From positions 140,364-204,363 of the forward strand of contig CAWBLF010000003.1 in NCBI GenBank assembly GCA_963789635.1: DNA of 64,000 nt. The letters are read 5' to 3'. The position numbers and the translations under genes were made by a program. This document shows positions 1-64,000 of the stretch, one piece after another. Within the stretch, counting starts at the first letter, position 1; every line of letters begins with the position of its first letter. The notes beneath the pieces are model-generated. The model was not told the origin of the DNA. It saw nothing but the letters and a program-made list of their open reading frames with translations, and ran no database searches. The DNA is from an uncultured bacterium. Its GTDB lineage: Bacteria > Patescibacteriota > Minisyncoccia > Phycocordibacterales > Zambryskibacteraceae.

Positions 1-846
1 CGTGATGACAAGAAAGCCATCATTATCGACGGCAAAGAAGTGCTTTTTGTCAGTGAAAAAGACCCGGCAAACCTTCCTTGGAAAAGTTTGAATATAGATG
101 TTGTAGTCGAATCTACCGGTTTCTTTACCACATATCAGGGAGCAAAAGCTCATATTGACGCGGGTGCGCGCAAGGTAGTCATATCTGCTCCGGTGAAAGG
201 TGACCCTGTGCCGGGCATAGAAGGAGCTACAGTACTAATGGGAGTTAACGAAGAAAAACTTGGAACCTGCGTTATCAGTTCCAATGCTTCATGTACGACA
301 AATGCTTCGAGTCCTCTCATCGCCATCCTTGACGAATCGATTGGTATTGAAAAAGCTATTTTGAATACCGTTCACGGCTACACGGCATCACAATCACTGG
401 TTGATGGGCCATCGAAGAAAGATCGTCGTGAAGGACGCGCCGCTGCCCAAAACATCGTGCCCTCTTCCACTGGCGCGGCTATAGCCGTGACTCAAGCATT
501 TACCAAACTCAAAGGTTTGTTTGACGGAGTTTCAATGAGAGTGCCGGTCATCGCCGGTTCCATTGTTGATGTCACCTTTATTGCCAAGAGAGATACCACA
601 GCACAGGAGGTGAACGCAATACTCAAAAAAGCTTCCGGAGAAAGTCGTTGGAAAGGTGTTTTTTCCGTGACGGAAGAAGATTTGGTTTCCACAGACATTC
701 TCGGCTCGCATTTTGCTTCAATTGCCGACCTACAATTTACCCGTGTCGTAGGAGGCAATCTTGTCAAAGTTTTGGCATGGTACGACAACGAAATGGGATA
801 CACATATACACTTGTAGATCATGTGATTAAAACTGGAAGAAAATAA
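1..846 (+). CDS. gap: glyceraldehyde-3-phosphate dehydrogenase (type I), C-terminal part; 5' end lies upstream of the window
   Basis: Frame 1 is open from base 1. The translation carries the active-site motif SNASCTTN and the C-terminal motif WYDNEMGY. TAA stop at 844-846. Confidence 0.92.
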   Translation, partial: RDDKKAIIIDGKEVLFVSEKDPANLPWKSLNIDVVVESTGFFTTYQGAKAHIDAGARKVVISAPVKGDPVPGIEGATVLMGVNEEKLGTCVISSNASCTTNASSPLIAILDESIGIEKAILNTVHGYTASQSLVDGPSKKDRREGRAAAQNIVPSSTGAAIAVTQAFTKLKGLFDGVSMRVPVIAGSIVDVTFIAKRDTTAQEVNAILKKASGESRWKGVFSVTEEDLVSTDILGSHFASIADLQFTRVVGGNLVKVLAWYDNEMGYTYTLVDHVIKTGRK

Positions 847-864
847 AATAAGAAATGATAAATA
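846..864. repeat. left arm of a 19-bp perfect inverted repeat bracketing the four-helix-bundle gene (aaataagaaatgataaata)
   Basis: Exact reverse complement of 1248-1266. Begins at the last base of the gap stop codon. Confidence 0.9.
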
Positions 865-1236
865 ATGGATAACCCAAGACGAACCCATTTTAGATTCCTT
901 GATTGGTCAGTTTATAAAGACGCAAAACTTTTACATAAAAGTGTTTTAAAAGTTGTTGAAGGAATACCAAAAGAGTATAAGTACAATATTGGTGATCAAT
1001 TGCTTAAATGTAGTCTTTCAGTTGCATTGAATATTGCAGAAGGCTCTGGTAAACATTCAAATAAGGATTTGAATAGGTTTATAAACATTGCGCTCGGTTC
1101 ACTCTATGAAACCGTTGCTGCAATTGATATTTTGGAGGATATGAAGCTTGTCAAAACCAATGAACGTGAAGAAATCAGGATATTGTGCATTTCCATATCG
1201 AATCAGCTCGGCGGTTTAAAGAAAAAACTGGTATAA
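865..1236 (+). CDS. four-helix-bundle protein (23S rRNA intervening-sequence protein / S23p / Avd-like family)
   Basis: 123-aa ORF. Family hallmarks are present: NIAEGSGKHSNKD, then F..IALGSLYE. Similar in layout to the second copy at 32994-33368. Confidence 0.85.
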   Translation: MDNPRRTHFRFLDWSVYKDAKLLHKSVLKVVEGIPKEYKYNIGDQLLKCSLSVALNIAEGSGKHSNKDLNRFINIALGSLYETVAAIDILEDMKLVKTNEREEIRILCISISNQLGGLKKKLV

Positions 1237-1247
1237 TTTGAGTGCCG

Positions 1248-1266
1248 TATTTATCATTTCTTATTT
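1248..1266. repeat. right arm of the 19-bp perfect inverted repeat (tatttatcatttcttattt)
   Basis: Exact reverse complement of 846-864. Ends 16 nt upstream of the rpiB ATG. Confidence 0.9.
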
Positions 1267-1282
1267 CTCATTTACTACTACC

Positions 1283-1756
1283 ATGCGCATTTTCATAGGC
1301 ACTGACCATGCCGGTCTAGCTCAAAAGGAAAAAATAATTGAATACCTGCAAGGTGCTGGCTATGAGGTTGTAGACAAAGGGGCATTTGAATACGACGAAG
1401 GTGACGACTATCCCGATTTTGTCATTCCGGTGGCTCGTGAAGTATCACGCAACCCGGCTAACTCCAAAGGGGTAATTCTCGGCGGTTCCGGACAGGGAGA
1501 AGCAATGACCGCAAATCGTTTTCCCAATGTTCGTGCCGCACTTTTTTATGCTTCGGCAATGTCCCTCACCAGTAATGTCACCAACTTGCAACTTTCACGA
1601 GAGCACAATGATGCGAATATTCTTGCTATTGGTTCACGATTCGTGACGGATGATCAGGCCGTCGATGCAGTCCGTGAATGGCTTGACACACCGTTCTCAA
1701 ATGTTGAGCGTCACAAGAGAAGAATATTAAAAATGGATCGCTCTGCGCACGACTAG
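1283..1756 (+). CDS. rpiB: ribose-5-phosphate isomerase B (RpiB/LacA/LacB family)
   Basis: MRIFIGTDHAG start motif and GGSGQGEAMTANR. I chose the internal ATG at 1283 because the upstream part of the tracked ORF is inverted-repeat sequence. Confidence 0.85.
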   Translation: MRIFIGTDHAGLAQKEKIIEYLQGAGYEVVDKGAFEYDEGDDYPDFVIPVAREVSRNPANSKGVILGGSGQGEAMTANRFPNVRAALFYASAMSLTSNVTNLQLSREHNDANILAIGSRFVTDDQAVDAVREWLDTPFSNVERHKRRILKMDRSAHD

Positions 1757-1865
1757 TCCCATTAGAAGTCCGCCACCATGATAAAAACAAAGACAGGAGA
1801 GGCTGATGGCGAGCGTAACAAACAAAACATAATGTTTATACTTACTATTTTAGACTTCTAATAGG

Positions 1866-2600
1866 ATGATTGAAATCATTCCGGCAATTATTCCAAAAAG
1901 TTTTGAGGATTTAAACGAGCATCTGGGGCTTGTGGCAGGATTAGTGCCGCTTGTCCAAATTGATATTACGGACGGAAAGTTTACTTCCTCAAAATCTTGG
2001 CCATATATAAAAAATCCGGATCCTGACTTTGTAAAAATTATTCGTGAAGAAGAGAGTTTCCCGTATTGGGAAGAGTTGGAATTTGAGTTTCATCTTATGG
2101 TGGCAAATCCACAGGATTATGTTCAAGAATGGATTTCTGCTGGCGCACAAAGAATCATCGTCCATTATGAGTCTTTTGCCGGCACCAATGAAGCAAAAGC
2201 CTTTGCGGATAAATTTCAAAAAGAATTTGGAAAGAACGGATCCACCATAGGGACAGAACTTGGTATCGCTTTGGATATGAAGACCGATACATCTGTTTTA
2301 GATTCAATTATTGAGAAATTTGATTATGTGCAATTTATGGGTATAGACCATGATGGTGAGCAAGGTGTCGCTTTCGATGAAAAAGTTCTGGACAAAATCC
2401 GTTCACTGCGTTCTTTTTCACCAAAATTACCCATAAGTGTGGATGGCGGGGTCACCCTGGATAACGCACCTAGGCTTATTGAAGCCGGAGCCACACGTCT
2501 TGTCATCGGCTCGGCAATCTTTCAGAGTGATGATATTCCGGGAACCATCGAAGACTTTGAAAGTATTGGCAATGATACCGAGGCAGGCCTTGAGGCATAG
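1866..2600 (+). CDS. rpe: ribulose-phosphate 3-epimerase family protein (divergent)
   Basis: TIM-barrel epimerase-like pattern: DITDGKF, HLMV, VH.E, VDGGV, GSAIF. Sits in a pentose-phosphate gene context. Confidence 0.6.
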   Translation: MIEIIPAIIPKSFEDLNEHLGLVAGLVPLVQIDITDGKFTSSKSWPYIKNPDPDFVKIIREEESFPYWEELEFEFHLMVANPQDYVQEWISAGAQRIIVHYESFAGTNEAKAFADKFQKEFGKNGSTIGTELGIALDMKTDTSVLDSIIEKFDYVQFMGIDHDGEQGVAFDEKVLDKIRSLRSFSPKLPISVDGGVTLDNAPRLIEAGATRLVIGSAIFQSDDIPGTIEDFESIGNDTEAGLEA

Positions 2601-2672
2601 CCTCGGCATGGTTGTTATCGAGGCTTAGCCTTGAGAATTGAAACTAAGGCTAAGCCCTCGGTAACCATATGT
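2583..2672. repeat. CGAGG/CCTCG-core modular palindromic repeat cluster (copy region R1)
   Basis: gaggcatagcctcgg ... cgaggcttagccttgagaattgaaactaaggctaagccctcgg. The middle part is the reverse complement of the module ccttagtttcaa(a)ttctcaaggctaagcctcg seen at 26729 and 31639. Overlaps the rpe stop codon. Confidence 0.8.
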
Positions 2673-2720
2673 ATTTCATCCTAGGCAACCTTCGTTATGT
2701 TACAATAATGTCATAAATCT

Positions 2721-3590
2721 ATGGCGAATTTGGATGACTCAAAAATAAAAGAGCTCGAAGTCACCGCGAACAATATTCGTGAATCGATAATAGAAATGCT
2801 TCTCGAAGCGAAAAGCGGGCATACTGCCGGTCCCCTAGGTATGGCGGATATTTTCACATACCTTTATTTTTACGGACTGAAGCATGACCCCAAGAACCCT
2901 TTTTGGCCGGAGCGCGACAGACTGATCCTTTCCAACGGTCATATTTGTCCGGTGCTTTATGCCACTATGGCGCACGCAGGGTATTTTTCGGTGGACGAAC
3001 TGAAAACCTTGCGCAAATTTGGTACACGCCTACAAGGCCATCCGCATCGTGAATGGCTTCCTATACTCGAAACTTCTTCTGGTCCACTCGGTGAGGGATT
3101 GTCACAGGCGGTTGGTATGGCGCTTGCGGATAGGATTGACAATGGCACCTCATCGGGCAAGTTCTTTTATTGTTTGATGGGGGACGGCGAGCTTGACGAG
3201 GGCGTAAACTGGGAAGCTATGATGCTGGCCGGCAAAGAAAAAATTCATAACCTTATTGCGGTGGTGGATCGCAATAATATTCAGATTGACGGTTTTACAG
3301 AAAATATTATGCCTCTTGATTCACTCAAGGCGAAGTGGGAAGCCTTCAATTGGCACGTGGTGGAATGTTCAGGGCATGATTTTCGTGCTATAGACGAAGC
3401 TTTTGCCGAAGCGAAAGGAGTTTTTGAAAGACCGTCGGTCATCATTGCACACAATATTCCGGGCAAAGGGGTGAAAGAGTTTGAACGCAGATTTGAATGG
3501 CATGGAAAACCACCCAATAAGGAGGAAGCGGATATGGCCTTGCGTGAATTGCGCACTTTGGGCGGAAAAATAATGAGCGAGCATCAATAA
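2721..3590 (+). CDS. tkt: transketolase, N-terminal (thiamine-diphosphate binding) subunit
   Basis: 289 aa with GHP, GDGELDEG and N..IAVVDRN motifs. Followed by the C-terminal subunit gene. Confidence 0.9.
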   Translation: MANLDDSKIKELEVTANNIRESIIEMLLEAKSGHTAGPLGMADIFTYLYFYGLKHDPKNPFWPERDRLILSNGHICPVLYATMAHAGYFSVDELKTLRKFGTRLQGHPHREWLPILETSSGPLGEGLSQAVGMALADRIDNGTSSGKFFYCLMGDGELDEGVNWEAMMLAGKEKIHNLIAVVDRNNIQIDGFTENIMPLDSLKAKWEAFNWHVVECSGHDFRAIDEAFAEAKGVFERPSVIIAHNIPGKGVKEFERRFEWHGKPPNKEEADMALRELRTLGGKIMSEHQ

Positions 3591-3605
3591 TTTTCAAAAG
3601 ATAAA

Positions 3606-4613
3606 GTGTTAAATAAAGATTTAAAATTAAATACAAAGATTTTCACCGCAGATGTGGAACAAATTCCGATCCGCAAAGGTTTTGGCGAGGGTCTGGCTAT
3701 TGCGGGAGAACAAAATGTAAATGTGGTCGGACTTTGCGCTGACCTGACCGAATCTACCCAGATGTATATGTTTAAAGACAAGTTTCCTGAAAGATTTATT
3801 GAAATTGGTGTTGCAGAGCAAAATTTGGCCGGAGTGGCGAGTGGTATGGCAGCGATGGGGAAAATCCCATTCATTACATCGTACGCAATGTTTTCTCCTG
3901 GAAGAAATTGGGAACAAATCAGAACGACTATTGCCTACAACAATCGTCCCGTAAAAATTGCCGGCTCACACGCTGGCGTGTCTGTGGGTCCCGATGGAGG
4001 AACGCACCAAGCCATTGAAGATATCGCTATAACCCGTGTCATACCGCGTATGGTCGTCATTTCTCCATGTGATGCCACAGAGGCCAAGAAAGCGACAATT
4101 GCCCTCGCCAAGACAGACACACCCGTATATCTTCGTCTTGCCCGTGAGAAGACTCCGGTGATGACCACCGAAGACACCCCATTTGAAATCGGCAAGGCGC
4201 AAATTTTCTGGGATTCATCACTTGGAAGCCGAGCTTCCAAGTTGGAAGTGACTATCATTGCCACTGGCGCGTTGGTTTACAAAGCTCTTCTAGCAGCTAA
4301 AAAATTGGAAGCGGAAGGAATCGGTTCAATAGTTATAAATCTGGCAACTATCAAACCACTTGATGAAGAAACTATTTTGACTGCCGTGAAGCGTGCTTCG
4401 AGTGTGGTAACGGTAGAGGAGCATCAAATAATCGGCGGTATGGGTTCAGCGATTGCCGAGTTGCTCGCCCAAAAATTTCCAGCACCCCAAGAATTTATTG
4501 GTGTCCACGATCAATTTGGTCAATCTGGAAACATGGACGAACTTATTGAACACTATGGTCTTGATGACAAATCAATTGTTGAAGCGGTAAAAAAAGTAAT
4601 CAGTAGACAGTAG
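3606..4613 (+). CDS. tkt: transketolase, C-terminal (pyrimidine-binding plus C-terminal domain) subunit
   Basis: 335 aa with IEIGVAEQN and GPDGGTHQAIEDIA motifs. GTG start. Confidence 0.9.
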   Translation: MLNKDLKLNTKIFTADVEQIPIRKGFGEGLAIAGEQNVNVVGLCADLTESTQMYMFKDKFPERFIEIGVAEQNLAGVASGMAAMGKIPFITSYAMFSPGRNWEQIRTTIAYNNRPVKIAGSHAGVSVGPDGGTHQAIEDIAITRVIPRMVVISPCDATEAKKATIALAKTDTPVYLRLAREKTPVMTTEDTPFEIGKAQIFWDSSLGSRASKLEVTIIATGALVYKALLAAKKLEAEGIGSIVINLATIKPLDEETILTAVKRASSVVTVEEHQIIGGMGSAIAELLAQKFPAPQEFIGVHDQFGQSGNMDELIEHYGLDDKSIVEAVKKVISRQ

Positions 4614-4635
4614 CAAACAACAATGAAATCAAAAG

Positions 4636-4712
4636 GTCAGACCTTGACTTCCCGAGGCATTAGCCTTAAGAGGACTTACCAAGGCTAAGCCTCAAGGCCG
4701 AACCTTTCAATC
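4636..4712. repeat. CGAGG/CCTCG-core modular repeat cluster (R2)
   Basis: aaggtcagacctt ... cccgaggcattagccttaag aggacttaccaaggctaagcctcaagg. Shares the aggctaagcct and gaggcattagcctta modules with the other regions. Confidence 0.7.
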
Positions 4713-4721
4713 CTTAATTCC

Positions 4722-4949
4722 ATGAAACTCAAACCAGGAATTTACAAACACGCGAAGTCTGGGAATGAATACCGCGTTATCGATGTTGCAAAGCATTCCG
4801 AAACGCTTGAAGATATGGTGGTCTATGAAGCTTTATACAAAAACGAGCTGTCAAAACTTTGGGTTCGCCCACTAAGTATGTTTACCGAAGAAGTCGAAAT
4901 CGACGGCTCAAAGACTCCCCGTTTTGTTTTCCTCCGTGATTCAAACTAA
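4722..4949 (+). CDS. DUF1653-like small protein
   Basis: 75 aa. The pattern G.YKH.K.G..Y.V...A.HSET.E..VVY.ALY is typical of DUF1653. Confidence 0.65.
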   Translation: MKLKPGIYKHAKSGNEYRVIDVAKHSETLEDMVVYEALYKNELSKLWVRPLSMFTEEVEIDGSKTPRFVFLRDSN

Positions 4950-4966
4950 CTTCTAACCTCTAACTT

Positions 4967-5965
4967 CTAGCTTAGCAATTTCGGTCTATAGCTTTCCGGT
5001 GCTTCTTTCAATAGTTTTTCCAAATCGGGTCTTGTAAGGAGACCTTTTTGCGCACCGACTTGCTGGACCACGGACATTGAGTTAATCGGTCCCCATGACA
5101 GAGCTTGCGGAATACTCAAATCTAGAGCCAAGGCGACAACGAAAGTTGAAGCAAAGGCATCACCCGCTCCAGTGCGGTCATATGGAGGTTTCGGGTCGGG
5201 GTACGTAGGCATAAACCAGGTTTCCATATCATCAAATGCATAAGCACCGTTTGATCCGTCGGTAATAACAACGATTTTTGGTCCGAGCGCGGCAATCTTC
5301 GGTAGAAGCTCCACCGCTTCAATATCTTCTTCAATCCCCAGGATTCTGCGGGCCTCTTCCACGTTGCAGAAAAAAACTTCTGTGCGTTTGTAAAGTTCTG
5401 CCAGTTCCGAAAGAGGGAATCCCATCTGAAATGTCCCGGGTTGAAAAGCAAGTTTGATGTCGGGATGCTGTTTTAGATATTCCACAAGCTCTTTGTGGTA
5501 TGGGAGAGAGTTTGGGGCAAGTGAAGACAGATATACCCATTTCGGATTGCCAAAATCCGGCAACGAGTAGTTGTATTCCTGATGTTTTACCAGAATGGTG
5601 CGGTCGGCTTCGTACCAAAGCACATAGTGATAATTGGTCTCCATATTTTCATTTGTTTTGACAAACTCCGTCGATACAGAATTCCCTTTGAGTGCCTCCA
5701 GACACTCCTTGCCGTTTGTATCATCGCCGATGTTTGCCACCAAGGCCGAAGAGAGACCAAGACGGGAGGCCGATACAGCGGCGTTGGCCGAATTGCCCAC
5801 CGCTCGTATGACGTCAACCGACTCGTAAGGCACCTTGTCGCCAAAACGCAAAGAAATGAGGCACTTCTCATGGTTTATATCGCAATTGACGCTTGCGTCT
5901 TTGATGCGAATAAATGCGTCGGTAACCATGTCGCCGATAGCGACAAAATCAAAATTATTATTCAT
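4967..5965 (-). CDS. PfkB-family carbohydrate/nucleoside kinase
   Basis: 332 aa. N-terminal AIGD..TD and the C-terminal PfkB signature DRTGAGDAF. Confidence 0.8.
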   Translation of the reverse strand: MNNNFDFVAIGDMVTDAFIRIKDASVNCDINHEKCLISLRFGDKVPYESVDVIRAVGNSANAAVSASRLGLSSALVANIGDDTNGKECLEALKGNSVSTEFVKTNENMETNYHYVLWYEADRTILVKHQEYNYSLPDFGNPKWVYLSSLAPNSLPYHKELVEYLKQHPDIKLAFQPGTFQMGFPLSELAELYKRTEVFFCNVEEARRILGIEEDIEAVELLPKIAALGPKIVVITDGSNGAYAFDDMETWFMPTYPDPKPPYDRTGAGDAFASTFVVALALDLSIPQALSWGPINSMSVVQQVGAQKGLLTRPDLEKLLKEAPESYRPKLLS

Positions 5966-6014
5966 GAGATAAGTATAGCAAAAATTTTTAATGCGAGAAC
6001 TTAACTATATTGAG

Positions 6015-6032
6015 GCATTAGCCTTAAAATCT
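6015..6032. repeat. single repeat module (ttgaggcattagccttaa) in the divergent pfkB/fba spacer
   Basis: Same gaggcattagcctta module as at 4653-4670. Confidence 0.5.
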
Positions 6033-6066
6033 TTATTCACTATTCCTTATTCGGAAAATTTGGTCA

Positions 6067-6075
6067 TGGTATAAT
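6067..6075 (+). promoter_or_regulatory. extended -10 promoter element (TGgTATAAT) of fba; the transcript is probably leaderless
   Basis: TATAAT at 6070-6075 lies 6 nt upstream of the ATG at 6082. No Shine-Dalgarno sequence in between. Confidence 0.5.
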
Positions 6076-6081
6076 TGCTGT

Positions 6082-6951
6082 ATGAAAACACTCAGAGAAT
6101 ACGTAACCGAAGCTGAAGGAAATAAGGTAGCCATAGGTCATTTCAATATCTCAAACATAGAAGGATTCTGGGCAATAGTACGCGCTGCCAAAGCCCTTTC
6201 TCTGCCGGTCATCATCGGGGTTTCTGAAGGCGAGCGCGATTTTATCGGCGTCAAACAAGTGCGGGCTTTGGTCACAGCCACAAAAAAAGAGCTAGATATG
6301 CCCATATTTCTCAACGCCGATCACACCTATTCTTTTGAAAGGGTAAAAGAAGCAGTGGATGCCGGTTTTGATTCGGTTATTTTTGACGGAGCCAAACTTA
6401 GTCTCGAAGAAAACATAGCGCAAACCAGGGAATGTGTGGAATATGCCAAGTCTCAAAATCCGGATATTCTCGTGGAAGGAGAGCTGGGTTATATCGGCCA
6501 ATCATCCAAACTTCTTGATGCGATTCCGGAGGGTGTGAATTTAAATCCGAGCGCTCTCACATCTCCGGAGCACGCAAAAGAGTTTGTAGACGCCACCGGT
6601 ATCGATATGTTGGCTCCTGCTGTCGGCAATTTTCACGGAATGTTGAAGGTGGGCAACGATCCTCGTCTGGACATTCCACTAGTCAAAGCTATTCGCGATG
6701 CGGTGGGTATTCCGCTCGTGCTTCACGGAGGTTCGGGAAATGTCGCAGAGGATTTCACCGACTCCATAAAGGCGGGGATTGCTATTGTGCACATCAATAC
6801 CGAGATTCGTGTGGCATACAGAGATGCTTTACGACTTGAACTTCAAGAAAACCCGGATGAAGTGGCTCCTTACAAAATAATGAAGCCTTCAGTTTTGGCC
6901 ATGCAAAAAGTGGTAGAGGGAAAATTAAAATTGTTTAACAATATCGCATGA
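6082..6951 (+). CDS. fba: class II fructose-1,6-bisphosphate aldolase
   Basis: 289 aa with GHFN, LNADHT and LVLHGGSG motifs. The TGA stop overlaps the next ATG (ATGA). Confidence 0.9.
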   Translation: MKTLREYVTEAEGNKVAIGHFNISNIEGFWAIVRAAKALSLPVIIGVSEGERDFIGVKQVRALVTATKKELDMPIFLNADHTYSFERVKEAVDAGFDSVIFDGAKLSLEENIAQTRECVEYAKSQNPDILVEGELGYIGQSSKLLDAIPEGVNLNPSALTSPEHAKEFVDATGIDMLAPAVGNFHGMLKVGNDPRLDIPLVKAIRDAVGIPLVLHGGSGNVAEDFTDSIKAGIAIVHINTEIRVAYRDALRLELQENPDEVAPYKIMKPSVLAMQKVVEGKLKLFNNIA

Positions 6952-7268
6952 TTATTTGGCCTTTTTTCATCGCGCTACTCATAGCATTTGAGCTTGTCGC
7001 AGATTTTTTTGCAAAGGAGTACTCACTAAGTGGTGGTTCCATTTTTTGGTTGGCGGCAATTGCCAGTTATATTATCGCCAATATTTTTTGGCTCACAGCG
7101 ATGAAAGACGGTTCAGGCTTAATTCGTGGAGCAAATATTTTTTCAGTGGGTAGTGCAATTATGGCGACACTTCTTGGATATTATTTTTTCCAAGAGAAAA
7201 TATCAAACTTACAGTTCGTTGGTGTTGTTATGGGTATTTTTGCACTCATTTTAATTTTTTCAAAATAA
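6948..7268 (+). CDS. small multi-pass membrane protein, SMR/DMT-like (EamA or ArnE/F-like)
   Basis: 106 aa with about four hydrophobic helices. Start codon overlaps the fba stop. Confidence 0.5.
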   Translation: MIIWPFFIALLIAFELVADFFAKEYSLSGGSIFWLAAIASYIIANIFWLTAMKDGSGLIRGANIFSVGSAIMATLLGYYFFQEKISNLQFVGVVMGIFALILIFSK

Positions 7269-7271
7269 ATT

Positions 7272-8945
7272 ATGTACGAAGATCTAAAATCAAAAATTTC
7301 CGGGGAACTAATGACCGATGATGCCACACTGGCCAAATACAGTCACGACGCCAGTCTGCTCGAAGTCAGGCCCAAAGCGGTAGTCCATCCCAAAGACGCA
7401 AGTGACATCAAAGCTGTAGTCAAATATGTCGCGGAACACAAGCAGTCTGACCCATCGATTTCTGTAACGGCGCGAGCGGCTGGAAGTTGTATGGCCGGGG
7501 GATCGTTAAATGAATCAATCATTCTTGATATTACTACTCATATGCAGGGAATCTTGGGTTTTGAAGGAGAATCGGCTCGTATATTGCCGGGAACTTTTTA
7601 CCGTGATTTTGAAAAAGAAACACTTGCCCGCAATCTTTTATTACCTTGCTTTACCGCTTCCAAAAATCTCAATACATTGGGAGGAATGATCGGCAACAAT
7701 AGCGCCGGTGAAAAAACATTGCGATATGGCAAAACGGAAGATTATTTGATGGAAACAAAGACGGTTTTTGCCGATGGCAATGAATACATGGTCAAACCAC
7801 TTTCAAAGGGTGAGCTTGAAGCCAAAATCACTCAAGGTGATTACGAAGGAAATATTTACAAAGGAATTTGGGAATTAATTGATAAAAACAAAGATGTGAT
7901 AATGGCAGGCAAGCCTAACGTCTCAAAAAACTCAGCAGGTTATTATATTTGGAATGTCGTAGCTTCTGACGAAGAAAGAAGCGGAGATCCTGAGCAAGGC
8001 GAAGGACGGGAAAAATTCTTTGATCTCAACAAGTTGATTGTGGGTTCTCAAGGCACACTAGGCATAGTGACCGAGGCAAAACTAGGTCTAGTGCCGGTAA
8101 AAAACGAAACAAAACTATTTGTCATATTCCTGCCATCGCTTGATAGGGTCAGCGAAGTGGTAAACAAAGTTCTCCCTCTGGATCCGGAAACCATCGAGTC
8201 ATACGACGATGCCACTATGAAGCTCGCCGTAAAGTTTTTCCCGGAAATGGTAAAGACAATGAAGGCCAGCTTTCTCAAAATGATGTGGGAATTTATTCCC
8301 GAGGCGGAGATGATTGTAACCGGAGGAATTCCAAAACTTATTTTACTAGTGGAATTTACTGAAACTTCTATGTCGGAAGTGGATAGAAAAATCGCCGATC
8401 TTTCTGAAAGAGTAAAACATTTTGGTTTCAAGACGCACATAGTGGAATCAAAAGACGAAGCTGAAAAATATTGGGCAATTCGTCGTGAAAGTTTCAATTT
8501 ATTACGAAACCACGTTCATGGTCGTCGTACTGCACCGTTTGTAGACGATGTCATAGTCAAACCGGAGTTTATGCCGGAGTTTTTGCCTAAGATGAGGGCT
8601 ATTTTGGACAGCTACAAACTGACCTATACTATTGCCGGTCATGCCGGAAATGGTAATTTCCACATTATTCCACTTATGGACATGCACGATGCCCACAATG
8701 TAGATGTCATTATGGAGGTGGGGGAGAAGGTATACGATCTAATTGCGCAGTATCACGGTTCTATCACCGCTGAGCACAACGACGGTATTGTCCGCACTCC
8801 ATACCTGCACAAAATGTATAGTCCACAAATTTTGGATATTTTTAAGCAAATCAAAAATATTTTCGATCCCGATAATATTTTTAACCCTGGCAAAAAAGTA
8901 AACGGGTCATTGGAATATTTTAAAAGTCATATAGCTAGAGAGTAG
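7272..8945 (+). CDS. FAD-binding oxidoreductase (GlcD / D-lactate dehydrogenase-like)
   Basis: 557 aa. The N-terminal FAD-binding PCMH-type pattern and the C-terminal HAGNGNFH and AEHNDG motifs are typical of FAD-linked oxidases. Confidence 0.75.
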   Translation: MYEDLKSKISGELMTDDATLAKYSHDASLLEVRPKAVVHPKDASDIKAVVKYVAEHKQSDPSISVTARAAGSCMAGGSLNESIILDITTHMQGILGFEGESARILPGTFYRDFEKETLARNLLLPCFTASKNLNTLGGMIGNNSAGEKTLRYGKTEDYLMETKTVFADGNEYMVKPLSKGELEAKITQGDYEGNIYKGIWELIDKNKDVIMAGKPNVSKNSAGYYIWNVVASDEERSGDPEQGEGREKFFDLNKLIVGSQGTLGIVTEAKLGLVPVKNETKLFVIFLPSLDRVSEVVNKVLPLDPETIESYDDATMKLAVKFFPEMVKTMKASFLKMMWEFIPEAEMIVTGGIPKLILLVEFTETSMSEVDRKIADLSERVKHFGFKTHIVESKDEAEKYWAIRRESFNLLRNHVHGRRTAPFVDDVIVKPEFMPEFLPKMRAILDSYKLTYTIAGHAGNGNFHIIPLMDMHDAHNVDVIMEVGEKVYDLIAQYHGSITAEHNDGIVRTPYLHKMYSPQILDIFKQIKNIFDPDNIFNPGKKVNGSLEYFKSHIARE

Positions 8946-9042
8946 GAAGCTAGTCGGTACAGATACGTTGTTTTGCCTATACATCGAGGGCATTAGACTG
9001 TTACTTTAATTTGATAAAAAGACCACTTTGTCAATATCTGGC

Positions 9043-9070
9043 TTGCTTTTTTTAACAAACCTCATATAAT
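9043..9070 (+). promoter_or_regulatory. sigma-70-like promoter of rplY (TTGCTT - 16 nt - TATAAT)
   Basis: The -10 box at 9065-9070 overlaps the first ATG (9069) and lies 7 nt upstream of the ATG at 9078. This suggests a leaderless mRNA starting at 9078. Confidence 0.5.
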
Positions 9071-9077
9071 GGCGCCT

Positions 9078-9755
9078 ATGTTGTCACTACAAATAAACAA
9101 ACGCGATAAGTTGGAAGACTTGTCAGCAATGCGAAAAAACGGGGTAATGCCGGCTGTTTTTTACGGCAAAAAGGAACCTTCAACACCTATTTCCATTGCA
9201 AATAAGGATTTCTTAAAGGTCTGGAAAGAAGCGGGAGAGTCCTCGGTGGTTTCTTTGGCATACGACGGCGGTTCGGTGGATGCGCTCATTCACGCAGTTG
9301 ATTTTGATGCGGTTACAGGAGTGCCGATTCACGCCGATTTTTATGTCTTTGAGAAAGGCCGCAAACTTGAAGTTTCCGTTCCTTTGGAATTTACAGGTAT
9401 TTCTCCGGCCATAAAAGATCTCGGCGGTCTTTTGGTCAAAGTTATGCATGAAGTGAAGATTGAGGCATTGCCAGCGGATCTTCCTCACAGTGTTTCGGTG
9501 GACATCTCATCTCTCATAGAAATTGGTAGTCAAATTCTGGCTAAGGATATCAAACTTGGATCAGGGGTTAGTTTAATGGAAAATCTTGAAGAGGTAGTAG
9601 CACTTGTTTCTGCTCCAAAAGAAGAAGAGCCTGAAGAAGTAGCCCCTGTAGACTTGTCTGCTATTGAGGTAGAAAAGAAGGGTAAGGAAGCCAAGGAAGG
9701 TGAGGCGGAAGAAGCGCCAGCTGGCGAAGCAAAGGCGGAAGAAGTGGCGAAATAA
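9078..9755 (+). CDS. rplY: 50S ribosomal protein L25 / general stress protein Ctc, with an acidic/lysine-rich C-terminal tail
   Basis: The patterns G.MPAV.YG and H.VDFD..TG.PIHADF are typical of L25/Ctc. The start may be 9069 instead. Confidence 0.85.
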   Translation: MLSLQINKRDKLEDLSAMRKNGVMPAVFYGKKEPSTPISIANKDFLKVWKEAGESSVVSLAYDGGSVDALIHAVDFDAVTGVPIHADFYVFEKGRKLEVSVPLEFTGISPAIKDLGGLLVKVMHEVKIEALPADLPHSVSVDISSLIEIGSQILAKDIKLGSGVSLMENLEEVVALVSAPKEEEPEEVAPVDLSAIEVEKKGKEAKEGEAEEAPAGEAKAEEVAK

Positions 9756-9810
9756 AAGCGGCATTTAATAACGCTTGTTCTATAAATATTTCTTAATAAT
9801 TTTGTTAGTT

Positions 9811-9848
9811 TGCACAAAAAAGACGGACTATTCCGTCTTTTTTGTGCA
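9811..9848. terminator. 17-bp perfect-stem hairpin downstream of rplY
   Basis: tgcacaaaaaagacgga / ctat / tccgtcttttttgtgca. A- and T-runs are built into the stem, so it could terminate in both directions. Confidence 0.6.
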
Positions 9849-9906
9849 CGCATAATTATTGTCACTTTATATTTTGGTCAAAATGAGTTAAAATTGATAC
9901 TGACTC

Positions 9907-11310
9907 ATGAAAATTTCAGTGTATTCTAAACAGCTGTATTTGGTGCGCTCTTTTTTTGTTTTTCTTTTAATCTTGGGCATTTCTGCGCCCCATACTACCT
10001 TTGCGCAAACTACATCTTTGAGCAATGAGAGCCAGGCTCAGCTACAGGCGGATTATGATGCTCTTCAACAGGAAATTGCTAGATGGCAGGGCATTTTGGA
10101 TGAAACCAAGGCCAAAGCCAGTGGTATCAAAGGGGATATAAGCGTACTGACTGCACAAATAAATGTAGCCGAATCAACCATCAAGGCTAAAAATATTGCC
10201 ATAGCCCAACTGGCTAGCCAAATAAATATAAAAAAACAAACGTTGAGCGATTTGCAAAACAAGATTGATCAGGGGAAAGAATCTTTGGCGCAAATTATAC
10301 GCAAGACCAATGAGCTCGATGCATTTACGTTGCCTGAAGTCATACTCGGTGACCAAAACTTGTCGGACTTCTACGATGACATCAATACGTTCGATTCGGT
10401 CAATCGCTCATTGCAGATATATTTTACGGAAATACAACAAGCTCAAGCTGATACCACCAAGGCCGCTGCAGAATTGGACAGCCAAAAAAATGCCCAAACT
10501 GATGCAAAGTATATTGTGCAAACTCAAGAGAAAGCGGTAGCGCAAAGCCAGGCTGAGAAAAAACAGCTACTTGCTGTCACTCAGACTCAAGCAGCAGGTT
10601 ATCAGGCCATTGTCGCCGATAGACAAGCAAAGGCGGCGGCGATACGCGCGGCACTTTTCAAATTGCGTGACGCGCAAGGTATACAGTTTAGTGACGCTTT
10701 GGCTTACGCGAATGCTGTATCACAAAAAACCGGTGTTCGCCCGGCACTTATTCTCGCCATTTTGACTCAGGAGTCTGATCTCGGGAAAAATCAGGGGTCG
10801 TGTCTCATAACTGATCTCAATACCGGTAATGGAGTGGGTAAAAACAGTGGTACTCCATTTCAAAAAGTTATGAAAGCTCCAAACGATACAGTACCTTTTC
10901 AGGCAATTACAGCCAGATTGGGTCTCAATTGGCAATTGCAGGCTGTGTCGTGTCCACCATCATACACTTGGTATCCAACGCGAGGTTATGGCGGAGCAAT
11001 GGGACCTTCGCAATTTATTCCTTCCACTTGGGAACTTTTCAAAAACAGGATAGGAGCAATGCTCGGAATACAGCCTGACGCGGCCGACCCGTGGAACCCG
11101 GAAGATGCATTTATGGCCACAGGATTATATCTTTCAGATTTGGGAGCAGTTAACGGGAGCTATACATCAGAATACAACGCGGCTTGCAAATATTATTCGG
11201 GTTCGGTATGCAGGCCGGGACGCAAACCCCCCAATGTATTTTACGGCACGTCTGTTATGGCCGCGGCTGAAACGATTCAGAATAATATTGATTACCTAAA
11301 CGGGGTTTAG
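9907..11310 (+). CDS. secreted coiled-coil protein with a C-terminal lytic transglycosylase-like domain
   Basis: N-terminal signal/TM segment, about 230 aa Q/A-rich coiled coil, then TQESDLG and [13 protein letters not shown] motifs of MltB/SLT-like muramidases. Confidence 0.65.
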
Positions 11311-11319
11311 CCGGGAATC

Positions 11320-11347
11320 TTGCAAAAAATCCGGTTTCTGGTATATT
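11320..11347 (+). promoter_or_regulatory. sigma-70-like promoter of rpmE (TTGCAA - 16 nt - TATATT)
   Basis: The -10 box ends 9 nt upstream of the ATG at 11357. No SD sequence. Confidence 0.45.
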
Positions 11348-11356
11348 CATAGGCCT

Positions 11357-11575
11357 ATGAAAGCAGATATTCATCCAAAATATTTTCCAAACGCCACAGT
11401 TACCTGTGCTTGTGGAAACACATTTAAAATCGGCTCAACCAAAGAAAATATAGAGGTCGAAATTTGTTCTGCCTGTCATCCGTTTTATACTGGAAATGAC
11501 AAGGTCTTGGATACCGCCGGCCGTGTAGAAAAGTTCAAAGCAAAGCGCGCTGGAGCGAAAGCAAAGAAGAAGTAA
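11357..11575 (+). CDS. rpmE: 50S ribosomal protein L31
   Basis: MKADIHP start, and CxC ... [10 protein letters not shown] zinc-ribbon motifs. Confidence 0.95.
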
Positions 11576-11590
11576 CGAATAGCAATTGAC

Positions 11591-11643
11591 TCATAACTTG
11601 CAACAAATAACGCAGTAAGTTGTTTGGAGTTATGGGTTTTTTG
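11591..11643 (+). terminator. rho-independent terminator after rpmE
   Basis: ctcataact...agttatggg stem with an inner aacaa/ttgtt helix, followed by a tttttt run. Confidence 0.6.
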
Positions 11644-11673
11644 TTATAAGTTTAATGTTATCTGCTACCTGTT

Positions 11674-12653
11674 ATGGACCTAACAAAATACAAAGAAAAT
11701 CAAAAGACAAGCTATTTGGCACAGCTTCTGGAGGAGCTTCTTAAAAAAGAAAGTGATCTTTTGGCGTTGGCGGAAAGTGATGTGACCATGAAGGAAATGG
11801 CGGATGAAGAGCTCAAACATATTGTCGAGGAAAAACAAAATCTTATTGCTCAAATGGATAACATTTTGACGGTTGAAGAGAAGAAGAGTCCCGCGACGGC
11901 GGGGCAAACGAGGTCATTCTCGAGGTGCGTGCCGGTGCTGGCGGGGAAGAGGCGGCTCTTTTTGCTGAGATGTTGGCTATTATGTATCAAAAATATTCCG
12001 AAACCAAAGGTTGGAGTTTCAAAATACTAGATTTGTCAAAGAGTTCGCTTGGCGGTTACAAGGAAGGTTCTTTTGAAATTCACGGCAAAGGTGTTTATCA
12101 AGAACTTCGTTATGAGACGGGTGTCCATCGCATCCAGCGTGTCCCCGAAACTGAGAAAAGCGGACGGGTCCACACTTCTACCGCTTCTGTGGCGATATTG
12201 CCAATTCGCAAAAAGGTGAAATTTGAAATCAACCCGGCCGATTTGGAGATCGAAACATCGCGTTCGGGCGGAAAGGGCGGGCAGAATGTCAATAAGGTTG
12301 AAACTGCGGTAAGAATTGTGCACATACCTACTGGGCTCGATGTTCGTTCCACCAACCAACGCAGTCAGGGTGCCAACAAGGAAAAAGCGATGGAGATTTT
12401 GACCGCAAAACTCGCGGCTTTAGAAGAGGAAAGAGAAGAAAAGAAGCATTCGGCGGAGCGCAAAAGCCAAATCGGAACTGGTGATCGTTCCGAAAAGATT
12501 CGCACCTACAACATCCTTCAGGACCGTATTACCGATCACCGTCTCAAAGAGTCGTGGCATAATATTCCCCTTATTTTGGGAGGAAAATTGGACCCGATTA
12601 TTGCTGCTTTGCAGGCAAGAAAGGCCGAAGAGGAAGATGGTCAGCCGGTGTAA
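11674..12653 (+). CDS. prfA: peptide chain release factor 1, interrupted by an apparent 1-nt deletion (-1 frame change) near 11890-11892
   Basis: N-terminal 72 codons are in frame 1. The rest is in frame 3 from about 11892: NEVILEVRAGAGGEEAALFA, RVPETEKSGRVHTS, GGQNVNK, GTGDRSEKIRTYN. Adding one C to the CCC at 11890-11892 restores ...EEKKSPRDGGANEVILEV... Confidence 0.85.
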
Positions 12654-12712
12654 GCAGTTGCGAAAAAGGCCATGATTTGCTAGTATTTCACCTTGCGTAT
12701 AGAACAAAATTA

Positions 12713-13462
12713 ATGCCAATTACGGAAAAAAAGACAAGTAATAAGACCCCGATTGACTCCCTATTTGCAGTGGGGGCCCATTTCGGTCTTATCCGTTCCC
12801 GCAGACACCCGTCAACCAAAGGTTATATTTTTGGTGTAAAAAATAAAGTTGAGATTTTTGACCTTGAAAAGACAGCCGAAAGTCTGCAGAAAGCCAAAGA
12901 TTTTATTAAAAATCAGACCAGTCAGGGTGGAATCATTCTATTTGTTGGAGGAAAGAACGAAGCTCGAGCATCTATCCTATCCGGTGCCCAGAGTGCCGGA
13001 CAACCGGTAGTAGCCGGTCGTTGGTTGGGGGGGACACTTACCAATTTCCCCGAAATCAAGAAGCGCATTGCCAGACTTGAGGACCTCACCTCTCAACGTG
13101 AAAAAGGTGAACTAGCCAAATACACCAAAAAAGAGAGATTGCTTATAGACCGAGAAATCGTCAAGCTAGAACATTCTTTTGGAGGTATTTCATCCATGAG
13201 ATTTGCTCCAAAGGCGCTTTTTGTCATTGACCCGAAGCGCGAGTATATTGCGGTGGCTGAAGCAAAGAAGCTAAACATTCCGGTAGTAGCGCTTGCAAGC
13301 TCCGACTGCGATATCCGTGGCATTGATTACCCAATTCCGGGTAACGACGCGTCTCAAAAAAGCATTGAATATTTTGTAAACCAAATTGTAGATGCGATTT
13401 TGGAAGGTAAGAGAATCGCTACCACCGCACCGGCAGTTTCCGATACACCAAAGCAAGGTTAG
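12713..13462 (+). CDS. rpsB: 30S ribosomal protein S2
   Basis: GAHFG...R.HP, GG.ILFVG and W.GG.LTN motifs. I chose the internal ATG at 12713. Confidence 0.9.
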   Translation: MPITEKKTSNKTPIDSLFAVGAHFGLIRSRRHPSTKGYIFGVKNKVEIFDLEKTAESLQKAKDFIKNQTSQGGIILFVGGKNEARASILSGAQSAGQPVVAGRWLGGTLTNFPEIKKRIARLEDLTSQREKGELAKYTKKERLLIDREIVKLEHSFGGISSMRFAPKALFVIDPKREYIAVAEAKKLNIPVVALASSDCDIRGIDYPIPGNDASQKSIEYFVNQIVDAILEGKRIATTAPAVSDTPKQG

Positions 13463-13502
13463 TTTTTATTGTTTATTTTATTTAATTTGATCTTTATTTT
13501 TT

Positions 13503-14084
13503 ATGGTTACAACTGACCAAGTCAAAAAGCTCCGCGACCGAACAGGTCTGTCTGTTATGCAATGCAGAAAAGCGCTTGAAGAAGCGGGAGGTGATATGGA
13601 AAAAGCAGTGGTTATTCTCCAAAAGAAGAGTGGGGATGTCGCTTCAAAGAAATCAGACCGCACCCTCGGTTCTGGCACTGTGCAGTCATATATTCATGGC
13701 GGTTCTGTCGGCGCTATCGTCGAACTGTCGTGCGAGACTGATTTTGTCGCAAAAAACGAAGAGTTTAAGGCAATTGCATATGATATTGCGATGCAAGTCG
13801 CCGCTACGGACCCATTATTTTTAAAGATGGAAGACGTGACGGAAGAAGCCAAGGCCACGGCGTCGGAAGTTTTTGCCGATGAAGCCAAAGATAAACCGAA
13901 AGAACTTAGGGCAAAGATAGTTGAAGGTAAACTCAATGCCTATTTTGGTGAACAAACGCTAATGGAGCAACCTTTTATCAAGAACCCTGAACTGAAAATA
14001 AAAGACCTTATCACAGGAGCTGTGCAGAAGTTTGGCGAACGAATAGAAATTCGTCGATTCGTCCGATTTTCAACAAAATCATAA
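13503..14084 (+). CDS. tsf: translation elongation factor Ts (short form)
   Basis: The N-terminal UBA-like motif VKKLRDRTGLSVMQCRKALEEAGGDMEKA, and the core ELSCETDFVAKN. Confidence 0.9.
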   Translation: MVTTDQVKKLRDRTGLSVMQCRKALEEAGGDMEKAVVILQKKSGDVASKKSDRTLGSGTVQSYIHGGSVGAIVELSCETDFVAKNEEFKAIAYDIAMQVAATDPLFLKMEDVTEEAKATASEVFADEAKDKPKELRAKIVEGKLNAYFGEQTLMEQPFIKNPELKIKDLITGAVQKFGERIEIRRFVRFSTKS

Positions 14085-14094
14085 ATACCTACAT

Positions 14095-14481
14095 ATGTTT
14101 ACAGTTACCTTTGTTATTTCATTCGTATGCATTGTCTATCTGCTACTTGTAAAAATATACGAACTCAAAACTAACCGTGTGACGTCAATGACGAGAAGGC
14201 TCTCTGGTTATGACAAAAAAGTGATGGCGCATTGGGAAGAATTGATGAAGCACTTCACGCATCATAAAGACAGAGCCAAGACACTTGTGGATACTGGAAT
14301 ACGCACAAAATCAAAAGAACTTACTACTCTGGTCAAAGGAGCGACACGTGACGCGTATAAATTAATAATTCCCGACGTGCGAGGAAAAAGAGTTTTTAAG
14401 AGTGATAAGCAAGCTTCGGAATTTCTAAAGAACATAAGTTATCACAAAGAACAAAACGGTCACGGCAGTATAGAAGGGTAG
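14095..14481 (+). CDS. hypothetical protein with an N-terminal transmembrane helix
   Basis: 128-aa ORF in a tight operon-like position after tsf. No family recognised. Confidence 0.4.
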   Translation: MFTVTFVISFVCIVYLLLVKIYELKTNRVTSMTRRLSGYDKKVMAHWEELMKHFTHHKDRAKTLVDTGIRTKSKELTTLVKGATRDAYKLIIPDVRGKRVFKSDKQASEFLKNISYHKEQNGHGSIEG

Positions 14482-14523
14482 GAGATATCTGTGATAGAGT
14501 TGTTAAAATTCGAAAGTAGTTAT

Positions 14524-14568
14524 GCCACCTTAGCTGTTTTGGTAGGTATGAGTATTATGAAAAACGTG
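14524..14568 (+). pseudogene. degenerate copy of the tRNA-Thr 5' half
   Basis: gccaccttagctgttttggtag matches tRNA positions 1-22 (gccgccttagctcagttggtag) at 18 of 22. Similarity decays after that. Confidence 0.45.
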
Positions 14569-14624
14569 ATAATGTTGTAAAAATCTTTTATTTTGTTGCT
14601 TGTTATATGTTGTAAGTTAAATTT

Positions 14625-14700
14625 GCCGCCTTAGCTCAGTTGGTAGAGCAACACTTTTGTAAAGTGAAGGTCCTCGGTTCGAGTCCGAGAGGTGGCTCCA
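14625..14700 (+). tRNA. tRNA-Thr (anticodon UGU), CCA encoded
   Basis: Hand-folded cloverleaf. Acceptor stem GCCGCCT/AGGTGGC with one G-U pair. D arm GCTC-AGTTGGTA-GAGC. Anticodon loop ttTGTaa, anticodon at 14658-14660. T arm CTCGG-TTCGAGT-CCGAG. Discriminator T followed by CCA. Confidence 0.9.
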
Positions 14701-14735
14701 AAACAAAAAAACTCCCTGTGGAAGTTTTTTTGTTT
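14701..14735. terminator. A/T-rich hairpin immediately after the tRNA
   Basis: aaacaaaaaaact / agtttttttgttt arms around ccctgtgga. Confidence 0.4.
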
Positions 14736-14864
14736 TGCCATCTCAGCAAGACAGTCAATACTGTCTTGCGTTCGGACTCGAAAGTCGGAGACATATTTCT
14801 TCAGCAGAAGAAATAGTTGAGACGGGGTCGCGAAATTTTGCTGTGATGACAAGCAAAATATTCG

Positions 14865-14888
14865 TGGCCGAATCCGAGAGGTAGCTCA
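14865..14888 (+). repeat. degenerate direct copy of the tRNA-Thr 3' end (possible att-type footprint)
   Basis: cgaatccgagaggtagctca compared with tRNA cgagtccgagaggtggctcca: a 10-nt exact core plus flanks, 17 of 19 matching. Confidence 0.45.
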
Positions 14889-14912
14889 ATAAAGCAAACT
14901 GCTTTAATTGGA

Positions 14913-15611
14913 TTATTTTTGGGTGCTTGTCGCCGATGTAGAGGTGGCATTCTTGGCAGCGTTTTCCTTCTTCCAAACGGCAATTTGCGGTATGGCCTTG
15001 CTTATATCATCTATACTTTGAAACCCATAAAATGTATTATCGTCAATGATAAGGGCAGGTAAATTATTTTCTATCTTATTTATTGAAATCAGTGTTTTAA
15101 TGGCGGAAAGATCAAGATTGTAGTCAAACGAATAAACTCTAAGTTGAGGGTAATCTTCTCTTAGTTTTGTAAGTACGTATCCTTGTTTTTCGCAGTCGGC
15201 ACAGTCTTTACTATAGAAATACAATATAAAAGCATTTTCAGTGCCGCATTTTTGGCTGACCTGCCTCATTAGCAGGAAGTCTTTAATTTCAAGCAAAGAA
15301 TAATATTGTTTGAGGGCCACTACTTGGCTGTCATTTGGACTCCTTGTTTGTTCTTCGTAAGAAAGTTTGTCCCCCAAAGTACCCAGCTCTTCGGAAACAC
15401 TGGTGGGGCCCAATTCTTTGCAGGAAAACTCTTGCAAAAGGGCCGTTTGCACTTCTGAAGCAAGTATATTTGTAGATATTTGATCTTGGATGGACTGGAG
15501 CTCGTCAATTTTCTTTTGGCCGAGCCAGTTTGCCACGAACAAAGCGGTAAAGAAAATTACGGCAGTAATCAAAAAAGCCACAACATATTTTTTTGTATCA
15601 ATTGTTTGCAT
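14913..15611 (-). CDS. membrane-anchored thioredoxin-fold protein (CxxC)
   Basis: N-terminal TM helix. CADC motif within a FYSKDCADCEKQ context typical of thioredoxin-like proteins. Confidence 0.5.
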   Translation of the reverse strand: MQTIDTKKYVVAFLITAVIFFTALFVANWLGQKKIDELQSIQDQISTNILASEVQTALLQEFSCKELGPTSVSEELGTLGDKLSYEEQTRSPNDSQVVALKQYYSLLEIKDFLLMRQVSQKCGTENAFILYFYSKDCADCEKQGYVLTKLREDYPQLRVYSFDYNLDLSAIKTLISINKIENNLPALIIDDNTFYGFQSIDDISKAIPQIAVWKKENAAKNATSTSATSTQK

Positions 15612-15616
15612 AAAAA

Positions 15617-16867
15617 TTATCTCCAGGAAACCTTCTTTGAAAAGACGGTGTTATATATGGCTTTTACGAGCCAGAACGGTACGATGAAACTATATATCGG
15701 AATAAAATAAATAAGATCAAATGACAAACGGAGTCTGCCTTCGGTGATGACTCGGGAAAGCACAATTATGCTCATTGAAAGAAATCCTACAACCAGAGCC
15801 AAAATAACAATTGAGTTGATATTTGTAAAGAAAAAATCAAATTTTAAAAAATTATTTGTACCGAAATCAAGGCCGATTGCTTGGTATCTTTGAAACTCAT
15901 TCATCATTTTTAAAATAAAATCAAAAAGAAAGGCTCCGGTAGAATATATAGCAAAGATGATTGTCAATACGGCTACAGGCAAGGTCAGGAGCCCCAAAGT
16001 GCCGTATTCCTTCTTGAAAAACAAAGATCGGTAGTCAATCGAATTATTTATAAAACCATAAGTCCATCTTACCCTTTGACGGTAAAGCGCTTTTACATTT
16101 TTTGGAGCCACCGTGTGCACCATAGCGTCGTGAGCGTTGACGATTTTGTAATGATTTTTCTGCATACGGAGAGCATATTCCAGGTCTTCGGTGTGGTAGG
16201 CTTCACGATAACCGCCCAGTTTTCTGAATACTTCAGTGCGAAAAATTGAAAATGGTCCAGGAGTCACCCGCAAAGAGCCAAGATATGAAAGCATTTTACA
16301 AATAAATATTCCCCAAACGTATTCTACTGCTTGGACGGTTTGGATGATGTTTTTTGGTTTGTAGACTGCTATTGCCGGAGTAACCGCCATAACATCTTTT
16401 TCTTCGAAATGTTTTATTATGCGCGAAAGAGTTTCCGGTTCGACAAAGGAATCTGCGTCCAAACACCCGACAAAATCGCTGGTTGTCCTTTCCAGAGCGT
16501 AATTCAAAGCTGTGTATTTACCGCCATTTTCTTTTGAGTATATTTCAATCTGAGGATTCTTCTCAAATTGTTTTAAGACATTCATTGTGCCATCGGTACT
16601 TCCGTCGTTGACGATAATAATTTTAAGTTTGTCCTTAGGGTAATTGAGAGCCAATATGGAAAAAAGAGTGTTTGTTACAGTCTTTTCTTCGTTGTAGCAT
16701 GGCACAATGATAGTGACAGACGGCCACCAATCGGCTCTTTTTATCCGTTTTTTTTCTGCAATCATGTGCTCCCGCTTTTCCAAGTAGGTTATGATTAAAA
16801 ACACTTCAAAAAAAAGTGAAATAAACAGGGCAATATAAATGAAAGTGTTTCCGAGGGCTGGGAGCAT
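15617..16867 (-). CDS. family 2 glycosyltransferase, membrane-integrated, processive type
   Basis: IIVPCYNEE, NDGSTDGT, LDADS and the QRVRWTYG (QxxRW) motif, with flanking TM helices. Confidence 0.85.
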   Translation of the reverse strand: MLPALGNTFIYIALFISLFFEVFLIITYLEKREHMIAEKKRIKRADWWPSVTIIVPCYNEEKTVTNTLFSILALNYPKDKLKIIIVNDGSTDGTMNVLKQFEKNPQIEIYSKENGGKYTALNYALERTTSDFVGCLDADSFVEPETLSRIIKHFEEKDVMAVTPAIAVYKPKNIIQTVQAVEYVWGIFICKMLSYLGSLRVTPGPFSIFRTEVFRKLGGYREAYHTEDLEYALRMQKNHYKIVNAHDAMVHTVAPKNVKALYRQRVRWTYGFINNSIDYRSLFFKKEYGTLGLLTLPVAVLTIIFAIYSTGAFLFDFILKMMNEFQRYQAIGLDFGTNNFLKFDFFFTNINSIVILALVVGFLSMSIIVLSRVITEGRLRLSFDLIYFIPIYSFIVPFWLVKAIYNTVFSKKVSWR

Positions 16868-16928
16868 TTTCTGTAATAGTAGCTGATATTACTTTAATTT
16901 GTTCATTATTTCAAGTGGTTTTACGATT

Positions 16929-16956
16929 TTGAAACAAGGCGTCACTCCGCTATAAT
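16929..16956 (+). promoter_or_regulatory. near-consensus sigma-70 promoter of pheS (TTGAAA - 16 nt - TATAAT); leaderless
   Basis: The -10 box ends 6 nt upstream of the ATG at 16963. No SD sequence. Confidence 0.55.
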
Positions 16957-16962
16957 GACATT

Positions 16963-17712
16963 ATGAAAGGACATCTTCACCCCATTTCTCACATTGTACA
17001 GAGGACTGAAAGCATTTTTCATGAGCTTGGCTTTACCGTGGCTACCGGGCCGGAAATTGAGACAGAACACTACAATTTTGATGCTCTCAATATTCCGCCT
17101 CACCATCCAGCCCGTGATATGTGGGATACCTTTTGGATAAAGACGCGGACAGGCGCAGAACAAACACAGACAGGTGCGGAAAAAATTCAGCATAGTTCTG
17201 CGTCAGTTCCGCATAGTTCCGCGTTGCTTCGGACCCACACTTCTCCGGTCCAGGTTCGTTATGCGGAATCTCACAAACCCCCGATTCGGATTATTGTTCC
17301 CGGCAAGACTTTTCGCCATGAGGCGACAGACTCTACCCATGAGGCGCAGTTTTACCAGCTTGAGGGTTTGATGATCGAAGAAGGTGTATCGTTGGCCAAT
17401 CTAAAATACGTATTGGAGTATTATTTTGAAAAGTTATTTGGCGAGAAAACTCCAGTAAGGTTTCGTCCTAGTTTTTTCCCTTTTACTGAACCGTCCGTAG
17501 AGATAGATATGTATTACAAGGGGAAATGGCTTGAGATTATGGGGGCGGGAATGGTTCACCCCAAAGTGCTTTCCAATATGGGTATAGATTCCCGCAAATT
17601 CAAAGGTTTTGCTTTTGGTGGAGGTATAGATCGCTTGGCAATGCTTAAGTTTGGCATCCCAGATGTTCGCATGCTGTATCAGGGCGATTTGCGTCTAATA
17701 AACCAATTTTAA
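16963..17712 (+). CDS. pheS: phenylalanine--tRNA ligase alpha subunit (catalytic core only, no N-terminal coiled coil)
   Basis: HPARDMWDTF, LLRTHTSPVQ, FRPSFFPFTEPS and GGGIDRLAM motifs. Contains a 4 x 7-aa repeat insertion. Confidence 0.9.
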   Translation: MKGHLHPISHIVQRTESIFHELGFTVATGPEIETEHYNFDALNIPPHHPARDMWDTFWIKTRTGAEQTQTGAEKIQHSSASVPHSSALLRTHTSPVQVRYAESHKPPIRIIVPGKTFRHEATDSTHEAQFYQLEGLMIEEGVSLANLKYVLEYYFEKLFGEKTPVRFRPSFFPFTEPSVEIDMYYKGKWLEIMGAGMVHPKVLSNMGIDSRKFKGFAFGGGIDRLAMLKFGIPDVRMLYQGDLRLINQF

Positions 17713-17717
17713 CTACA

Positions 17718-18494
17718 ATGAAAGAGCACATGCAAAATGAAAATAGTGATATTGGACCAAAAGTAGATTTGAGAACTGTTTATGATGAAGACGCGAAAAT
17801 TGCGGAAATAGAAAAACGTGAAAATTTTCTTCGCACGGTTGGTTTTTCTGATGAGGAGATTATGAGGTTAAAGGATAATAGGCCGACATTATATGATATT
17901 GTCAATGTTCAAAATACTTTGGATTCGTTGAAACAAATCGGTTTTACCAATCCCGAAAAGATGATCACCAGTTTACCAGCTATTTTGGGCTACAACATCG
18001 AGAACATCAAACAAAAAATCGATGACCTCAAGGTTCTCGGTTTTACCAATCCCGAAAAGATGATCACCAGTTTATCAGCTATTTTGGGCTACAACATCGA
18101 GAACATCGAAAGGAAAATAAGCGCTTTGGAAACAATTTTTAAACTTTACAGTATAAGAGTTGATGTCAAAGAATTTATTGAAAAAGATTTGTTAATATTG
18201 GGTGCAAAAATTGATAAGGTATGGATTATAGCAAGGGCGTTACGTAATCTTGGTATGAATCCAAGTGATATAAACAATGTGTTTCTTTCACGATTACGAT
18301 CATCCAATATAACAGATACCACGGCGGCTCTTACGACCTTGTTGGCGGAGATGAAAAAGGACGTTATTCCAGCGGAAATATTCAAAGCTATTCGTGTTGC
18401 CAAAAAATTGCCTAAAGATGAAAAACAACAGATTATTGAGTCACAGAAAAGTTCTAAGTTGGCAAGACGATACAAACGAGGATATGGCAGTTAG
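17718..18494 (+). CDS. mTERF-like helical repeat protein (hypothetical)
   Basis: Repeats of the form LGFTNPEKMITSLPAILGYNIENIKQKIDDL resemble the mTERF motif (GFs..ei..ii...P.iLg.s.e.nl..ki..L). This is a motif-level call only. Confidence 0.5.
   Translation: MKEHMQNENSDIGPKVDLRTVYDEDAKIAEIEKRENFLRTVGFSDEEIMRLKDNRPTLYDIVNVQNTLDSLKQIGFTNPEKMITSLPAILGYNIENIKQKIDDLKVLGFTNPEKMITSLSAILGYNIENIERKISALETIFKLYSIRVDVKEFIEKDLLILGAKIDKVWIIARALRNLGMNPSDINNVFLSRLRSSNITDTTAALTTLLAEMKKDVIPAEIFKAIRVAKKLPKDEKQQIIESQKSSKLARRYKRGYGS
17949..18118 (+). repeat. 99-bp-period tandem duplication inside the mTERF-like gene
   Basis: 71 nt at 17949-18019 recur at 18048-18118 with one mismatch (tttaccagc versus tttatcagc). 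Confidence 0.9.
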
Positions 18495-18506
18495 CATTTT
18501 AATGCA

Positions 18507-20897
18507 ATGAAAATATCATACGCATGGCTACAGGATTACTTTGAAAAACCGCTTCCAACTCCGGAAAAAATTTCGGATCTTTTGACTGAGCACGCGTTTG
18601 AAGTGGAATCAATAGACAAAGTGGCTGGCGACAGGGTGCTTGACGTCAAGGTGTTGCCCGACAGGAGTCATGATTGTCTTTGCCATATTGGCATTGCCAG
18701 AGAAGTGGCGCTTCTTGCCAATATCAATCTAAAACCAACTGTCAACAATTCGGAATTGCTTTCAGTGCCCGAATCAAATGTTTTGCGAGTAGAAGTGGAT
18801 GATTCACACCTTTGTAAACGTTTTACCGCGCTTGTAATTGAAAATATAGAAGTAAAGGAAAGTCCAGGTTGGCTCAAAGATCGTCTCAAAGCTATCGGCC
18901 AGCGATCTATAAACAACGTGGTGGATGTCACAAACTATGTGATGTTTGCCATTGGTCAACCGCTCCACGCCTACGACCGTGAACTTTTGAAGGAAGCTGA
19001 TGGTGGATGGAAAATTGTAGTGAGAAAGGCCAATGAAGGTGAGACGCTTTTGGCTCTGGATAACAAAGAATACAGTCTTAGAGGGGGAGAATTGACCATT
19101 GTTGACGGTAATACCGATGGGGTGTTGGGCATTGCGGGCATCAAAGGGGGAAAGGCAAGTGAAATTTCCAAACATACCAAAAACATTATTCTCGAATCCG
19201 CTAATTTTGAACCGGTAAATATTCGCAAGACAGCAAAAGCAATCGGACTTCGCACCGATGCATCCATCCGTTTTGAAAATGAAATCACACCAGAACTTAC
19301 TGTGCTTGCGTTAAAAATAGCTGCGGACCTTCTTTTGGAAATTGCAAATACGGAAGAAACACGGATTGAAGGAATGGTCGATATTTACCCGCGCAAGGCA
19401 TCGTTATTTAAAGTGGGTGTTTCACTTTCTGAAATTCAAAATATTTTGGGTATGGGTATTTCTCAAAAAGAAGTTGAAGATATATTTAAAAGGCGTGGCT
19501 ACACGTGGAGTATGGTTAATCCGCGAGAAATCATATTGACTCTGGCCAGACAGTTGGTGGGAGTGCCATATAAATACGCTTCCAGTGTTCTATATGATGC
19601 ACCCAGAACTTTCGATTGTTCTTCCTTTATCAATTATCTGTATGTGCAATCCGGAGTGGCGTTGCCTAGGATTACCGCGGACCAGTTTGTATTTGGGCAG
19701 TCCATTGAAAAAGATGAACTAAAACCCGGTGATTTGATTTTTTCCCAGTCATCTTCCTCCGATGAAGAAAAGGAATTTACTTTTATAGCCACCGGTGAAA
19801 AAATGCGACAAAAGGTAAAACACACAAAGACATTTGAATTTCTCCCCGGTACCGATGTGCCAGGCGGGGTTGATCACCTTGGCCTTTACGCGGGTGACAA
19901 CAAAGTGATTCATTCATCAAGTGCAAGCCGGGGTGTGGTAGAGGAGTCGCTCGGAGAAACAAAAGCTTTCCAAAATATAGTAGGTTATCGAAGGATGCTT
20001 CAAAGCGAAGAATCCAGATTTGTCGTTGTCGTGCCGGCTGAACGATTGGATTTGCGAATCAAGGAAGATTTGATTGAGGAGATCGGAAGGATTTACGGAT
20101 ATGATAATCTAAAGTCAAAACCTATAAAACTATTCGAAGAAAACGTCGCTGTAAACAAAAAAGAGTATTGGGTAAATTCTTTCAAGAAATTTTTTGTTGA
20201 CGAAGGTTTTTCCGAAGTTATTACATATGCATTTCGCAACAAAGGGGAAGTGGAACTTGCTAACCCCATAGCCAAGGACAAACCATACTTAAGAGCAAAT
20301 CTAAGCGAAGGTTTGTCGGAAGCTCTTGAGTCCAACTCTCACAATATGGAACTTCTGGGTCTTACAGAAGTGAATATTTTTGAAATAGGAAATATTTTTA
20401 CCAAAAAACACGAATATACTTCACTGGCTTTTTCTTCCAACAATCCTGATAAAATCAAAAAAAATATTTTTGAAAAATTTGGTTTTGAAATATCATTTGT
20501 TAGCAACGGTAAAATTTATGAAACAGATTTTGATAAAGTTTTGGAAGAACTTCCTGAATCAAGTAAACCTTTTGAGTATTCCGAAAATGATAATTTAAGT
20601 TTTGTGCCATTTTCGCAATACCCGTTTGTTCTGCGAGACCTAGCGGTGTTTGTGCCGGAAGGAAATAACCAAAACGAAATCATCGACACGGTAAAAGCCG
20701 AGTCATCGGGTTTACTGGTATCTCATCGTCTTTTCGATACGTTTACCAAAGAGTTTCCGGATGGCAAGAAGACTTCTTTTGCGTACAGGTTGGTATTTCA
20801 GTCAAAGGAGAAAACGTTGACCGATGATGAAGTCAACCCGATCATGGAAAAAACAGCCAAAATTTTGAGCAAAAAAGAAGGTTGGCAAGTGAGGTGA
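18507..20897 (+). CDS. pheT: phenylalanine--tRNA ligase beta subunit carrying an inserted NlpC/P60 domain
   Basis: B1 start MKISYAWLQDY, then B3/4, B5, DLIEEIGRIYGYDN, and a C-terminal FDX-ACB-like end. An NlpC/P60-like segment lies at about 19518-20012. Confidence 0.9.
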   Translation: MKISYAWLQDYFEKPLPTPEKISDLLTEHAFEVESIDKVAGDRVLDVKVLPDRSHDCLCHIGIAREVALLANINLKPTVNNSELLSVPESNVLRVEVDDSHLCKRFTALVIENIEVKESPGWLKDRLKAIGQRSINNVVDVTNYVMFAIGQPLHAYDRELLKEADGGWKIVVRKANEGETLLALDNKEYSLRGGELTIVDGNTDGVLGIAGIKGGKASEISKHTKNIILESANFEPVNIRKTAKAIGLRTDASIRFENEITPELTVLALKIAADLLLEIANTEETRIEGMVDIYPRKASLFKVGVSLSEIQNILGMGISQKEVEDIFKRRGYTWSMVNPREIILTLARQLVGVPYKYASSVLYDAPRTFDCSSFINYLYVQSGVALPRITADQFVFGQSIEKDELKPGDLIFSQSSSSDEEKEFTFIATGEKMRQKVKHTKTFEFLPGTDVPGGVDHLGLYAGDNKVIHSSSASRGVVEESLGETKAFQNIVGYRRMLQSEESRFVVVVPAERLDLRIKEDLIEEIGRIYGYDNLKSKPIKLFEENVAVNKKEYWVNSFKKFFVDEGFSEVITYAFRNKGEVELANPIAKDKPYLRANLSEGLSEALESNSHNMELLGLTEVNIFEIGNIFTKKHEYTSLAFSSNNPDKIKKNIFEKFGFEISFVSNGKIYETDFDKVLEELPESSKPFEYSENDNLSFVPFSQYPFVLRDLAVFVPEGNNQNEIIDTVKAESSGLLVSHRLFDTFTKEFPDGKKTSFAYRLVFQSKEKTLTDDEVNPIMEKTAKILSKKEGWQVR

Positions 20898-21099
20898 TCT
20901 CTCGGTTGGACTCTCTAACCCAAACTCATAAGATCAGTTTTTCATGTTCGGGAAATAGGCCTAAATTTAAAGATTTTATACCATATTTTATCCACTTTTG
21001 GACCTTTCTTTTTGCCGTCCTTTTTGCTAAAATATGCTTGTAAAAGTTAGATTTTTTAAAGGTTTCGATGCCTCAAAAAAGAGGCAAATTTGTTTCTAT

Positions 21100-23202
21100 A
21101 TGGCTACTCCCAAAAAAGAAGAAAAAACCCCAAAAACCAATGGTTACAGTGCTTCAGACATTACCGTTTTGGAGGGCCTTGAACCAGTAAGGAAGCGACC
21201 GGGAATGTATATTGGTACTACGGGGCCAGATGGTCTGCACCACCTCATTACAGAGGTTTTTGACAACTCTCGCGACGAAGCGATGGGTGGTTTTGCCAAT
21301 GACATCGAGGTGGCCCTTTTGCCAGGCAACCAAGTGCGAGTAGTAGACAATGGCCGAGGTATTCCTGTCGACGTACATAAGCAGACCAAAGTTTCAGCTC
21401 TTGAAACTATTATGACCACCCTCCATGCAGGAGGAAAATTTGGTGGGGAAAATAGTGGCTACAAAGTATCAGGCGGTCTTCACGGCGTGGGCGCATCTGT
21501 GGTGAACGCACTTTCTGTTTATACCAAAGCCGAAGTTTATCGAGATGGAGGTAAGTATGTGCAGGAATACAGTAAAGGAAAAAGAAAAGCTGCAGTAAAA
21601 AAGGTTGAATCATCAAAGTTGAACGGTACCATCATTACGTTTCAGCCAGACCAGGAAATTTTCCCAGACACCACTTTTGAATTTGGCCGCATAGTGAACC
21701 ACCTTCGTCAGCAGGCCTATCTTGTAAAAGGACTGCGAATTACCGCCATTGACGCGCGTGAATACAAAGGAAAAATAAATACGGATAATGTTTTCTTCCT
21801 CAAGGAACTCGGGCTAGAAGTGCCGTCCATGTCATTTTATTTTGAAGGAGGGTTGCTCTCTCTTGTGAAATTTTACAATCAAACCCAGAAGCCTATCCAT
21901 AAAAATATTTTTTATGTTGAAAAGAAAAATGAAAACTATGAATCCGTAGAAGTTTCTCTCCAGTATGTAGATGACATTGTTTCCCGTGTTGTGCCTTTTG
22001 CCAACAATATTTATAACTCTGAAGGGGGCACTCACGTCACCGGATTTAAAACGGCGCTCACACGCTCACTCAATGCCTACGCGCGCAAAAATAATCTTAT
22101 AAAAGAAAGTGAAGACAACTTTACCGGTGAAGATGTATTGGAAGGTCTGACGGCGGTCATATCGGTCAAAATCCGGGAAGTCCAGTTTGAAGGACAGACA
22201 AAAGCCAAACTTGGGACTGTGGAAGCAAGGGGATTGGTAGAAAGCGTCTTTGGTGACGCGTTTTCGGCCTTTCTAGAGGAAAATCCTGATGATGGTAGAG
22301 CTATCATAAACAAGGTGGTTTTGGCCCTAAAGGCTCGCAAAGCAGCCAAGGCGGCCAAAGACTCTGTCCTTCGCAAAGGTGCTCTTGAGGGGATGACACT
22401 CCCGGGCAAGCTTGCTGATTGCCAATCCAAGTCTGCAGAAGAATCGGAACTATTTATCGTTGAGGGAGATTCTGCCGGGGGCACTGCAAAGATGGGACGC
22501 GATCGCCGAATCCAGGCAGTGCTTCCTCTCCGCGGAAAAATACTAAACATAGAACGCGCTCGTCTCGACCGTATGCTCGGAAGCGAACAAATCAAAAATC
22601 TTGTTGTGGCACTAGGCACCGCCATAGGTGATACTTTTGATATTTCAAAATTGAGATACCACAAAATTATCATTGCCACAGATGCCGACGTTGATGGCGC
22701 TCACATCCGCACGCTCCTTCTTACATTGCTTTACAGATTTTTCCGACCGCTTATTGATTCGGGCCATATCTATATCGCCCAACCGCCACTTTATAAAATT
22801 AAAAAAGGAAAAGAAATTTTCTACGCATACTCTGATGAGGAAAAAGCAAAGATAATCGGAAAAGACGCAGGTTTGGCGGAGATTGAAGAAAGTTCCGAAT
22901 CCGTATCTGGTGAAGATGAAGAGAAGTCGCTGGGCGAAGGCGAGGAAGATGCTGAGCATAGCAGTGCGAATGTAAAGAAAGGAACTAGGATATCCATCCA
23001 GCGCTACAAAGGTCTTGGAGAAATGAATTCGGAAGAACTGTGGGAGACCACCATGGACCCGGCAAGAAGAATTTTGAAACAAGTGAATGTAGAAGATGCC
23101 CGTGAGGCGGACAAAATTTTTGACACGCTTATGGGGTCGGATGTTCCATCTCGAAAATCTTTCATCCAATCCAACGCCAAGCTTGCGAATTTGGATATAT
23201 AG
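21100..23202 (+). CDS. gyrB: DNA gyrase subunit B
   Basis: VLEGLEPVRKRPGMYIG, GGLHGVGASVVNALS, EGDSAGG, PLRGKILN and QRYKGLGEM motifs. I chose the ATG at 21100. Confidence 0.95.
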   Translation: MATPKKEEKTPKTNGYSASDITVLEGLEPVRKRPGMYIGTTGPDGLHHLITEVFDNSRDEAMGGFANDIEVALLPGNQVRVVDNGRGIPVDVHKQTKVSALETIMTTLHAGGKFGGENSGYKVSGGLHGVGASVVNALSVYTKAEVYRDGGKYVQEYSKGKRKAAVKKVESSKLNGTIITFQPDQEIFPDTTFEFGRIVNHLRQQAYLVKGLRITAIDAREYKGKINTDNVFFLKELGLEVPSMSFYFEGGLLSLVKFYNQTQKPIHKNIFYVEKKNENYESVEVSLQYVDDIVSRVVPFANNIYNSEGGTHVTGFKTALTRSLNAYARKNNLIKESEDNFTGEDVLEGLTAVISVKIREVQFEGQTKAKLGTVEARGLVESVFGDAFSAFLEENPDDGRAIINKVVLALKARKAAKAAKDSVLRKGALEGMTLPGKLADCQSKSAEESELFIVEGDSAGGTAKMGRDRRIQAVLPLRGKILNIERARLDRMLGSEQIKNLVVALGTAIGDTFDISKLRYHKIIIATDADVDGAHIRTLLLTLLYRFFRPLIDSGHIYIAQPPLYKIKKGKEIFYAYSDEEKAKIIGKDAGLAEIEESSESVSGEDEEKSLGEGEEDAEHSSANVKKGTRISIQRYKGLGEMNSEELWETTMDPARRILKQVNVEDAREADKIFDTLMGSDVPSRKSFIQSNAKLANLDI

Positions 23203-23213
23203 TTAAAACAAAA

Positions 23214-23241
23214 ATCTGCCGAACTAATAAGCTCGGCAGAT
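23214..23241 (-). terminator. rho-independent terminator oriented for a minus-strand transcript (may also stop gyrB)
   Basis: atctgccgaac/gctcggcagat stem. The T-run (tttttgtttt) follows the stem only on the minus strand. Confidence 0.6.
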
Positions 23242-23249
23242 GTGGTTCA

Positions 23250-23497
23250 ACCGTCAATCCCGACCCACTTAAGGTCGCGGAAAAGATCCGGTTTCAGGTC
23301 GAAGAACGTTTTTCCTTGGGTGGCTTTTATGCAACAACTTTCACACTCGTCCAATCTTGAGGAGTGCAAGGGTAAGGAGATGTTACCCCTCAATGAGAAT
23401 TGTTTCCAAAGAGAAAATCTTTTTCTTTTTTCTTGGCCCTACAATGAACATGTCGTTTTACCTGAGGCGATAAAACAGTTCATGGTTGGGATGACCT
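23250..23497 (-). ncRNA. candidate structured non-coding RNA of unknown class
   Basis: About 250 nt with no credible ORF. Ends pair: 23484-23495 with 23253-23265. Internal hairpins at 23444-23483 and 23368-23390. Followed by a terminator oriented for the minus strand. Confidence 0.3.
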
Positions 23498-23560
23498 TTC
23501 AGTAAAAATTTTTCAAATATTAGTATTCTCAAATAAAAATTAAAAAAATATAAATTAAAA

Positions 23561-23604
23561 ATGTATTACTTCCACTACAGTATACTGTAGTGGAAGTAAT
23601 ACAT
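23561..23604. promoter_or_regulatory. 44-bp perfect palindrome (atgtattacttccactacagta|tactgtagtggaagtaatacat); candidate operator and/or terminator
   Basis: Perfect dyad verified base by base. Shares the 20-bp core cactacagtatactgtagtg with 24049-24090. Lies 32 nt downstream of the HTH gene stop. Confidence 0.6.
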
Positions 23605-23636
23605 CATGTAAGTAGGTAAACTTTAAATTTATTAAA

Positions 23637-24032
23637 TTAGAAAATTTTTAGATTTTTGTGAGGTCTTCTAACTCGCGGAGGAAGTATTCCATACAGCAAT
23701 CTTTCAATTTCGTCAGCCAACTTGCCTTTTTTGGAGATTATTGAAATGGTTTCTTTGTATTTTCCAGCATCCATTGCAAGTGAGAATTTTGCGATAGTGG
23801 TTGGGCTAAGATGAATAATTTCAGAGATATTTTCGAAGGATATGTTCTTTTCCAGCATATAAATCATTGTGATTCTCTTTGCAAACATGATTTTTTCTGT
23901 TTTCGTGAATAACTCTTTCATTACCGAAAGGGAACGTGAACGGTCATCTGCCTCTTGAAATGTCTTGGCAAATTGAGTCATTATTTTGTTGAAAACTTGC
24001 TGGTCTATTTTCTTTTGAGATATATGTGGCAT
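23637..24032 (-). CDS. TrpR-like (YerC/YecD family) helix-turn-helix protein
   Basis: 131 aa. The pattern L.T..E..M.AKR......L.......I......S..TI is typical of Trp-repressor-related YerC/YecD proteins. Confidence 0.6.
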   Translation of the reverse strand: MPHISQKKIDQQVFNKIMTQFAKTFQEADDRSRSLSVMKELFTKTEKIMFAKRITMIYMLEKNISFENISEIIHLSPTTIAKFSLAMDAGKYKETISIISKKGKLADEIERLLYGILPPRVRRPHKNLKIF

Positions 24033-24048
24033 GTTTTTGTTACGAGTG

Positions 24049-24090
24049 ACTATATATTACACTACAGTATACTGTAGTGTAATATATAGT
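24049..24090. promoter_or_regulatory. 42-bp perfect palindrome (actatatattacactacagta|tactgtagtgtaatatatagt); candidate operator of the HTH gene
   Basis: Perfect dyad verified base by base. Lies 16 nt upstream of the HTH start codon. Same 20-bp core as 23561-23604. Confidence 0.6.
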
Positions 24091-24129
24091 GTCAAAGCTA
24101 AATACTGCTGGAATTTTTGCAAAAGTTAT

Positions 24130-24765
24130 TTAAAACTCTTTGGTTTCGCCATCGGCAATGGTGACGAAATTGATGCCGACTTTGTCCAAAATCATGGCTA
24201 CCATTCCGGCAAATCGGACAGGGTCTTTGTACATAGCGTCGTGGACGCCAAAGGCAATTTTAGGATTGATAGTTCTGGCGTATTCTATTGCATCGGAAAT
24301 TTTCATCCAAGGTCCTGCGACTGGAAGAGCCAGAATATCTACCGGAATTCCTGGGTCGTAGAAAGCATCACCTGGGTAAAATAGTTTTTCACCTATCATA
24401 TAGCCTGTATTTTCCACGGGAGGAATGGTTATGTAAATTTCCGCGTGAGTGTCTCCGTAGCCTTGTATCAGTATTCCACCGACATCCGTTTCATCTTTGT
24501 GAGCCACAATTTCAAATGGAATGCTCTCCTTTGCCAAGAGTGTGGATACAGCAGTATTTGTGATAACACGGGCAGACGGATTGTTCGCCAGTACTTTTTT
24601 TAAGGAATCTATATGAAAATGGTCGGCATGCTCGTGAGTAATAAGCACCGCCGAAATGCCAGTGACCTCGTTTTGCCCCGTAGTAAAGTTTCCCGGGTCT
24701 GTGAGCAGTTTCACTCCTTTGTCTTCAATGACCAGACAACAATGTCCAATTTTAGTTATGCGCAT
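24130..24765 (-). CDS. MBL-fold metallo-hydrolase
   Basis: 211 aa with the HEHADH motif (LITHEHADHF) and downstream H/D ligands. Its ATG overlaps the thrS stop (TAATG). Confidence 0.8.
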   Translation of the reverse strand: MRITKIGHCCLVIEDKGVKLLTDPGNFTTGQNEVTGISAVLITHEHADHFHIDSLKKVLANNPSARVITNTAVSTLLAKESIPFEIVAHKDETDVGGILIQGYGDTHAEIYITIPPVENTGYMIGEKLFYPGDAFYDPGIPVDILALPVAGPWMKISDAIEYARTINPKIAFGVHDAMYKDPVRFAGMVAMILDKVGINFVTIADGETKEF

Positions 24766-26507
24766 TATTTTTTATTATTTATTTCTTCTTTAAGTTTCTT
24801 TAGAAAATCATCCAAGCTCATGGTTTCCTGTTTGCCGGTGTCACGTGACTCCACGGTGACGGTCTTTGCTTCTACTTCTTTGTCGCCAATGACAATCCAG
24901 TAAGGTATTTTGTTGTTTTTGGCATCGCGAACCTTGCCACCAAGATTTTCATCGGCGTCGTCAAAGACGGCGCGAATACCGCTTTCTCTAAGTGTTTCAA
25001 AAACTTTTTTACCATACTCATTGTGATTCATTCGAACAGGAATAATTTTCACATGCACTGGGGCAAGCCAAAGAGGGAAGGCTCCGGCATAGTGTTCAAT
25101 CAAGATACCAAGGAATCTCTCCGGGGAACCGACGATGGCGCGGTGAATCATCACTGGAGTCTTCTCCGATCCATCGGAGTCGGTATATTTGAGCCCAAAT
25201 CTTTCAGGCATAATAAAATCTAGTTGAATGGTAGAGATCTGCCATTCACGGCCGAGTGAATCTTTGGAAATCAAGTCCATTTTTGGTCCATAGATGGCAG
25301 CTTCACCTTCCGCTCTTATGTAATCGATTTTGTTTTCGACAAGAAGATCTTCAAGAATTTTTTGTGATTTTTCCCAAACCTTTGGTTCTCCAAGATATTT
25401 GTCCGGTTTTTTCGGGTCCCAAAGAGACAGTCTGATTGAATATTTCATGCCGTAAGTTTCCATAGCTTTTTTCACAATACCCAAGACGGCAAGGAACTCA
25501 TCTTTGATTTGGTCTTCTCTGCAGAAGCAATGTCCGTCATCTTGGGCAAAAGCACGTAGGCGGGTGAGACCGTTCAATTCTCCCGGTTTTTCATCTCTAT
25601 ACAGATTGGCAAAGTCGGCAATCCTCACCGGTAAATCTCTGTAGCTTCTTGGCTTTGAAGCATATACCTGGGTGTGGTGCGGACAGTTCATCGGCTTCAA
25701 GTAGTACTCTTCTTTTGTGTAATTGGAAACGACACGGAACATATCTTCCTTGTATTTATCATAATGACCTGAAACCTTGAATAGCTCCGCTTTATTGATG
25801 TTTGGAGTATGAACTTCTTCATAACCAATAGCCGTCTGCAGTTCATTTGAGTATTTTATAATCTCGCGTCTTACAGTAGTGCCTTTTGGGGTATAAATGG
25901 GAAGACCTGGGCCAACGAGCTCGGAAAAAATAAATAAGTCTAGTTCCTTCCCGAGTTTTCTGTGGTCTCTCTTCTTAGCTTCCTCTTGCTGTTTTTCGTA
26001 TTCAACCAATTCTTCCTTAGTGTTGAAAGCCAGACCATAAATACGAGTGAGCATTTTGTTATTCTCGTCACCACGCCAGTATGCCCCGGCTAGTCGCGTC
26101 AATTTGAAGGCGTCCATGGAAACATCTTTCATGTTTTCCACATGTCCGCCACGGCAGAGGTCTGTAAATTTGCCGGAAGTATAAAAAGTTATCGGTTCTC
26201 CTTTTGATAAAATTTCATCAATTAGTTCAAGCTTGTACGGATTGTGTTTAAAAAATTTCTTTGCTTCTTCTGGTGAAACATCTTTTTTTTCAAAGCTTGT
26301 CCAAGTGTTGGAAAGTTTTTTCATTTTCTTTTCTATGTCTTTGAGCGCGTTGTCCGGCAGGGGAGAAGAGAATTCAAAATCATAATAAAAGCCGTTATCA
26401 ATGGCTGGGCCGATAGAATTTAGAGTATCAGGGTAAAGATCTAGCACGGCAGCCGCCAAAAGGTGGGCTAGGGAGTGACGTAGATGTTCTAGTTTTATGT
26501 CAGACAT
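24765..26507 (-). CDS. thrS: threonine--tRNA ligase (no N-terminal TGS domain)
   Basis: LRHS.AHLLA start of the second additional domain, class II core motifs (FRDE..G...GL.R...F.QDD.H, HRA..GS.ERF), and a C-terminal anticodon-binding domain. Confidence 0.95.
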   Translation of the reverse strand: MSDIKLEHLRHSLAHLLAAAVLDLYPDTLNSIGPAIDNGFYYDFEFSSPLPDNALKDIEKKMKKLSNTWTSFEKKDVSPEEAKKFFKHNPYKLELIDEILSKGEPITFYTSGKFTDLCRGGHVENMKDVSMDAFKLTRLAGAYWRGDENNKMLTRIYGLAFNTKEELVEYEKQQEEAKKRDHRKLGKELDLFIFSELVGPGLPIYTPKGTTVRREIIKYSNELQTAIGYEEVHTPNINKAELFKVSGHYDKYKEDMFRVVSNYTKEEYYLKPMNCPHHTQVYASKPRSYRDLPVRIADFANLYRDEKPGELNGLTRLRAFAQDDGHCFCREDQIKDEFLAVLGIVKKAMETYGMKYSIRLSLWDPKKPDKYLGEPKVWEKSQKILEDLLVENKIDYIRAEGEAAIYGPKMDLISKDSLGREWQISTIQLDFIMPERFGLKYTDSDGSEKTPVMIHRAIVGSPERFLGILIEHYAGAFPLWLAPVHVKIIPVRMNHNEYGKKVFETLRESGIRAVFDDADENLGGKVRDAKNNKIPYWIVIGDKEVEAKTVTVESRDTGKQETMSLDDFLKKLKEEINNKK

Positions 26508-26559
26508 GGCCTAAATATAACAGAAAATAGATTTTTTGAAAAAGAAAAATAGTTTCATA

Positions 26560-26990
26560 AAGGCTAAGTCTCGAATGTGATTATGATTGTAAATTCCCGA
26601 GGAATCGCCCTAAAATAGGTCACCGAGGACTTAGCAAAAGTATTTTTCTGGTGAAAAATCTTTTTCCCATACCTCGTCCCGCCTTTGCGGGACTCCGGTC
26701 TTGCGAAGCTCCAAGTATTCGCTTCTCACCTTAGTTTCAAATTCTCAAGGCTAAGCCTCGATGCCTTAGGTCACTGACGATAAATTCCCGAGGAATCGCC
26801 TAAATACAGGCCCTCTAATTGTGTATCCGAATAGGTCACCGAGGACTTAGCCTTAGTTTCAAATTCTCAAGGCTAAGCCTCGATGCCTTAGGTCACTGAC
26901 GATAAATTCCCGAGGAATCGCCCTAAAATAGGTCACCGAGGACTTTAAGCCTCGATGCCTAAAGGCAAGGCGAAACCTCGAGAATTTACA
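26560..26990. repeat. largest array of the CGAGG/CCTCG-core modular repeats (R4), including one 151-bp element and a 72-bp unit repeated at 122-bp period
   Basis: Modules taggtcaccgaggactta, aaattcccgaggaatcgcc, ccttagtttcaaattctcaaggctaagcctcgatgcctta and ggcgaaacctcgagaattt, in several copies. 26729-26800 equals 26851-26922. Confidence 0.9.
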
Positions 26991-29900
26991 AGGCTTTGGC
27001 CTTTTCGGCGATGAGACTGATGTCACCGTTTCTTTTGGAAATTTTGGCAAAAATACCAATGCATTTTTCCTTTTGAAAAAGATCTTTAAATTCGACCAAT
27101 GTGCGCGGGAAGACGACCAACTCTATTGATCCTGTCATATCAGTAAAACGAGTAAACAGCATACGTTCGTTGTTTTTGGTAACGACATCTCGCACTTCTT
27201 CCACAAACCCTGCTATGGCCACGCTGGCTCCCTCACGAGGACTTGCCAGCACCTCTGCAATTGTCACTCCCTTGCCTTTAATTTTTTCTTGATATTTGTC
27301 CAATGGATGGCCGGAGATATAAAGGCCAAGCAGTTCTTTTTCCCAGGCCAGTTTGTCTTCGTTGGTGGCCGGTGGCGTAGGGCGGAGAGAAATGTCAGGA
27401 GCAGATTTTTCTCCCGCAATACCAAACAAAGAATCTTGATTTTTCGGACCCTGCATTCTTTCTTTGTGATATTCCAAAAGGAATTCCAAGTTGCCAAGAA
27501 GCGAACCGCGTTCGCCCAGGTCATCCATGGCGCCACATTTGATAAGCGCTTCAAAAGATTTTTTATTTAAATTGCGATCCTTGATGCGGTCCAAAAAATC
27601 TGCAAGTGAAGAAAATTGTCCATTCTTTTTGCGTTCTTTGACAATATAATCCGCTATGCCTTCACCAAAATTCTTGATGGTAGTTAATCCAAAACGGATT
27701 TTGTCTTCTTCGCCTTCCTTGCGGACCACCGAAAATCCCTGATAACTTTCGTTTACAGACGGAGGAAGAACAGGAATCTTCATACGCTTGCATTCGTTTA
27801 TGAATTCACCAATTTTTTCAATGTTTCCGGAATCAGCCGTCAGAACTGCGGACATATAAATAGCGGGATGATGTGCTTTGAGATAAGCGGTCTGATAGGC
27901 CACGAGGCCATACGAAGCCGCGTGAGCCTTGTTGAAACCGTATCCTTGAAATGGCTCAAAAAGTTTCCACATTTCTTCCGCTTTTGCTTTTGAAAGACCG
28001 CCATGTTTTATGCATCCATCTACGAAAATAATGTGTTGTTTGGCCATTTCTTTCGGAATCTTTTTACCAACGGCTTTGCGAAATTTATCCACTTCACCCC
28101 AAGTGTATCCGGCGACATTGATAGCGGTCATAAGCAAATCATCCTGGTAAACTAGCACTCCATAAGTGGGGGCCAAGAAATCTTTCATTTTTGGGTGTTT
28201 GTAAATTATCGGCTTTAATCCGTGCTTGCGGGCAATATATTCATTTATATTGTCCATTGGTCCCGGACGGTAAAGCGCTACCATGACATTGATGTCGTCA
28301 ATGGTTGTGGGTTTTAGGTCTGTCAGATAACGCGTCATCCCGTCGCCGTTTAATTGGAACAAACCTTCTGTTTCTCCGCGCGACAAAAGTTCAAAAGTTT
28401 TTTTGTCATCAAGAGGAATTTTTGTGATATCCAATACGGCGTTTTCGATTGCTTCAATGCGCTCGATCGTATCTGCGATGATGGAAAGATTTTTGATTCC
28501 CAAAAAGTCAAATTTCAACAAGCCCGCTTCTTCAATGGAATGCATATCATATTGGGTGATGATTTTTCCTTCTTCTTTTGAATCAAGCTGAAGCGGTGTG
28601 TAGTTCGTAAGCGCCGTTGGAGCGATGACGACGCCGGCGGCATGGACAGAGATGTGTCGGGCGCATCCTTCAATTTTTTTAGCTAAATTTATTATTTCCT
28701 TTGTGTCGGTTTCGGTGTCGTAAGCCGCTTTGAGTTCTGGCACCAGTTCAAAGGCATGATCTATGGTCATGGGGAATCCTTGTGAACCCATTGGAATAAG
28801 TTTGGCGATTCTGTCTCCTATGGTGTAAGAGTAGCCGAGAGCGCGGGTAACATCGCGTACGGCCCCACGCGCCATCATTGTGCCGAAAGTTCCCACTTGC
28901 GCCACTTTGTCTACTCCATATTTTTGTCTGGCATATTCTATTACCTCGTCGCGACGGTCGTCGGCCAGGTCAAGGTCAATATCGGGAGGGGACGGGCGTT
29001 CGGGATTGAGGAATCTCTCAAAAGGAAGATTGTATGTAATTGGGTTCACCGTAGTGATACCGGTCAGAAAGCTGATCATAGAGCCGGCCGCTGAACCTCT
29101 GGTGTTTGTGAGGATTTTGTTTTCATGAGCAAAGCGAATAAGGTCTGCGACAACAAGAAAATATGGTTCATAACCCTTGGCGCCTATAATTTCCAGTTCA
29201 TAATCTATTCGTTTTTGAATTTCTACGGAATTTTCTATGCCGTGAGTTATCAGTCCTTCCATTGCCAATCGCCGTAGCTCTGCCGCGGATGTTAATCCCG
29301 ACTCTACCGTGAATGAAGGAAAAACCCATTTTCCAAGATTCAGCTTAAGATCACATCGGTCAATAATTTTCTGAACGTTTGCGAGAGCTTCCGGTAAATC
29401 GGCAAAAAGTTCGTTGGCTCTTTGTTGGTTGATAAATGAAAAATCTTCATTTTGTTCGGTATCGGCGCGTTCGCGAATGCCCCCATTCTGAATGGAGAGA
29501 AGTGTTTCCCTTGCGGTTTTATCTTCCGGGTCCAGGTAGTACACATCGTGGGCCGCCACAATGGGAACATTTTGTTTGTCGGCAAAAGCGACAAGTGCTT
29601 TCATTCGTCCCTCATGGCCTTCTATTTCATGGTGGTGTGTAACTTCAATAAAAAAATCGTCACCAAATATCCTTTTGTACCATTTTGTTATCTCTATGGC
29701 TTTGTCAGGTTCACTGCCTCGTAAAATACTGGCAATTTCTCCTGAAAAAGAAGGTGAAATGCATATGAGCCCTTCGGAATATCTTTCCAAAATTTCTTTG
29801 TCGATTCTGGGTTTGTAATAAAAACCTTCAAGATGAGCCTTTGTGACAAGAGCAATTAAATTTTTGTAACCGGTTTCATTTTTCGCCAATAGAATCAGTC

Positions 29901-30171
29901 TGTGTCTGACGTTGTCTATTGCAGCTTGTTTATCCGTTCGACTTCGCAATGCGACATAGGCGTCTACACCGAGTATCGGCTTAATTTCTGCATCCAGACA
30001 TTGTTTGTAGAATTCTATGGCGCCATACATATTGCCATTGTCTGTCAAAGCTATGGCCTTCATATTTTCTTTCTTTGCTCGAGAAACAAGTTCTGGGATT
30101 TTTGGCAAAGCATTTAGCAGGCTGTAATGACTATGAACATGCAGATGAGAAAAAGGCTTCATGGCAGGCAT
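26986..30171 (-). CDS. dnaE: DNA polymerase III alpha subunit
   Basis: 1061 aa. N-terminal PHP domain (HLHVHSHYSLL), a polymerase core and a C-terminal OB fold. Confidence 0.95.
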   Translation of the reverse strand: MPAMKPFSHLHVHSHYSLLNALPKIPELVSRAKKENMKAIALTDNGNMYGAIEFYKQCLDAEIKPILGVDAYVALRSRTDKQAAIDNVRHRLILLAKNETGYKNLIALVTKAHLEGFYYKPRIDKEILERYSEGLICISPSFSGEIASILRGSEPDKAIEITKWYKRIFGDDFFIEVTHHHEIEGHEGRMKALVAFADKQNVPIVAAHDVYYLDPEDKTARETLLSIQNGGIRERADTEQNEDFSFINQQRANELFADLPEALANVQKIIDRCDLKLNLGKWVFPSFTVESGLTSAAELRRLAMEGLITHGIENSVEIQKRIDYELEIIGAKGYEPYFLVVADLIRFAHENKILTNTRGSAAGSMISFLTGITTVNPITYNLPFERFLNPERPSPPDIDLDLADDRRDEVIEYARQKYGVDKVAQVGTFGTMMARGAVRDVTRALGYSYTIGDRIAKLIPMGSQGFPMTIDHAFELVPELKAAYDTETDTKEIINLAKKIEGCARHISVHAAGVVIAPTALTNYTPLQLDSKEEGKIITQYDMHSIEEAGLLKFDFLGIKNLSIIADTIERIEAIENAVLDITKIPLDDKKTFELLSRGETEGLFQLNGDGMTRYLTDLKPTTIDDINVMVALYRPGPMDNINEYIARKHGLKPIIYKHPKMKDFLAPTYGVLVYQDDLLMTAINVAGYTWGEVDKFRKAVGKKIPKEMAKQHIIFVDGCIKHGGLSKAKAEEMWKLFEPFQGYGFNKAHAASYGLVAYQTAYLKAHHPAIYMSAVLTADSGNIEKIGEFINECKRMKIPVLPPSVNESYQGFSVVRKEGEEDKIRFGLTTIKNFGEGIADYIVKERKKNGQFSSLADFLDRIKDRNLNKKSFEALIKCGAMDDLGERGSLLGNLEFLLEYHKERMQGPKNQDSLFGIAGEKSAPDISLRPTPPATNEDKLAWEKELLGLYISGHPLDKYQEKIKGKGVTIAEVLASPREGASVAIAGFVEEVRDVVTKNNERMLFTRFTDMTGSIELVVFPRTLVEFKDLFQKEKCIGIFAKISKRNGDISLIAEKAKAL

Positions 30172-30316
30172 TATACCTCATCGGGTGGTGAAAGTTTCAT
30201 TGACGGTGAATATATTCAATTATCTGTTTATAATTTTGAAAAATTGAGTCTATGGTGCTTGATTTCACCGCTTTTATTGAAACAAGATTACCAATTTGGA
30301 GTATAATAAAGTGGAG

Positions 30317-30865
30317 ATGAAATACCATAAAAATCATTACGGTTTTACTCTTGTTGAGCTTCTTGTCGTTTGTGCCATTATCGCCATTCTTGTCGCTGTT
30401 ATTATTCCAAGCATCAATCAATCGCGTGCGCGAGGTCGTGACGCTCAAGTCCGCGCTCAAGTTCAGACAATAAAACTGGCGCTTGCCAGAGCGGCGGCCG
30501 CAAATGTCAGCGAGACATATCCGGGCACAGTCGGCACTTGGTATTGTCTGACTACCACCACTGGGGCTTGCTCCAACTCTTCGTTGAACGCTAATGAGTC
30601 AAATACTTTAAACACCCAGCTCCTTCCATATTTTCCCGGTAATGTTTACCCGCAGGCTCAGGGTGCCGTATCTGGGCAATATCGTTACAATGCTTATGTG
30701 TACAACCCGTATGATGCCGGCATAAAAATTCCCGGATACAATGGTCCGATTTTGCTTTGGTGGCAAGAAAAAACTATACAACCAGCTGATTGTAACGGTA
30801 CTATTTTTGTAGGAACCGGAGTGGATGCAGGATTGAACTATTGCTACGAAAGACTTGCTCAATGA
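30317..30865 (+). CDS. type IV pilin / pseudopilin with a prepilin-type N-terminal cleavage-methylation motif
   Basis: MKYHKNHYG|FTLVELLVVCAIIAILVAVIIPS. GGAG lies 1 nt upstream of the ATG at 30317. Confidence 0.8.
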   Translation: MKYHKNHYGFTLVELLVVCAIIAILVAVIIPSINQSRARGRDAQVRAQVQTIKLALARAAAANVSETYPGTVGTWYCLTTTTGACSNSSLNANESNTLNTQLLPYFPGNVYPQAQGAVSGQYRYNAYVYNPYDAGIKIPGYNGPILLWWQEKTIQPADCNGTIFVGTGVDAGLNYCYERLAQ

Positions 30866-31458
30866 GGCAAAACTACGCAAGCGTGAATGGAATTTTGGGA
30901 ATTGATGAGGCGGGCAGAGGGCCATTGGCCGGGCCTGTCGCGGTCGGGGCTGTATATATTCGACCAAAAGCAAAATTATCGTTTTGCGGTTTGAAAGATT
31001 CCAAACAACTTTCGGCTATTGCAAGAGAAGGATGGTTCAACAAAATAAAAAAGTGGCAAAAGGAAAACAAATTGCGATATTCAGTATCCCTTGTTTCCCA
31101 TTCCGTCATCGATAGGGAAGGCGTAGTTTCGGCCATTGATCTGGGTATTAATAGGTGCTTAAAAAAAATTATTGTCCCGCCAAACAAAACTCAGGTGATG
31201 CTCGACGGCGGGTTGGGAGCTCCAACACGATTTATTAATCAAAAAACAATTATTCGGGGCGATGAAAAAATCGCCGTTATTGCATTGGCTTCAATAGTGG
31301 CAAAAGTGACAAGAGACAGACATATGGAAAGAATGTCACTAAAATATCCGAAATATGGTTTTGAAATCCATAAAGGATATGGCACATTGAAGCACAGGAG
31401 GGCAATCAAGAAGTTCGGTCACTCCCGGATTCATAGAAAAACTTTCACGGTTTCCTAG
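30862..31458 (+). CDS. rnhB: ribonuclease HII
   Basis: GIDEAGRGPLAGPV, DSK.L and KGYG motifs. Its ATG overlaps the pilin TGA (ATGA). Confidence 0.9.
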   Translation: MRQNYASVNGILGIDEAGRGPLAGPVAVGAVYIRPKAKLSFCGLKDSKQLSAIAREGWFNKIKKWQKENKLRYSVSLVSHSVIDREGVVSAIDLGINRCLKKIIVPPNKTQVMLDGGLGAPTRFINQKTIIRGDEKIAVIALASIVAKVTRDRHMERMSLKYPKYGFEIHKGYGTLKHRRAIKKFGHSRIHRKTFTVS

Positions 31459-31478
31459 GTTTAATCTTTTAACTTTTT

Positions 31479-31752
31479 TGGTCACCGATTTAATTCCCGA
31501 GCAATCGCCTTAATACAGACAATTTTAGGTCACCGAGGACTTAGCAAAAGTATTTTTCTGGTGAAAAATCTTTTTCCCATACCTCGTCCCGCCTTTGCGG
31601 GACTCCGGTCTTGCGAAGCTCCAAGTATTCGCTTCTCACCTTAGTTTCAAATTCTCAAGGCTAAGCCTCGATGCCTAAAATACAGGCCCTCAAGGCTAAG
31701 CCTCGATATCTAAATGCAAGGCGAAACCTCGAGAATTTAAGGCTGAGCCTAG
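31479..31752. repeat. CGAGG/CCTCG-core modular repeat cluster (R5) containing the second 151-bp element
   Basis: 31526-31676 is identical to 26616-26766. Flanked by aattcccgagcaatcgcc, tacaggccctcaaggctaagcctcgat and ggcgaaacctcgagaatttaaggc modules. Confidence 0.9.
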
Positions 31753-31802
31753 AATACATTGTAACTTGTGTTTTCTGGCTCATCAGGTATACTCAATTCA
31801 CT

Positions 31803-32027
31803 ATGGTTGTACGAATGCGACACACGAGATCTCACACGGGAAACCGTAGATCTCATCACAGAATAGCTACCGTCAGGGTAACCAAGGACGAAAGTGGCAC
31901 AGCCCACGTTCGTCATCGTATGAACCCAACGACGGGTAAATATCGTGGCCGTATGGTCACGGACGTTATAAGTATCAAAGCGAAAAAGGCGGCAAAACAA
32001 AAGGCAAAAGCTTCGTCAGTAAAATAA
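31803..32027 (+). CDS. rpmF: 50S ribosomal protein L32
   Basis: MVVRMRHTRSHTGNRRSHH N-terminus typical of L32. The upstream part of the tracked ORF is repeat sequence. TATACT at 31788-31793 lies 9 nt upstream of the ATG. Confidence 0.85.
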   Translation: MVVRMRHTRSHTGNRRSHHRIATVRVTKDESGTAHVRHRMNPTTGKYRGRMVTDVISIKAKKAAKQKAKASSVK

Positions 32028-32049
32028 TTTTTTGTAGTTTCTTCGCCAT

Positions 32050-32964
32050 ATGGCAAACCGGCACCTTGCAAGATCAGTGGTAATGCAGACACTCTTCGAA
32101 TGGGACTTCGCAAAACGATCCCGTGAAGAGGCATTTGGCATACTCAAACGAAACAAAGATGAGTTTGCTCCAGGGGTTACCGAAACATCCTTTATGGACG
32201 GTCTTTTGGAATCCGTTTTGGACAAGCAAAAGGACATTGACAGCATCATTACCAAAGCGGCACCCGATTGGCCAATTGAAAAAATATCAGTGATTGATCG
32301 CAATATTTTGCGATTGGGTCTTTCGGAATTGCTCTTCTCCGACGCAGAACAAGTGCCACCAAAAGTGGCTATCAACGAAGCCATTGAGCTAGCAAAATCA
32401 TTCGGTGGAGAAACATCGGGTAAATTTGTAAACGGAGTCCTCGGCGCAGTCTACAAAGAAATGGGGGAACCCGGCAAAGACGAAGTTTCCACCAAGAAAA
32501 AAACAATCAAGAATATTCCAGATGACAAGCTGACCATCGAAGACCTAGGTGGGGCTCTGGTTTATTCTATTTATGAAGGTGTCATATATTTGGCTTTGGT
32601 TCATGATGTCTTCGGTCACTGGACTCTTTCAAAAGGAAAGCTGGAAAATGGCGAGTCGGTGAAAGACGGGACAACACGAGAGATAAAAGAAGAGATTGGT
32701 ATTGATATAAATATTGAAGAAGATTTGGGGACAAACGAATACATTGCATTTCATCCGGAGAAAGGTAAGCTGAAAAAAAGAGTTCATTACTTTCTTGCAA
32801 AAGCGGACTTTCAGCCACTGACACTTGAAGCTCACGAGTCTCGTGGCGGATTGACTGACGCGCAATGGTTCCCGGTAGAAAAAATCGGCGAACTCAATTT
32901 TTATGACGATATCATGCCGTTGGTGACCAAAGGCATTGAAATGATGGGAAAGAAGGAAGTTTAA
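32050..32964 (+). CDS. nusB: NusB antitermination factor fused to a C-terminal NUDIX hydrolase domain
   Basis: The first ~145 aa carry NusB motifs (R..A.Q.LF..DF, DRNILRLG..EL, INEAIELAK.FG). The C-terminal part carries a Nudix box, GKLENGESVKDGTTREIKEEIGI. Confidence 0.8.
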   Translation: MANRHLARSVVMQTLFEWDFAKRSREEAFGILKRNKDEFAPGVTETSFMDGLLESVLDKQKDIDSIITKAAPDWPIEKISVIDRNILRLGLSELLFSDAEQVPPKVAINEAIELAKSFGGETSGKFVNGVLGAVYKEMGEPGKDEVSTKKKTIKNIPDDKLTIEDLGGALVYSIYEGVIYLALVHDVFGHWTLSKGKLENGESVKDGTTREIKEEIGIDINIEEDLGTNEYIAFHPEKGKLKKRVHYFLAKADFQPLTLEAHESRGGLTDAQWFPVEKIGELNFYDDIMPLVTKGIEMMGKKEV

Positions 32965-32993
32965 AAGTTTTGAAGTTTGTAAGTTTTTAAGTT
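32964..32993. repeat. left arm of an imperfect 30-nt inverted repeat bracketing the second four-helix-bundle gene
   Basis: aaagttttgaagtttgtaagtttttaagtt pairs with 33346-33375 at 26 Watson-Crick pairs plus 1 G-U out of 30. Begins at the last base of the nusB stop codon. Confidence 0.8.
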
Positions 32994-33368
32994 ATGGCCA
33001 CAAGACTAGAGAATCTAAAAATATATCAGATGGCGCGTGAGCTGGAACTTCGGGTTTTTGAATTAACGAAAAGTTTTCCAACCGCAGAAAATTTTAGAAG
33101 CATAGATCAATTGCGCCGTTCGTCTTCATCTGTTACCAATAACATTGCTGAATCTTATAACAAGAAGTCAATAAAGGATAAAATAAGAATTATTAATGAT
33201 ATTGTTAAGGGTGAAGCAAACGAAACAAGGTCTAATCTTGAAATGTTTCAAGAAAAGAAGTTTTTCAAAGACCAAAATCTGATTGATAGATACACAGAAC
33301 TCATAAAAGCAGTCAGCGGATATATAGCATTTCTCAAAACTTCTCAACTTAACAACTTATCAACTTAA
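32994..33368 (+). CDS. four-helix-bundle protein (23S rRNA intervening-sequence protein / S23p / Avd-like family)
   Basis: 124 aa with L.IYQ.A.EL...V..LT..FP and DQLRRSSSSV.NNIAE motifs. Confidence 0.85.
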   Translation: MATRLENLKIYQMARELELRVFELTKSFPTAENFRSIDQLRRSSSSVTNNIAESYNKKSIKDKIRIINDIVKGEANETRSNLEMFQEKKFFKDQNLIDRYTELIKAVSGYIAFLKTSQLNNLST

Positions 33369-33375
33369 AAACTTT
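33346..33375. repeat. right arm of the inverted repeat bracketing the second four-helix-bundle gene
   Basis: aacttaacaacttatcaacttaaaaacttt. Overlaps the ORF's 3' end and stops 3 nt before the rnc ATG. Confidence 0.8.
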
Positions 33376-33378
33376 TTT

Positions 33379-34075
33379 ATGGACGGTTTTAATCAATTTG
33401 AAGAACGAATAGGTGTGATTTTCGAAAATAAAAACTTGCTCAAGCAGGCGTTTGTTCATCGTTCATATTTAAATGAAAACAAAGAATTTCCTCTAGGCCA
33501 CAATGAACGTCTGGAGTTCCTCGGAGACGCAGTTCTTGAACTGGTGATTACCGACTATCTTTACACCAAATACCCCGAGAAAAACGAAGGAGATATGACA
33601 TCGCTTCGCTCTGCCTTGGTCAACGCCACCGCTCTTCATAAAGTGGGTGCCAGATATTGGTATCAATGACCTACTTCTGCTCTCCCGAGGTGAATCTAAG
33701 GACCTTGGGCGTGCTCGTCAGTACATTCTTGCCAATACAATGGAGGCATTGATTGGCGCCATTTACCTTGACCGTGGATATGATATGGCCAAGAAATTTA
33801 TTTATGAATTCATAACTCCGCTTTTGGACAAAGTGATTGAAGACGAAAGCTGGATTGACTCCAAGAGTTTATTCCAAGAAAAAGCCCAAGATCATGCAGG
33901 GGTAACTCCCGCATATCAAACCTTGAAAGAAACTGGTCCCGACCACGACAAGCATTTCACAGTCGGCGTGTATTTGAAAAATGAACTCATTGCTCAAGGC
34001 GAAGGGGATTCCAAACAGGAAGCGGAGCAGGCAGCAGCTCACAATGCTCTCAAGGCAAAAGGTTGGAATAATTGA
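33379..34075 (+). CDS. rnc: ribonuclease III, interrupted by an apparent 1-nt insertion (+1 frame change) near 33650-33652
   Basis: Frame 1 gives NERLEFLGDAVLEL ... LRSALVNATALHKVGA. Frame 2 continues DIGINDLLLLSRGE ... MEALIGAIYLD plus a C-terminal dsRBD. Removing one base from gcca restores VGADIGIN. Confidence 0.85.
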
Positions 34076-34161
34076 TTTTCTCAATAACAGAATCCACATT
34101 ATATTTTAAGCGCTAAATAGTGCTATAATTTTATATATAAATTTTAGTCGACCGACATTCC

Positions 34162-36432
34162 ATGCTGCTTAAATCTATAGAAATATCCGGATTCAAGTCT
34201 TTTGCCAAGAAAGATTCTCTCACATTCAATACGCCAATTTCGGCAATTGTCGGTCCAAACGGTAGTGGAAAGTCCAACGTTGCCGAGGCATTTCGCTTCG
34301 TGCTAGGCGAGCAATCTATCAAGAGTCTTCGCGGTAAAAAGGGTGAAGACCTTATATTCAATGGTGCCGGGGAAGGGGCAAGGGCCAACAGAGCTTCGGT
34401 CAAGGTGACATTTGATAATTCCCAGAAAATTTTTGCTTTGGATTTTCCAGAGGTGCAGATAGAGCGTGTGGTTCATCGTGATGGCATCAATGAATATTTG
34501 ATAAACGGCTCACAAGTGCGTTTGCGCGACATCATTGAGCTTCTAGCGGGGGCGCACATAGGCTCATCCGGTCATCACATAATTTCTCAAGGTGAAGCAG
34601 ACAGAATTCTCAATAGCTCTCTGCGTGAACGCAGGGCGATGCTCGAAGACGCTCTTGGTCTAAAAATCTATCAATATAAGCGGGCAGAGAGTGAGCGTAA
34701 ACTAGATAAGACATTAGAAAATATTCAGTCTGTCGAAAGTCTACGCAAGGAAATTGCTCCACATCTTCGTTTTCTGAAAAAACAAGTTGAGAAGATGGAA
34801 AAAGCAGTGAGTATGAAGGATGAACTCAAGAACCTTTCTCGCGAATATCTCAAACGTGAGGATACTTTCATACAAGATTCAAAAAAAGCCATTATGGATG
34901 AACGGAAGCCTCTTTCCGACAAAAAATCCAACCTTGAGAGTGAAATGGCCAAGGCCAAAGAAGTATTGGAGTCGTCGAAGAACAAAGACGAAAAAAGTGA
35001 CAAAATAATTGCGCTTGAGACAAGTATTCGCGATGCGCGAAGCGAGAAAGACCGATTACTCCAAGAGATGGGCAAACTTGAAGGAGAGATTGCATCCGAG
35101 CGCAGAATTCTTGCCAAGCAGAAAGAGATTCTTTCTTCAAATGAACACAAGACGGTTGCGCTTCGAGATGTGGAAGATCTTGTTAAGAAGATAGACGTGT
35201 CAATTGTAGAAGCCGAAAAGAGTGTTGATATTTCTTTTGTAAAAAACACGCTCAACATTTTGCGTTCCACCCTGAATGATTTTATTGGCAGTAAAAAAGA
35301 GGAGACCAATGACACGGTTGTGAAAGAATCAGAAGCCGCTCTTGTTGCACTCGGTAAGACAAAGACGGAAACTGAAACAAAACTTTCAGTAATCAAGACA
35401 AAGGAAGAAGAGCTTCAAAGAGAGTATCAAAGTCTTCAAAAAGACATAGAAAAAGCCAAGGATTCTAGCCGTGATGCGGAAAAAGCACTGTTTCGCATAA
35501 TGTCAGAACAAAACGAGGTATCGGGAGCATTGGCGCTCTTACTTGCACGTGAAGAGGGTCTGCGTACTGTAGAAGAAGATTTCAAAAGGGAACTGGAAGA
35601 GTGCGCAATGCTTGCGGGGAGAGGGGTGTTGGACTTTAAATCCTTCGCTCTCGCTCAGGACAAACCCCCCGAGGTCACGAGAGGTTCGCAGGAAGAACGC
35701 AGACGAAATATTGAGAAAATCAAGATTCGTCTTGAAGAGGCAGGACTTTCTGGAAGTGGAGAAATAATGAAAGAGTTTCAGGAAACATCGGAGCGCGATG
35801 CATTTTTGGAACGGGAGCTGACAGATCTTGATAAATCAGCAGAATCTCTCCACCAGCTTATCGTGGAGCTGGGCGAAAAACTTGATATTGAATTTAAGGA
35901 AGGAATAACAAAAATTAATAAACAATTTGGCGAATTTTTTGCGTTGATGTTTGGTGGAGGCAAAGCCATACTCAATGTCATCAAAGAAAAAAAGAGAATA
36001 AAGAAAGAGACAGACGATCTACTACTGACAACTGACAATGAACAAGAAGAAGAAATAGTTGAGGACGAGGCAACCGAAGATGGCATAGATATTGAAGTGT
36101 CGTTGCCAAGGAAGAAAATCAAAGGATTGGCCATGCTTTCTGGTGGGGAGAGAGCTCTCACATCTATAGCGCTTCTTTTTGCAATATCGCAAGTAAATCC
36201 ACCGCCATTTATCATTCTTGATGAAACGGATGCGGCGCTCGATGAGGCAAATTCCAGAAAATACGGCGATATGGTGGAAAACTTGGCCAAATATTCTCAA
36301 CTAATTTTGATTACGCACAATCGCGAGACGATGTCGCGAGCAGGTGTGATTTATGGAGTGACCATGGGAAGTGCTGGGGTTTCCAAAATTCTTTCTATTC
36401 AATTTGAAGAGGCGGTAGAAGTGGCCAAGTAG
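34162..36432 (+). CDS. smc: SMC-family chromosome partition ATPase, unusually short (756 aa), no recognisable hinge
   Basis: Walker A GPNGSGKSN, signature LSGGERALT, Walker B FIILDETDAALD. A long coiled coil lies between the head halves. Confidence 0.8.
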   Translation: MLLKSIEISGFKSFAKKDSLTFNTPISAIVGPNGSGKSNVAEAFRFVLGEQSIKSLRGKKGEDLIFNGAGEGARANRASVKVTFDNSQKIFALDFPEVQIERVVHRDGINEYLINGSQVRLRDIIELLAGAHIGSSGHHIISQGEADRILNSSLRERRAMLEDALGLKIYQYKRAESERKLDKTLENIQSVESLRKEIAPHLRFLKKQVEKMEKAVSMKDELKNLSREYLKREDTFIQDSKKAIMDERKPLSDKKSNLESEMAKAKEVLESSKNKDEKSDKIIALETSIRDARSEKDRLLQEMGKLEGEIASERRILAKQKEILSSNEHKTVALRDVEDLVKKIDVSIVEAEKSVDISFVKNTLNILRSTLNDFIGSKKEETNDTVVKESEAALVALGKTKTETETKLSVIKTKEEELQREYQSLQKDIEKAKDSSRDAEKALFRIMSEQNEVSGALALLLAREEGLRTVEEDFKRELEECAMLAGRGVLDFKSFALAQDKPPEVTRGSQEERRRNIEKIKIRLEEAGLSGSGEIMKEFQETSERDAFLERELTDLDKSAESLHQLIVELGEKLDIEFKEGITKINKQFGEFFALMFGGGKAILNVIKEKKRIKKETDDLLLTTDNEQEEEIVEDEATEDGIDIEVSLPRKKIKGLAMLSGGERALTSIALLFAISQVNPPPFIILDETDAALDEANSRKYGDMVENLAKYSQLILITHNRETMSRAGVIYGVTMGSAGVSKILSIQFEEAVEVAK

Positions 36433-36440
36433 GTCGACAA

Positions 36441-36590
36441 TAGGTCACCGAGGACTTAAATTCCCAAGGAATTGCTTTAATACAGGCCCTCAATTTTAGG
36501 TCACCGAGGACTTAAATTCCCGAGGAATCGCCTTAATACAGGCCCTCAAGGCGAAACCTCGAGAATTTAAGGCTAAGCCTCGATGCCTTA
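36441..36590. repeat. CGAGG/CCTCG-core repeats (R6): one half element (36441-36493) plus one full 95-nt nested hairpin element (36496-36590)
   Basis: ttaggtcaccgaggactta-aattcccgaggaatcgcc-ttaatacaggccctcaa-ggcgaaacctcgagaatt-taaggctaagcctcgatgcctta. Confidence 0.9.
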
Positions 36591-36648
36591 ATTATCCTTC
36601 ACAAAGCTCAGGATTAAGAAAAATATAGTCACTTCGCTCCTTATTTTT

Positions 36649-38574
36649 CTAAACAAAAACAAAATCAAGAATTCTTTTGTCCAAATCTGCGGCAATTAAT
36701 TTTATGCGGACTTTATCGCCCAGAGTGTATTTCTTTTTGGTTGCAGTACCTACCACCGCATAGTTCTTTTGGTCTAGAACATAATTGTCATCGGTCATAT
36801 TGCGGAATCGCACCATTCCCTCGGCTTTGGTTTCAGTTTCTTCCACATAGACGCCCCACTCTGACACACCGGAAATAGTAGCGTCAAATTCCTTGCCTAT
36901 GTTGCCAAGCATAAACTCAACTTGTTTGTATTTGATTGAAGCGCGTTCTGCATCAGAAGCGGCAATTTCTTTTTGCGTTGCATCATCTGCCATTCGCTGG
37001 TAGGTAGCCATTTCGTCGGGATCAACTTTACCTTTATTTAGAAATCTGTAGAGCAATCTATGCACAAGTAAGTCTGGATATCTGCGAATGGGTGAAGTGA
37101 AGTGAGTGTAGTAGGTGAAGCCCAGACCAAAGTGGCCAATATTGCGAGTAGAATAAACCGCTTTCGCCATTGAGCGAATAGCCGCTGTTTTGATAAGAGA
37201 TTCCTCCGGCTTTCCCTCCACTTGCTTAAGCAGTTTGTTCATATCAGCAGCCGTGATTTCGCCATCTTCGGCATCAAGGTCGTAGCCAAGTGCTTTGATA
37301 AAAACCCCCAAGTTCATTATTTTTTCTTTATCAGGCTCATCGTGAATACGATAAATAAAAGGACTTTTTGATTTGGTATTTTCAATTTCTTTATACATAT
37401 ATTCCGCTACCGAGCGGTTGGCCAAAAGCATATATTCTTCAATCATCTTGTTCGTATCCTGACGGATTTTTTTGTAAACACGAATGGGCTTGCCATCGGC
37501 ATCCAGTTCAAACTTCACCTCGTCGGTTTCAAACTCAATGGCGCCGTTTTCAAATTTTTCTGCCTGAAGTTTCTTTCCAATTTGATTCATTATATTTAAC
37601 TCGTCATAGTAGAGACCTTTCTTGGCATCTAGAATAGCTTGCGCTTCTTCGTATGAAAATCTTTTATCAGAGTGTATGACTGTCTTGCCGTACCACCTGT
37701 CGTGAACCTTTCCATTGTCATCAATGACAACAACAGTGGAGAAAGTAAAGCGTTCAACATCTTCATTCAAACTGCATAAGTCATTGGACAAAATTTCCGG
37801 CAACATCGGAATAGTGCGGTCCACAAGATAGACAGATGTTCCACGTTTGCGAGCCTCTTTGTCCAGAATTGTGCCTGGTGTGACGTAGTGAGATACATCG
37901 GCTATATGTATTCCAATTTCATATTTGCCATCAGATAATTTCTTGAAAGACAAAGCGTCATCAAAGTCTTTGGCATCTGCCGGGTCGATGGTGAAAGTAA
38001 GGGTATCACGGAAGTCTTTGCGTTTGGCAACCTCGTTTGCCCAGTCGGCTTGTTTTTCCTTGGCAATGCGCGCAGCGTCCTCTTCTACTTCTTTAGGAAA
38101 TTCATCTTCGAATCCTCGTTCAAGGATGATGGCTTCCATTTCCACATTGTGGATACCTTTACGCCCGAGTACCTTAACGACCTTACCCTCCGGACTTTTC
38201 ATGGGGTCTTTCCAGCTGGTCATTTCCACCTGAACTTTATCTCCGTCCTTGGCTCCTTTGGAGTTTGAAACGTGCACAAATATGTCTTTGTACATACGCC
38301 TGTCGTCGGGTTTGAGAAAAAAGAAATCTTTTGTTTGCGTCAAAGTTCCTACAAACTGTATTTTGGCGCGCTTGATTATTTTTATGACCTCTCCTTGTCG
38401 TCTTATATTCTCCTGAACAGGCAAAATTTTTATCTCCACCTCATCATTATTTAATGCGGTTTTGAGGAGCGGTGTTTGAATTTCTATATCATTGGGTAAT
38501 CCTTCCACAGTGAAATAGCCGACTCCTCGGCCACTGACAGTTATTGATCCCGTGTATGTCTTTTTTTCCTCCAT
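36649..38574 (-). CDS. rnr: ribonuclease R (RNB-family 3'-5' exoribonuclease)
   Basis: 641 aa. Cold-shock/OB N-terminus, RNB core (DP.DAKDFDDALS, RSMAKAVYS, GHFGLG...YTHFTSPIRRYPDL) and a C-terminal S1 domain. Confidence 0.9.
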   Translation of the reverse strand: MEEKKTYTGSITVSGRGVGYFTVEGLPNDIEIQTPLLKTALNNDEVEIKILPVQENIRRQGEVIKIIKRAKIQFVGTLTQTKDFFFLKPDDRRMYKDIFVHVSNSKGAKDGDKVQVEMTSWKDPMKSPEGKVVKVLGRKGIHNVEMEAIILERGFEDEFPKEVEEDAARIAKEKQADWANEVAKRKDFRDTLTFTIDPADAKDFDDALSFKKLSDGKYEIGIHIADVSHYVTPGTILDKEARKRGTSVYLVDRTIPMLPEILSNDLCSLNEDVERFTFSTVVVIDDNGKVHDRWYGKTVIHSDKRFSYEEAQAILDAKKGLYYDELNIMNQIGKKLQAEKFENGAIEFETDEVKFELDADGKPIRVYKKIRQDTNKMIEEYMLLANRSVAEYMYKEIENTKSKSPFIYRIHDEPDKEKIMNLGVFIKALGYDLDAEDGEITAADMNKLLKQVEGKPEESLIKTAAIRSMAKAVYSTRNIGHFGLGFTYYTHFTSPIRRYPDLLVHRLLYRFLNKGKVDPDEMATYQRMADDATQKEIAASDAERASIKYKQVEFMLGNIGKEFDATISGVSEWGVYVEETETKAEGMVRFRNMTDDNYVLDQKNYAVVGTATKKKYTLGDKVRIKLIAADLDKRILDFVFV

Positions 38575-38623
38575 TAAGAAATTTTGTCTAATATATCAGA
38601 AAACCTGATACTTCGCATCTTAG

Positions 38624-38652
38624 TTGACCACGTTTGGCTATTCTGTTAATAT
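38624..38652 (+). promoter_or_regulatory. sigma-70-like promoter of rpsP (TTGACC - 17 nt - TAATAT)
   Basis: The -10 box ends 9 nt upstream of the ATG at 38662. No SD sequence. Confidence 0.55.
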
Positions 38653-38661
38653 GTGCACCAC

Positions 38662-39138
38662 ATGTTAAAGATTCGATTACAGAGGGTGGGACGCAAACAC
38701 GAACCGACGTTTCGTGTCGTTTTGACTGACTCAAAAAATAGCACCAAGAGTGGGCGTTTTCATGAAGTTCTTGGCTCTTATGACCCTCGTAAAAAGACTG
38801 AAGTTTTTGAGGGAGAACGTATCAAAGAATGGATGGGGAAGGGTGCTAAAGTTTCCGGTACTGTGCACAATCTCCTTGTTTCTCACAAAATAATTTCAGG
38901 GAAGAAAATAAACGTTCTTCCTAAGAAGTCACCGATATCAAAAGTCAAAGTTGCAGATGAAGTTCAGGCAGTTGATAAGGTGGCCGTAGACAAGGGGGAA
39001 ACTGAAGCCATCGCGAAAGAAGTCGTAGCGGAGGCAGCGCCATCGGAAGTTACGGCAGAGCCGGTAGCCAATCCTGAAATAAAAGACGAAGTTGTTCCAG
39101 CTCCAGAGCTTCCGGTTACTCCCGAAGGAACTGAATAG
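38662..39138 (+). CDS. rpsP: 30S ribosomal protein S16 with a long acidic/proline-rich C-terminal extension
   Basis: MLKIRLQRVGRKHEPTFRVV start, and YDPR. Confidence 0.9.
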   Translation: MLKIRLQRVGRKHEPTFRVVLTDSKNSTKSGRFHEVLGSYDPRKKTEVFEGERIKEWMGKGAKVSGTVHNLLVSHKIISGKKINVLPKKSPISKVKVADEVQAVDKVAVDKGETEAIAKEVVAEAAPSEVTAEPVANPEIKDEVVPAPELPVTPEGTE

Positions 39139-39146
39139 ATTATCGG

Positions 39147-39385
39147 TAGGTCACAGAACAACGCAAAATTAAATTTTAGGTCACCATTAAATTCCCGATT
39201 AGGTCACCGAGGACTTAAATTCCCGAGGAATCGCCTTAATACAGGCCCTCAAGGCGAAACCTCGAGAATTTAAAGCTAAGCCTCGATGCCTTAGGTCACT
39301 GACAATAAATTCCCGAGGAATCGCCTTAATACAGACAATTTTAGGTCACCGACTTAGTTTCAAATTCTCAAGGCTAAGTCTCGGA
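39147..39385. repeat. CGAGG/CCTCG-core repeats (R7): several partial modules plus one full 95-nt element (39199-39293)
   Basis: 39199-39293 differs from 36496-36590 at one base. Additional taggtcac starts at 39147, 39177, 39292 and 39342. Confidence 0.9.
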
Positions 39386-39479
39386 TTCAGCTCAATTTTT
39401 GTTTGATATTTTGGCTAAATATATTTATACTAAAGTTGTACAGACAGAATGATTAATAATAGATAACGCGCGACACAAT

Positions 39480-39818
39480 ATGGAAAAAGATGTACTTTTT
39501 TTGGAACAGGTGGTTAAAGCATTGGTAGATTATCCTGATGATGTGAAGATTAACAGAGCGGTAGATGAAATGGGGGTGTTGATCACTCTCGATGTGAACT
39601 CTGCAGATATGGGCAAAATTATCGGTCGTTCCGGTAATACCGCCAAAGCTATTCGTACTCTACTTAGAGTAGTGGGTATGAAGAACAACGCAAGGGTTAA
39701 CTTAAAAATCAACGAGCCAGAGGGAGGAAGGGGTCCTGGTATGGGAAGTGGTGTCGGAACCGGCAGTTCTTCTCAAATGAAAGATTTTGATCAGGCTGTT
39801 GAGGATTTGAATCTTTAG
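39480..39818 (+). CDS. KH-domain RNA-binding protein (UPF0109 / KhpA-like) with a glycine-rich tail
   Basis: The motif V...D.GK.IGR.G.TA.AIRT.L, in the conserved position after rpsP. Confidence 0.8.
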   Translation: MEKDVLFLEQVVKALVDYPDDVKINRAVDEMGVLITLDVNSADMGKIIGRSGNTAKAIRTLLRVVGMKNNARVNLKINEPEGGRGPGMGSGVGTGSSSQMKDFDQAVEDLNL

Positions 39819-39851
39819 CCAACAATTAGTTCGAATAGTAGGCGCGAAAAA

Positions 39852-39886
39852 CGTCACGGACCTAAACTGAGTCCGTGACGTTTTGA
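39852..39886 (+). terminator. rho-independent terminator after the KH-domain gene
   Basis: cgtcacggac / ctaaactga / gtccgtgacg, followed by ttttgattt. Confidence 0.75.
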
Positions 39887-40132
39887 TTTCTAGTGCTAGT
39901 ACCTTTTCCCTCTGTGTCTAAACCAGTATCTCATGTGCGCGCGTTTTTTTGTGCGCTTGATATGCCATTTGCGATGGCAGGAAGTAATACGAACCTTAGA
40001 AATCTTATTGAGTCTCAATGTTACTCCATGAAAGAGTGAACAAGGTCATCCAATTTCCAACTACGAATATAGAGCCGTTTCTATTTAGAAATTATCATTG
40101 CAAATACCGACTGTCAATGATATTTTGTTTTA

Positions 40133-40786
40133 ATGAATTTTCACGTCATCACACTTTTTCCAAAGTCTTTTGAATCTTATATCGGCGAATCTATAATCAA
40201 GCGCGCCATAGAAGACAAAAAAATAAAAATAAAATTTTATAATCCGCGTGATTTTACTCTGGATAAACATACCCGAGTGGACAGGCCACCTTTTGGTGGG
40301 GGCCCCGGGATGGTCATACAAGCGCTACCTGTAATCAAGGCAATTGCAAAAGCAAAGGGTAAAAATAAAAAAGTAAAAATTATTTTCTTGAATCCAGAAG
40401 GTAAGCAATTTACCAATGCCTACGCTTCTAAAACGGTAAAAATTTATAATGATGTGATAATTCTATGTGGCCGATATGAGGGAATAGATGCAAGAGTCAA
40501 GAAGGTTTTTAAAACGGATGACATCTCCATAGGACCTTTTGTGCTCACCGGAGGAGAATTGCCGGCAATGTTAATTATAGATTGTATGGCACGACAGGTA
40601 AGGGGGGTTCTTGGAAATTTTGATTCTTTGGAAGAAAGGCGTGTATCGACTTCAGAGGTATATACACGGCCGGAGGTTTTTGAATATAAGGGTAAAAAGT
40701 ACCGCGCACCCAAGGTCTTGTTGTCAGGGCACCAAGCGAAAATAGAGGAGTGGAAAAAACGACAAAAAAATAAAACTGACTTGTAA
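40133..40786 (+). CDS. trmD: tRNA (guanine37-N1)-methyltransferase
   Basis: ITLFP..F, VD..P.GGGPGMV, CGRYEGID.R and LTGGELPA motifs. Confidence 0.9.
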   Translation: MNFHVITLFPKSFESYIGESIIKRAIEDKKIKIKFYNPRDFTLDKHTRVDRPPFGGGPGMVIQALPVIKAIAKAKGKNKKVKIIFLNPEGKQFTNAYASKTVKIYNDVIILCGRYEGIDARVKKVFKTDDISIGPFVLTGGELPAMLIIDCMARQVRGVLGNFDSLEERRVSTSEVYTRPEVFEYKGKKYRAPKVLLSGHQAKIEEWKKRQKNKTDL

Positions 40787-40834
40787 TTTTGCGAACGAAG
40801 TGTAGATTGTTGGCAGACCATTTTCTTTGGAGGA

Positions 40835-41215
40835 GTGATGTCTTACTCAAATCCGACCCGAGCAGCGAAAAAGCTTGTCAAGGAACACCCGGACGAAGTT
40901 CTCGATGTGCTCCTTGAACACCCGTTCTGGCCTGCGCAGATTAAACCGGACATTCTCTACACAAGGCGCAGCGACGATACTGATGGGTATGATAATACTA
41001 TTGCTGTCGACATCGGTAGCGGTATTCGTGCAGGGGATGCCTATGTAGAAGTGCAATCGAAGTTTGATCCTGACAGCATTACGATTGGGGTGCACTGTTT
41101 CCGAAGTGGTATTGGTGGCGGAGGGAGTCCCAGGGTCCGAAACGCCCTTCTCTTTCTCGCCCTAGCCATTGAACTCGACAACCGTGACTATCCTCAAAAT
41201 GCTACCCCAACCTAA
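40835..41215 (+). CDS. hypothetical protein (orphan, locally G+C-rich)
   Basis: 126-aa ORF. A hand count of its first 100 nt gives 53 G+C, clearly above the neighbouring trmD. No family recognised. A hairpin aatgctacccc/ggggtagcatt spans its stop codon. Confidence 0.4.
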   Translation: MMSYSNPTRAAKKLVKEHPDEVLDVLLEHPFWPAQIKPDILYTRRSDDTDGYDNTIAVDIGSGIRAGDAYVEVQSKFDPDSITIGVHCFRSGIGGGGSPRVRNALLFLALAIELDNRDYPQNATPT

Positions 41216-41534
41216 GGGGTAGCATTTTCATTGGGTCTGGATTACGAAATTGTGTTAACCAGAAGCAAGGTAGGTATGGCTGTGGATAACCTCTTGACTC
41301 ATAGCAAACGGCGAGTACAATGACCACCACTTCGGCAAGATTGAGTTATGGCTATAAAACGAAGTTAACAGTTGCGAGTTAACGCCCTTCGACAGGTTCT
41401 CCTCGAACCTCTCTCAGGACAAGTTTTTAATTCTTGCTCACTAAGATTTAACAGTTTCATATTTTTATTAGTACCTCTGGAAACAGAGACGGAATTTTGT
41501 TGTTTATTCTTTTTTATAAATATAAAGCACTACC

Positions 41535-44500
41535 ATGCAAACAAAAACTGCAAAGCGAGAGAAAAAGTATTTTAGCAAGTTTAGAGAGCCTCTCACGCAA
41601 ATTCCGAATCTGGTGACGCCCCAGATAGAATCATTTGAATGGCTAAAGAAGGAAGGTTTGAAAGAAGTGTTTCAAGAATTTTCTTCAATCAAAGACTTTT
41701 CTGAAAAAAAGTTTACTTTGGATTTTGTCAGTTTTGAACTTTCCGAACCGAAATACGATGAGTATTATGCCAAGGAAAATAAACTTTCTTATGAAGCGCC
41801 TCTCAAGGTAAAAGTCCGTCTTGAAAACCATATAGTAAAAAGCATCAAAGAGCAGGAAATCTTTATGGCTGATTTTCCTCTTATGACATCGCACGGAACT
41901 TTTGTGATTTCGGGTATTGAGCGTGTCGTGGTGCCACAACTCGCCAGAACATTCGGTATCTCATTTACCCTTCAGGAAATTCGCGGGCGTAGACTTTTTG
42001 GAGCAAAAATTATCCCATCCAGGGGCGCTTGGATTGAAATTGAGACAGACGCAGAAGGCACTATTTTTGTGCGTATAGACAAAAAACGCAAGTTTCCGGT
42101 GACCACGCTCTTGCGCGCATTTGGCGTAAAAAACGACAAGGAGATTTTGGATTTGTTTGCAAAAGTTGAAGGCGCCAAACCGATGATTGAAAAGACTCTT
42201 GCAAAAGACCACACAAAGTCGCCGGATGATGCTTATGTCGATATTCACAAAAAGCTACGCGATGGCGACTTGGCTACAGCAGAAAACGCGAAAGAATTTT
42301 TTGAATCAATCTTCGGCACGGAGCGTTATGACCTTTCAAAAGTGGGTAGATTCCGCTTCAACAACCGTTTTGATAAATCTATGACCGACAAGGAGATGGA
42401 TCGTCGCACTCTCTCGCTCGATGATTTGGTAACTATTGTTTCTCACACGATTCACCTCAATGTCACTCCCGGTTCTGATTCAGACGATATTGACCACCTC
42501 GGTAGTCGCCGAGTGCGATTCGTCGGAGAAATGTTTCAGCAGAAGATCCGTGTCGGTATGTCGCAGATTAAGCGAAATGTACAAAACCGCATGTCTACTG
42601 TAGATACCGATGTCACGTTGCCTGTGAATTTCATCAGTCCCAAACCATTGCAGGCCAGAATGAAGGAGTTTTTTACCACAAACCAACTCTCACAGTTTAT
42701 GGCCCAAGAAAATGCTTTGCAGGAAATTGAACACCTCCGTACTTTGTCGGCATTGGGTGCAGGAGGTCTCAACCGCGCCCGCGCCGGATTTGAAGTTCGC
42801 GACGTGCACCCGTCTCATTACGGCCGTCTTTGCCCGATTCAAACACCGGAAGGTCCAAACATTGGTCTTATTTTGCGCTTGGCCACTTATGCTCGCATAA
42901 ACCACTTCGGCATGATAGAAACTCCGTACGCAAAAGTGAAAAACGGAAAATTGACCGGAGAAATTGAATTTTTAAACGCCCTTGAAGAAGAAAAATTCTA
43001 TATCACACACGCGGCTACTCCTTATGACGCTGACGGAAAAATCACCTTGGAAGAAGTGGAGGTTCGTTTTGAAGGGAAACCAACATCAATAGAAAAAGGG
43101 AAGGTGGATTATATGGATGTCGCCGCCAACCAAGCATTTTCTATCGCCCCTTCAATGATTCCTTTTTTGAATCACGATGACGCAAGCCGAGCTCTTATGG
43201 GATCGAACATGCAACGCCAGGCGACCCCATGCATTATCCCCGAAGCTCCGCTAGTGGCTACCGGTATTGAAGGGGCGGCTGTTCGTGACACGGGTAGACT
43301 TATCGTGGCGACAGAAGCCGGCACGGTGACGCATTTGGATGGTAGGAGAATTTGCGTGAAGAACGACAAGGGTAAAGAAAAAGAATATAAACTTGTGACT
43401 TTTTCAAGAACAAATGGATTCACGGTATTTCACCAACGTCCGTCTGTGGAGCTTGGAGACCACGTAAAAAAGGGTCAGGTATTGGCCGATACTTCTACAT
43501 CTGAGCACGGTGAAATGGCAATCGGGCAAAACATACTGGTTGCCTTTATGAGTTGGTCCGGGTCAAACTATGAAGACGCAATTATTGTGTCGGAGCGTTT
43601 GGTAAAAGAAAGTAAATTTACATCAATCCATCTTGAAGAATTTGTGGTTAATGTGCGGGAAACCAAACTCGGTCCGGAAGTCACGACTTGTGATATTCCA
43701 AATGTCGGAGAGGCAAAACTTCGCAACTTGGCGGAAGACGGCATTGTCCGTGTGGGAGCGGAAGTTCGTTCCGGAGATATTCTTGTCGGAAAGATTACTC
43801 CGAAGGGAGAAACCCAACTTACTCCCGAAGAAAGACTTCTTCGATCTCTCTTTGGTGAGAAAGCTCGTGATGTCAAAGATACCTCAAAACGTATGGAGGG
43901 AGGCAAGCGGGGCAGAGTGATTTCTGTTCAAATTTTCTCGCGTGAGAAAGGAGACAAACTTGAGAGTGGAATAATTAAACGCATACACATTGAGGTAGCA
44001 CAGTTGCGCACTGTCTCCGTGGGGGACAAATTGGCAGGACGACACGGCAACAAAGGAGTCATTTCTCGCATCCTGCCGGAAGAAGATATGCCGTATATGG
44101 CCGACGGGACTCCGATTGATATTATTTTGACACCCTTGGGTGTGCCGTCCCGCATGAACCTTGGACAGATTCTTGAAATGCACCTTGGTTTGGCGGCGCA
44201 CACTCTAAACTACCAAGCGATCGTTCCTCCTTTTATGGGAGCGACCGATACCGAAATAAAAGAAGAACTTGTAAAAGCGGGTTTCGCATCCGACGGCAAA
44301 ATGACTTTGTACGACGGCAGAACCGGACAGGAATTTAATCAAAAAGTGGCAGTCGGATATATGTATATATTGAAACTTCACCATATGGTGGAAGACAAGA
44401 TTCATATGCGTTCCATTGGGCCGTATTCTCTTATCACTCAGCAACCGCTAGGAGGCAAGGCTCAGGGAGGAGGTCAACGATTTGGAGAAATGGAAGTGTG

Positions 44501-44735
44501 GGCGCTTCTCGGTCATGGCGCGGCATACACGTTGCGTGAAATGCTCACCATTAAGTCAGACGATATTTTGGGACGATCGGCAGCTTTTGATGCCATTGTA
44601 AAAGGTGAAAAGATAACTCAACTCAATACACCGGCGTCGTTTAGCGTGCTTCTAAACAATTTGCGAGGTTTGGCTCTTGATGTTCAGTTGGAAGAAGGAT
44701 CTGGGTCGACAGACGAAGAAGAATCAGAAGGTTAA
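41535..44735 (+). CDS. rpoB: DNA-directed RNA polymerase beta subunit
   Basis: 1066 aa with GSNMQRQA, NYEDAI, GDKLAGRHGNKGV and QRFGEMEVWAL motifs. Confidence 0.97.
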   Translation: MQTKTAKREKKYFSKFREPLTQIPNLVTPQIESFEWLKKEGLKEVFQEFSSIKDFSEKKFTLDFVSFELSEPKYDEYYAKENKLSYEAPLKVKVRLENHIVKSIKEQEIFMADFPLMTSHGTFVISGIERVVVPQLARTFGISFTLQEIRGRRLFGAKIIPSRGAWIEIETDAEGTIFVRIDKKRKFPVTTLLRAFGVKNDKEILDLFAKVEGAKPMIEKTLAKDHTKSPDDAYVDIHKKLRDGDLATAENAKEFFESIFGTERYDLSKVGRFRFNNRFDKSMTDKEMDRRTLSLDDLVTIVSHTIHLNVTPGSDSDDIDHLGSRRVRFVGEMFQQKIRVGMSQIKRNVQNRMSTVDTDVTLPVNFISPKPLQARMKEFFTTNQLSQFMAQENALQEIEHLRTLSALGAGGLNRARAGFEVRDVHPSHYGRLCPIQTPEGPNIGLILRLATYARINHFGMIETPYAKVKNGKLTGEIEFLNALEEEKFYITHAATPYDADGKITLEEVEVRFEGKPTSIEKGKVDYMDVAANQAFSIAPSMIPFLNHDDASRALMGSNMQRQATPCIIPEAPLVATGIEGAAVRDTGRLIVATEAGTVTHLDGRRICVKNDKGKEKEYKLVTFSRTNGFTVFHQRPSVELGDHVKKGQVLADTSTSEHGEMAIGQNILVAFMSWSGSNYEDAIIVSERLVKESKFTSIHLEEFVVNVRETKLGPEVTTCDIPNVGEAKLRNLAEDGIVRVGAEVRSGDILVGKITPKGETQLTPEERLLRSLFGEKARDVKDTSKRMEGGKRGRVISVQIFSREKGDKLESGIIKRIHIEVAQLRTVSVGDKLAGRHGNKGVISRILPEEDMPYMADGTPIDIILTPLGVPSRMNLGQILEMHLGLAAHTLNYQAIVPPFMGATDTEIKEELVKAGFASDGKMTLYDGRTGQEFNQKVAVGYMYILKLHHMVEDKIHMRSIGPYSLITQQPLGGKAQGGGQRFGEMEVWALLGHGAAYTLREMLTIKSDDILGRSAAFDAIVKGEKITQLNTPASFSVLLNNLRGLALDVQLEEGSGSTDEEESEG

Positions 44736-44767
44736 TTCATATTTATTTAAATTTTTAAATTATCACT

Positions 44768-47700
44768 ATGGAAACAAAATACACAGAAAGAAACAAGGAA
44801 CGCCAAGCAAGTGCTTTTGGCGCGCCTCGTGGTCCACGGGGGAAAAATATGAGTGCTGTTCCTTTTGATTCGATCAGTATGAAGCTTGCAAGTCCTGAAC
44901 GTATCAAGGAATGGTCTTCAGGAGAAGTCACCAAACCTGAGACTATCAACTATCGCACCCAACGCAGTGAGCGAAACGGTTTGTTTGACGAAAAAATATT
45001 CGGTCCGGACAAGGATTACGAGTGTTATTGCGGTAAATACAGAGGTATTCGCTACAAGGGTATCATTTGTGAAAAATGCGGAGTGGAGATAACTCGTTCT
45101 ATCGTTCGTCGTGAACGTATGGGCCACATTGAACTTGCCACTCCCGTGTCGCATATTTGGTTTTTGAAATCAATGCCATCAAGACTTTCCCTTATAATGG
45201 GTATTCCTTCTGCCGATCTTGAAAAAGTAATTTATTTTGCCGGTTACATCATCACCGGAGTTTCCGAAGCAGAAAAAACCAGAATTCTTAAAGATCTTGA
45301 TTCGGAATACAAAACAAAAATTAAAAATCTTCAGGATGAGAAGTCCAAAGAAGCGCTCAAGGAATTGATGACCAGCGCCAAGCGCGATATTGAGTCTATT
45401 GTTGTTGGCAAGGTATTGGATGAAGTCCTATATCACGCGTATTCAATGAAATATTCCACTTTGTTTGAGGCGGGGATTGGCGCTGAAGCAATTTATGACA
45501 TTCTCAAAAATGTAGATTTGCAGAAGTTGTTGGTAAAACTAAACGAAAGTACCGAGAAAGCAAGCGCGCTTGAGACTCCCAAACTCAACAAACGAATCAG
45601 TCTTGTTCAACAAATGATAAAAAGTGGGGTTCGTCCGGAATGGATGTTCTTGACCCGTATTCCGGTAATTCCTCCAGCCCTAAGACCGATGGTGCCTCTA
45701 GATGGCGGTCGCTATGCCACTTCCGATGTCAACGATCTATATCGTCGCGTTATCAACCGTAACAATCGTTTGAAAAAACTAAAAGATATTTTTGCGCCGG
45801 ATGTCATTCTTAGAAATGAAAAAAGAATTCTGCAGGAAGCAGTAGATGCTCTCATCGACAACTCTATTCGTCATGGAGGCGCGGCAGGGTCTCAGGGCAA
45901 TCAACTTCAACGAAGACCCCTAAAATCGCTATCAGACAATCTCAAAGGTAAGCGAGGTCTGTTTAGACAAAACTTGCTTGGTAAACGAGTGGACTATTCC
46001 GGCAGATCCGTGATTGTCGTAGGTCCAGAACTTCTCATTCATGAATGCGGGCTACCAAAACACATGGCACTTGAATTGTTTAAGCCGTTTGTCATATCTT
46101 CACTTCTAAAAAAGGAGTTGGCATACAACATACGCGGTGCCAGTCGTCTTATCGAAGACGGAATTCCCGAAGTTTGGGCAATTCTCGAAGAGGTGATCAA
46201 AGGCAAATATGTTCTATTGAATCGCGCGCCGACTCTTCACCGCCTAGGTATTCAGGCCTTTAAACCGGTTTTGATTGAAGGTAATGCCATCCAAGTGCAC
46301 CCGCTTGTTTGTACCGCATTCAACGCCGATTTCGACGGTGACCAAATGGCCGTGCATGTTCCACTTTCCGAGGAAGCCCAGATGGAAGCAAAGGAAATTA
46401 TGGCCTCCGATAAAAATATATTGAAACCCGGAAATGGAGAACCGACAGTTGTGGCAAAAATGCTTGATATCGTTCTCGGATGTTATTGGATGACCAAGCT
46501 TGTGGAAGGTGAAAAAGGCGAGGGTAAATTCTTCAGTTCGCCGAATAGTGCCATAACAGCTTTTGATTTTGGAGAAGTGGGTCTGAGGGCTTCAATCAAA
46601 GTCATCGGGACCGATAGCTTGAAATACAAACAATTTGAAGGAAAATTATTTGAGACGACTGTTGGTCGGCTATTTTTCAACAGTGTTTTGCCTTCTGATT
46701 ATCCGTATATCAACGATGTCATTGAACGTAAAAAAATGGGGGTGTTGGTTGATGATCTTATTGAACGATACGGTGTGAATAATGTCCCGTCTATTCTCGA
46801 CAAAATCAAGGCATTCGGTTTCAAATACACCACTTATTCGGGAATTACCTGGGGCATCGATGATGTGAAGATTCCACAAGGCAAAGATCCGATCATCAAA
46901 GGGGCTAAAGAGAAGTCGGAGGAAGTAACCAAACAGTTCAACATGGGTCTACTTTCCGAAGAGGAACGTTTGAGAAAACACATTGAGGTTTGGCATGAAG
47001 CCAAAAGTGAGGTGGAAAAGCTTGTCCCAGACACCCTTAATCCAAATAGTTCAGTCTTTGACATGCTCAAGTCAGGCGCCAGAGGATCGGTGTCACAGCT
47101 TACCCAAATGGCCGGTATGAAAGGTTTGATTACAAATACCTCAGGAGAAACTATAGAATTTCCGATTGTTTCTTGCTCGAAAGAAGGTTTGACTCCTCTT
47201 GAATATTTCATCACCACTCACGGTTCTCGTAAGGGTCTTACCGACACCGCTCTCAATACAGCCAAAGCCGGGTATCTGACTCGCCGACTGTTCGACGTAG
47301 CTCAAGACGCTATTATTACCGAAGAAGATTGTGGCACCAAAGATTTTATCGTAATTAGCAAAATCAACGCGGTAGGGCTTGAGACATCACTGGCAAAAAA
47401 TATCAATGGTCGCTTCTTGGCTGCCGACGTTACTGCAGAGGATGGCGAAGTGCTTTTCAAAAAAGGCCATCTGGTTACCAAAAAGGATTCACAACTTATC
47501 GAGTCAAAAAATGTAAATAACGTTTCTGTCCGTTCACCACTTACCTGTAAAACTCTTCAGGGAGTGTGCGTGAAGTGCTATGGTTTGGATTTGGGCAAAC
47601 ACACCGTTATCGATGTGGGAGAAGCGGTAGGAACTGTAGCGGCACAAGCCATCGGAGAACCAGGGGTACAGCTCACAATGAGAACTTTCCACGCCGGTGG

Positions 47701-48466
47701 TACCGCGTCTGTCGGAGGGGATATTACCTCAGGTCTTCCTCGTGTGGAAGAAGTGTTTGAAAATCGTACTCCAAAGAACCCGGCTATTGTTTCTCATGTC
47801 GATGGTACGGTGACGGATATTATTAAAGAGGGATCGGATAAGACGATTGTTATTTTGCCGGATGAGAAATCAAAAGTTAAGGATAAGGTTGAATATTCTG
47901 TAAATGCCGCGCGCATGATTCTCATCAAGAAGGGAGATTCGGTCAAATGTGGAGAACTCCTGACTGACGGATCTGCTGATGTGGACGAACTCTTCAAATA
48001 TGCAGGGAAAGAAGTCGCTCAGAATTATATTATTCGTGAAATCTCCAAGCCTTACGAGCTACAAGGAGAAGCGGTGTCGCGAAAACACATCGAGGTTATC
48101 GTAAAGCAAATGTTTTCTCGCAGTAAAGTGAAAAATGCCGGAAGCAGTGGTCTTGTGCACGGTGATGTGGTAGACGCGTTGGAATTGATAAAGACTCAAG
48201 AAGAGGCCAAAGAGAGCGGAAAGGAAGCAATCACAGTGGAACCCACCCTTATGGGAATTACGGAAGTATCCCTTTCACGAAAGAGTTTCCTTTCGGCCGC
48301 ATCGTTTCAACACACTACACGTGTTCTCATCGCCTCCGCGATTAGAGGTGTAAACGACAAACTTGTAGGTCTCAAAGAAAACGTTATTGTCGGACGTCTT
48401 ATTCCGGCAGGTACTGGTTTCAAAGGAAGTGAAAAATTTGAGATGATAGAAAGAATGGAAAAGTAG
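44768..48466 (+). CDS. rpoC: DNA-directed RNA polymerase beta' subunit
   Basis: 1232 aa. Zinc motif CYCGKY...C.KCGVE, catalytic [14 protein letters not shown], and the trigger loop/bridge helix region. The start could be the internal ATG at 44846. Confidence 0.97.
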
Positions 48467-48532
48467 AAGAAGAGGTTTCTCGGTCGCTGTTTTGGTTTTT
48501 TGGAAAATTGGATATTAATAATTTTCTTAAAA

Positions 48533-50296
48533 ATGTCCTCATCTTCATCTTCTGTAGAAAAAATAAAGGAAAAACTTGACATTGTAGATGTCGTCGGCTC
48601 ATACATAAAACTCGACAAAGCCGGCGCGAGCTACAAAGGAAAGTGTCCATTTCACAACGAAAAAACCCCGTCCTTTTTTGTTTCGCCTTCACGAGGAACC
48701 TATTATTGTTTCGGTTGTGGCGCCAAGGGAGATATCTTTACGTTTGTGGAAGAATTTGAAGGCCTTGATTTTGTCGGTGCTTTGAAACTTCTTGCCACCC
48801 GAGCGGGTGTGACTTTGGAAGATTTTCCGAAGAAAGACGGCGACCTAAAAGAAAAACTTTTTGCGATTTTGGATGAAGCAACCAAATTCTTTGAAAACGG
48901 TCTCAAGGGAGCGACGGATATCCGCAAATATTTGCATAAACGCGGGTTATCCGATGAAACAATCGCGTCTTGGAGAATCGGGTATGTGGCAAAAGATTGG
49001 AGACTTTTGTATACTCACCTAAAAGAAAAAGGGATATCCGATGCCGATATGCTTTCTGTCGGTTTAATCAAAAAAACCGACAAGACAGTGGAAAGTGGAG
49101 CGGGATATTATGATGTTTTCAGAGGGAGGATTATGTTCCCAATATTTGATACTTCGGGAAGGGTCATTGCCTTCAGCGGAAGGATAGTGGAAGATGACCC
49201 AAACGCGCCGAAATATCTTAATAGTCCGGAGACATCGCTTTTCAATAAATCAGAAACATTATATGGACTCGATAGAGCAAAATTGGCCATTCGTAAAAAG
49301 GATTATTCCATACTTGTGGAAGGCCAGCTCGATATTCTGATGTGTCACCAATCCGGCTTTGATAACACAGTAGCTTCGTCTGGTACGGCAATTACAGCTA
49401 AACATTTGGAAAAATTAAAACGTCTTTCCAATAGAATTATTCTTGCTTTTGATTCGGATAAGGCCGGTTTTGCCGCCGCCAACAAAAGCTCAGTTTTGGC
49501 TCTTTCTCTTGGTATGGAAGTAAAAATTGCGGAAATGCCCAAGGGCAGTGATCCGGCTGAACTAATCTTAAGTGATGTTTCATTGTGGAAGGAGTCTTTG
49601 CGCGGAAGTAAACACCTAATTGATTTCTATATGGACAGGCTTATAAGCGCAAATACCGATAAACGAGCGTTGGCGAAAGAAATTGAAAAAAAAGTTTTAC
49701 CTTATATAGCCCTCCTAAGTAGCGCGATTGAACAATCACACTTTGTCAGTCAGGTTTCCAAAAAAGCTGGTATAAGGGAAGAGGCCATTTGGAATGATCT
49801 CAAGGTTTTGCCGAAAGGTTTGCCGGATATGAGCAACACGGAATCCGACAAAAAAATAATTGTGGATGCGGAAGTATCCGTAAGAAAGAATTATATAGAT
49901 CGGCACCTTGCAGGTATTTTGTATTGGCAACAGAACGAAAAAGAAGCCTCTAGTAAAAAAATTATCAATAAAATCATTGATGAACTCACCAGAATTAAAG
50001 GAGATGGGTATCAGAAAGAACTTTTAAAAAAATTTAACGACAAAAAGGATGAGCTTATTTTTGAAGTTGAATCTTATTATCAATCACCAAAAATGCTTGA
50101 GACCGGATTGAACGAGCTATTGGAGAATTTTGAAGAAGATAGTTTGCGCGACGAATTTGTAGAAGCAATGGGGGAACTAGAGATGGCAGAAAAATCACAC
50201 GACGGGAAAAAAGCGGAGGTTTTGCTAGCAAAATGCCAAGTTATATCGACCAAACTTGCAGAATTATCAAAAGAGCGCGCGAAGGAGGCATTGTAG
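48533..50296 (+). CDS. dnaG: DNA primase
   Basis: Zinc ribbon CPFHNEKTPSF...CFGCG and a TOPRIM region EGQLD...D.D.AG. I chose the ATG at 48533. Confidence 0.9.
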   Translation: MSSSSSSVEKIKEKLDIVDVVGSYIKLDKAGASYKGKCPFHNEKTPSFFVSPSRGTYYCFGCGAKGDIFTFVEEFEGLDFVGALKLLATRAGVTLEDFPKKDGDLKEKLFAILDEATKFFENGLKGATDIRKYLHKRGLSDETIASWRIGYVAKDWRLLYTHLKEKGISDADMLSVGLIKKTDKTVESGAGYYDVFRGRIMFPIFDTSGRVIAFSGRIVEDDPNAPKYLNSPETSLFNKSETLYGLDRAKLAIRKKDYSILVEGQLDILMCHQSGFDNTVASSGTAITAKHLEKLKRLSNRIILAFDSDKAGFAAANKSSVLALSLGMEVKIAEMPKGSDPAELILSDVSLWKESLRGSKHLIDFYMDRLISANTDKRALAKEIEKKVLPYIALLSSAIEQSHFVSQVSKKAGIREEAIWNDLKVLPKGLPDMSNTESDKKIIVDAEVSVRKNYIDRHLAGILYWQQNEKEASSKKIINKIIDELTRIKGDGYQKELLKKFNDKKDELIFEVESYYQSPKMLETGLNELLENFEEDSLRDEFVEAMGELEMAEKSHDGKKAEVLLAKCQVISTKLAELSKERAKEAL

Positions 50297-50333
50297 ACAA
50301 GCAATTATTATTTTGTACAATTAACCCACTTTT

Positions 50334-51581
50334 ATGACAAAAAAAACAAAAAAAATCACAAAAAAGAGTCGAGCCTCCAGGAGAGCAAGCAATGAGAAGG
50401 CGCGAGCGCTCAAGTTGGCCAGAACGGTAAAACCAAAAGGAAACAAAATTTTGAGAAAAGGCGTTAAAGGCAAACCCCAATCAAAGAGAAATCAAAAAAA
50501 ACTTGAAGAAATCGAGGTCAAGACACAGCGACTACTTGAGCGTGGCCGAGCCCGGGGTTTTGTAACTTATGATGAAATCCTCAAGGAATTTCCGACAATT
50601 GAAGACAACATCATTCTCCTTGAAGAATTGTATGAAAAGCTAAACACCGCAGGAACCGATATTTTGGAAGGGGGAGGGTTGCTCGACGTGCCACACGAGG
50701 AAGAAAAACTTCCGGGCAAAAAATATGAATATGGAAAAAGCGAATCATCATATGATTCCATCCAAATGTATCTCAAGGAAATCGGTCAGTATCCTCTTAT
50801 TTCCGGAGGGATGGAAAAGGAGTTGGCAAAACGCATTGAAGCCGGAGATATAGAAGCCAAAAATTTATTGGCAAGAGCTAATCTTCGTTTGGTAGTTTCA
50901 ATCGCCAAGAAATACGTCGGTCGCAGTCCAGACCTGACACTTCTAGACCTGATTCAAGAAGGGAATCTGGGTCTCTTCAAGGCGGTAGACAAGTTTGACT
51001 GGACCAAAGGATATAAGTTTTCCACTTACGCTACGTGGTGGATTCGCCAAGCCATTACCCGCGCCTTGGCCGATCAATCTCGCACAATTCGTGTACCGGT
51101 ACACATGGTGGAAACAATTGCCAAATACAAACAAGTGGTTCGCAGGCTAACGCAGGATCTTGGTCGTGACCCACTGCCCGAAGAAATTGCCACGGAAATG
51201 AATCTCGATGTGGAGAAAATTTATAATATTGAAAAAATTGATCAAGGCACCGTGTCATTAGAAAGCCCGGTAGGGGATGAGGGTGACGATGGCAAGAGTA
51301 AGTTGGGAGATTTTCTTGCTGATGACAAGATATTATCGCCGGACAAAGAATCTTCGCAACGCATTATTGCCGATCAAGTGAGAGAAATATTAAATGATTT
51401 GCCGGTCAAAGAAAGAAAGATTCTTGAAATGCGCCACGGTCTGATAGATGGTTTTACTCATACCCTTGAAGAAGTGGGCAAAGTTTTTGGCGTCACTCGT
51501 GAACGTATCAGACAGATAGAAGCCAAGGCTCATGAGAAAATCCGCCAACACGAAAAGATAAACAGACTGAGTAATTATTAA
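50334..51581 (+). CDS. rpoD: RNA polymerase primary sigma factor (sigma-70 family) with a basic N-terminal extension
   Basis: Region 2 DLIQEGN.GL..AV.KFD...[16 protein letters not shown], region 3, and region 4 [17 protein letters not shown]. Confidence 0.92.
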
Positions 51582-51585
51582 AAGT

Positions 51586-51613
51586 CAGGACGCCCGTTGA
51601 GGCGTCCTGTTTG
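51586..51613. terminator. bidirectional terminator hairpin between the convergent rpoD and 51638-52036 genes
   Basis: caggacgcc / cgttga / ggcgtcctg. tttgt follows on the plus strand and actttt on the minus strand. Confidence 0.7.
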
Positions 51614-51637
51614 TAAACTGACGTGTTGCCAAGATTG

Positions 51638-52036
51638 TCAGCATACCCTGATTACTCTTTGGTCTGGGCTCAACTTGAGTTTTATCGGATTATTGGGTTG
51701 GAGTTCATTGAAGGCTACTCCTTTTCCATTGGCCCACGTAATGATTCTGGTCGGTTTTTCACCTACTGTCGTCTCACTAGTGCTAACATCAGGCCACAAG
51801 ATAAATATGTCGTTTTCCTTCAATTCCGTGACGGTAAGGTAGCCGATGGGTGTAACTTCTTCGTGGTGACCGATAAAATGCAGTCGGCCACCTTTGTCGA
51901 TTGCATTTAACCCGAACATAGCGTCGTTCTCACCATCTGGTGTGTTATCCTCCAACACTTTTTTGACCTTATGCAAATCGTGCCCGTCGTGGATGAACCT
52001 ATCTCCAATAGCAAGTTCGTGGAATTTCATGTTCAT
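51638..52036 (-). CDS. hypothetical protein (orphan)
   Basis: 132-aa ORF on the opposite strand between rpoD and the helicase gene. No family recognised. Confidence 0.4.
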   Translation of the reverse strand: MNMKFHELAIGDRFIHDGHDLHKVKKVLEDNTPDGENDAMFGLNAIDKGGRLHFIGHHEEVTPIGYLTVTELKENDIFILWPDVSTSETTVGEKPTRIITWANGKGVAFNELQPNNPIKLKLSPDQRVIRVC

Positions 52037-52149
52037 CCCTCCGTGAGAGATTTTGTTTGTACTGTCCTTGTTTTAATATACAACTATGACTATGTAATAT
52101 CAAATTCAACACTATGGTTTGAAATTGAAAGTTTTGCTGTCGTGTTACA

Positions 52150-55100
52150 ATGTCCCAAATGATATCCCAGGCATTCAAAAAGGCATATAAAAATCTAAAT
52201 AAGGAACAAAAAGTGGCCGTAGATACGATTGAAGGGCCGGTAATGGTCATCGCCGGGCCGGGGACAGGTAAGACTTCCATACTGACACTTAGAATTGCAA
52301 ATATTTTGCAAAAAACCGACACTCCGGCCAGTGGCATTTTGGCGCTTACTTTTACGGACTCAGGCGTTCACTCGATGAGAAGAAAACTTGTCGGATACAT
52401 AGGTCCGTCGGCATACCGTGTCCACATCTATACCTTTCATAGTTTTGCCCAAGAAATTATTTCAAGATATCCGGAATATTTTCCTCGCATTATTGGCGGT
52501 GTTGTGGCGGGGGATAGCGAGAGATATCGTATTCTTGAAGAGGCAATTTTGTCCAAACCTTTCGAAATTATCAAACCGTTTGGCAAACCGGCACTGTACG
52601 TCCGCCCAGCTCTAAAGGCTATTGAAGATCTGAAGCGTGACGGTGTCAACGCGAGCATGTTTGAAGATATTTTGACAAAGGAAGAGAAAGATATTCTTTC
52701 AAGTAGTGATTTAAAGCACACTAAAGGCCGATTTAAAGGCAGTATCAAAAGAGAATATTCCGAAGCGTTGCGTAATAATGCAAAAAATAAAGAATTGGCG
52801 GAGCTGTATGACGAATATGAGAAGGCTCTTCACGAGCAGGGTTTGTATGATTATGCCGATATGCTTCTTGAGTTAGTGGGTTCGCTTGAGAAGCATCCGG
52901 ATCTTTTGCGAACTTTACAGGAAGAATACCTTTATGTATTGGCTGACGAGCATCAGGACGCAAACAATTCACAAAACAGAATTTTGGAATTGCTATCCGA
53001 CTATCGTGACACGCAAAACTTATTCATAGTCGGAGACGAAAAGCAGGCAATCTACAGGTTTCAGGGAGCATCGCTTGAAAATTTTTTGTATTTTCAAAAA
53101 AAATATCGTAACGCCACTGTAGTATTTTTGGACAGTAATTATCGTTCCACTCAAACAATTTTGGACGCATCGCACGAATTGATGATCTCTTCTGGTACTG
53201 ATCCGAAACTACGACCAAGACTAAAAAGTACCATGAAAAATGGCTCAACAGAGCCACCAATCAGCATTATCGATTTTGAAACCCGTGCGGATGAAGAAAT
53301 TGGAATTGCAAATGATATAAAATTAGCGATTAGTAGTGGCACGTTACCAACCGAAATTGCGGTACTTGCTCGCACCAATGCGGAAATTGTCTCTATAGGA
53401 AGGGCACTCGAAGAAATGTCCATACCAGCCACCCTTTTTACCGATGACGATGTCCTCTCCGACAGAGAAATTGCTAAATTGCTTCACCTTTTTCGTTCTA
53501 TTGTGTCCCCAGATAATGACGAACTGGTTGGTAGTGTGTTGTTTGTAGATTTTCTGGGCATTCATCCTGTCGATGCGGTGAAAATCAACAGATATGCCTT
53601 TGAACACCGCGTTTCTCCACTGGAATTGCTATCGAGCGACAAACTATCTAACGAACTTACTGACCCAAAGGCAGTCAAAAGTTTTATAAAACACTTTACA
53701 AATTGGATAATCAAGGCAAGAAATGAAAGCGCTATTGACTTGTTCCTTACAGTGATAAGCGAAACGGGGTTTCAAGAATATTTGTTAAAGAAAAAAGAAT
53801 CTTTGGAAAAAATTGAAAAATTAGCAAAGCTTTATGATGAAATGAATGTCTTTTTGACCGCGCACAAAGAAGCGACCCTAAAAGATTTTATGGATTCTCT
53901 GGATTTGCTAGTCAAACACGGTGGGTCCATTTCATTTTCACGACGGTCACTGGGTGCACAAGGAGTGTCCGTAATGACCGCTCATAAGTCAAAAGGTTTG
54001 GAATGGCAGAGAGTATATATAGCCAACGTTTCCGATACCGTCTGGGGCAATCGCCGAAGTGTGGGGAAATTTCGGTTGCCGGAACCATTCGACGGAGCCG
54101 AAGAAAGTGAACGCAATGAAGACGAAAGAAGACTTTTCTATGTTGCAATGACACGAGCAAAGGAGTATGTAATCATCACTTACGCAAAAACTGATGCCAG
54201 AGGAAAAGACAAGCTTATTTCGCAATTTGCCGAAGAACTGCCTTCCTCGCTTGTAATAAAGAAGTCAGGAGAATCCTCATCAAGTAACGATCGCATTTCA
54301 CGAGCGACAGCAGTTCATGACAGTGACGCTAGAACTGTTTTTGACAAGGAATACTTGCAAAAAATATTTTTGGACCAAGGGTTAAACGCTACAGCTCTAA
54401 ATAATTATCTTGATTGCCCCTGGAAGTATTTTTTTAAAAACCTGGTGCGTTTGCCCGATGCGCCGGAGCCATATTTGCACTATGGAAATGCTGTTCACTC
54501 GGCGCTCAAAGCTATGGGGGATTCAAAACGGGATGGCAAGAAGTTTACCGAAAAGGATTTTTTGAAAGTATTTGTAAGTGATCTGCATAGACAACCACTT
54601 TCAAAAAGTGATTTGGATTTTTGCATAAAAAGAGGTAAGAAAAATCTGCCAATCTATTTTAGAGCAAGAAATAAGGAGTGGCACAAAAACTCTTTTACTG
54701 AATATGCCATTGAGGGCGCGCACATTACTTTACCGGATAATGTCGAAATACTTTTGCGAGGAAGATTGGATAAATTGGAGATTTTGGAGGGCAATAAAGT
54801 CAATGTGGTTGATTACAAGACGGGTGGTTACAAGAGCAGAAACGAAATATTGGGTTTGACGCAAAGTTCTGACGGCAATATCAAACGTCAATTGGATTTT
54901 TACCGTTTATTGCTGTCGCTTCATGATCAACGCCGACCGGGGGAAGCCGGTCATTCCGATAAATATGAAATGGTAAGTGGCACCATTGAGTTTGTGGAAC
55001 CGGATGAAAAAGACAGACTTCATAGTGAAGTTTTTTTGATGACCGATGAAGATGGAATGAAAATCAAGGAAGAGGCGGTTAGAGTGGCGCAAGAAATTCT

Positions 55101-55176
55101 TTCGTTTTCGTTTTGGAATCAGTTTTGTGACGACCCTAAGTGCGAATACTGTGCATTAAGAAAGGCTATGGCATAG
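52150..55176 (+). CDS. UvrD/PcrA-type superfamily 1 helicase fused to a C-terminal PD-(D/E)XK (RecB/Cas4-like) nuclease domain
   Basis: Helicase motifs AGPGTGKT, DEHQD, VGDEKQAIYRFQGA, MTAHKSKGLE and YVAMTRAK. The C-terminus has GRLDKLE...VVDYKTG plus Cys residues (LDCPWKYF; FCDDPKCEYC). Confidence 0.8.
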   Translation: MSQMISQAFKKAYKNLNKEQKVAVDTIEGPVMVIAGPGTGKTSILTLRIANILQKTDTPASGILALTFTDSGVHSMRRKLVGYIGPSAYRVHIYTFHSFAQEIISRYPEYFPRIIGGVVAGDSERYRILEEAILSKPFEIIKPFGKPALYVRPALKAIEDLKRDGVNASMFEDILTKEEKDILSSSDLKHTKGRFKGSIKREYSEALRNNAKNKELAELYDEYEKALHEQGLYDYADMLLELVGSLEKHPDLLRTLQEEYLYVLADEHQDANNSQNRILELLSDYRDTQNLFIVGDEKQAIYRFQGASLENFLYFQKKYRNATVVFLDSNYRSTQTILDASHELMISSGTDPKLRPRLKSTMKNGSTEPPISIIDFETRADEEIGIANDIKLAISSGTLPTEIAVLARTNAEIVSIGRALEEMSIPATLFTDDDVLSDREIAKLLHLFRSIVSPDNDELVGSVLFVDFLGIHPVDAVKINRYAFEHRVSPLELLSSDKLSNELTDPKAVKSFIKHFTNWIIKARNESAIDLFLTVISETGFQEYLLKKKESLEKIEKLAKLYDEMNVFLTAHKEATLKDFMDSLDLLVKHGGSISFSRRSLGAQGVSVMTAHKSKGLEWQRVYIANVSDTVWGNRRSVGKFRLPEPFDGAEESERNEDERRLFYVAMTRAKEYVIITYAKTDARGKDKLISQFAEELPSSLVIKKSGESSSSNDRISRATAVHDSDARTVFDKEYLQKIFLDQGLNATALNNYLDCPWKYFFKNLVRLPDAPEPYLHYGNAVHSALKAMGDSKRDGKKFTEKDFLKVFVSDLHRQPLSKSDLDFCIKRGKKNLPIYFRARNKEWHKNSFTEYAIEGAHITLPDNVEILLRGRLDKLEILEGNKVNVVDYKTGGYKSRNEILGLTQSSDGNIKRQLDFYRLLLSLHDQRRPGEAGHSDKYEMVSGTIEFVEPDEKDRLHSEVFLMTDEDGMKIKEEAVRVAQEILSFSFWNQFCDDPKCEYCALRKAMA

Positions 55177-55184
55177 GATTGCTG

Positions 55185-55997
55185 TCATTGCTTCATACTT
55201 TGAAGATTGTTGTTTAGGTTGCTCATTTCAGGCGAAATATGGTTTAGTGCTCCGTCTATCAGTGATTTGAGGACATCGTATGACTCTGCGCCGGCAAAAG
55301 ATATTTTTTCTCCATTGGGGCCAAGAAGTACGCTAAATGGAGTGCCTTGCGCGCCGGCATTTACCGCGTCCAGCGATTCGGAAGTTATTAGGTCAACGTA
55401 CTTATCTGCCGATAAACAAGTATTGAATGAATTTACATTGAGGTCGATGTCCTTTGCAATAATAGGAAGTTGGGCAGGGTCCAGAGTGTCATTTGAGCCA
55501 GTGCGGTTAAAAATCTGGTCCGTGTATTCCCAGAACTTGGCATTGCCACCAAACTCGTTGGCGCACTCCATAGCTTCCACTTCATTGGTGGCTTTTTTAT
55601 GGAGTGATGGAATGGGGTATTCACGATAAATCCATGCCACTTGACCGGTTTTTCCGTAATGGTCGATTATTTGACGCATGGTCGCATAAAATTCCTTGCA
55701 AAAAGGACATTCAGGGTCAGAGAATTCAATGATTTTTATGGGAGCGTTTGGGTTACCTAGTATATGGTCGGTGGCTGTTACCGGCTTTACATTGATTTCG
55801 TTGATTGAGCCAGTACCGGAATTAATACCCGATAATTGAATTGTTGGCGGAGTATTTTTTGAAAAATAAATACCAGCGCCAATCATAATCAAAGAAATAA
55901 TGATTGAAAACACAATAGTCAAATAATTTTGTCCGTGTGGCCAGTATTTTTTCGGTACATTCTGCTCGTATTGTGTCTGGTCTTTGGGAGGCAGCAT
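55185..55997 (-). CDS. membrane-anchored DsbA-family thiol:disulfide oxidoreductase
   Basis: An N-terminal TM helix, then FSDPECPFCKEF (CxxC) in a thioredoxin fold. Confidence 0.7.
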   Translation of the reverse strand: MLPPKDQTQYEQNVPKKYWPHGQNYLTIVFSIIISLIMIGAGIYFSKNTPPTIQLSGINSGTGSINEINVKPVTATDHILGNPNAPIKIIEFSDPECPFCKEFYATMRQIIDHYGKTGQVAWIYREYPIPSLHKKATNEVEAMECANEFGGNAKFWEYTDQIFNRTGSNDTLDPAQLPIIAKDIDLNVNSFNTCLSADKYVDLITSESLDAVNAGAQGTPFSVLLGPNGEKISFAGAESYDVLKSLIDGALNHISPEMSNLNNNLQSMKQ

Positions 55998-56014
55998 GAT
56001 TGATTTTTTGAGAT

Positions 56015-57901
56015 TTATAGCAAACTCTCAGGGTCAACTTTTATTAAAACTTGAGGTGGTAAAATCTTGGTTTTTTCCAAAAAATTCGTGTTTGGCCAAT
56101 CCGAGGGTTTGAACTTAAATAGCAAGTGGCTGACAACATTTCCCTTGGGACTTTGGTAAGTGCTTTCAAACAATATAGGGTCAAATTCTTCAAATATTAC
56201 CTTTAGTCGTTCGGCTTCATTTTCAATCGCGGAGCGTTTGCCTTCGATAGTGAACTTTACAAATATTGAAAATGGCGGATAGCCAAATCGTTCGCGGTCA
56301 TTGATTTCATCACGATAAAAATCTATGAGATTGCCTTTGAGAGCGTAATCAAAAAGTTTTTCTTTGGCGTTTCTAGTTTGTATTAAAAATGCCTTTTCGG
56401 TCTTTGAACGCATTGATATTAGTAAATAAAAAATTTTTTCTTTAATTCGAAAATCCGGTAGCGCAAACAACGCGTCTATAGAGGCTACAGCTATATTTTC
56501 AATAGGTTCGGTCAAGTACGTTAACGCAAGTTCTGTCCCTATAAGCACAGACCCCGGCGTGTTTTTGAATTTTTGAATAATTTCTAGCGCTTTTTTATCT
56601 GTTTTGACATTATCCTTGTCCATTTGGAATAACTGGACATCTGGGAAATGCTTTGTAATTTCATTTGCGACTCCGTCGAGGCCGACACCAAATGTTTTTA
56701 ATTTCCAACTTTGACAGTGGGTGCAACGCACAGAAGACGATGTCTCGGTGCCGCACTTGTTGCACAGAAACAGATTTTCATCTTTTTTTTGGTAGAGAGT
56801 TACGGGCGCGCCACAATTCTTGCAAGTCACCACTTGGCCACAGTCGCCACAGACAGTTATCGGTGCCAATCCTTTGCGCGCGCAATAAATGAATAAATTT
56901 TCACTTTCGGTTTTTGTTTTGTCTATAAGGGCTTCAAGTTCTGGAGACATTATTTTGAAATTTTCTTCAAATTTTCCTTTGGGTAGTTTCATGTCGACTA
57001 GCAGACATTCCGCCGTGGAAAGCATACGAAACTTTAGTGGAAACAGTTCGGCGTATTCATCATGTTTTTGGCGCCACTGCGTTTCTACAGAAAGCACCAA
57101 ATCGCCCAGTATCAGTTTTATACCGTTTTTTTTGGCAAAAAACTGGACAAAGATTTTCAAATCTATGTACGGTCGAGTGAGTGTCCGCCACGAACGAGAA
57201 TTCTCGCGATCGATAACAAAGGTATGCACATCATTTCTCAAGATTGAAATAAAGGGAGGAGTGCCGATGATAAGAAGCGGGTGGGTCTCGTCGTTTATTC
57301 TACCAACAGCCTCTTTGAATTCTTTTTTTGTAAGTTCGCTATGTAGCGTAATTGTGTATTGTTCGATTCCTTTTTCCAAAAAACTTTTTGTTCGTTTTAT
57401 ATCTTCTATTGTCGGCAAACAAAAAAAGACGGATGACTGTCTGGCAAATTCGCTTCGCACGACTCCTTTGTAGTGAGCAAGTCGTTCCAAATCGTTATCT
57501 TGAATGACCATTTGCTCCTTCGGTAATTCGGATTTTTTTATGTTTTTGTTTTTTGTTATAACATCGCTTGAATCGATAATCTGTTTGGATACGACTGACT
57601 GAAGGACCGCGCCGGTCGTAGTGGCAAAAAATTTTGCCGTATCGATGGCGCTTTCAAGAAATTCCGACGGTAGAAAATTTTGGTTTATGACCCGTCCAAT
57701 TTTTTTCAGAGCATAACTTTGAGACTTTATCTCACTTTTGCTTAAATTTACATCGTGAATATCGATGACTATGGCGTGCACAGTTTTTTTGCGAAGTGGA
57801 ATGGAGACAAGAGCTCCCAAGGCAATGTCACCTGGTCCAAAATAGGTCAAAGTTTCCTTGCCAATACCACGGGCTATTGGGATAACGGTGTATATATGCA
57901 T
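56015..57901 (-). CDS. priA: primosomal protein N' (PriA)-like, with degenerate Walker A and Walker B motifs
   Basis: PriA N-terminal 3'-DNA-binding-like region, a Cys-rich zinc motif (CGDCG..V.C.NCG...LCNKCG...C..C), and a C-terminal domain. GVVRSEF sits where GxTGSGKT is expected, and DRENSRSW where DEEH is expected. Confidence 0.7.
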   Translation of the reverse strand: MHIYTVIPIARGIGKETLTYFGPGDIALGALVSIPLRKKTVHAIVIDIHDVNLSKSEIKSQSYALKKIGRVINQNFLPSEFLESAIDTAKFFATTTGAVLQSVVSKQIIDSSDVITKNKNIKKSELPKEQMVIQDNDLERLAHYKGVVRSEFARQSSVFFCLPTIEDIKRTKSFLEKGIEQYTITLHSELTKKEFKEAVGRINDETHPLLIIGTPPFISILRNDVHTFVIDRENSRSWRTLTRPYIDLKIFVQFFAKKNGIKLILGDLVLSVETQWRQKHDEYAELFPLKFRMLSTAECLLVDMKLPKGKFEENFKIMSPELEALIDKTKTESENLFIYCARKGLAPITVCGDCGQVVTCKNCGAPVTLYQKKDENLFLCNKCGTETSSSVRCTHCQSWKLKTFGVGLDGVANEITKHFPDVQLFQMDKDNVKTDKKALEIIQKFKNTPGSVLIGTELALTYLTEPIENIAVASIDALFALPDFRIKEKIFYLLISMRSKTEKAFLIQTRNAKEKLFDYALKGNLIDFYRDEINDRERFGYPPFSIFVKFTIEGKRSAIENEAERLKVIFEEFDPILFESTYQSPKGNVVSHLLFKFKPSDWPNTNFLEKTKILPPQVLIKVDPESLL

Positions 57902-57976
57902 TGGTCTATCATAAAGGAAAAAATTACATTTTGCCCAAATGTTTTGCCGAAATCAGTATTGGGCAGATTTTTGTAG

Positions 57977-58207
57977 CTAGAAACTGAGGTGAAAGATTGC
58001 CCCCTGCGAGTCTACGACCATTGTGTGGCTACTATCTAGAATAAATTGAGGCATAGTGGCGTGATATATCGGTTGAAAATTCTGTATATCTGCATGGTTT
58101 AGTTCGATGGCATTTATGCTGGAATCATTTGCAAAAACAACCACGTCATCGTATCCGGGCAGGAAGTCTAGAGAACGAATCTTGTAACGTGAAGATACGA
58201 CTACCAT
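57977..58207 (-). CDS. hypothetical protein; probably the C-terminal part of the 58230-58772 gene (apparent frameshift)
   Basis: Its reading frame stays open upstream into the 3' end of the preceding ORF. Confidence 0.35.
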   Translation of the reverse strand: MVVVSSRYKIRSLDFLPGYDDVVVFANDSSINAIELNHADIQNFQPIYHATMPQFILDSSHTMVVDSQGAIFHLSF

Positions 58208-58229
58208 TCGGCTGTTGCAAACACCTAAA

Positions 58230-58772
58230 TTACAAAAATAATAGGGAATTTTTGCCGGATCTCCCCAACCATTCGGCCAAAACGAGATTTTGGACAGCCC
58301 AGAGGGCCATATTGCCGTCTTTTGATTGAATTACCGATTTATCGGAAAGAACATTGAGGGATTTGAATTGTTTTACATAGGTTTTATATTCATCGCTACT
58401 GCTTGCGACATCACTGCGAATCGGTGATATCAGAATTGAAAAACTTTGTAAGGTAGTGGATGAATGGGGAGTGGTGTCAATTGTTTTTACCCAAGGCCAA
58501 TAGCCGTCTTTGGTGACTGAAAACTGATGAGGTGTCTGGGTAAGTTTGTTGAAAACAAAACCCTCATCATCTGCAGAAGTATTATGGAGGACAAGATTGT
58601 CTACGACAATTTGTGAATTTGCGTATTCAGCCGAAATAGTGACGCTTCCGCCGTTTGGATCCGTCGGTAGAGAATTGTGCGGTTTGCTACGGATTATGGC
58701 CACCAAAGCGACAACACAAAACAGAATAATGACCCCAATTATAATACGAGTATTTAAGGAGAGGTTTTGCAT
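58230..58772 (-). CDS. hypothetical membrane-anchored protein with a PEGA-like beta domain
   Basis: An N-terminal TM helix, then a segment IVVDN....T......F..L....H.F.V.KDGYWPW resembling PEGA domains. Confidence 0.4.
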   Translation of the reverse strand: MQNLSLNTRIIIGVIILFCVVALVAIIRSKPHNSLPTDPNGGSVTISAEYANSQIVVDNLVLHNTSADDEGFVFNKLTQTPHQFSVTKDGYWPWVKTIDTTPHSSTTLQSFSILISPIRSDVASSSDEYKTYVKQFKSLNVLSDKSVIQSKDGNMALWAVQNLVLAEWLGRSGKNSLLFL

Positions 58773-58961
58773 ATCAATAAATGTATCACAATCTGGATTA
58801 GAGGAGTCAATATTTATACTGATATTCCATTGTTATATGAAACTTGTATAAATTATTGCACAAAGTATAAATTTGACCATAGTTGCTATTTTCATTGATA
58901 TTTAAATTAACTTTGATTTTTGCTTTCGAAACATATAAGCTACCTTGTATATATATCGGCC

Positions 58962-59975
58962 ATGTCTATTTTTAGCAAAAAACTGGGTATTGATTTGGGC
59001 ACAACTTCCGTACTTGTTTATGTACCGGGTCAAGGAATCGTGCTCAATGAGCCGTCGGTTGTTGCCATTTCGGAGGAGGGCAACAAAATATTGGCTATTG
59101 GTCTTGAAGCCAAGAAAATGATCGGCAAAACACCTGAGTCCATAGTGGCTTACAGACCGATGAAAGATGGAGTCATAGCTGATTATCGTGTCACTGAAGC
59201 CATGCTCCGATACTACATTTCAAGGGCGCTTGGAAAATGGAACTTTGCCAAACCAGAAGTTCTGATTTCTGTTCCAGCCGGAGTTACATCCACTGAGCGA
59301 CGAGCGGTGGTGGAAGCGGCAATAAAGGCGGGAGCAAAAAACGCTTACGTCGTAAAAGAGCCCATTCTCGCGGCCATTGGCGCCGGTATCCCGATTCATG
59401 AGCCCATAGGGCATATGATTGTGGATATTGGAGGTGGTACCACCGACGTCGCCGTCATTTCGCTCGGCGGTATTGTGGCTTCTACTTCGGTAAAATGCGC
59501 CGGTAACAGGATAGACAGCGCCATATCTGACTACATCAAAAAAACTTTTAATCTTGCGATAGGTGACAAGACTGCAGAAGAAATAAAAATAAATATCGGT
59601 TCAGCTATACCCCTGGATGAGGAGCTCACTATTACAATCAAAGGACGTGATTATGTGCTCGGTCTTCCTCGTTCAGTGGAAATAAAAACAAATGAAATTA
59701 CAAAAGCAATCAGCAAAGAACTTCGTGAAATGATCAAAGCGATAAAAGATGTGTTGCAAGAAACACCACCCGAACTCTCCTCGGATATTATAGATCGAGG
59801 CATCATCATGACCGGAGGATCTTCGCAACTTCGTAATTTTCCGGAACTTGTATTTCGTAGAACGGGGGTAAAGGCGGTTTTGGCCAAGGATGCTATCTAC
59901 TGCGTTGCGCAAGGGACGGGTATTGCCCTTGAGCATTTGGATACATACAAAAAAACTATTTTGGCAAAACGCTAG
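58962..59975 (+). CDS. mreB: rod shape-determining actin homologue MreB
   Basis: GIDLGTTS, EP.AAAIGAG, DIGGGTTD and GGSSQLR motifs. Confidence 0.95.
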   Translation: MSIFSKKLGIDLGTTSVLVYVPGQGIVLNEPSVVAISEEGNKILAIGLEAKKMIGKTPESIVAYRPMKDGVIADYRVTEAMLRYYISRALGKWNFAKPEVLISVPAGVTSTERRAVVEAAIKAGAKNAYVVKEPILAAIGAGIPIHEPIGHMIVDIGGGTTDVAVISLGGIVASTSVKCAGNRIDSAISDYIKKTFNLAIGDKTAEEIKINIGSAIPLDEELTITIKGRDYVLGLPRSVEIKTNEITKAISKELREMIKAIKDVLQETPPELSSDIIDRGIIMTGGSSQLRNFPELVFRRTGVKAVLAKDAIYCVAQGTGIALEHLDTYKKTILAKR

Positions 59976-59992
59976 TATGTATAATATAAGCT

Positions 59993-60679
59993 ATGGATAT
60001 TGGTTCCAAAATTGACTCCAAAAATATTCACCACTCCTATCTTTTGGTAGGAGATACAGGAACAATAGAGTCTGAACTCATAAACTTTATAGAAAATAAT
60101 CTTAATTTTCCTATACTCGCCAATCCCGATTTTTGGTTGGCACGTTTTGAGACATTCTCCATTGATGATGCAAGGAAGCTTTCGGAGCTTCATCTGCGCA
60201 AGCCTTTTTCGGCCGAAAGAAAAATATTTATCGCCACTGTTTCGGATATTACTGTGGAGGCACAAAACGCACTGCTGAAGCTTTTTGAAGAACCAATACA
60301 AGGAAATTATTTTTTTCTTATTACAAACGAAGAAAAGAATATTTTACCGACCCTGCGTTCACGGATGGCGTATTTGAACATGCGCGAAGTTTCAAATAAA
60401 GAAGATGATTCCTTCGGAAGGAAATTTTTAAAAAGTAATATTGCAGATCGAATGATACTAATTTCAAAAATTGTTGAAGACAAAGATAAAAACGAGGCAA
60501 AAAAATTAATCCGTTCGGTCATTGGCGCCATTCGCGACGAGTACAAAGATGAAAAAAGTTTGATTCGCATGGTTCCTGTTTTGGAAGACCTCATTCGTTC
60601 TGATGATTATCTTTCCGACAGGTCACCGTCAATAAAAATGATTCTTGAACATATGGCGCATATTGTCCCGCAACTTTGA
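59993..60679 (+). CDS. holB: DNA polymerase III delta'-like clamp-loader subunit (short)
   Basis: HSYLLVG start, AQNALLK.FEEP, and LPTLRSR (SRC) motifs. No Walker A lysine. Confidence 0.65.
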   Translation: MDIGSKIDSKNIHHSYLLVGDTGTIESELINFIENNLNFPILANPDFWLARFETFSIDDARKLSELHLRKPFSAERKIFIATVSDITVEAQNALLKLFEEPIQGNYFFLITNEEKNILPTLRSRMAYLNMREVSNKEDDSFGRKFLKSNIADRMILISKIVEDKDKNEAKKLIRSVIGAIRDEYKDEKSLIRMVPVLEDLIRSDDYLSDRSPSIKMILEHMAHIVPQL

Positions 60680-60722
60680 CTTAGACATCGGATGTCCAAG
60701 TGTTTGTGATATAATTTTGCCG

Positions 60723-61253
60723 ATGTTACTTATTACACACGGGGTTGTCGGCGGGGCACTGGCAAGCGGTCTGCACTTAAATTCTCCAACTGCATTTGTA
60801 GTTGGTGTGGCCAGTCACTATCTGTTAGATATGATTCCTCATTGGAATTATGGGATGCATTCCGGAACAAAAAGTACTGACAAGCGCCATTTGAACGGAA
60901 CAATAACGTTTGGAAAGTTGTTTTTAATCGATTTGCTGAAAATAATTCCAGATTTTCTGCTCGGAGTCTTATTACCGCTTTATTTTTTTGTAACCCATGA
61001 CGTCTTCTCGGCGGCCAGTTTTCAAACAATTCTTGCCAGTCCGGTAACGTGGGGGATAGCCGGTGGTATGTTTCCGGACTTTTTGCAACTTGTTTATTAC
61101 AGGACAAAACGTGAACCGTTTACAAGTATTCAAAAATTTCACGTGTTTGCTCATGCTTCGGAACATAAAATATTGGACAAGGATAGGTCGCTGTGGTGGG
61201 CAGTTCCAGAGTTGGCTATCGCCGTCATTTGTCTAGTATTTCTCGGTCATTGA
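60723..61253 (+). CDS. membrane protein, possibly a YdjM/DUF457-like membrane-bound metal-dependent hydrolase
   Basis: Multi-TM protein with H-rich motifs (ITHG, SHYLLDMIPHW). Weak family call. Confidence 0.4.
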   Translation: MLLITHGVVGGALASGLHLNSPTAFVVGVASHYLLDMIPHWNYGMHSGTKSTDKRHLNGTITFGKLFLIDLLKIIPDFLLGVLLPLYFFVTHDVFSAASFQTILASPVTWGIAGGMFPDFLQLVYYRTKREPFTSIQKFHVFAHASEHKILDKDRSLWWAVPELAIAVICLVFLGH

Positions 61254-61283
61254 TTAGAGATTATTTTTTGTTAGAATGAGCTC

Positions 61284-61835
61284 ATGGCTTACAACTTTTC
61301 ACCATTAAAACAGAAAATTACCGAGACCGAAGATTGGCTCAAAAAGGAATTTTCACAAATTCGCACCGGAAGGGCCACTCCTATCATACTTGACGCTGTC
61401 ACGGTGGACTCTTATGGTTCACAAATGTCAATCAAAGAAATGGCAAGTATTACCATTGAAGATCCAAAGACTATTCGCGTAGTACCTTGGGATCAGAGTC
61501 AGATCAAGGCGATAGAGAAAGGAATTACCAGTTCCAATCTCGGTCTTTCCGTTTCAACCGATGAGAAAGGACTACGGGTCATATTTCCGGAGCTTACGAC
61601 GGAACGCAGAGCGCAACTTGCAAAGGTCGCAAAGCAAAAGCATGAGGAAGCGCGAGTGTCTTTGCGCAAAGAGCGGGAGCTCCGGCGTGATGACATCGTC
61701 AGTCAGGAAAAAAAAGGAGCGATCAGCGAGGATGATAAATTCCGTCTGAATGAAGAACTTCAGAAGATGATTGACGAATCAAATCGAAAATTGGACGATT
61801 TGATGACCCGAAAGGAAAAGGAGATTATAGAGTAA
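61284..61835 (+). CDS. frr: ribosome recycling factor
   Basis: 183 aa with IRTGRATP..LD.V.V..YG and LT.ERR..L.K motifs. Confidence 0.95.
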   Translation: MAYNFSPLKQKITETEDWLKKEFSQIRTGRATPIILDAVTVDSYGSQMSIKEMASITIEDPKTIRVVPWDQSQIKAIEKGITSSNLGLSVSTDEKGLRVIFPELTTERRAQLAKVAKQKHEEARVSLRKERELRRDDIVSQEKKGAISEDDKFRLNEELQKMIDESNRKLDDLMTRKEKEIIE

Positions 61836-61912
61836 TCTACATTATCAACAATTTATGAGTATACTACTCATAGCTCTAATAATAGCGGTGTTTGTTTTCT
61901 TTCAGAATTAGA

Positions 61913-63004
61913 ATGAACGTAATTATATTTATAGTAATTTTGGCGATACTCATTCTCGTTCACGAGTTTGGACATTTTATCGTTGCTAAAAAATCGGGAA
62001 TCAAGGTTAGTGAATTTGGCTTGGGTTTTCCTCCAAGACTATGGGGAATTCAAAAAGGAGAAACACTGTATTCCATAAATGCCATACCGTTTGGAGGTTT
62101 TGTTAAAATTTTTGGCGAAGATCCAAATGAAGAGTCAATCAACGGTCCAGATAGCTCGAGAAGTATCATTCACAAACCACGCCTAATTCAAGCGGCGGTA
62201 CTGGTAGCAGGCGTGTCTTTCAATATACTTTTTGCCTGGCTTTTGATTTCCTCCGGTTACATAATCGGGCTTCCAACACCGACAAACTATGATGGACCGG
62301 GAATAGTAGAAAATCCGCACATAGTCGTGACCGCTCTGACACCCGGATCGCCGGCTTCTACCGCTGGCGTAAAAGTGGGCGATACAATAGTGGGTATTTC
62401 GTCCGGCAAGCTTACGACAAAATCAATTACTCCGGAAATTCTTTCAAATTTTGTTGAAGCACAGGGAACAAATCATATTATTTTAAATGTTGATCGTGGC
62501 GCGGAGCCCCTATCTTTTGATATAGTGCCGGCGCCCGGGGTGGTGGCTGGCAAGCTTGCTATCGGAATTAGTATGGAAAATATAGGTATCCTGCACTTAC
62601 CGTTTTATTTGGCACTTTGGGAAGGAGCGAAGACTACTTGGGAAACATTGGTCGTGACAACCGTCGGACTTTTGTCTTTCCTGGGCACCGCATTTCACGG
62701 GCACGCCAATCTTTCGGAAATTACCGGTCCGGTGGGAATCGTCAGTTTGGTCGGTGATGTAGCCCATTTGGGTTTTGTGTATCTTATTTCCTTTACGGCT
62801 ATTATTTCCATAAATCTTGCCGTAATCAATCTTTTGCCATTTCCCGCGCTCGATGGCGGAAGATTGGTAGTCGTCTTCATCGAAGCCATACGACGAAAAT
62901 CTATTTCTCCAAAAATAATAAATGTTGTAAACAGTGTCGGTTTTGTGCTTCTGATTATCCTCATGCTGGTTGTCACGGTTCACGATATTTGGAAATTCTT
63001 TTAG
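61913..63004 (+). CDS. rseP: RIP metalloprotease RseP (M50 site-2 protease) with a PDZ domain
   Basis: HEFGHF zinc motif in TM1, a central PDZ-like segment, and a C-terminal NLLPFPALDGG motif. Confidence 0.85.
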   Translation: MNVIIFIVILAILILVHEFGHFIVAKKSGIKVSEFGLGFPPRLWGIQKGETLYSINAIPFGGFVKIFGEDPNEESINGPDSSRSIIHKPRLIQAAVLVAGVSFNILFAWLLISSGYIIGLPTPTNYDGPGIVENPHIVVTALTPGSPASTAGVKVGDTIVGISSGKLTTKSITPEILSNFVEAQGTNHIILNVDRGAEPLSFDIVPAPGVVAGKLAIGISMENIGILHLPFYLALWEGAKTTWETLVVTTVGLLSFLGTAFHGHANLSEITGPVGIVSLVGDVAHLGFVYLISFTAIISINLAVINLLPFPALDGGRLVVVFIEAIRRKSISPKIINVVNSVGFVLLIILMLVVTVHDIWKFF

Positions 63005-63116
63005 ATTTTGTTTGGCGTGAAAATTAATATATTTGGTCACTATTTAAAGTAGTGTCAAGTTTTAAAATTAACCCAAAAAGCTTTTACTTAACCGCTTTTA
63101 TTTGTATAATGCCCGA

Positions 63117-64000
63117 ATGCTACAGAGTGAACTCTTTACAAAAACACGCAGGGAAGCGCCCAAAGACGAAGTGGCCAAAAATGCCGAGCTACTCATACGC
63201 GCCGGTTATATCCATAAGGAAATGGCCGGTGTCTATGCCTATCTTCCATTGGGATTGAGAGTCCAAAATAAGATAAAAGATATTGTTCGCGAAGAAATGA
63301 ACAACATTGGCGGTCAGGAGATCATTATGACAGCGCTTCAGCGTAAGGAGCTATGGCAACAGACGAAGCGTTGGGACGATGAGGCGGTAGATATTTGGTT
63401 TAAATCAAGTTTAAAAACCGGAGCGGAAGTCGGATTTGGATGGTCACACGAAGAGCCGATAGCCGATATGATGAAGAATTATGTTTCTAGTTTTCGCGAT
63501 CTACCTGTTTTTGTTTATCAATTTCAAACAAAGTTGCGCAACGAACTGAGAGTAAAGAGCGGTATCATGCGTGGCCGAGAGTTTGTAATGAAAGATATGT
63601 ATTCATTTTGTATTGGAGAAGAAGATCATACAAAATTTTACAACGAGACGATTGACGCATATATGCGAGTATACAACCGAGTCGGAATAGGAGATGACAC
63701 TTTTGTGACGTTTGCATCCGGAGGGGCTTTCACCCAGTTTAGTCATGAATTCCAGACTTTGGTGGAAACCGGAGAAGATACCATATATTTGAATAGAGAA
63801 AAGAAAATTGCAATTAACAATGATGTTTTGAATGATGAGACGTTAAACAAACTAGGGATTACCCGCAAAGATTTGGAAGAAGTGCACACCTCGGAGGTTG
63901 GAAACATTTTTAATTTTGGCACACGAAAATCTGAAGAGTTGGGGCTTTATTTTTCTGACGAAAAAGGGAAAAAGATTCCGGTTTGGATGGGTTCATACGG
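63117..64000 (+). CDS. proS: proline--tRNA ligase, N-terminal part (continues beyond the window)
   Basis: Not in the ORF track because no stop falls within the window. Frame 3 from the ATG at 63117 gives MLQSELFTKTRREAPKDEVAKNAELLIRAGYI...YAYLPLGLRV...FRNE.R...G..R.REF.MKD.YSF. Confidence 0.9.
   Translation, partial: MLQSELFTKTRREAPKDEVAKNAELLIRAGYIHKEMAGVYAYLPLGLRVQNKIKDIVREEMNNIGGQEIIMTALQRKELWQQTKRWDDEAVDIWFKSSLKTGAEVGFGWSHEEPIADMMKNYVSSFRDLPVFVYQFQTKLRNELRVKSGIMRGREFVMKDMYSFCIGEEDHTKFYNETIDAYMRVYNRVGIGDDTFVTFASGGAFTQFSHEFQTLVETGEDTIYLNREKKIAINNDVLNDETLNKLGITRKDLEEVHTSEVGNIFNFGTRKSEELGLYFSDEKGKKIPVWMGSY

Follow-up and report, generated by a model that had tools for sequence, protein, structure and literature searches.

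REP, BIME, MITE and similar small repeat families are familiar from proteobacteria and firmicutes. Some of them vary in internal composition: ERIC and Correia elements exist as length variants that differ by an internal segment, and in the pneumococcal BOX elements (boxA-boxB(n)-boxC), which are transcribed, the outer modules pair around an optional inner module, with boxB, itself a module of the family, present in differing copy number at many loci. REP sequences and BIMEs are short imperfect intergenic palindromes that lie mostly just after genes, alternate in orientation, have variable loops and stems tolerant of G-T/G-U pairs, and are joined by recurrent linkers into mosaic clusters (PMC3733652, PMC3333891, PMC2817692). 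Palindromes of 20-40 bp with an unpaired GTAG or CGTC (TGTC/CCTC) tetranucleotide at one end define the tagged REP superfamilies (Di Nocera et al. 2013), and REPINs (PMC3116915, PMC3337134) combine two inverted units and a spacer into a hairpin of ~60-110 nt with near-identical young copies within a genome. The MITE-like repeats of enterobacteria have TA ends and a TA duplication (PMC2759123). REP hairpins are also targets for IS elements (PMC1525189), and PMC12288879 describes ssr9, a small non-coding module that enters REP sequences with the borrowed transposase of the IS110-family element ISPpu9.

A full-text literature search found no description of such repeats in Patescibacteria/CPR, whose genomes are small and compact. 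Here we analyse a repeat family in a 64-kb stretch of DNA from an uncultured member of the Paceibacteria within this group (hereafter the window), in which an earlier note, made from the sequence alone, had pointed out a filled and an empty version of one repeat junction side by side. The comparisons indicate that the filled version carries a lineage-specific insertion in an otherwise ordinary REP/BIME/MITE-like repeat family, an ordinary kind of feature in an unusual host. The family is conserved at orthologous gene ends in three species and forms nested arrays in one of them, which provides a time series of repeat build-up, and, as a clean and dated gain, the 94-nt insert might be used to mark strains.

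Filled and empty hairpins in the dnaE-thrS spacer

The genes thrS (24765-26507) and dnaE (26986-30171), both on the minus strand and rightly guessed in the earlier note, flank a 478-bp spacer that contains a repeat array. Its basic unit, here called H1, is one imperfect hairpin with left arm TAGGTCACCGAGGACTTAGCC, right arm GGCTAAGCCTCGATGCCTTA and an 18-nt loop (TTAGTTTCAAATTCTCAA); its ends are bounded by TA, and the arms CCGAGGACTTAGCC / GGCTAAGCCTCGG are lengthened in the window species to TAGGTCAC... / ...GATGCCTTA. In the filled copy (26616-26768, plus strand), the left arm M1 plus AG (TAGGTCACCGAGGACTTAG, 26616-26634) is separated by a 94-nt core (26635-26728, plus strand) from the loop S (CCTTAGTTTCAAATTCTC) and right arm B (AAGGCTAAGCCTCGATGCCTTA), which together read ccttagtttcaaattctcaaggctaagcctcgatgcctta (26729-26768). 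In the empty copy (26832-26890, plus strand), M1 plus AG (26832-26850) is fused directly to S plus B (26851-26890), giving gaCTTAGcCTTAGttt. The flanks of the two versions are identical at 58/58 bases. The core lies 5' of the loop, 1-2 bp below the H1 stem top, and is present in one version and absent from the other as a discrete unit. Its boundaries are precise, apart from an ambiguity of 1 nt that stems from a C at the start of the core and another right after its end. Both the filled/empty pair and the 72-bp block with a 122-bp period were described accurately in the earlier note: 26729-26800 recurs exactly at 26851-26922, and the similarity extends to 82 nt at 95%.

The empty copy scores 69.9 bits with a covariance model of the short hairpin and has predicted folding energies of -26.6 (plus strand) and -31.2 kcal/mol (minus strand), with z scores of -5.8 and -6.8. 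For the filled copy the predicted values are -49.8/-58.3 kcal/mol (z -4.1/-5.0), and the main stem still forms.

The rest of the spacer is built from related modules, all on the plus strand. A decayed remnant of an old hairpin, consisting of loop end and right arm (tagtttcat-AAAGGCTAAGTCTCGAATG, 26546-26578), adjoins the thrS promoter and has the GTCTCG variant, as in the sister-species copies. The outermost arm of the array is an A module (TAAATTCCCGAGGAATCGCC, 26590-26609), the left arm of a second hairpin type, H2; its partner A' lies at 26967-26988 and extends over the stop codon of dnaE (26986-26988, minus strand). Between the filled and empty copies, a linker formed by a truncated M1 (TAGGTCACTGACGA) is followed by an A module and the L loop (TAAATACAGGCCCTC); this stretch (26767-26815) belongs to the 72/82-nt block that recurs 122 nt downstream. 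After the empty copy comes another truncated M1 and then A-M1-short B-A' (26889-26988), a filler-less H1 nested in the loop of H2.

The repeat family in the window

All repeat loci are intergenic, and there are six in the window: the spacers of rpe/tktN (2616-2672, minus strand) and, on the plus strand, of tktC/DUF1653 (4650-4697), thrS/dnaE (26546-26988), rnhB/rpmF (31475-31756), smc/rnr (36441-36590) and rpsP/khpA (39150-39392). The repetition is far above chance, with seven exact copies of M1 (0.12 expected), 12 of the A module (0.02 expected) and two of a 40-mer from the core (0 expected).

The second core (31545-31638) sits in a second filled H1 (31526-31678) within the rnhB/rpmF array. 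This copy, like the short ones at 2616-2672, 4650-4697 and 39341-39392, went unmentioned in the earlier note. The two filled copies are identical at 151/151 nt over 31526-31676, and the identity begins and stops exactly at the ends of the H1 hairpin. Exact repeats of this kind raise the question of whether the side-by-side arrangement was created during assembly of a repeat-rich MAG, the core being present at one locus only or the array order being wrong. The 151-nt repeat between the loci and the 72- and 43-nt exact repeats within the array are hard for short reads, and the only independent contig of the same strain, from Logan, ends at the first repeat of the array; the repeat family itself accounts for the breaks at these spots in short-read assemblies of this organism. 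The gene order beside both loci nevertheless matches that of the sister species, every module junction recurs at other loci, and the short and long forms differ by a clean indel with no chimeric join, which makes a misassembly highly improbable.

The remaining loci contain short copies and nested forms. The rpe/tktN copy is a diverged short H1 with the junction CTTAGCCTTAG (71.9 bits with the covariance model), and the tktC/DUF1653 copy is a degenerate one. The smc/rnr array consists of M1-A-L followed by a nested M1-A-L-A'-B (36497-36590), and the rpsP/khpA array of another nested M1-A-L-A'-B (39200-39293), a linker, A-L' and a short H1 (39341-39392) with a 9-nt deletion in its left arm. H2, with arms AAATTCCCGAGGAATCGCC and GGCGAAACCTCGAGAATTT, is TA-bounded, and the two hairpin types nest both ways: H2 lies inside H1 in the two M1-A-L-A'-B elements, and H1 lies inside H2 in A-M1-B-A' at 26903-26988. 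The filler between GGACTT and AAGGCTAAG of H1 is accordingly variable, being absent, the 20-nt S, the core plus S, or a whole H2. B has AAGGCKAARCCTCGA in common with A', and CCGAGGA is found in both M1 and A, so that all modules resemble versions of a single unit placed in two orientations. Several junctions recur (B/M1t/A, M1/A and A'/B three times each, L'/M1 twice). All elements are predicted to fold better as minus-strand RNA (-51.5 vs -37.3 kcal/mol for 36497-36590); the orientation of the hairpins relative to transcription is mixed among the loci, with few independent sites that differ.

Short hairpins at orthologous sites in sister species

Two sister species were found through 90% protein clusters of ThrS, the PfkB kinase and RNase III. 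S1 is represented by loci L018-L021 and L026 (~69-84% nucleotide identity to the window over aligned blocks) and S2 by L022, L023 and L027 (82-86%). Together, these ~64 kb of sister DNA hold eight short copies, several at the same intergenic sites as in the window, and no copy of the core, the orthologous sites included. The covariance model recovers four short copies and the right halves of the two filled copies in the window, three copies in S1 and five in S2, plus reduced forms, and no copies in more distant relatives.

At the dnaE/thrS site, where the window has its array with filled and empty H1, both sister species have the short form, and the S1 spacer is identical in four assemblies. 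At rpsP/khpA, the orthologue of the window's 9-nt-deleted short form, which stands there beside an array, is an intact short hairpin in S1, whose right arm and flank are 98% identical to 39352-39399; S2 has two minimal CCGAGG...CCTCGG hairpins. At smc/rnr, the nested element of the window (36497-36590) is an H1 in which H2 replaces S; its S2 orthologue is a short M1-S-B hairpin with long arms, and S1 has a reversed short form nested in another palindrome. At rnhB/rpmF, the site of an array with a filled H1 in the window, S2 has one short hairpin, whose right arm is orthologous to the last, B-like module of the array (31739-31756, plus strand); S1 has no hairpin and different intervening genes. 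Three further sites were compared between the window and S2. The degenerate short form at tktC/DUF1653 corresponds to a perfect short hairpin in S2, the full short form at rpe/tktN to outer arms only (30 nt less), and a half remnant at fba/pfkB to a short form.

The S1 loci have some peculiarities of their own. The reversed short hairpin at smc/rnr (L026 13094-13175) lies inside the loop of the palindrome AACGAAACCTTTT ... AAAAGGTTTCGTT. Genes rnhB and rpmF are adjacent in S2 and in the window (31459-31802), where the second array sits between them; S1 has four extra genes there (L026 5500-8314), one HTH_20-like and three without a Pfam hit. The S1 dnaE/thrS spacer also contains an unrelated insertion of ~345 nt (L018 9606-9958) with a called ORF of 66 aa (9697-9897) and a separate GC-rich hairpin that resembles a terminator; four independent assemblies agree on this sequence without a difference.

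The short junctions of the sister species read ATTAGCCTTAG or CTTAGCCTTAG, and one S2 copy has CTTAACCTTGA, for which the opposite arm shows a compensating change. Across the alignment, 88% of cells preserve the pairing of the H1 stem, and in S2 one G-C pair has become A-T by compensatory change. The junction TTAGCC/TTAG is common to diverged paralogues and orthologues, and the comparison indicates that this short junction, which forms the stem top and the start of the loop, is ancestral; the core would therefore be a derived gain in the window lineage. This is the polarity proposed in the earlier note, and it holds at the dnaE/thrS site too, where the orthologous spacers of the sisters carry the core-less junction only. 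A core-containing ancestor, which would have overturned that proposal, is the opposite of what the short forms in S1 and S2 point to.

The CTTAG pentamers on both sides of the junction, which the note had remarked on while suggesting a search for target-site duplications, were not made by the insertion: both appear to belong to the ancestral short form and therefore would not be a target-site duplication. Such a reading, whether as CTTAG..CTTAG or as TA plus a GC/CT 'excision footprint', was rejected on finding both pentamers in the sister short forms and in diverged paralogues. The one copy with a single CTTAG, at 39341, arose from the orthologous double form by loss of 9 nt.

The opposite direction of change, in which the long form is the original full-length element, the short copy at 26832 arose by a recent precise internal deletion and the other short copies by older deletion, has some appeal. 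Palindrome centres are prone to deletion, other variants have lost their apex (the 39341 copy minus 9 nt, the S2 rpe/tktN copy minus 30 central nt), and the filled and empty copies are adjacent with identical arms, as after a tandem duplication followed by a deletion. However, the same 94-nt deletion, with 1 nt of microhomology, would have to recreate the junction of diverged paralogues and of both sister species, and slippage between the CTTAG repeats would have kept a single pentamer where two are seen. As no long form is present in the ~64 kb of sister DNA or at any orthologous site, we regard an original long form as very unlikely.

Outside this group the family fades. In more distant relatives, with 84-85% ThrS identity, the dnaE-thrS spacer is 36 bp long, and in others the rpsP/khpA spacer holds an ordinary terminator; no family member occurs in either. 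The R-module pattern gave 0 hits in GTDB representative genomes, and six-frame peptides of the repeats, compared with 5.8 billion proteins for spurious ORFs over other copies, gave nothing. The A-module 19-mer was found in the GTDB representatives as seven singletons from unrelated phyla, about the chance number. Found nowhere else among the sequences searched, the family appears restricted to a genus-level clade.

Fold and affinities of the 94-nt core

The core is predicted to fold as a separate domain of three small hairpins (z -4.1/-4.9). Its left hairpin (AAAAGTATTTTTC/GAAAAATCTTTT) is unrelated to the right one (GCGAA/TTCGC), and the central one reads CCTC-GTCCCGC-CTTT-GCGGGAC, with a 7-bp stem that begins with G-C and T-A. 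No terminal inverted repeats or similar end hairpins were found. The core has no similarity to the other repeat modules, 293 of 300 shuffled sequences scoring equally well, and by this measure it is foreign to the repeat family; an origin by rearrangement of family modules was ruled out for the same lack of similarity.

Several other origins were tried and set aside. With Rfam 15, no family reaches its gathering threshold in 26480-27020, the best match being a chance miRNA (23 bits vs a threshold of 58), and in the whole window tRNA-Thr alone reaches threshold, so a known RNA family or ribozyme was ruled out. Phages, plasmids and viral contigs gave no matches to the core, which argues against an origin from any of these; M1 matched two viral sequences, each time through a 17-mer in GC-rich coding DNA that is put down to chance. 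Readings as DGR, integron attC or CRISPR were set aside as well, since adenine-specific differences, GTTRRRY sites and regular spacers are all lacking. Within the core, the left part (26643-26665) matches the thrS antisense strand (26265-26287) at 21/23 nt and beats 30/30 shuffles in ungapped scoring; once gaps are allowed, other stretches of the sequence score as well as the thrS region, a derivation from thrS antisense was rejected, and the match is probably chance in T-rich sequence. In JGI metagenome contigs, both sister species included, the hairpin pattern of the core is absent except for one partial hit from another organism (L008 7487-7516), where CCTCGTCCCGCcaccgGCGGGACTCCGGTC equals the central hairpin and lies in the last codons of an ORF that reads as ftsE-like. 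The hairpin alone matches there and the rest of the core does not, so this may be chance or a shared small hairpin motif.

Could the core move by itself? It might be a tiny non-autonomous mobile element that homes to the hairpin top without target duplication and is mobilised in trans, the two filled copies being independent insertions. In both copies its insertion is precise, leaves no duplication and falls at one and the same point of H1; it is foreign to the family, structured and derived with respect to the sister species, and precedents exist in IS insertion into REPs (PMC1525189) and in the small non-coding module that moves alone (PMC12288879). If self-mobile, the core would be among the smallest hairpin-targeting elements known. 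Yet the count stops at two, both copies lying in the same 151-nt setting. The window, the sister loci, JGI metagenomes, viral contigs, plasmids and phages gave no core in a different context, and three to four of the window's other short hairpins carry no insert. Further, the core is without the terminal repeats or similar end hairpins of such an element and without an Rfam match, and no PF01797-like RAYT or other transposase was seen in the Pfam scan of the 40 window ORFs or among the precomputed Pfam hits of the sister loci. We therefore consider a self-mobile core unlikely. The earlier note, whose interpretation is supported in part, had called the core an insertion module and spoken of modules that recombine or move. 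Remodelling of the family in this lineage is plain (array growth, replacement of S by A-L-A' at smc/rnr), but both cores occupy the same hairpin within an identical 151-nt stretch, and for this a single insertion with later copying or gene conversion of the entire hairpin suffices, without any movement of the core by itself.

Origin of the filled form

The course of events that we favour, and hold to be probable, starts from the short core-less H1 as the ancestral and conserved state, a member of a genus-specific family of short, imperfectly palindromic intergenic repeats. In the window lineage, one unrelated stretch of 94 nt would have been inserted at the stem top, 5' of the loop, leaving the main stem intact. 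The hairpin with its insert could then have reached two loci by copying of the whole TA-bounded element or, alternatively, by gene conversion between family members through the identical 20-nt and 38-nt arms. Tandem duplication or unequal exchange between modules would have enlarged the local array and would account for its 122-nt period. Presence and absence of the core, its polarity and place in the hairpin, the conservation of the short form at orthologous sites and the growth of arrays in this lineage are seen directly in the alignments; the single insertion event and the route to the second locus are what we infer from them. Against this course, two independent site-specific insertions into identical hairpins would look the same, gene conversion could have homogenised the arms and masked an older origin of the long form, and cores in other contexts may lie beyond the 64-kb window in a genome of at least 269 kb.

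Nesting also invites a broader reading, that the family grows by a mechanism aimed at hairpin tips and that the core is a minimal selfish module homing to the hairpin top by some enzyme, in a streamlined CPR genome whose 40 scanned window ORFs include no mobile-element gene. It is prompted by H1 in H2, H2 in H1, the S1 case of H1 within an unrelated palindrome that resembles a terminator, and the place of the core near the stem top, and we think it quite unlikely.

From their position, the hairpins may act as RNA or DNA structures at 3' ends, terminator- or REP-like. The S2 dnaE/thrS hairpin is followed by a T-run on the sense strand, and the rpsP/khpA hairpin of the window and S1 lies ~10 nt upstream of the T-run found after the terminator of more distant relatives.

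Comparison with described repeat systems

By sequence and layout, the family would rank among lineage-restricted small palindromic intergenic repeats that resemble REP/BIME clusters or TA-ended MITEs, and it falls in no named family. With REP/BIME it shares the short imperfect palindromes, mostly just after genes, the variable loops and the G-T/G-U-tolerant stems; six loci in 64 kb show intergenic palindromic units in alternating orientation with recurrent linkers that make mosaic clusters. Unlike REP/BIME, it has arms of 13-20 nt, an 18-nt conserved loop, hairpins that nest in either order, a CPR host and no RAYT among the window ORFs. It also has no GTAG/CGTC tag, as no GTAG/CTAC is found at the ends of M1, B, A or A' (compare Di Nocera et al. 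2013). A reading of the core's central hairpin as a CGTC-tagged REP was likewise rejected, its 7-bp stem starting from G-C, T-A rather than having the described 8-9 bp starting with A-T.

Paired inverted units with a spacer in a hairpin of ~60-110 nt, and near-identical young copies within the genome, recall REPINs, a system defined by a RAYT (Y1 HUH transposase) gene that the same repeats flank, whereas many copies here are positionally conserved between species and have not recently moved. ERIC/RU-1, YPAL/RU-2 and Correia elements are similar as imperfect palindromes of 100-170 nt with stable stem-loops and TA at both ends; their sequences are unrelated, and here TA is part of the conserved ends, with no clean empty site found. 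H1 and H2 are TA-bounded and have imperfect inverted arms, and no filled/empty pair with unique flank shows a duplication of the kind that MITE insertion leaves. BOX elements also pair constant outer modules around an optional inner module in intergenic hairpins, but the core is a single foreign segment in one context only.

The position of the core recalls REP-targeting IS elements (IS1397/ISKpn1, the IS110-family ISPpu9/ISPpu10) and the stand-alone ssr9 module, in which foreign DNA also lies at a fixed hairpin position with no obvious duplication. The core differs from these in being 94 nt long, in having two copies, and in showing no recognisable ends, transposase or bridge/guide RNA features. 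The palindrome-associated elements derived from IS200/IS605 (PATEs) have hairpins near both ends that resemble each other, and they insert without duplication 3' of a fixed tetra- or pentanucleotide. Insertion of the core 3' of (C)TTAG without duplication is compatible with this, but its unrelated left and right hairpins set it apart from them, and no TnpA was seen.

Other features of the window

The window contains two genes of the 23S_rRNA_IVP / Avd-like family (PF05635), at 865-1236 and 32994-33368, each bracketed by inverted repeats (846-1266 and 32963-33376). The brackets are 19 nt at 100% identity (846-864 / 1248-1266) for the first and 31 nt at 87%, with AAGTTT-type tandem units, for the second. 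At the orthologous gap/rpiB and nusB/rnc junctions S2 has neither gene, and S1 has the second, a distribution suggestive of small mobile cassettes. RNase III is split in the window into the overlapping ORFs 33379-33669 and 33647-34075 (33379-34075) and is intact, with 231 aa, in both sister species; the split is a frameshift, a pseudogene or an assembly error.

Just 3' of tRNA-Thr (14625-14700), a structured-looking non-coding stretch (14740-14895), called by neither ARAGORN nor Rfam, has ggccgaatccgagaggtagctca at its end, a sequence similar to the T-arm and acceptor end of this tRNA. A 99-nt tandem repeat (17938-18118; 1.8 copies, 93% identical) lies inside an mTERF-like ORF (17718-18494), which sits between ORFs with PheS-type (tRNA-synt_2d) and PheT-type (B3_4/B5) domains. 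About 350 nt at 23203-23560 are without a convincing gene, holding an 87-aa ORF with no Pfam hit and giving no Rfam match. Two perfect palindromes (23561-23604 and 24049-24090) that share cactacagtatactgtagtg flank a minus-strand ORF (23637-24032) with a weak Trp-repressor-like match, and they look like putative operator sites.

Follow-up and report, generated by a model that had tools for sequence, protein, structure and literature searches.

The nusB-rnc locus

The window, by which we mean the whole 64,000-nucleotide stretch of DNA that was analysed, originates from a Paceibacteria-type Patescibacterium. At one of its gene junctions, a small gene encoding a four-helix-bundle (4HB) protein is located between the gene of a NusB-NUDIX fusion protein and rnc, which encodes RNase III, and is bracketed by two arrays of short repeats. 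We refer to this arrangement as a cassette, and a sister example (cassette 1) is present in the same window. The features are listed below.

32050-32964, plus strand: NusB-NUDIX fusion (Pfam NusB and NUDIX), 304 aa, the upstream host gene
32957-32993, plus strand: 5' arm, five AAGTT at exact 8-nt spacing (32957, 32965, 32973, 32981 and 32989)
32963-33376, plus strand: predicted stem-bracketed unit, in which 32963-32993 pairs with 33346-33376 (about 30 bp, three single mismatches) and the 4HB cistron is the loop
32994-33368, plus strand: 4HB gene, encoding a 124-aa four-helix-bundle protein (23S rRNA intervening-sequence protein / Avd-like family)
33338-33378, plus strand: 3' arm, five AACTT at 8-nt spacing (33338, 33346, 33354, 33362 and 33370) plus a T run
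33379-34075, plus strand: rnc (RNase III), the downstream host gene, with its ATG at 33379
846-1273, plus strand: cassette 1, the sister example between gap and rpiB, with its 4HB ORF at 865-1236

The coordinates given in an earlier note on this DNA are correct; nusB-NUDIX ends at 32964, the 4HB ORF spans 32994-33368 and the rnc ATG is at 33379. The gaps between the genes are 29 nt (nusB-NUDIX to 4HB) and 10 nt (4HB to rnc), and the stop codon of nusB-NUDIX (TAA, 32962-32964) falls within the first repeat unit. The cassette carries no promoter or Shine-Dalgarno (SD) sequence of its own; SD-like motifs are found at background level (4 of 42 genes), in a genome without SD usage. The NusB-NUDIX fusion is kept in 80 metagenome relatives. 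At gathering thresholds, Rfam returned only one tRNA in the window, with no rRNA and no family matching the cassette.

In the window, a 1-nt frameshifting insertion near 33653 divides rnc into two ORFs (33379-33669 and 33647-34075), whereas the rnc of the orthologous locus is intact and encodes 231 aa. This insertion may be an assembly error or real; when a separate assembly of this strain was examined for a frameshift-free rnc, the sole other contig stopped short of the site. If real, the frameshift would bear on the excision of the cassette by RNase III.

The 4HB protein

The 4HB protein matches PF05635 over residues 6-105 of 124 (E 9.7e-23, 80.9 bits, cut-off 33.8) and TIGR02436 as well (E 1.7e-22, 79.7 bits, cut-off 24). 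Judged by these scores, which are above the curated cut-offs, it is a member of the PF05635/TIGR02436 four-helix-bundle family, and 240 homologues were found at E <= 1e-5. Its sequence relatives in the PDB are 2GSC (E 2.5e-8) and 2RLD, both of which have five chains in the deposited entry; these sequence-level links suggest a four-helix-bundle fold and a pentameric assembly. The Avd equivalog NF033474 gave no match to this protein and a weak one to that of cassette 1 (18 against an 80-bit cut-off). A phage-borne 4HB subfamily was also considered and was ruled out, as a scan of viral contigs yielded one weak match only (31% identity).

The arms and the predicted stem

The element is about 415 nt long and consists of two opposed arrays of one octamer unit, (AAGTTNNN)5 ... 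(AACTTNNN)5. The earlier note had described an aagtt-type period of 8 nt in both arms and an inverted repeat bracketing the 4HB gene. The period is real, with five AAGTT and five AACTT at exact spacing, and an inverted-repeat search identified arms of 31 nt (32963-32993 and 33346-33376) that are 87% complementary and contain a 13-nt perfect core. The 5' array begins 7 nt before the start that had been assigned to it, inside the last two nusB codons; its first AAGTT overlaps these codons and the stop codon, and its last AAGTT abuts the ATG of the 4HB gene. The 3' arm is mostly coding, as it comprises the C-terminal tail SQLNNLST of the 4HB protein and its stop codon (33366-33368), and it ends 0-3 nt ahead of the rnc ATG.

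In the MFE fold of a 446-nt region, the two arms form the outermost helix (z -3.15). Joined by a GAAA loop, they fold at -26.7 kcal/mol, compared with -11.2 +/- 2.7 kcal/mol for shuffles (z -5.75), and none of the 200 shuffles equalled this value. RNAduplex energies of 60-100-nt flanks against shuffles or controls were too noisy because long bulges are allowed, and ungapped complementarity scores were therefore used. The ungapped inverted-repeat score of the cassette is 19, while a control set of 227 genes from related loci has a median of 7 and a 95th percentile of 9.7. A chance origin of the arms was ruled out by these control scores and the folding of the shuffles. Most of the complementarity is supplied by the repeated 5-nt core, the 3-nt spacers pairing barely above chance. 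Since every unit is alike, the arms could pair in several registers, in the manner of a zipper, so that the predicted stem would survive mutations in the spacers and the gain or loss of units.

It has to be considered that such a stem is not cleaved and acts in cis on translation or stability, by bringing the nusB stop and the rnc start together, by translational coupling from nusB through 4HB to rnc or by protection against exonucleases. The arms directly adjoin the stop and start codons in this cassette and in those of most relatives, the junctions that received insertions are normally tightly coupled and SD sequences are not used by the genome, all of which would suit this role. However, an insertion into a gap of 0-10 nt would trivially give tight boundaries as well, and the constant cargo, drawn from a single protein family, would be left unexplained. 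We regard a purely cis-acting stem as very unlikely.

Insertion into the nusB-rnc junction

The synteny of nusB-NUDIX and rnc is kept in about 75 metagenome relatives. The genes are separated by -8 to +25 nt in about 46 of these, and a filled site (420 nt) was found only in the closest lineage, of which NusB is 93% identical. From this comparison of sequences it follows that the cassette is an insertion into an originally gapless nusB-NUDIX/rnc junction, acquired in a recent ancestor of the organism. No target-site duplication was recognisable between filled and empty nusB-rnc sites. About 20 of the 75 relatives contain some hairpin-forming insert at this junction, and these inserts are ORF-less and heterogeneous in sequence. 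Hairpins are about as frequent at nusB-rnc as at the other junctions of the same loci (roughly 7-9% each), and no enrichment at nusB-rnc relative to these junctions was found.

The position of the stem had led to the proposal in the earlier note that it serves the autoregulation of rnc, as an RNase III target in the rnc leader. The leader of E. coli rnc is a precedent for RNase III autoregulation, and the cassette resembles it in that a long stem of about 30 bp lies directly upstream of the rnc coding sequence, ending 3 nt ahead of its ATG. The hairpin-forming inserts in about 20 relatives would also fit a stem that is present because of rnc. However, the stem of the cassette, unlike that of E. 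coli, encloses a whole gene and is a lineage-specific insertion, with the cassette occupying nusB-rnc in one lineage only. As about 46 of the 75 relatives have 25 nt or less between the genes, which leaves no room for it, a stem in the rnc leader is not conserved. The similar frequency of hairpins at other junctions and the heterogeneity of the nusB-rnc inserts also argue against this proposal, as does the cassette family itself, which is located mainly at junctions without rnc. The comparison of the junctions thus does not specifically support autoregulation, and we consider it a most improbable reason for the presence of the stem.

A family of cassettes in bacterial operons

Homologous cassettes (59-61 in the sample) were found in Patescibacteria, Bacteroidota, Ignavibacteria, Verrucomicrobia and others, recurrently at the nusG-rplK, pheS-pheT and gap-rpiB junctions. 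Complementary periodic arms are present in 71-79% of them compared with about 5% of control genes: an inverted-repeat score of at least 12 is reached by 71% of 59 cassettes and 4.7% of 86 controls, and 79% of the cassettes exceed the 95th percentile of the controls. In about one quarter, a convincing partner is lacking on the 5' side, or the repeats of the two sides run in the same sense (L033, L034, L039 and L061). A period of 8 nt is dominant (172 spacings), next to 84 spacings of 7 nt and 44 of 9 nt. Unit numbers vary between 2 and 7 and show no sharp peak at five, and the 5 + 5 arrangement of the window cassette is shared with its orthologue and several relatives. Between co-directional neighbours, 48 cassettes are in sense and 2 in antisense orientation. 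The stop codon of the 4HB gene and the start codon that follows are a median of about 30 nt apart in the relatives, and often 1-10 nt.

The earlier note had concluded that the structure, and not the sequence, is conserved. The first part of this statement holds, as the architecture recurs with unrelated arms in cassette 1, which has a perfect 19-nt inverted repeat (846-864 and 1248-1266) built from 7-nt AAAT/ATTT units, and in dozens of relatives. In addition, the units covary between the two sides: an upstream xAGTT is matched by a downstream AACTx' in 35 of 42 cases (A-T 18, T-A 14, C-G 2, G-C 1). The second part has to be qualified, since the arm sequence is also kept within a subfamily. 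Compared with the orthologue (L001), the 5' arm has 4 differences in 37 positions and the 3' arm 4 in 41, all of which are in spacers, while the cores are invariant. In total, 8 of 78 arm positions differ (10%), compared with 47-51% of four-fold sites (nusB 55/117, 4HB 16/33, rnc 19/37). By this measure, the arms are under purifying selection and have diverged about five-fold more slowly than four-fold degenerate sites. The predicted stem of the orthologue (-26.0 kcal/mol, z -5.8) has its register shifted by one unit. AAGTT/AACTT arms are also present in relatives at the pheS-pheT and gap-rpiB junctions.

Among the mismatches in the arms, 26 are G:U and 40 are A:C; this wobble-asymmetry test, which is of limited power since most mismatches are in unconstrained spacers, revealed no sense-strand RNA signature. 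Complementarity with the true order of spacers (0.645) was similar to that with permuted order (0.663, p 0.36). When arms were swapped between 13 AAGTT-type cassettes, pairing was -16.4 kcal/mol compared with -17.7 kcal/mol for own arms (p 0.13); for the pair of the window cassette and L001 alone, own arms were 3-5 kcal/mol better than chimeras. As own arms pair only marginally better than swapped arms, the unit itself, rather than the pairing, may be selected.

Another possible explanation is that the repeat units are binding sites, on RNA or DNA, of an oligomeric 4HB protein resembling the Avd pentamer, the complementarity resulting from the same site in both orientations. Such binding could serve autoregulation, protection of the stem or holding cleaved RNA halves together. 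The cores are invariant while the spacers drift, complementarity exists at the level of the unit only, arms of five units each are shared by this cassette, its orthologue and several relatives, both PDB relatives were deposited with five chains and PF05635 is homologous to Avd, which binds nucleic acids and RT (PMC10053308). However, proteins that are 57-66% identical to the 4HB protein occur with differing cores (AAGTT, TAGTT, CAGTT and TGGTT), the number of units shows no sharp mode at five and ORF-less hairpins with similar units are located far from any 4HB gene. To our knowledge, no sequence-specific binding has been described for the PF05635 family, which also counts against this explanation, and we consider it rather doubtful.

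Alternatively, the cassette may be an element at the DNA level, mobile but non-autonomous, with arms that act as TIRs or as hairpin signals in ssDNA. A recombinase or transposase acting in trans would move it, and the RNA stem would be a by-product. This would agree with the presence/absence polymorphism at nusB-rnc, with the occurrence of one cassette family at many junctions and with the occupation of gap-rpiB by two 4HB subfamilies that are 33% identical and have unrelated arms. It would also agree with G:U not being favoured over A:C, as would be expected for a strand-symmetric DNA signal. The relatives contain ORF-less hairpins of similar periodic units at gene junctions, which is reminiscent of the REP/BIME and MITE hairpin elements that fill the short spaces separating co-transcribed genes. 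Some related genomes encode Y1 transposases, and IS200/RAYT-like Y1 transposases with a flanking 42-nt palindrome were found near two gap-4HB-rpiB loci. In contrast to REP/BIME and MITE elements, the cassette carries a conserved protein gene in its loop and has arms of tandem 7-9-nt units in place of a unique palindrome. Against an element at the DNA level, no target-site duplication is visible despite the inverted arms. A search for the Y1 (IS200/RAYT-type) family only found no homologue in the window, and Y1 transposases are absent beside most cassettes. Multicopy, near-identical repeats were not found in the 64-kb window either, where the only two cassettes are dissimilar (4HB proteins 33% identical, arms unrelated). 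The apparent vertical inheritance at the same junction and the purifying selection on the arms are unlike the decaying TIRs of a dead element, the sense bias of 48:2 requires an extra assumption and cassettes are nearly missing from viral contigs. On balance, a DNA-level element appears unlikely.

Comparison with known systems

Intervening sequences (IVSs) are found in the rRNA of Leptospira, Coxiella burnetii and CPR. The Coxiella IVS has a length of 428 nt, a 28-bp terminal stem that is cut mid-stem by RNase III and an S23p ORF (PMC4990558), and PF05635 ORFs are also present in insertions in the 16S and 23S rRNA of CPR (PMC11270868). The cassette shares with these IVSs the protein family in the loop (PF05635/S23p), the size class (about 415 nt compared with 428 nt in Coxiella), terminal complementary arms with a stem of about 28-32 bp, where at least about 20 bp is expected, a sporadic, insertion-like distribution and, as predicted for the cassette, transcription within the host RNA. 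The IVS-like nature that had been proposed in the earlier note, of a PF05635/TIGR02436 gene bracketed by arms that form a long predicted stem, is supported. The host RNAs are different, as the cassette is located at the nusB-rnc junction of a polycistronic mRNA, whereas the IVSs reside in helices 9, 25 or 45 of 23S rRNA or in 16S rRNA. In addition, the arms of the cassette are homogeneous tandem octamer arrays that could pair in several registers, with a 3' arm that is partly coding, and excision by RNase III is established in Coxiella but only predicted, by analogy, for the cassette.

Avd and PF05635 belong to a homologous four-helix-bundle fold family (PMC10053308). Unlike the DGR accessory gene avd, the 4HB gene of the cassette has nusB and rnc as neighbours and no reverse transcriptase or template/variable repeats nearby. 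DGR and integron-cassette readings were ruled out, given that there is no RT or integrase neighbour, that both neighbours are housekeeping genes and that there are two arms and not one 3' site. A CRISPR-like reading was ruled out because the 8-nt units lack unique spacers.

A proposed intervening sequence in mRNA

The explanation that we favour, with a confidence that is about evenly balanced, is that the cassette is an element of the rRNA-IVS type that lives in an mRNA operon and of which the stem is likely an RNase III site. The cassette would be read as part of a nusB-4HB-rnc transcript. In this RNA, the arrays would pair to form a stem of about 30 bp, with its base at the nusB stop codon on one side and at the rnc start codon on the other. 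Judging from the IVSs of 23S rRNA, RNase III would most likely cut this dsRNA; the 4HB cistron would then be released as an RNA closed by the stem, and the messages of nusB and rnc would be separated from each other. Several observations weigh against an IVS in mRNA, namely the lack of a G:U excess, of a spacer-order effect and of an arm-swap effect, the quarter of the cassettes without convincing arms, the frameshift in rnc and the lack of an Rfam match.

A broader and fairly improbable version of this explanation is that PF05635 cassettes form a general class of intervening sequences that spans phyla and may reside in any kind of RNA. Such elements, whether selfish or domesticated, would enter operon junctions as well as rRNA, and their insertion would be neutralised at the RNA level by a register-tolerant stem of tandem 7-9-nt units and excision of this zipper by RNase III. 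A pentameric 4HB protein could bind to the periodic arms with about one unit per subunit and either control cleavage or hold the severed host RNA. The ORF-less periodic hairpins at junctions and the short ORF-less IVSs in rRNA would then be decayed or minimal forms.

The PF05635 family has so far been discussed almost only in relation to rRNA or as the DGR protein Avd. A literature search yielded papers on IVSs and S23p, on Avd and on rRNA insertions in CPR, and none on 4HB cassettes at mRNA junctions or on periodic arms. The gene-in-a-stem architecture described here is present in Patescibacteria, Bacteroidota, Ignavibacteria, Verrucomicrobia and others, where it occupies ordinary junctions of mRNA operons. 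With arms that are selected, that covary between the two sides and that consist of tandem 7-9-nt units, the IVSs of rRNA may be recast as a special case of a broader element. The predictions are that RNase III ends lie inside the arms, that operon mRNAs are split at the cassettes and that the 4HB protein binds to the periodic arms. In streamlined genomes, the nusG-rplK, pheS-pheT and gap-rpiB junctions appear as insertion-tolerant sites. For genome annotation, such cassettes account for many of the small "four helix bundle protein" genes that are located between housekeeping genes.

The 4HB Cassette at the nusB-rnc Junction

Cassette 2 is a 4HB (four-helix-bundle) gene that lies between nusB-NUDIX and rnc and is bracketed by complementary arms. 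Its features are:

32050-32964, nusB-NUDIX ORF, stop codon TAA at 32962-32964
32994-33368, enclosed 4HB ORF, 124 aa
33379, start of rnc

The paired arms and their 8-nt AAGTT-type period, both described in an earlier note, were confirmed. An inverted-repeat search returned 31-nt arms (32963-32993 and 33346-33376) that are 87% complementary, with a perfect core of 13 nt. Their pairing forms the outermost helix in the MFE fold of the 446-nt region, and the isolated arms reach -26.7 kcal/mol versus -11.2 +/- 2.7 in shuffles (z -5.75). Both arms are tandem arrays of five units, each a 5-nt core plus a 3-nt spacer, with AAGTT at 32957, 32965, 32973, 32981 and 32989 in the 5' arm and AACTT at 33338, 33346, 33354, 33362 and 33370 in the 3' arm. 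The first 5'-arm unit falls within the final nusB codons. At the other end the 4HB gene runs on into the 3' arm, where its stop codon and the codons of its C-terminal tail SQLNNLST lie.

The enclosed protein scores 80.9 bits on PF05635 (23S_rRNA_IVP), where the cut-off is 33.8, and also matches TIGR02436 ("four helix bundle protein"); the 4HB family profile reaches PDB entries 2GSC and 2RLD. The PF05635 family is homologous to Avd, a protein of diversity-generating retroelements (PMC10053308), but the RT context of these is absent around the window's 4HB gene. Cassette 1 (region 846-1273) contains a second family member, at 865-1236 between gap and rpiB. Its arms, 846-864 and 1248-1266, form a perfect inverted repeat of 19 nt and are likewise periodic, being built from 7-nt AAAT/ATTT units. 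The proteins of cassettes 1 and 2 share only 33% identity. The architecture is common to both cassettes and the arm sequences are unrelated, as the earlier note states.

The Cassette Family Across Genomes

Based on 59-61 distinct homologous cassettes in GTDB genomes of Patescibacteria (many classes), Bacteroidota, Ignavibacteria, Chlorobiota, Opitutaceae and others, the arm-bracketed 4HB architecture is a family trait. An ungapped flank complementarity score of at least 12 was observed for 71% of the cassettes versus 4.7% of control genes from the same loci, and with 80-nt flanks 79% of the cassettes score higher than the 95th percentile of the controls. Each arm repeats its unit 2-7 times, most commonly at a spacing of 8 nt (172 spacings), followed by 7 nt (84) and 9 nt (44). 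The units vary between cassettes (AAGTT, TAGTT, CAGTT, GAGTT, CTAGT, TGGTT, GGAGA, GCGGATT and others), and the complement of the upstream array is carried by the downstream array. About a quarter of the cassettes are composite or have no clear 5' partner; in some composites a small ORF or an ORF-less hairpin follows the 5' arm, and the 4HB gene then lies between two 3' arms (L015, L028, L038, L039, L061). The composites of L038 and L039 lie at about 2770-3420, and the small ORF in L038 encodes a 62-aa hydrophobic peptide. A very stable GCGAAGC/GCGTAGC mini-hairpin motif is found within some arms (L008, L034, L039, L046).

Between co-directional neighbours, 48 cassettes are in sense and 2 in antisense orientation. 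Recurrent junctions are nusG-rplK (12-16 cassettes), pheS-pheT (8) and gap-rpiB (4), the last also being the junction of the unrelated cassette 1. At gap-rpiB, L016, L023 and L046 carry a 4HB subfamily other than that of cassette 1, with AAGTT/TAGTT arms.

Selection on the Arms

Between the window and its orthologous locus L001, 47-51% of four-fold degenerate sites differ (nusB 55/117, 4HB 16/33, rnc 19/37), while only 8 of 78 arm positions do, all in spacers. Stem stability is retained (-26.7 versus -26.0 kcal/mol in L001), with the best register shifted by one 8-nt unit. At the variable first base of the xAGTT units, the commonest upstream base and the commonest x' base of AACTx' downstream are complementary in 35 of 42 cassettes. 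The proposal that structure and not sequence is conserved is supported in that the complement is kept across differing units; it needs qualifying in that all cores are invariant between the window and L001. The arms are under selection, as "zippers".

True unit order gave no gain in spacer complementarity over permuted units (0.645 versus 0.663), arm swaps among AAGTT-type cassettes paired nearly as well as native arms (-16.4 versus -17.7 kcal/mol, p 0.13), and G:U was not in excess among arm mismatches (26 versus 40 A:C). Complementarity is thus upheld per repeat unit and not per base. This fits a register-tolerant stem and equally fits one recognition motif arrayed in opposite orientations. 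That the arms are binding-site arrays for the oligomeric 4HB protein is rather improbable.

Insertion Into a Tight Junction

In ~75 metagenomic relatives (58-73% identical) rnc likewise follows the nusB-NUDIX fusion, and in ~46 of these the nusB stop and rnc start overlap or are at most 25 nt apart. At least 80 related metagenome contigs preserve the fusion itself. Among the ~75 relatives, the 420-nt filled site is found only in the nearest lineage (NusB 93%, 4HB 88% identical to the window's), where the cassette was recovered from four independent assemblies. Of the 4HB relatives whose context is known, the closest (69-71% identical) lie between pheS and pheT, with the same AAGTT/AACTT arms. 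Cassette 2 is an insertion into a tight junction. A mobilisable cassette whose arms are terminal repeats acting at the DNA level is an unlikely, though not negligible, alternative reading of the arms.

The stem had been suggested to serve rnc autoregulation. This is not supported, as the cassette is at nusB-rnc in one lineage only and in most relatives the gap is too short for a leader stem. Heterogeneous hairpin-forming inserts do occur at nusB-rnc in ~20 relatives, several ORF-less with periodic arms. Other junctions of those loci show comparable hairpins at a similar rate, and the 4HB cassette family favours other junctions. The simplest view is that the cassette lies next to rnc by coincidence.

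The ORF-less inserts at relatives' nusB-rnc gaps measure 70-150 nt (L080, L145, L150, L128, L137, L152; L082-L084, L121, L147), and several have periodic-arm units (TAATTAG, AATTTAGA, GTATGAA/ATACTAA). A separate insert family is bounded by CCCGTTAGAA...TTCTAACGGGA, and like hairpins at other junctions include L134 1443-1585 and L133 447-589. In the window, a 1-nt insertion near 33653 (within 33600-33700; GCCAGATATT versus GCC-GATATT in L001) splits rnc into ORFs 33379-33669 and 33647-34075. Either an assembly error or a genuine pseudogene may account for this; L001 encodes an intact 231-aa RNase III.

Proposed Mechanism

The best-supported model, held with moderate confidence, is an IVS-type (intervening sequence) element residing in mRNA. 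The cassette would be transcribed together with nusB and rnc. It lacks a Shine-Dalgarno sequence; SD-like motifs are not enriched upstream of window genes (4/42, background 10.7%), and this genome makes no use of SD sequences. The arms would pair into ~30-bp dsRNA with its feet at the nusB stop and rnc start, a stem that RNase III probably cuts, by analogy with the Coxiella IVS (428 nt, 28-bp stem), for which this cleavage was experimentally shown (PMC4990558). We infer both the cleavage and any role of the 4HB protein. That the stem acts in cis on translation or stability, free of cleavage, is very improbable.

CPR rRNA insertions also hold PF05635 ORFs (PMC11270868), which connects the rRNA and mRNA contexts. 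Cassette 2 resembles classical rRNA IVSs in protein, size and stem, but these by definition sit inside an rRNA gene; it is therefore classified as an IVS-like element outside rRNA. Full-text literature searches returned papers on IVS/S23p, Avd and CPR rRNA insertions, but no description of PF05635 cassettes at mRNA junctions or of their periodic complementary arms.

Other Features of the Window and Its Relatives

Relatives have a hot spot of 4HB cassettes at the pheS-pheT junction. In the window this junction contains a different, armless insert (17718-18494), a 258-aa ORF with ~40-aa internal repeats (GFTNPEKMITSL.AILGYNIENI), wedged 5 nt past the pheS stop and 12 nt ahead of the pheT start. 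Genes for IS200-like, RAYT-like Y1 transposases (PF01797) lie ~1.2 kb upstream of the gap-4HB-rpiB cassettes in L016 (1131-1841, with a flanking 42-nt palindrome) and L046 (1195-1908); no homologue was found in the window. The thrS-dnaE non-coding spacer (26587-26991), which has no match in Rfam, is filled with direct repeats of 43-82 nt, in which TAAATTCCCGAGGAATCGCC... occurs three times with a period of 122 nt, and with an imperfect inverted repeat of 42 nt. A further bracketed gene is:

23637-24032, minus strand, TrpR-like gene, 131 aa, weak PF01371 match

It is flanked by perfect 42-44-nt palindromes (23561-23604 and 24049-24090) with the common core ACTACAGTATACTGTAGT.

Follow-up and report, generated by a model that had tools for sequence, protein, structure and literature searches.

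The 95-nt element found twice in this DNA appears to be one arrangement within a REP/BIME- or MITE-like family of small palindromic repeats that is intergenic and lineage specific, a reading to which we give a probability of roughly 70%. We analyzed a continuous stretch of 64,000 nt (the window), in which the units of the family are seen alone, nested both ways in each other's loops, truncated, and recombined. This is an ordinary kind of selfish or structural repeat, belonging to a well-known repeat class; what is unusual is the host, a Zambryskibacteria-like member of the CPR. CPR/Patescibacteria genomes are regarded as streamlined, and fast-evolving repeat families are present even there. 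Here, a recent burst of nested units hit the spacers of the core genes dnaE, thrS, smc, rnr, rpsP, and rpmF. The window has 42% G+C, and all genes identified in it are housekeeping genes, with the nearest named homologs of RNase R and ThrRS in Candidatus Zambryskibacteria and Paceibacterota. Its GC skew is positive throughout, which places it in one replichore.

The 95-nt composite

Two 95-nt stretches, at 36496-36590 and 39199-39293, agree at 94 of 95 positions; the single difference is a G in copy 1 and an A in copy 2 at element position 76. The preliminary description saw in each a long imperfect hairpin built from two concentric inverted repeats, and this is borne out. Read directly from the sequence, the inner arms pair at 16 of 19 positions around a 17-nt loop (the mismatches are one C.A and two A.A), the outer arms pair in the TA/GG/CA/CGAGG/CTTA blocks that had been described, and the 95-mer folds on either strand. 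RNA folding gives −37.3 kcal/mol on the + strand (z −4.8) and −51.5 kcal/mol on the − strand (z −8.2), with none of 200 shuffles as stable. The − strand is much more stable because the C.A mismatches of the 95-mer turn into G.U there. DNA parameters give −22.5 (+) and −25.3 (−) kcal/mol. We considered and rejected strand-specific selection on an RNA: the − strand bias is not general (7 C.A versus 4 G.T over seven units), it is small with DNA parameters, and orientation is independent of transcription.

36496-36590, + strand: 95-mer copy 1, flanked by the stops of smc and rnr, which are convergent
36497-36513: Y-left arm of copy 1
36513-36532: X-left arm of copy 1
36533-36549: X loop of copy 1
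36550-36569: X-right arm of copy 1
36570-36590: W-right remnant and Y-right arm of copy 1
39199-39293, + strand: 95-mer copy 2, after the rpsP stop and before the predicted khpA promoter
36441-36496, + strand: tandem copy of the composite's left 56 nt, comprising Y-left, X-left, and X loop

As first described, the copies follow smc and rpsP: copy 1 lies between smc (34162-36432, +) and the RNase R gene (36649-38574, −), and copy 2 between rpsP (38653-39138, +) and the gene for a KhpA-type KH protein (39480-39818, +), whose predicted promoter is TTGATA-17-TATACT at 39403-39431. The 36441-36496 duplicate has no right arms of its own and carries three transitions in its X-left (36457). A 36-nt probe from the 95-mer finds three sites in the window, versus 0.00 expected from shuffles. 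The element had been called archetypal and present twice. There are indeed two near-identical copies, but pieces of the 95-mer occur in at least 13 further places in the window, and, far from being an archetype, the element combines two homologous palindromic units that are nested but separable.

Units X and Y

The 95-mer consists of a unit X placed within a unit Y. X (about 56 nt) reads TAAATTCCCGAGGAATCGCC, loop TTAATACAGGCCCTCAA, GGCGAAACCTCGAGAATTTA, and Y (33-59 nt) reads TAGGTCACCGAGGACTTAGCCTT, loop AGTTTCAAATTCTC, AAGGCTAAGCCTCGATGCCTTA. The two units follow a common plan. The 5' half runs from an outer stem through CGAGG, a bulged A, an inner stem, and GCCTTA to the loop, and the 3' half from CTCAAGGC through the inner stem and CCTCG to the outer stem, with TA bounding both units. 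X and Y can be aligned end to end, sharing the motifs CGAGG, GCCTTA, CTCAAGGC, and CCTCG, and their inner stems show a compensated difference, TAG/CTA versus TCG/CGA. From this full-length alignment with shared motifs, X and Y are subfamilies of one family. Every arm is in itself a small palindrome, e.g., ATTCC-CGA-GGAAT in X-left and AGGC-TAA-GCCT in Y-right. Other examples in the window show the units outside the 95-mer:

26832-26890, + strand: stand-alone Y (TAGGTCACCGAGGACTTAGCCTT, loop AGTTTCAAATTCTC, AAGGCTAAGCCTCGATGCCTTA)
26903-26988, + strand: inverse nest, a minimal Y0 hairpin (26929-26961, 33 nt) within an X loop
2611-2668, − strand (opposite orientation): Y-like unit with a compensated outer stem, GGTTAC...GATAAC
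4645-4700, + strand: diverged Y-like unit with a different loop, AAGAGGACTTACC

The z-scores of the X, Y, and 95-mer hairpins range from −4.8 to −9.2. The stand-alone Y folds as RNA at −26.6 kcal/mol on the + strand (z −5.8) and −31.2 kcal/mol on the − strand (z −6.6), and the − strand of the inverse nest at −52 kcal/mol (z −9.2). The diverged unit at 4645-4700 folds more weakly (z −3.0 on + and −1.8 on −). A separate hairpin, CCGAGGC...GCCTCGG at 2577-2609, adjoins the 2611-2668 unit.

Allowing up to three mismatches, the window holds 7 Y-left, 7 Y-right, 8 X-left, and 4 X-right arms, together with 5 X loops, 3 copies of M8, and 2 of M7 (modules placed below). X-right occurs exactly once per cluster, so that four copies stand against eight of X-left, a surplus that follows from tandem duplications (56 nt in cluster 3, 122 nt in cluster 1) and from reused composite junctions. 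The octamer TAGGTCAC has all 13 of its occurrences in the window on the + strand, versus 0.8 expected. Unit starts read TAGG, and the base before may be A, T, G, or C; GTAGG is found at 39146 only.

Four mosaic clusters

All composite pieces belong to four mosaic clusters, at about 26.6, 31.5, 36.5, and 39.2 kb, within 13 kb of one another. Each is placed within the interval from a stop codon to the next predicted promoter or to a convergent gene, and all copies are extragenic except for an X-right in cluster 1 that overlaps the dnaE stop codon. The units in the clusters are truncated and recombined, forming mosaics of up to 431 nt.

26560-26990, + strand: cluster 1, a 431-nt mosaic from the dnaE stop to the predicted thrS promoter, both genes on the − strand
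31478-31762, + strand: cluster 2, after the rnhB stop and before the promoter region of rpmF
36439-36590: cluster 3, between the convergent smc and rnr; a half unit plus the 95-mer
39140-39400: cluster 4, from rpsP to khpA; contains 95-mer copy 2
39140-39198, + strand: truncated Y-left fragments upstream of copy 2, with TAGGTCAC at 39147 and 39177
39292-39400, + strand: downstream of copy 2; M8 (TAGGTCACTGACAATA), X-left, X-loop remnant, truncated Y-left, W core
26636-26729, + strand: M7, a 94-nt insert in the left inner arm of a Y; an identical copy is found at 31546-31639

Cluster 1 contains three X-left, three Y-left, and three Y-right arms, two copies of M8, and one of M7, and it includes a 122-nt tandem duplication. 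As a whole it forms a single fold, closed by its first X-left (26590-26609) and its only X-right (26969-26988). Cluster 2 is an older, third copy of the Y-around-X arrangement, made of a truncated Y-left (GGTCACCGA), an X-left with two mismatches, an X-right, and a decayed Y-right. Two inserts interrupt this copy, a 167-nt block (a Y carrying the 94-nt M7) and a 26-nt X/Y chimera. Once these two inserts are removed, 83 of the 97 columns of its outer frame are identical to the 95-mer, and thus the Y-around-X composite was copied to three loci. A 7-nt AATACAG is duplicated around the cluster 2 insert. In cluster 4, the 39292-39400 segment also has the right arm (AAGGCTAAGTCTCGGATTCAG) of an older Y2 unit, which is intact in the relative L124.

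Both M7 copies lie in a 151-nt exact repeat common to clusters 1 and 2; recent copying is therefore seen both here (151/151) and in the 95-mer (94/95). M7 is made of three hairpins, has no terminal inverted repeat and a target duplication of 0-1 nt, and found no match in Rfam or, with a probe from its hairpin, in viral contigs; it could be a separate small mobile element. Its − strand holds a 32-codon open frame. M7 also matches codons ~74-81 of thrS in frame over 21 of 23 nt (26265-26287), and we set aside a possible origin as a thrS fragment, as nothing aligns beyond this stretch.

The family breaks short-read assemblies inside clusters: the independent Logan assembly of run ERR12035936 (contigs L001 and L133) breaks within clusters 2 and 4, and no second assembly spans them. 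Proteins of the window retrieved only contigs of this run, whose sequence is identical to that of the window. Could the clusters be artefacts, i.e., collapsed or chimeric repeats of a metagenome-assembled genome? We regard this as extremely improbable. The Logan contigs are 100% identical to clusters 2 and 4 over the right-hand part of each, related single units occupy the same spacers in three independently assembled relatives, and the unique flanks of each cluster are collinear with the relatives.

Conservation of pairing

The preliminary description proposed aligning further copies for compensatory changes, whose absence would count against a structural role. We used seven Y-like units from the window and from two close relatives (L124 and L126), with 500 shuffles for comparison. 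In these units, 85.4% of cells are in standard pairs, and two-sided changes affect five pairs (eight cells), all at outer-stem and core positions. The pairing values were reached by only 1-2 of the 500 shuffles, and slid controls were clearly lower than the true register, save for the partial +1 register. Pairing is thus kept through sequence change, and the structural claim withstands the comparison. X offers no informative variation for this test.

CGAGG...CCTCG is the most conserved part of all subfamilies, and the same core is found in otherwise unrelated small hairpins (2577-2609 of the window, and in L126). It is tempting to see here binding sites for a protein that recognizes CCGAGG/CCTCGG in a hairpin or duplex, such as a termination factor or a nucleoid protein, or else a DNA-uptake signal in the form of inverted pairs. 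The window even encodes a protein with an mTERF domain (17718-18494), unusual in bacteria, as a candidate termination factor. However, nothing in the sequence appears to link the mTERF protein to these sites. As a genome-wide signal, CGAGG had to be rejected since it is not enriched: CGAGG and CCTCG occur 53 and 40 times in the window, compared with a median count of 41 among 5-mers of equal composition, and outside the clusters they are unpaired. In addition, the core of one L126 unit has changed to TGAGG/CCTCA with pairing kept, which favors structure over sequence. Altogether, we judge protein-binding sites to be a very improbable explanation.

A short conserved core flanked by variable sequence also recalls guide-RNA arrays, whether CRISPR-like or TIGR-Tas-like. 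TIGR-Tas loci occur in CPR bacteria, the group to which this host belongs; their arrays either alternate two repeats of 8-12 nt, set apart by 9-nt spacers in 36-nt units, or consist of box C/D stem-loops, and they adjoin a gene for a Nop-domain Tas protein (PMC12045711). M8 has CTGA and TGACGA, which bear a faint resemblance to box D and box C. In contrast to such arrays, the spacing of the cores is irregular (13, 16, 21, 26, 33, 36, 38, and 51 nt), the would-be spacers are identical between loci, and the neighbors are housekeeping genes, with no Nop-domain or Cas neighbor among the window ORFs examined. This explanation is already effectively refuted.

The same spacers in relatives

We compared roughly 120 kb of relatives' loci, around the orthologs of RNase R, ThrRS, and transketolase. 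Close relatives are those with RNase R 91-94% identical (L124 and L126), and the more distant ones are at about 80-85%. In the close relatives, the Y-like units are single and diverged, their stems have changed in a compensatory way, and one unit is flipped in orientation. Between smc and rnr, L126 has one diverged Y, the unit in which CGAGG/CCTCG has become TGAGG/CCTCA, with TA on the right only. At the same place, L124, the 91% relative, has a Y core in the opposite orientation within another perfect 13-bp palindrome. This enclosing palindrome, AAACGAAACCTTTT...AAAAGGTTTCGTT (12008-12072 of L124), suggests that the L124 genome has a further, different palindromic unit. Between rpsP and khpA, L124 has one intact Y2, of which cluster 4 of the window retains the right half only, and L126 has two minimal CCGAGGTT...AACCTCGG hairpins. 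The rnhB/rpmF spacer of L126 has one Y-like unit.

More distant relatives have canonical terminators (A tract, hairpin, T tract) at the 3' ends of smc, rpsP, and rnhB. The dnaE-thrS spacer is 36 nt long in one of them (L136), with no hairpin, versus 478 nt in the window. None of the modules is found in the loci of the ~80-85% relatives, and X is not found in any relative examined. This indicates that the family is young and lineage specific, and the sequences compared point to an expansion of X and of the TAGGTCAC-type Y that is specific to this genome. For the near identity of copies beside unrelated genes, recent spread or strong selection had been proposed; recent spread is the part that stands, given that the family is missing from the same spacers in the ~80-85% relatives (protein identity). 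Reciprocal nesting of X and Y, together with relatives in simpler ancestral states, makes this a compact case for the spread of small palindromes. In one 80% relative, L129 (GCA_964646785.1), there are gene-free stretches of 2.7 kb (13403-16075) and 1.25 kb (2552-3806), which contain none of the window's modules.

The comparison also bears on whether the units are primarily functional RNA hairpins, terminators or 3' stabilizers, that replaced the canonical ones and are kept by selection, their similarity arising by gene conversion or by descent from one terminator hairpin. We consider this possible but, on the whole, unlikely. In each case, the cluster is located exactly between a stop codon on one side and the next predicted promoter or a convergent stop on the other, the relatives' canonical terminators occupy positions at which the window has no other strong hairpin, and stems change in a compensatory way. 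The minimal CCGAGGTT hairpins of L126 are followed by a T-rich tail, and one Y0 (− strand, downstream of dnaE) passes a lax terminator scan. As in intrinsic terminators, then, there is a stable hairpin at the same genomic position. However, the units have no U tract after the hairpin, and the 95-mer is called as a terminator on neither strand; they differ further from terminators in their 30-40-bp stems, long loops, stacked copies, and sequence shared between loci. All units face one way whatever the strand of the flanking genes, and it is thus not the same strand of the units that is transcribed in every cluster. A single hairpin would suffice, whereas the clusters contain as many as a dozen half-units, truncated arms, and an unrelated 94-nt insert. 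Canonical bidirectional terminators are still used elsewhere in the window (9811-9848, 39848-39884, and 41196-41228), each with an A tract, a perfect 13-17-bp stem, and a T tract. Finally, a relative does with dnaE and thrS 36 nt apart and hairpin-free, and the absence of the family from near relatives would be left unexplained.

Comparison with known repeat systems

The family has much in common with the REP, REPIN, and BIME repeats of proteobacteria, which are likewise short, extragenic, imperfect palindromes (Bertels and Rainey 2011, PMC3116915; Delihas 2011, PMC3184786). The likeness extends to placement, often between convergent genes or at 3' ends; to several related classes in one genome; to compensatory changes in the hairpins; and to mosaic clusters that also contain further short motifs and higher-order repeats in tandem. 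The arms and Y0 (33 nt) are of REP size (~20-40 nt), with 7-8 copies per arm in 64 kb. X, Y, and the 95-mer each have the form of a REPIN, an inverted doublet with a spacer that folds as a long hairpin whose arms are themselves small palindromes, and, as in REPINs, a singlet (the X-left at 36457, with three transitions) is more decayed than the doublets. Like BIMEs, the clusters combine palindromic units with other motifs in a mosaic (X and Y arms, X loop, W, M8, and M7). In contrast to REPs, however, no RAYT gene is seen within the 64 kb, the 5' GTAG head is not conserved (units start with TAGG), the G+C content is moderate, and the host belongs to the CPR and has a very small genome. Whereas E. 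coli BIMEs alternate in orientation, the units here all point one way, and they are nested inside each other's loops instead of following an alternating tandem order.

MITEs such as Correia/NEMIS and RUP are comparable in being non-coding and intergenic, with terminal inverted repeats and long, stable RNA hairpins (PMC3184786). The units here have inverted repeats around a non-coding core of less than ~400 bp and hold no ORF, they end in TA on both sides, and they are polymorphic for presence or absence among close relatives. They differ from MITEs in size (33-59 nt versus about 100-400 nt), in their many truncated and chimeric copies, and in that a target-site duplication is not demonstrable and no parent IS with matching ends was found across the window and the ~120 kb of loci from relatives. 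Correia and RUP elements duplicate TA. X, Y, and W each have TA on either side, yet this dinucleotide belongs to the conserved repeat; as a target-site duplication it is suggestive yet indistinguishable from a conserved repeat end, and we did not adopt that interpretation.

Searches for recorded relatives of the family were negative. Rfam at the gathering threshold returned only a tRNA in the window and nothing for the repeats, and a permissive scan gave only sub-threshold matches to miRNA precursors, i.e., generic hairpins. BLAST of cluster 1 against plasmid and phage collections found no match, and the W core, Y-left, and the M7 hairpin had none among viral contigs. A 20-nt X-left probe had three matches in JGI metagenome contigs, all by chance and in coding sequence, so the family is absent there. 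The 15-nt loop AATACAGGCCCTCAA is too short a pattern: it gave 119 single chance matches to genome contigs of unrelated taxa. No transposase, RAYT, or recombinase is seen among the larger ORFs of the window (scanned, or annotated on Logan contigs), and specifically no RAYT-type Y1 transposase (PF01797) among the window ORFs examined, which leave aside a few that match no Pfam family or lay outside the scan. Our literature searches turned up no report of REP-, BIME-, or MITE-like repeats from CPR/Patescibacteria.

How the family may spread

On the REP/BIME or MITE reading, both single units and whole composites, the 95-mer among them, would be copied into single-stranded or TA-rich loops of existing hairpins, preferentially into loops of their own kind and at tolerated intergenic positions, by an enzyme supplied in trans and encoded outside the window. 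Clusters would next grow by tandem duplication (56 nt and 122 nt) and by recombination at the motifs common to X and Y. Spacings of 56 and 122 nt and reused composite junctions speak for such growth, and these duplications and junctions mean that recombination or slippage, more than transposition, could account for most of the spread. The TA unit ends and the AATACAG duplication are a hint, in the sequence, at transposition; no clean pair of filled and empty sites was found among the compared spacers.

Once inserted, the units would be transcribed within 3' untranslated or intercistronic RNA, where very stable hairpins would arise at positions at which relatives carry canonical intrinsic terminators, here lost. 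By analogy with REP/BIME, the units probably act as 3'-end barriers or weak terminators. Such an effect would be a side effect that makes the units tolerated, not the reason for their existence. The units may have replaced canonical terminators, with a possible effect on gene expression.

Nesting of this kind has one further parallel. The small dispersed repeats (SDRs) of heterocyst-forming cyanobacteria are very small palindromic units, of 21-27 nt, that are inserted within one another and within other repeats and have a patchy, lineage-specific distribution. They are not known to have a transposase. The likeness lies in these features, and the two families are not known to be related in sequence. 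As a long shot, the family could be a CPR counterpart of the SDRs, in which ~35-60-nt hairpins copy themselves into hairpin loops, including those of canonical terminators, without a dedicated transposase. Copying in this sub-megabase genome might then proceed by, e.g., a single-strand, hairpin-templated, or RNA-mediated route. The units would replace terminators, and a frameshifted RNase III would be connected, relaxing the cost of long double-stranded RNA in transcripts.

Other observations

Several genes of the window deserve separate mention. The RNase III gene (33379-34075) is split into two overlapping ORFs of 96 and 142 amino acids by an extra A at ~33652 (GCC[A]GATATT), compared with the intact 231-amino-acid genes of L126 and L124. 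This is either a real frameshift or an assembly error; the Logan contig L133 ends at 33602, short of the extra A. The split is of interest because long hairpin RNAs are substrates of RNase III. The mTERF-domain protein (258 amino acids; Pfam E = 5e-11) is encoded between pheS and pheT, and its gene has a 99-nt internal tandem repeat (17938-18019 and 18037-18118, 94% identical). The adjacent PheRS beta subunit (18507-20897) has an NlpC/P60 peptidase domain inserted at residues 352-415.

Two genes (865-1236 and 32994-33368) encode "23S rRNA intervening sequence proteins" (PF05635), a family that includes the Avd proteins of DGRs; no reverse transcriptase was seen in the window. A fused NusB-NUDIX protein of 304 amino acids (32050-32964) is kept in all relatives examined. 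The release factor 2 gene prfB (11674-12653) consists of two overlapping ORFs, as expected from programmed +1 frameshifting.
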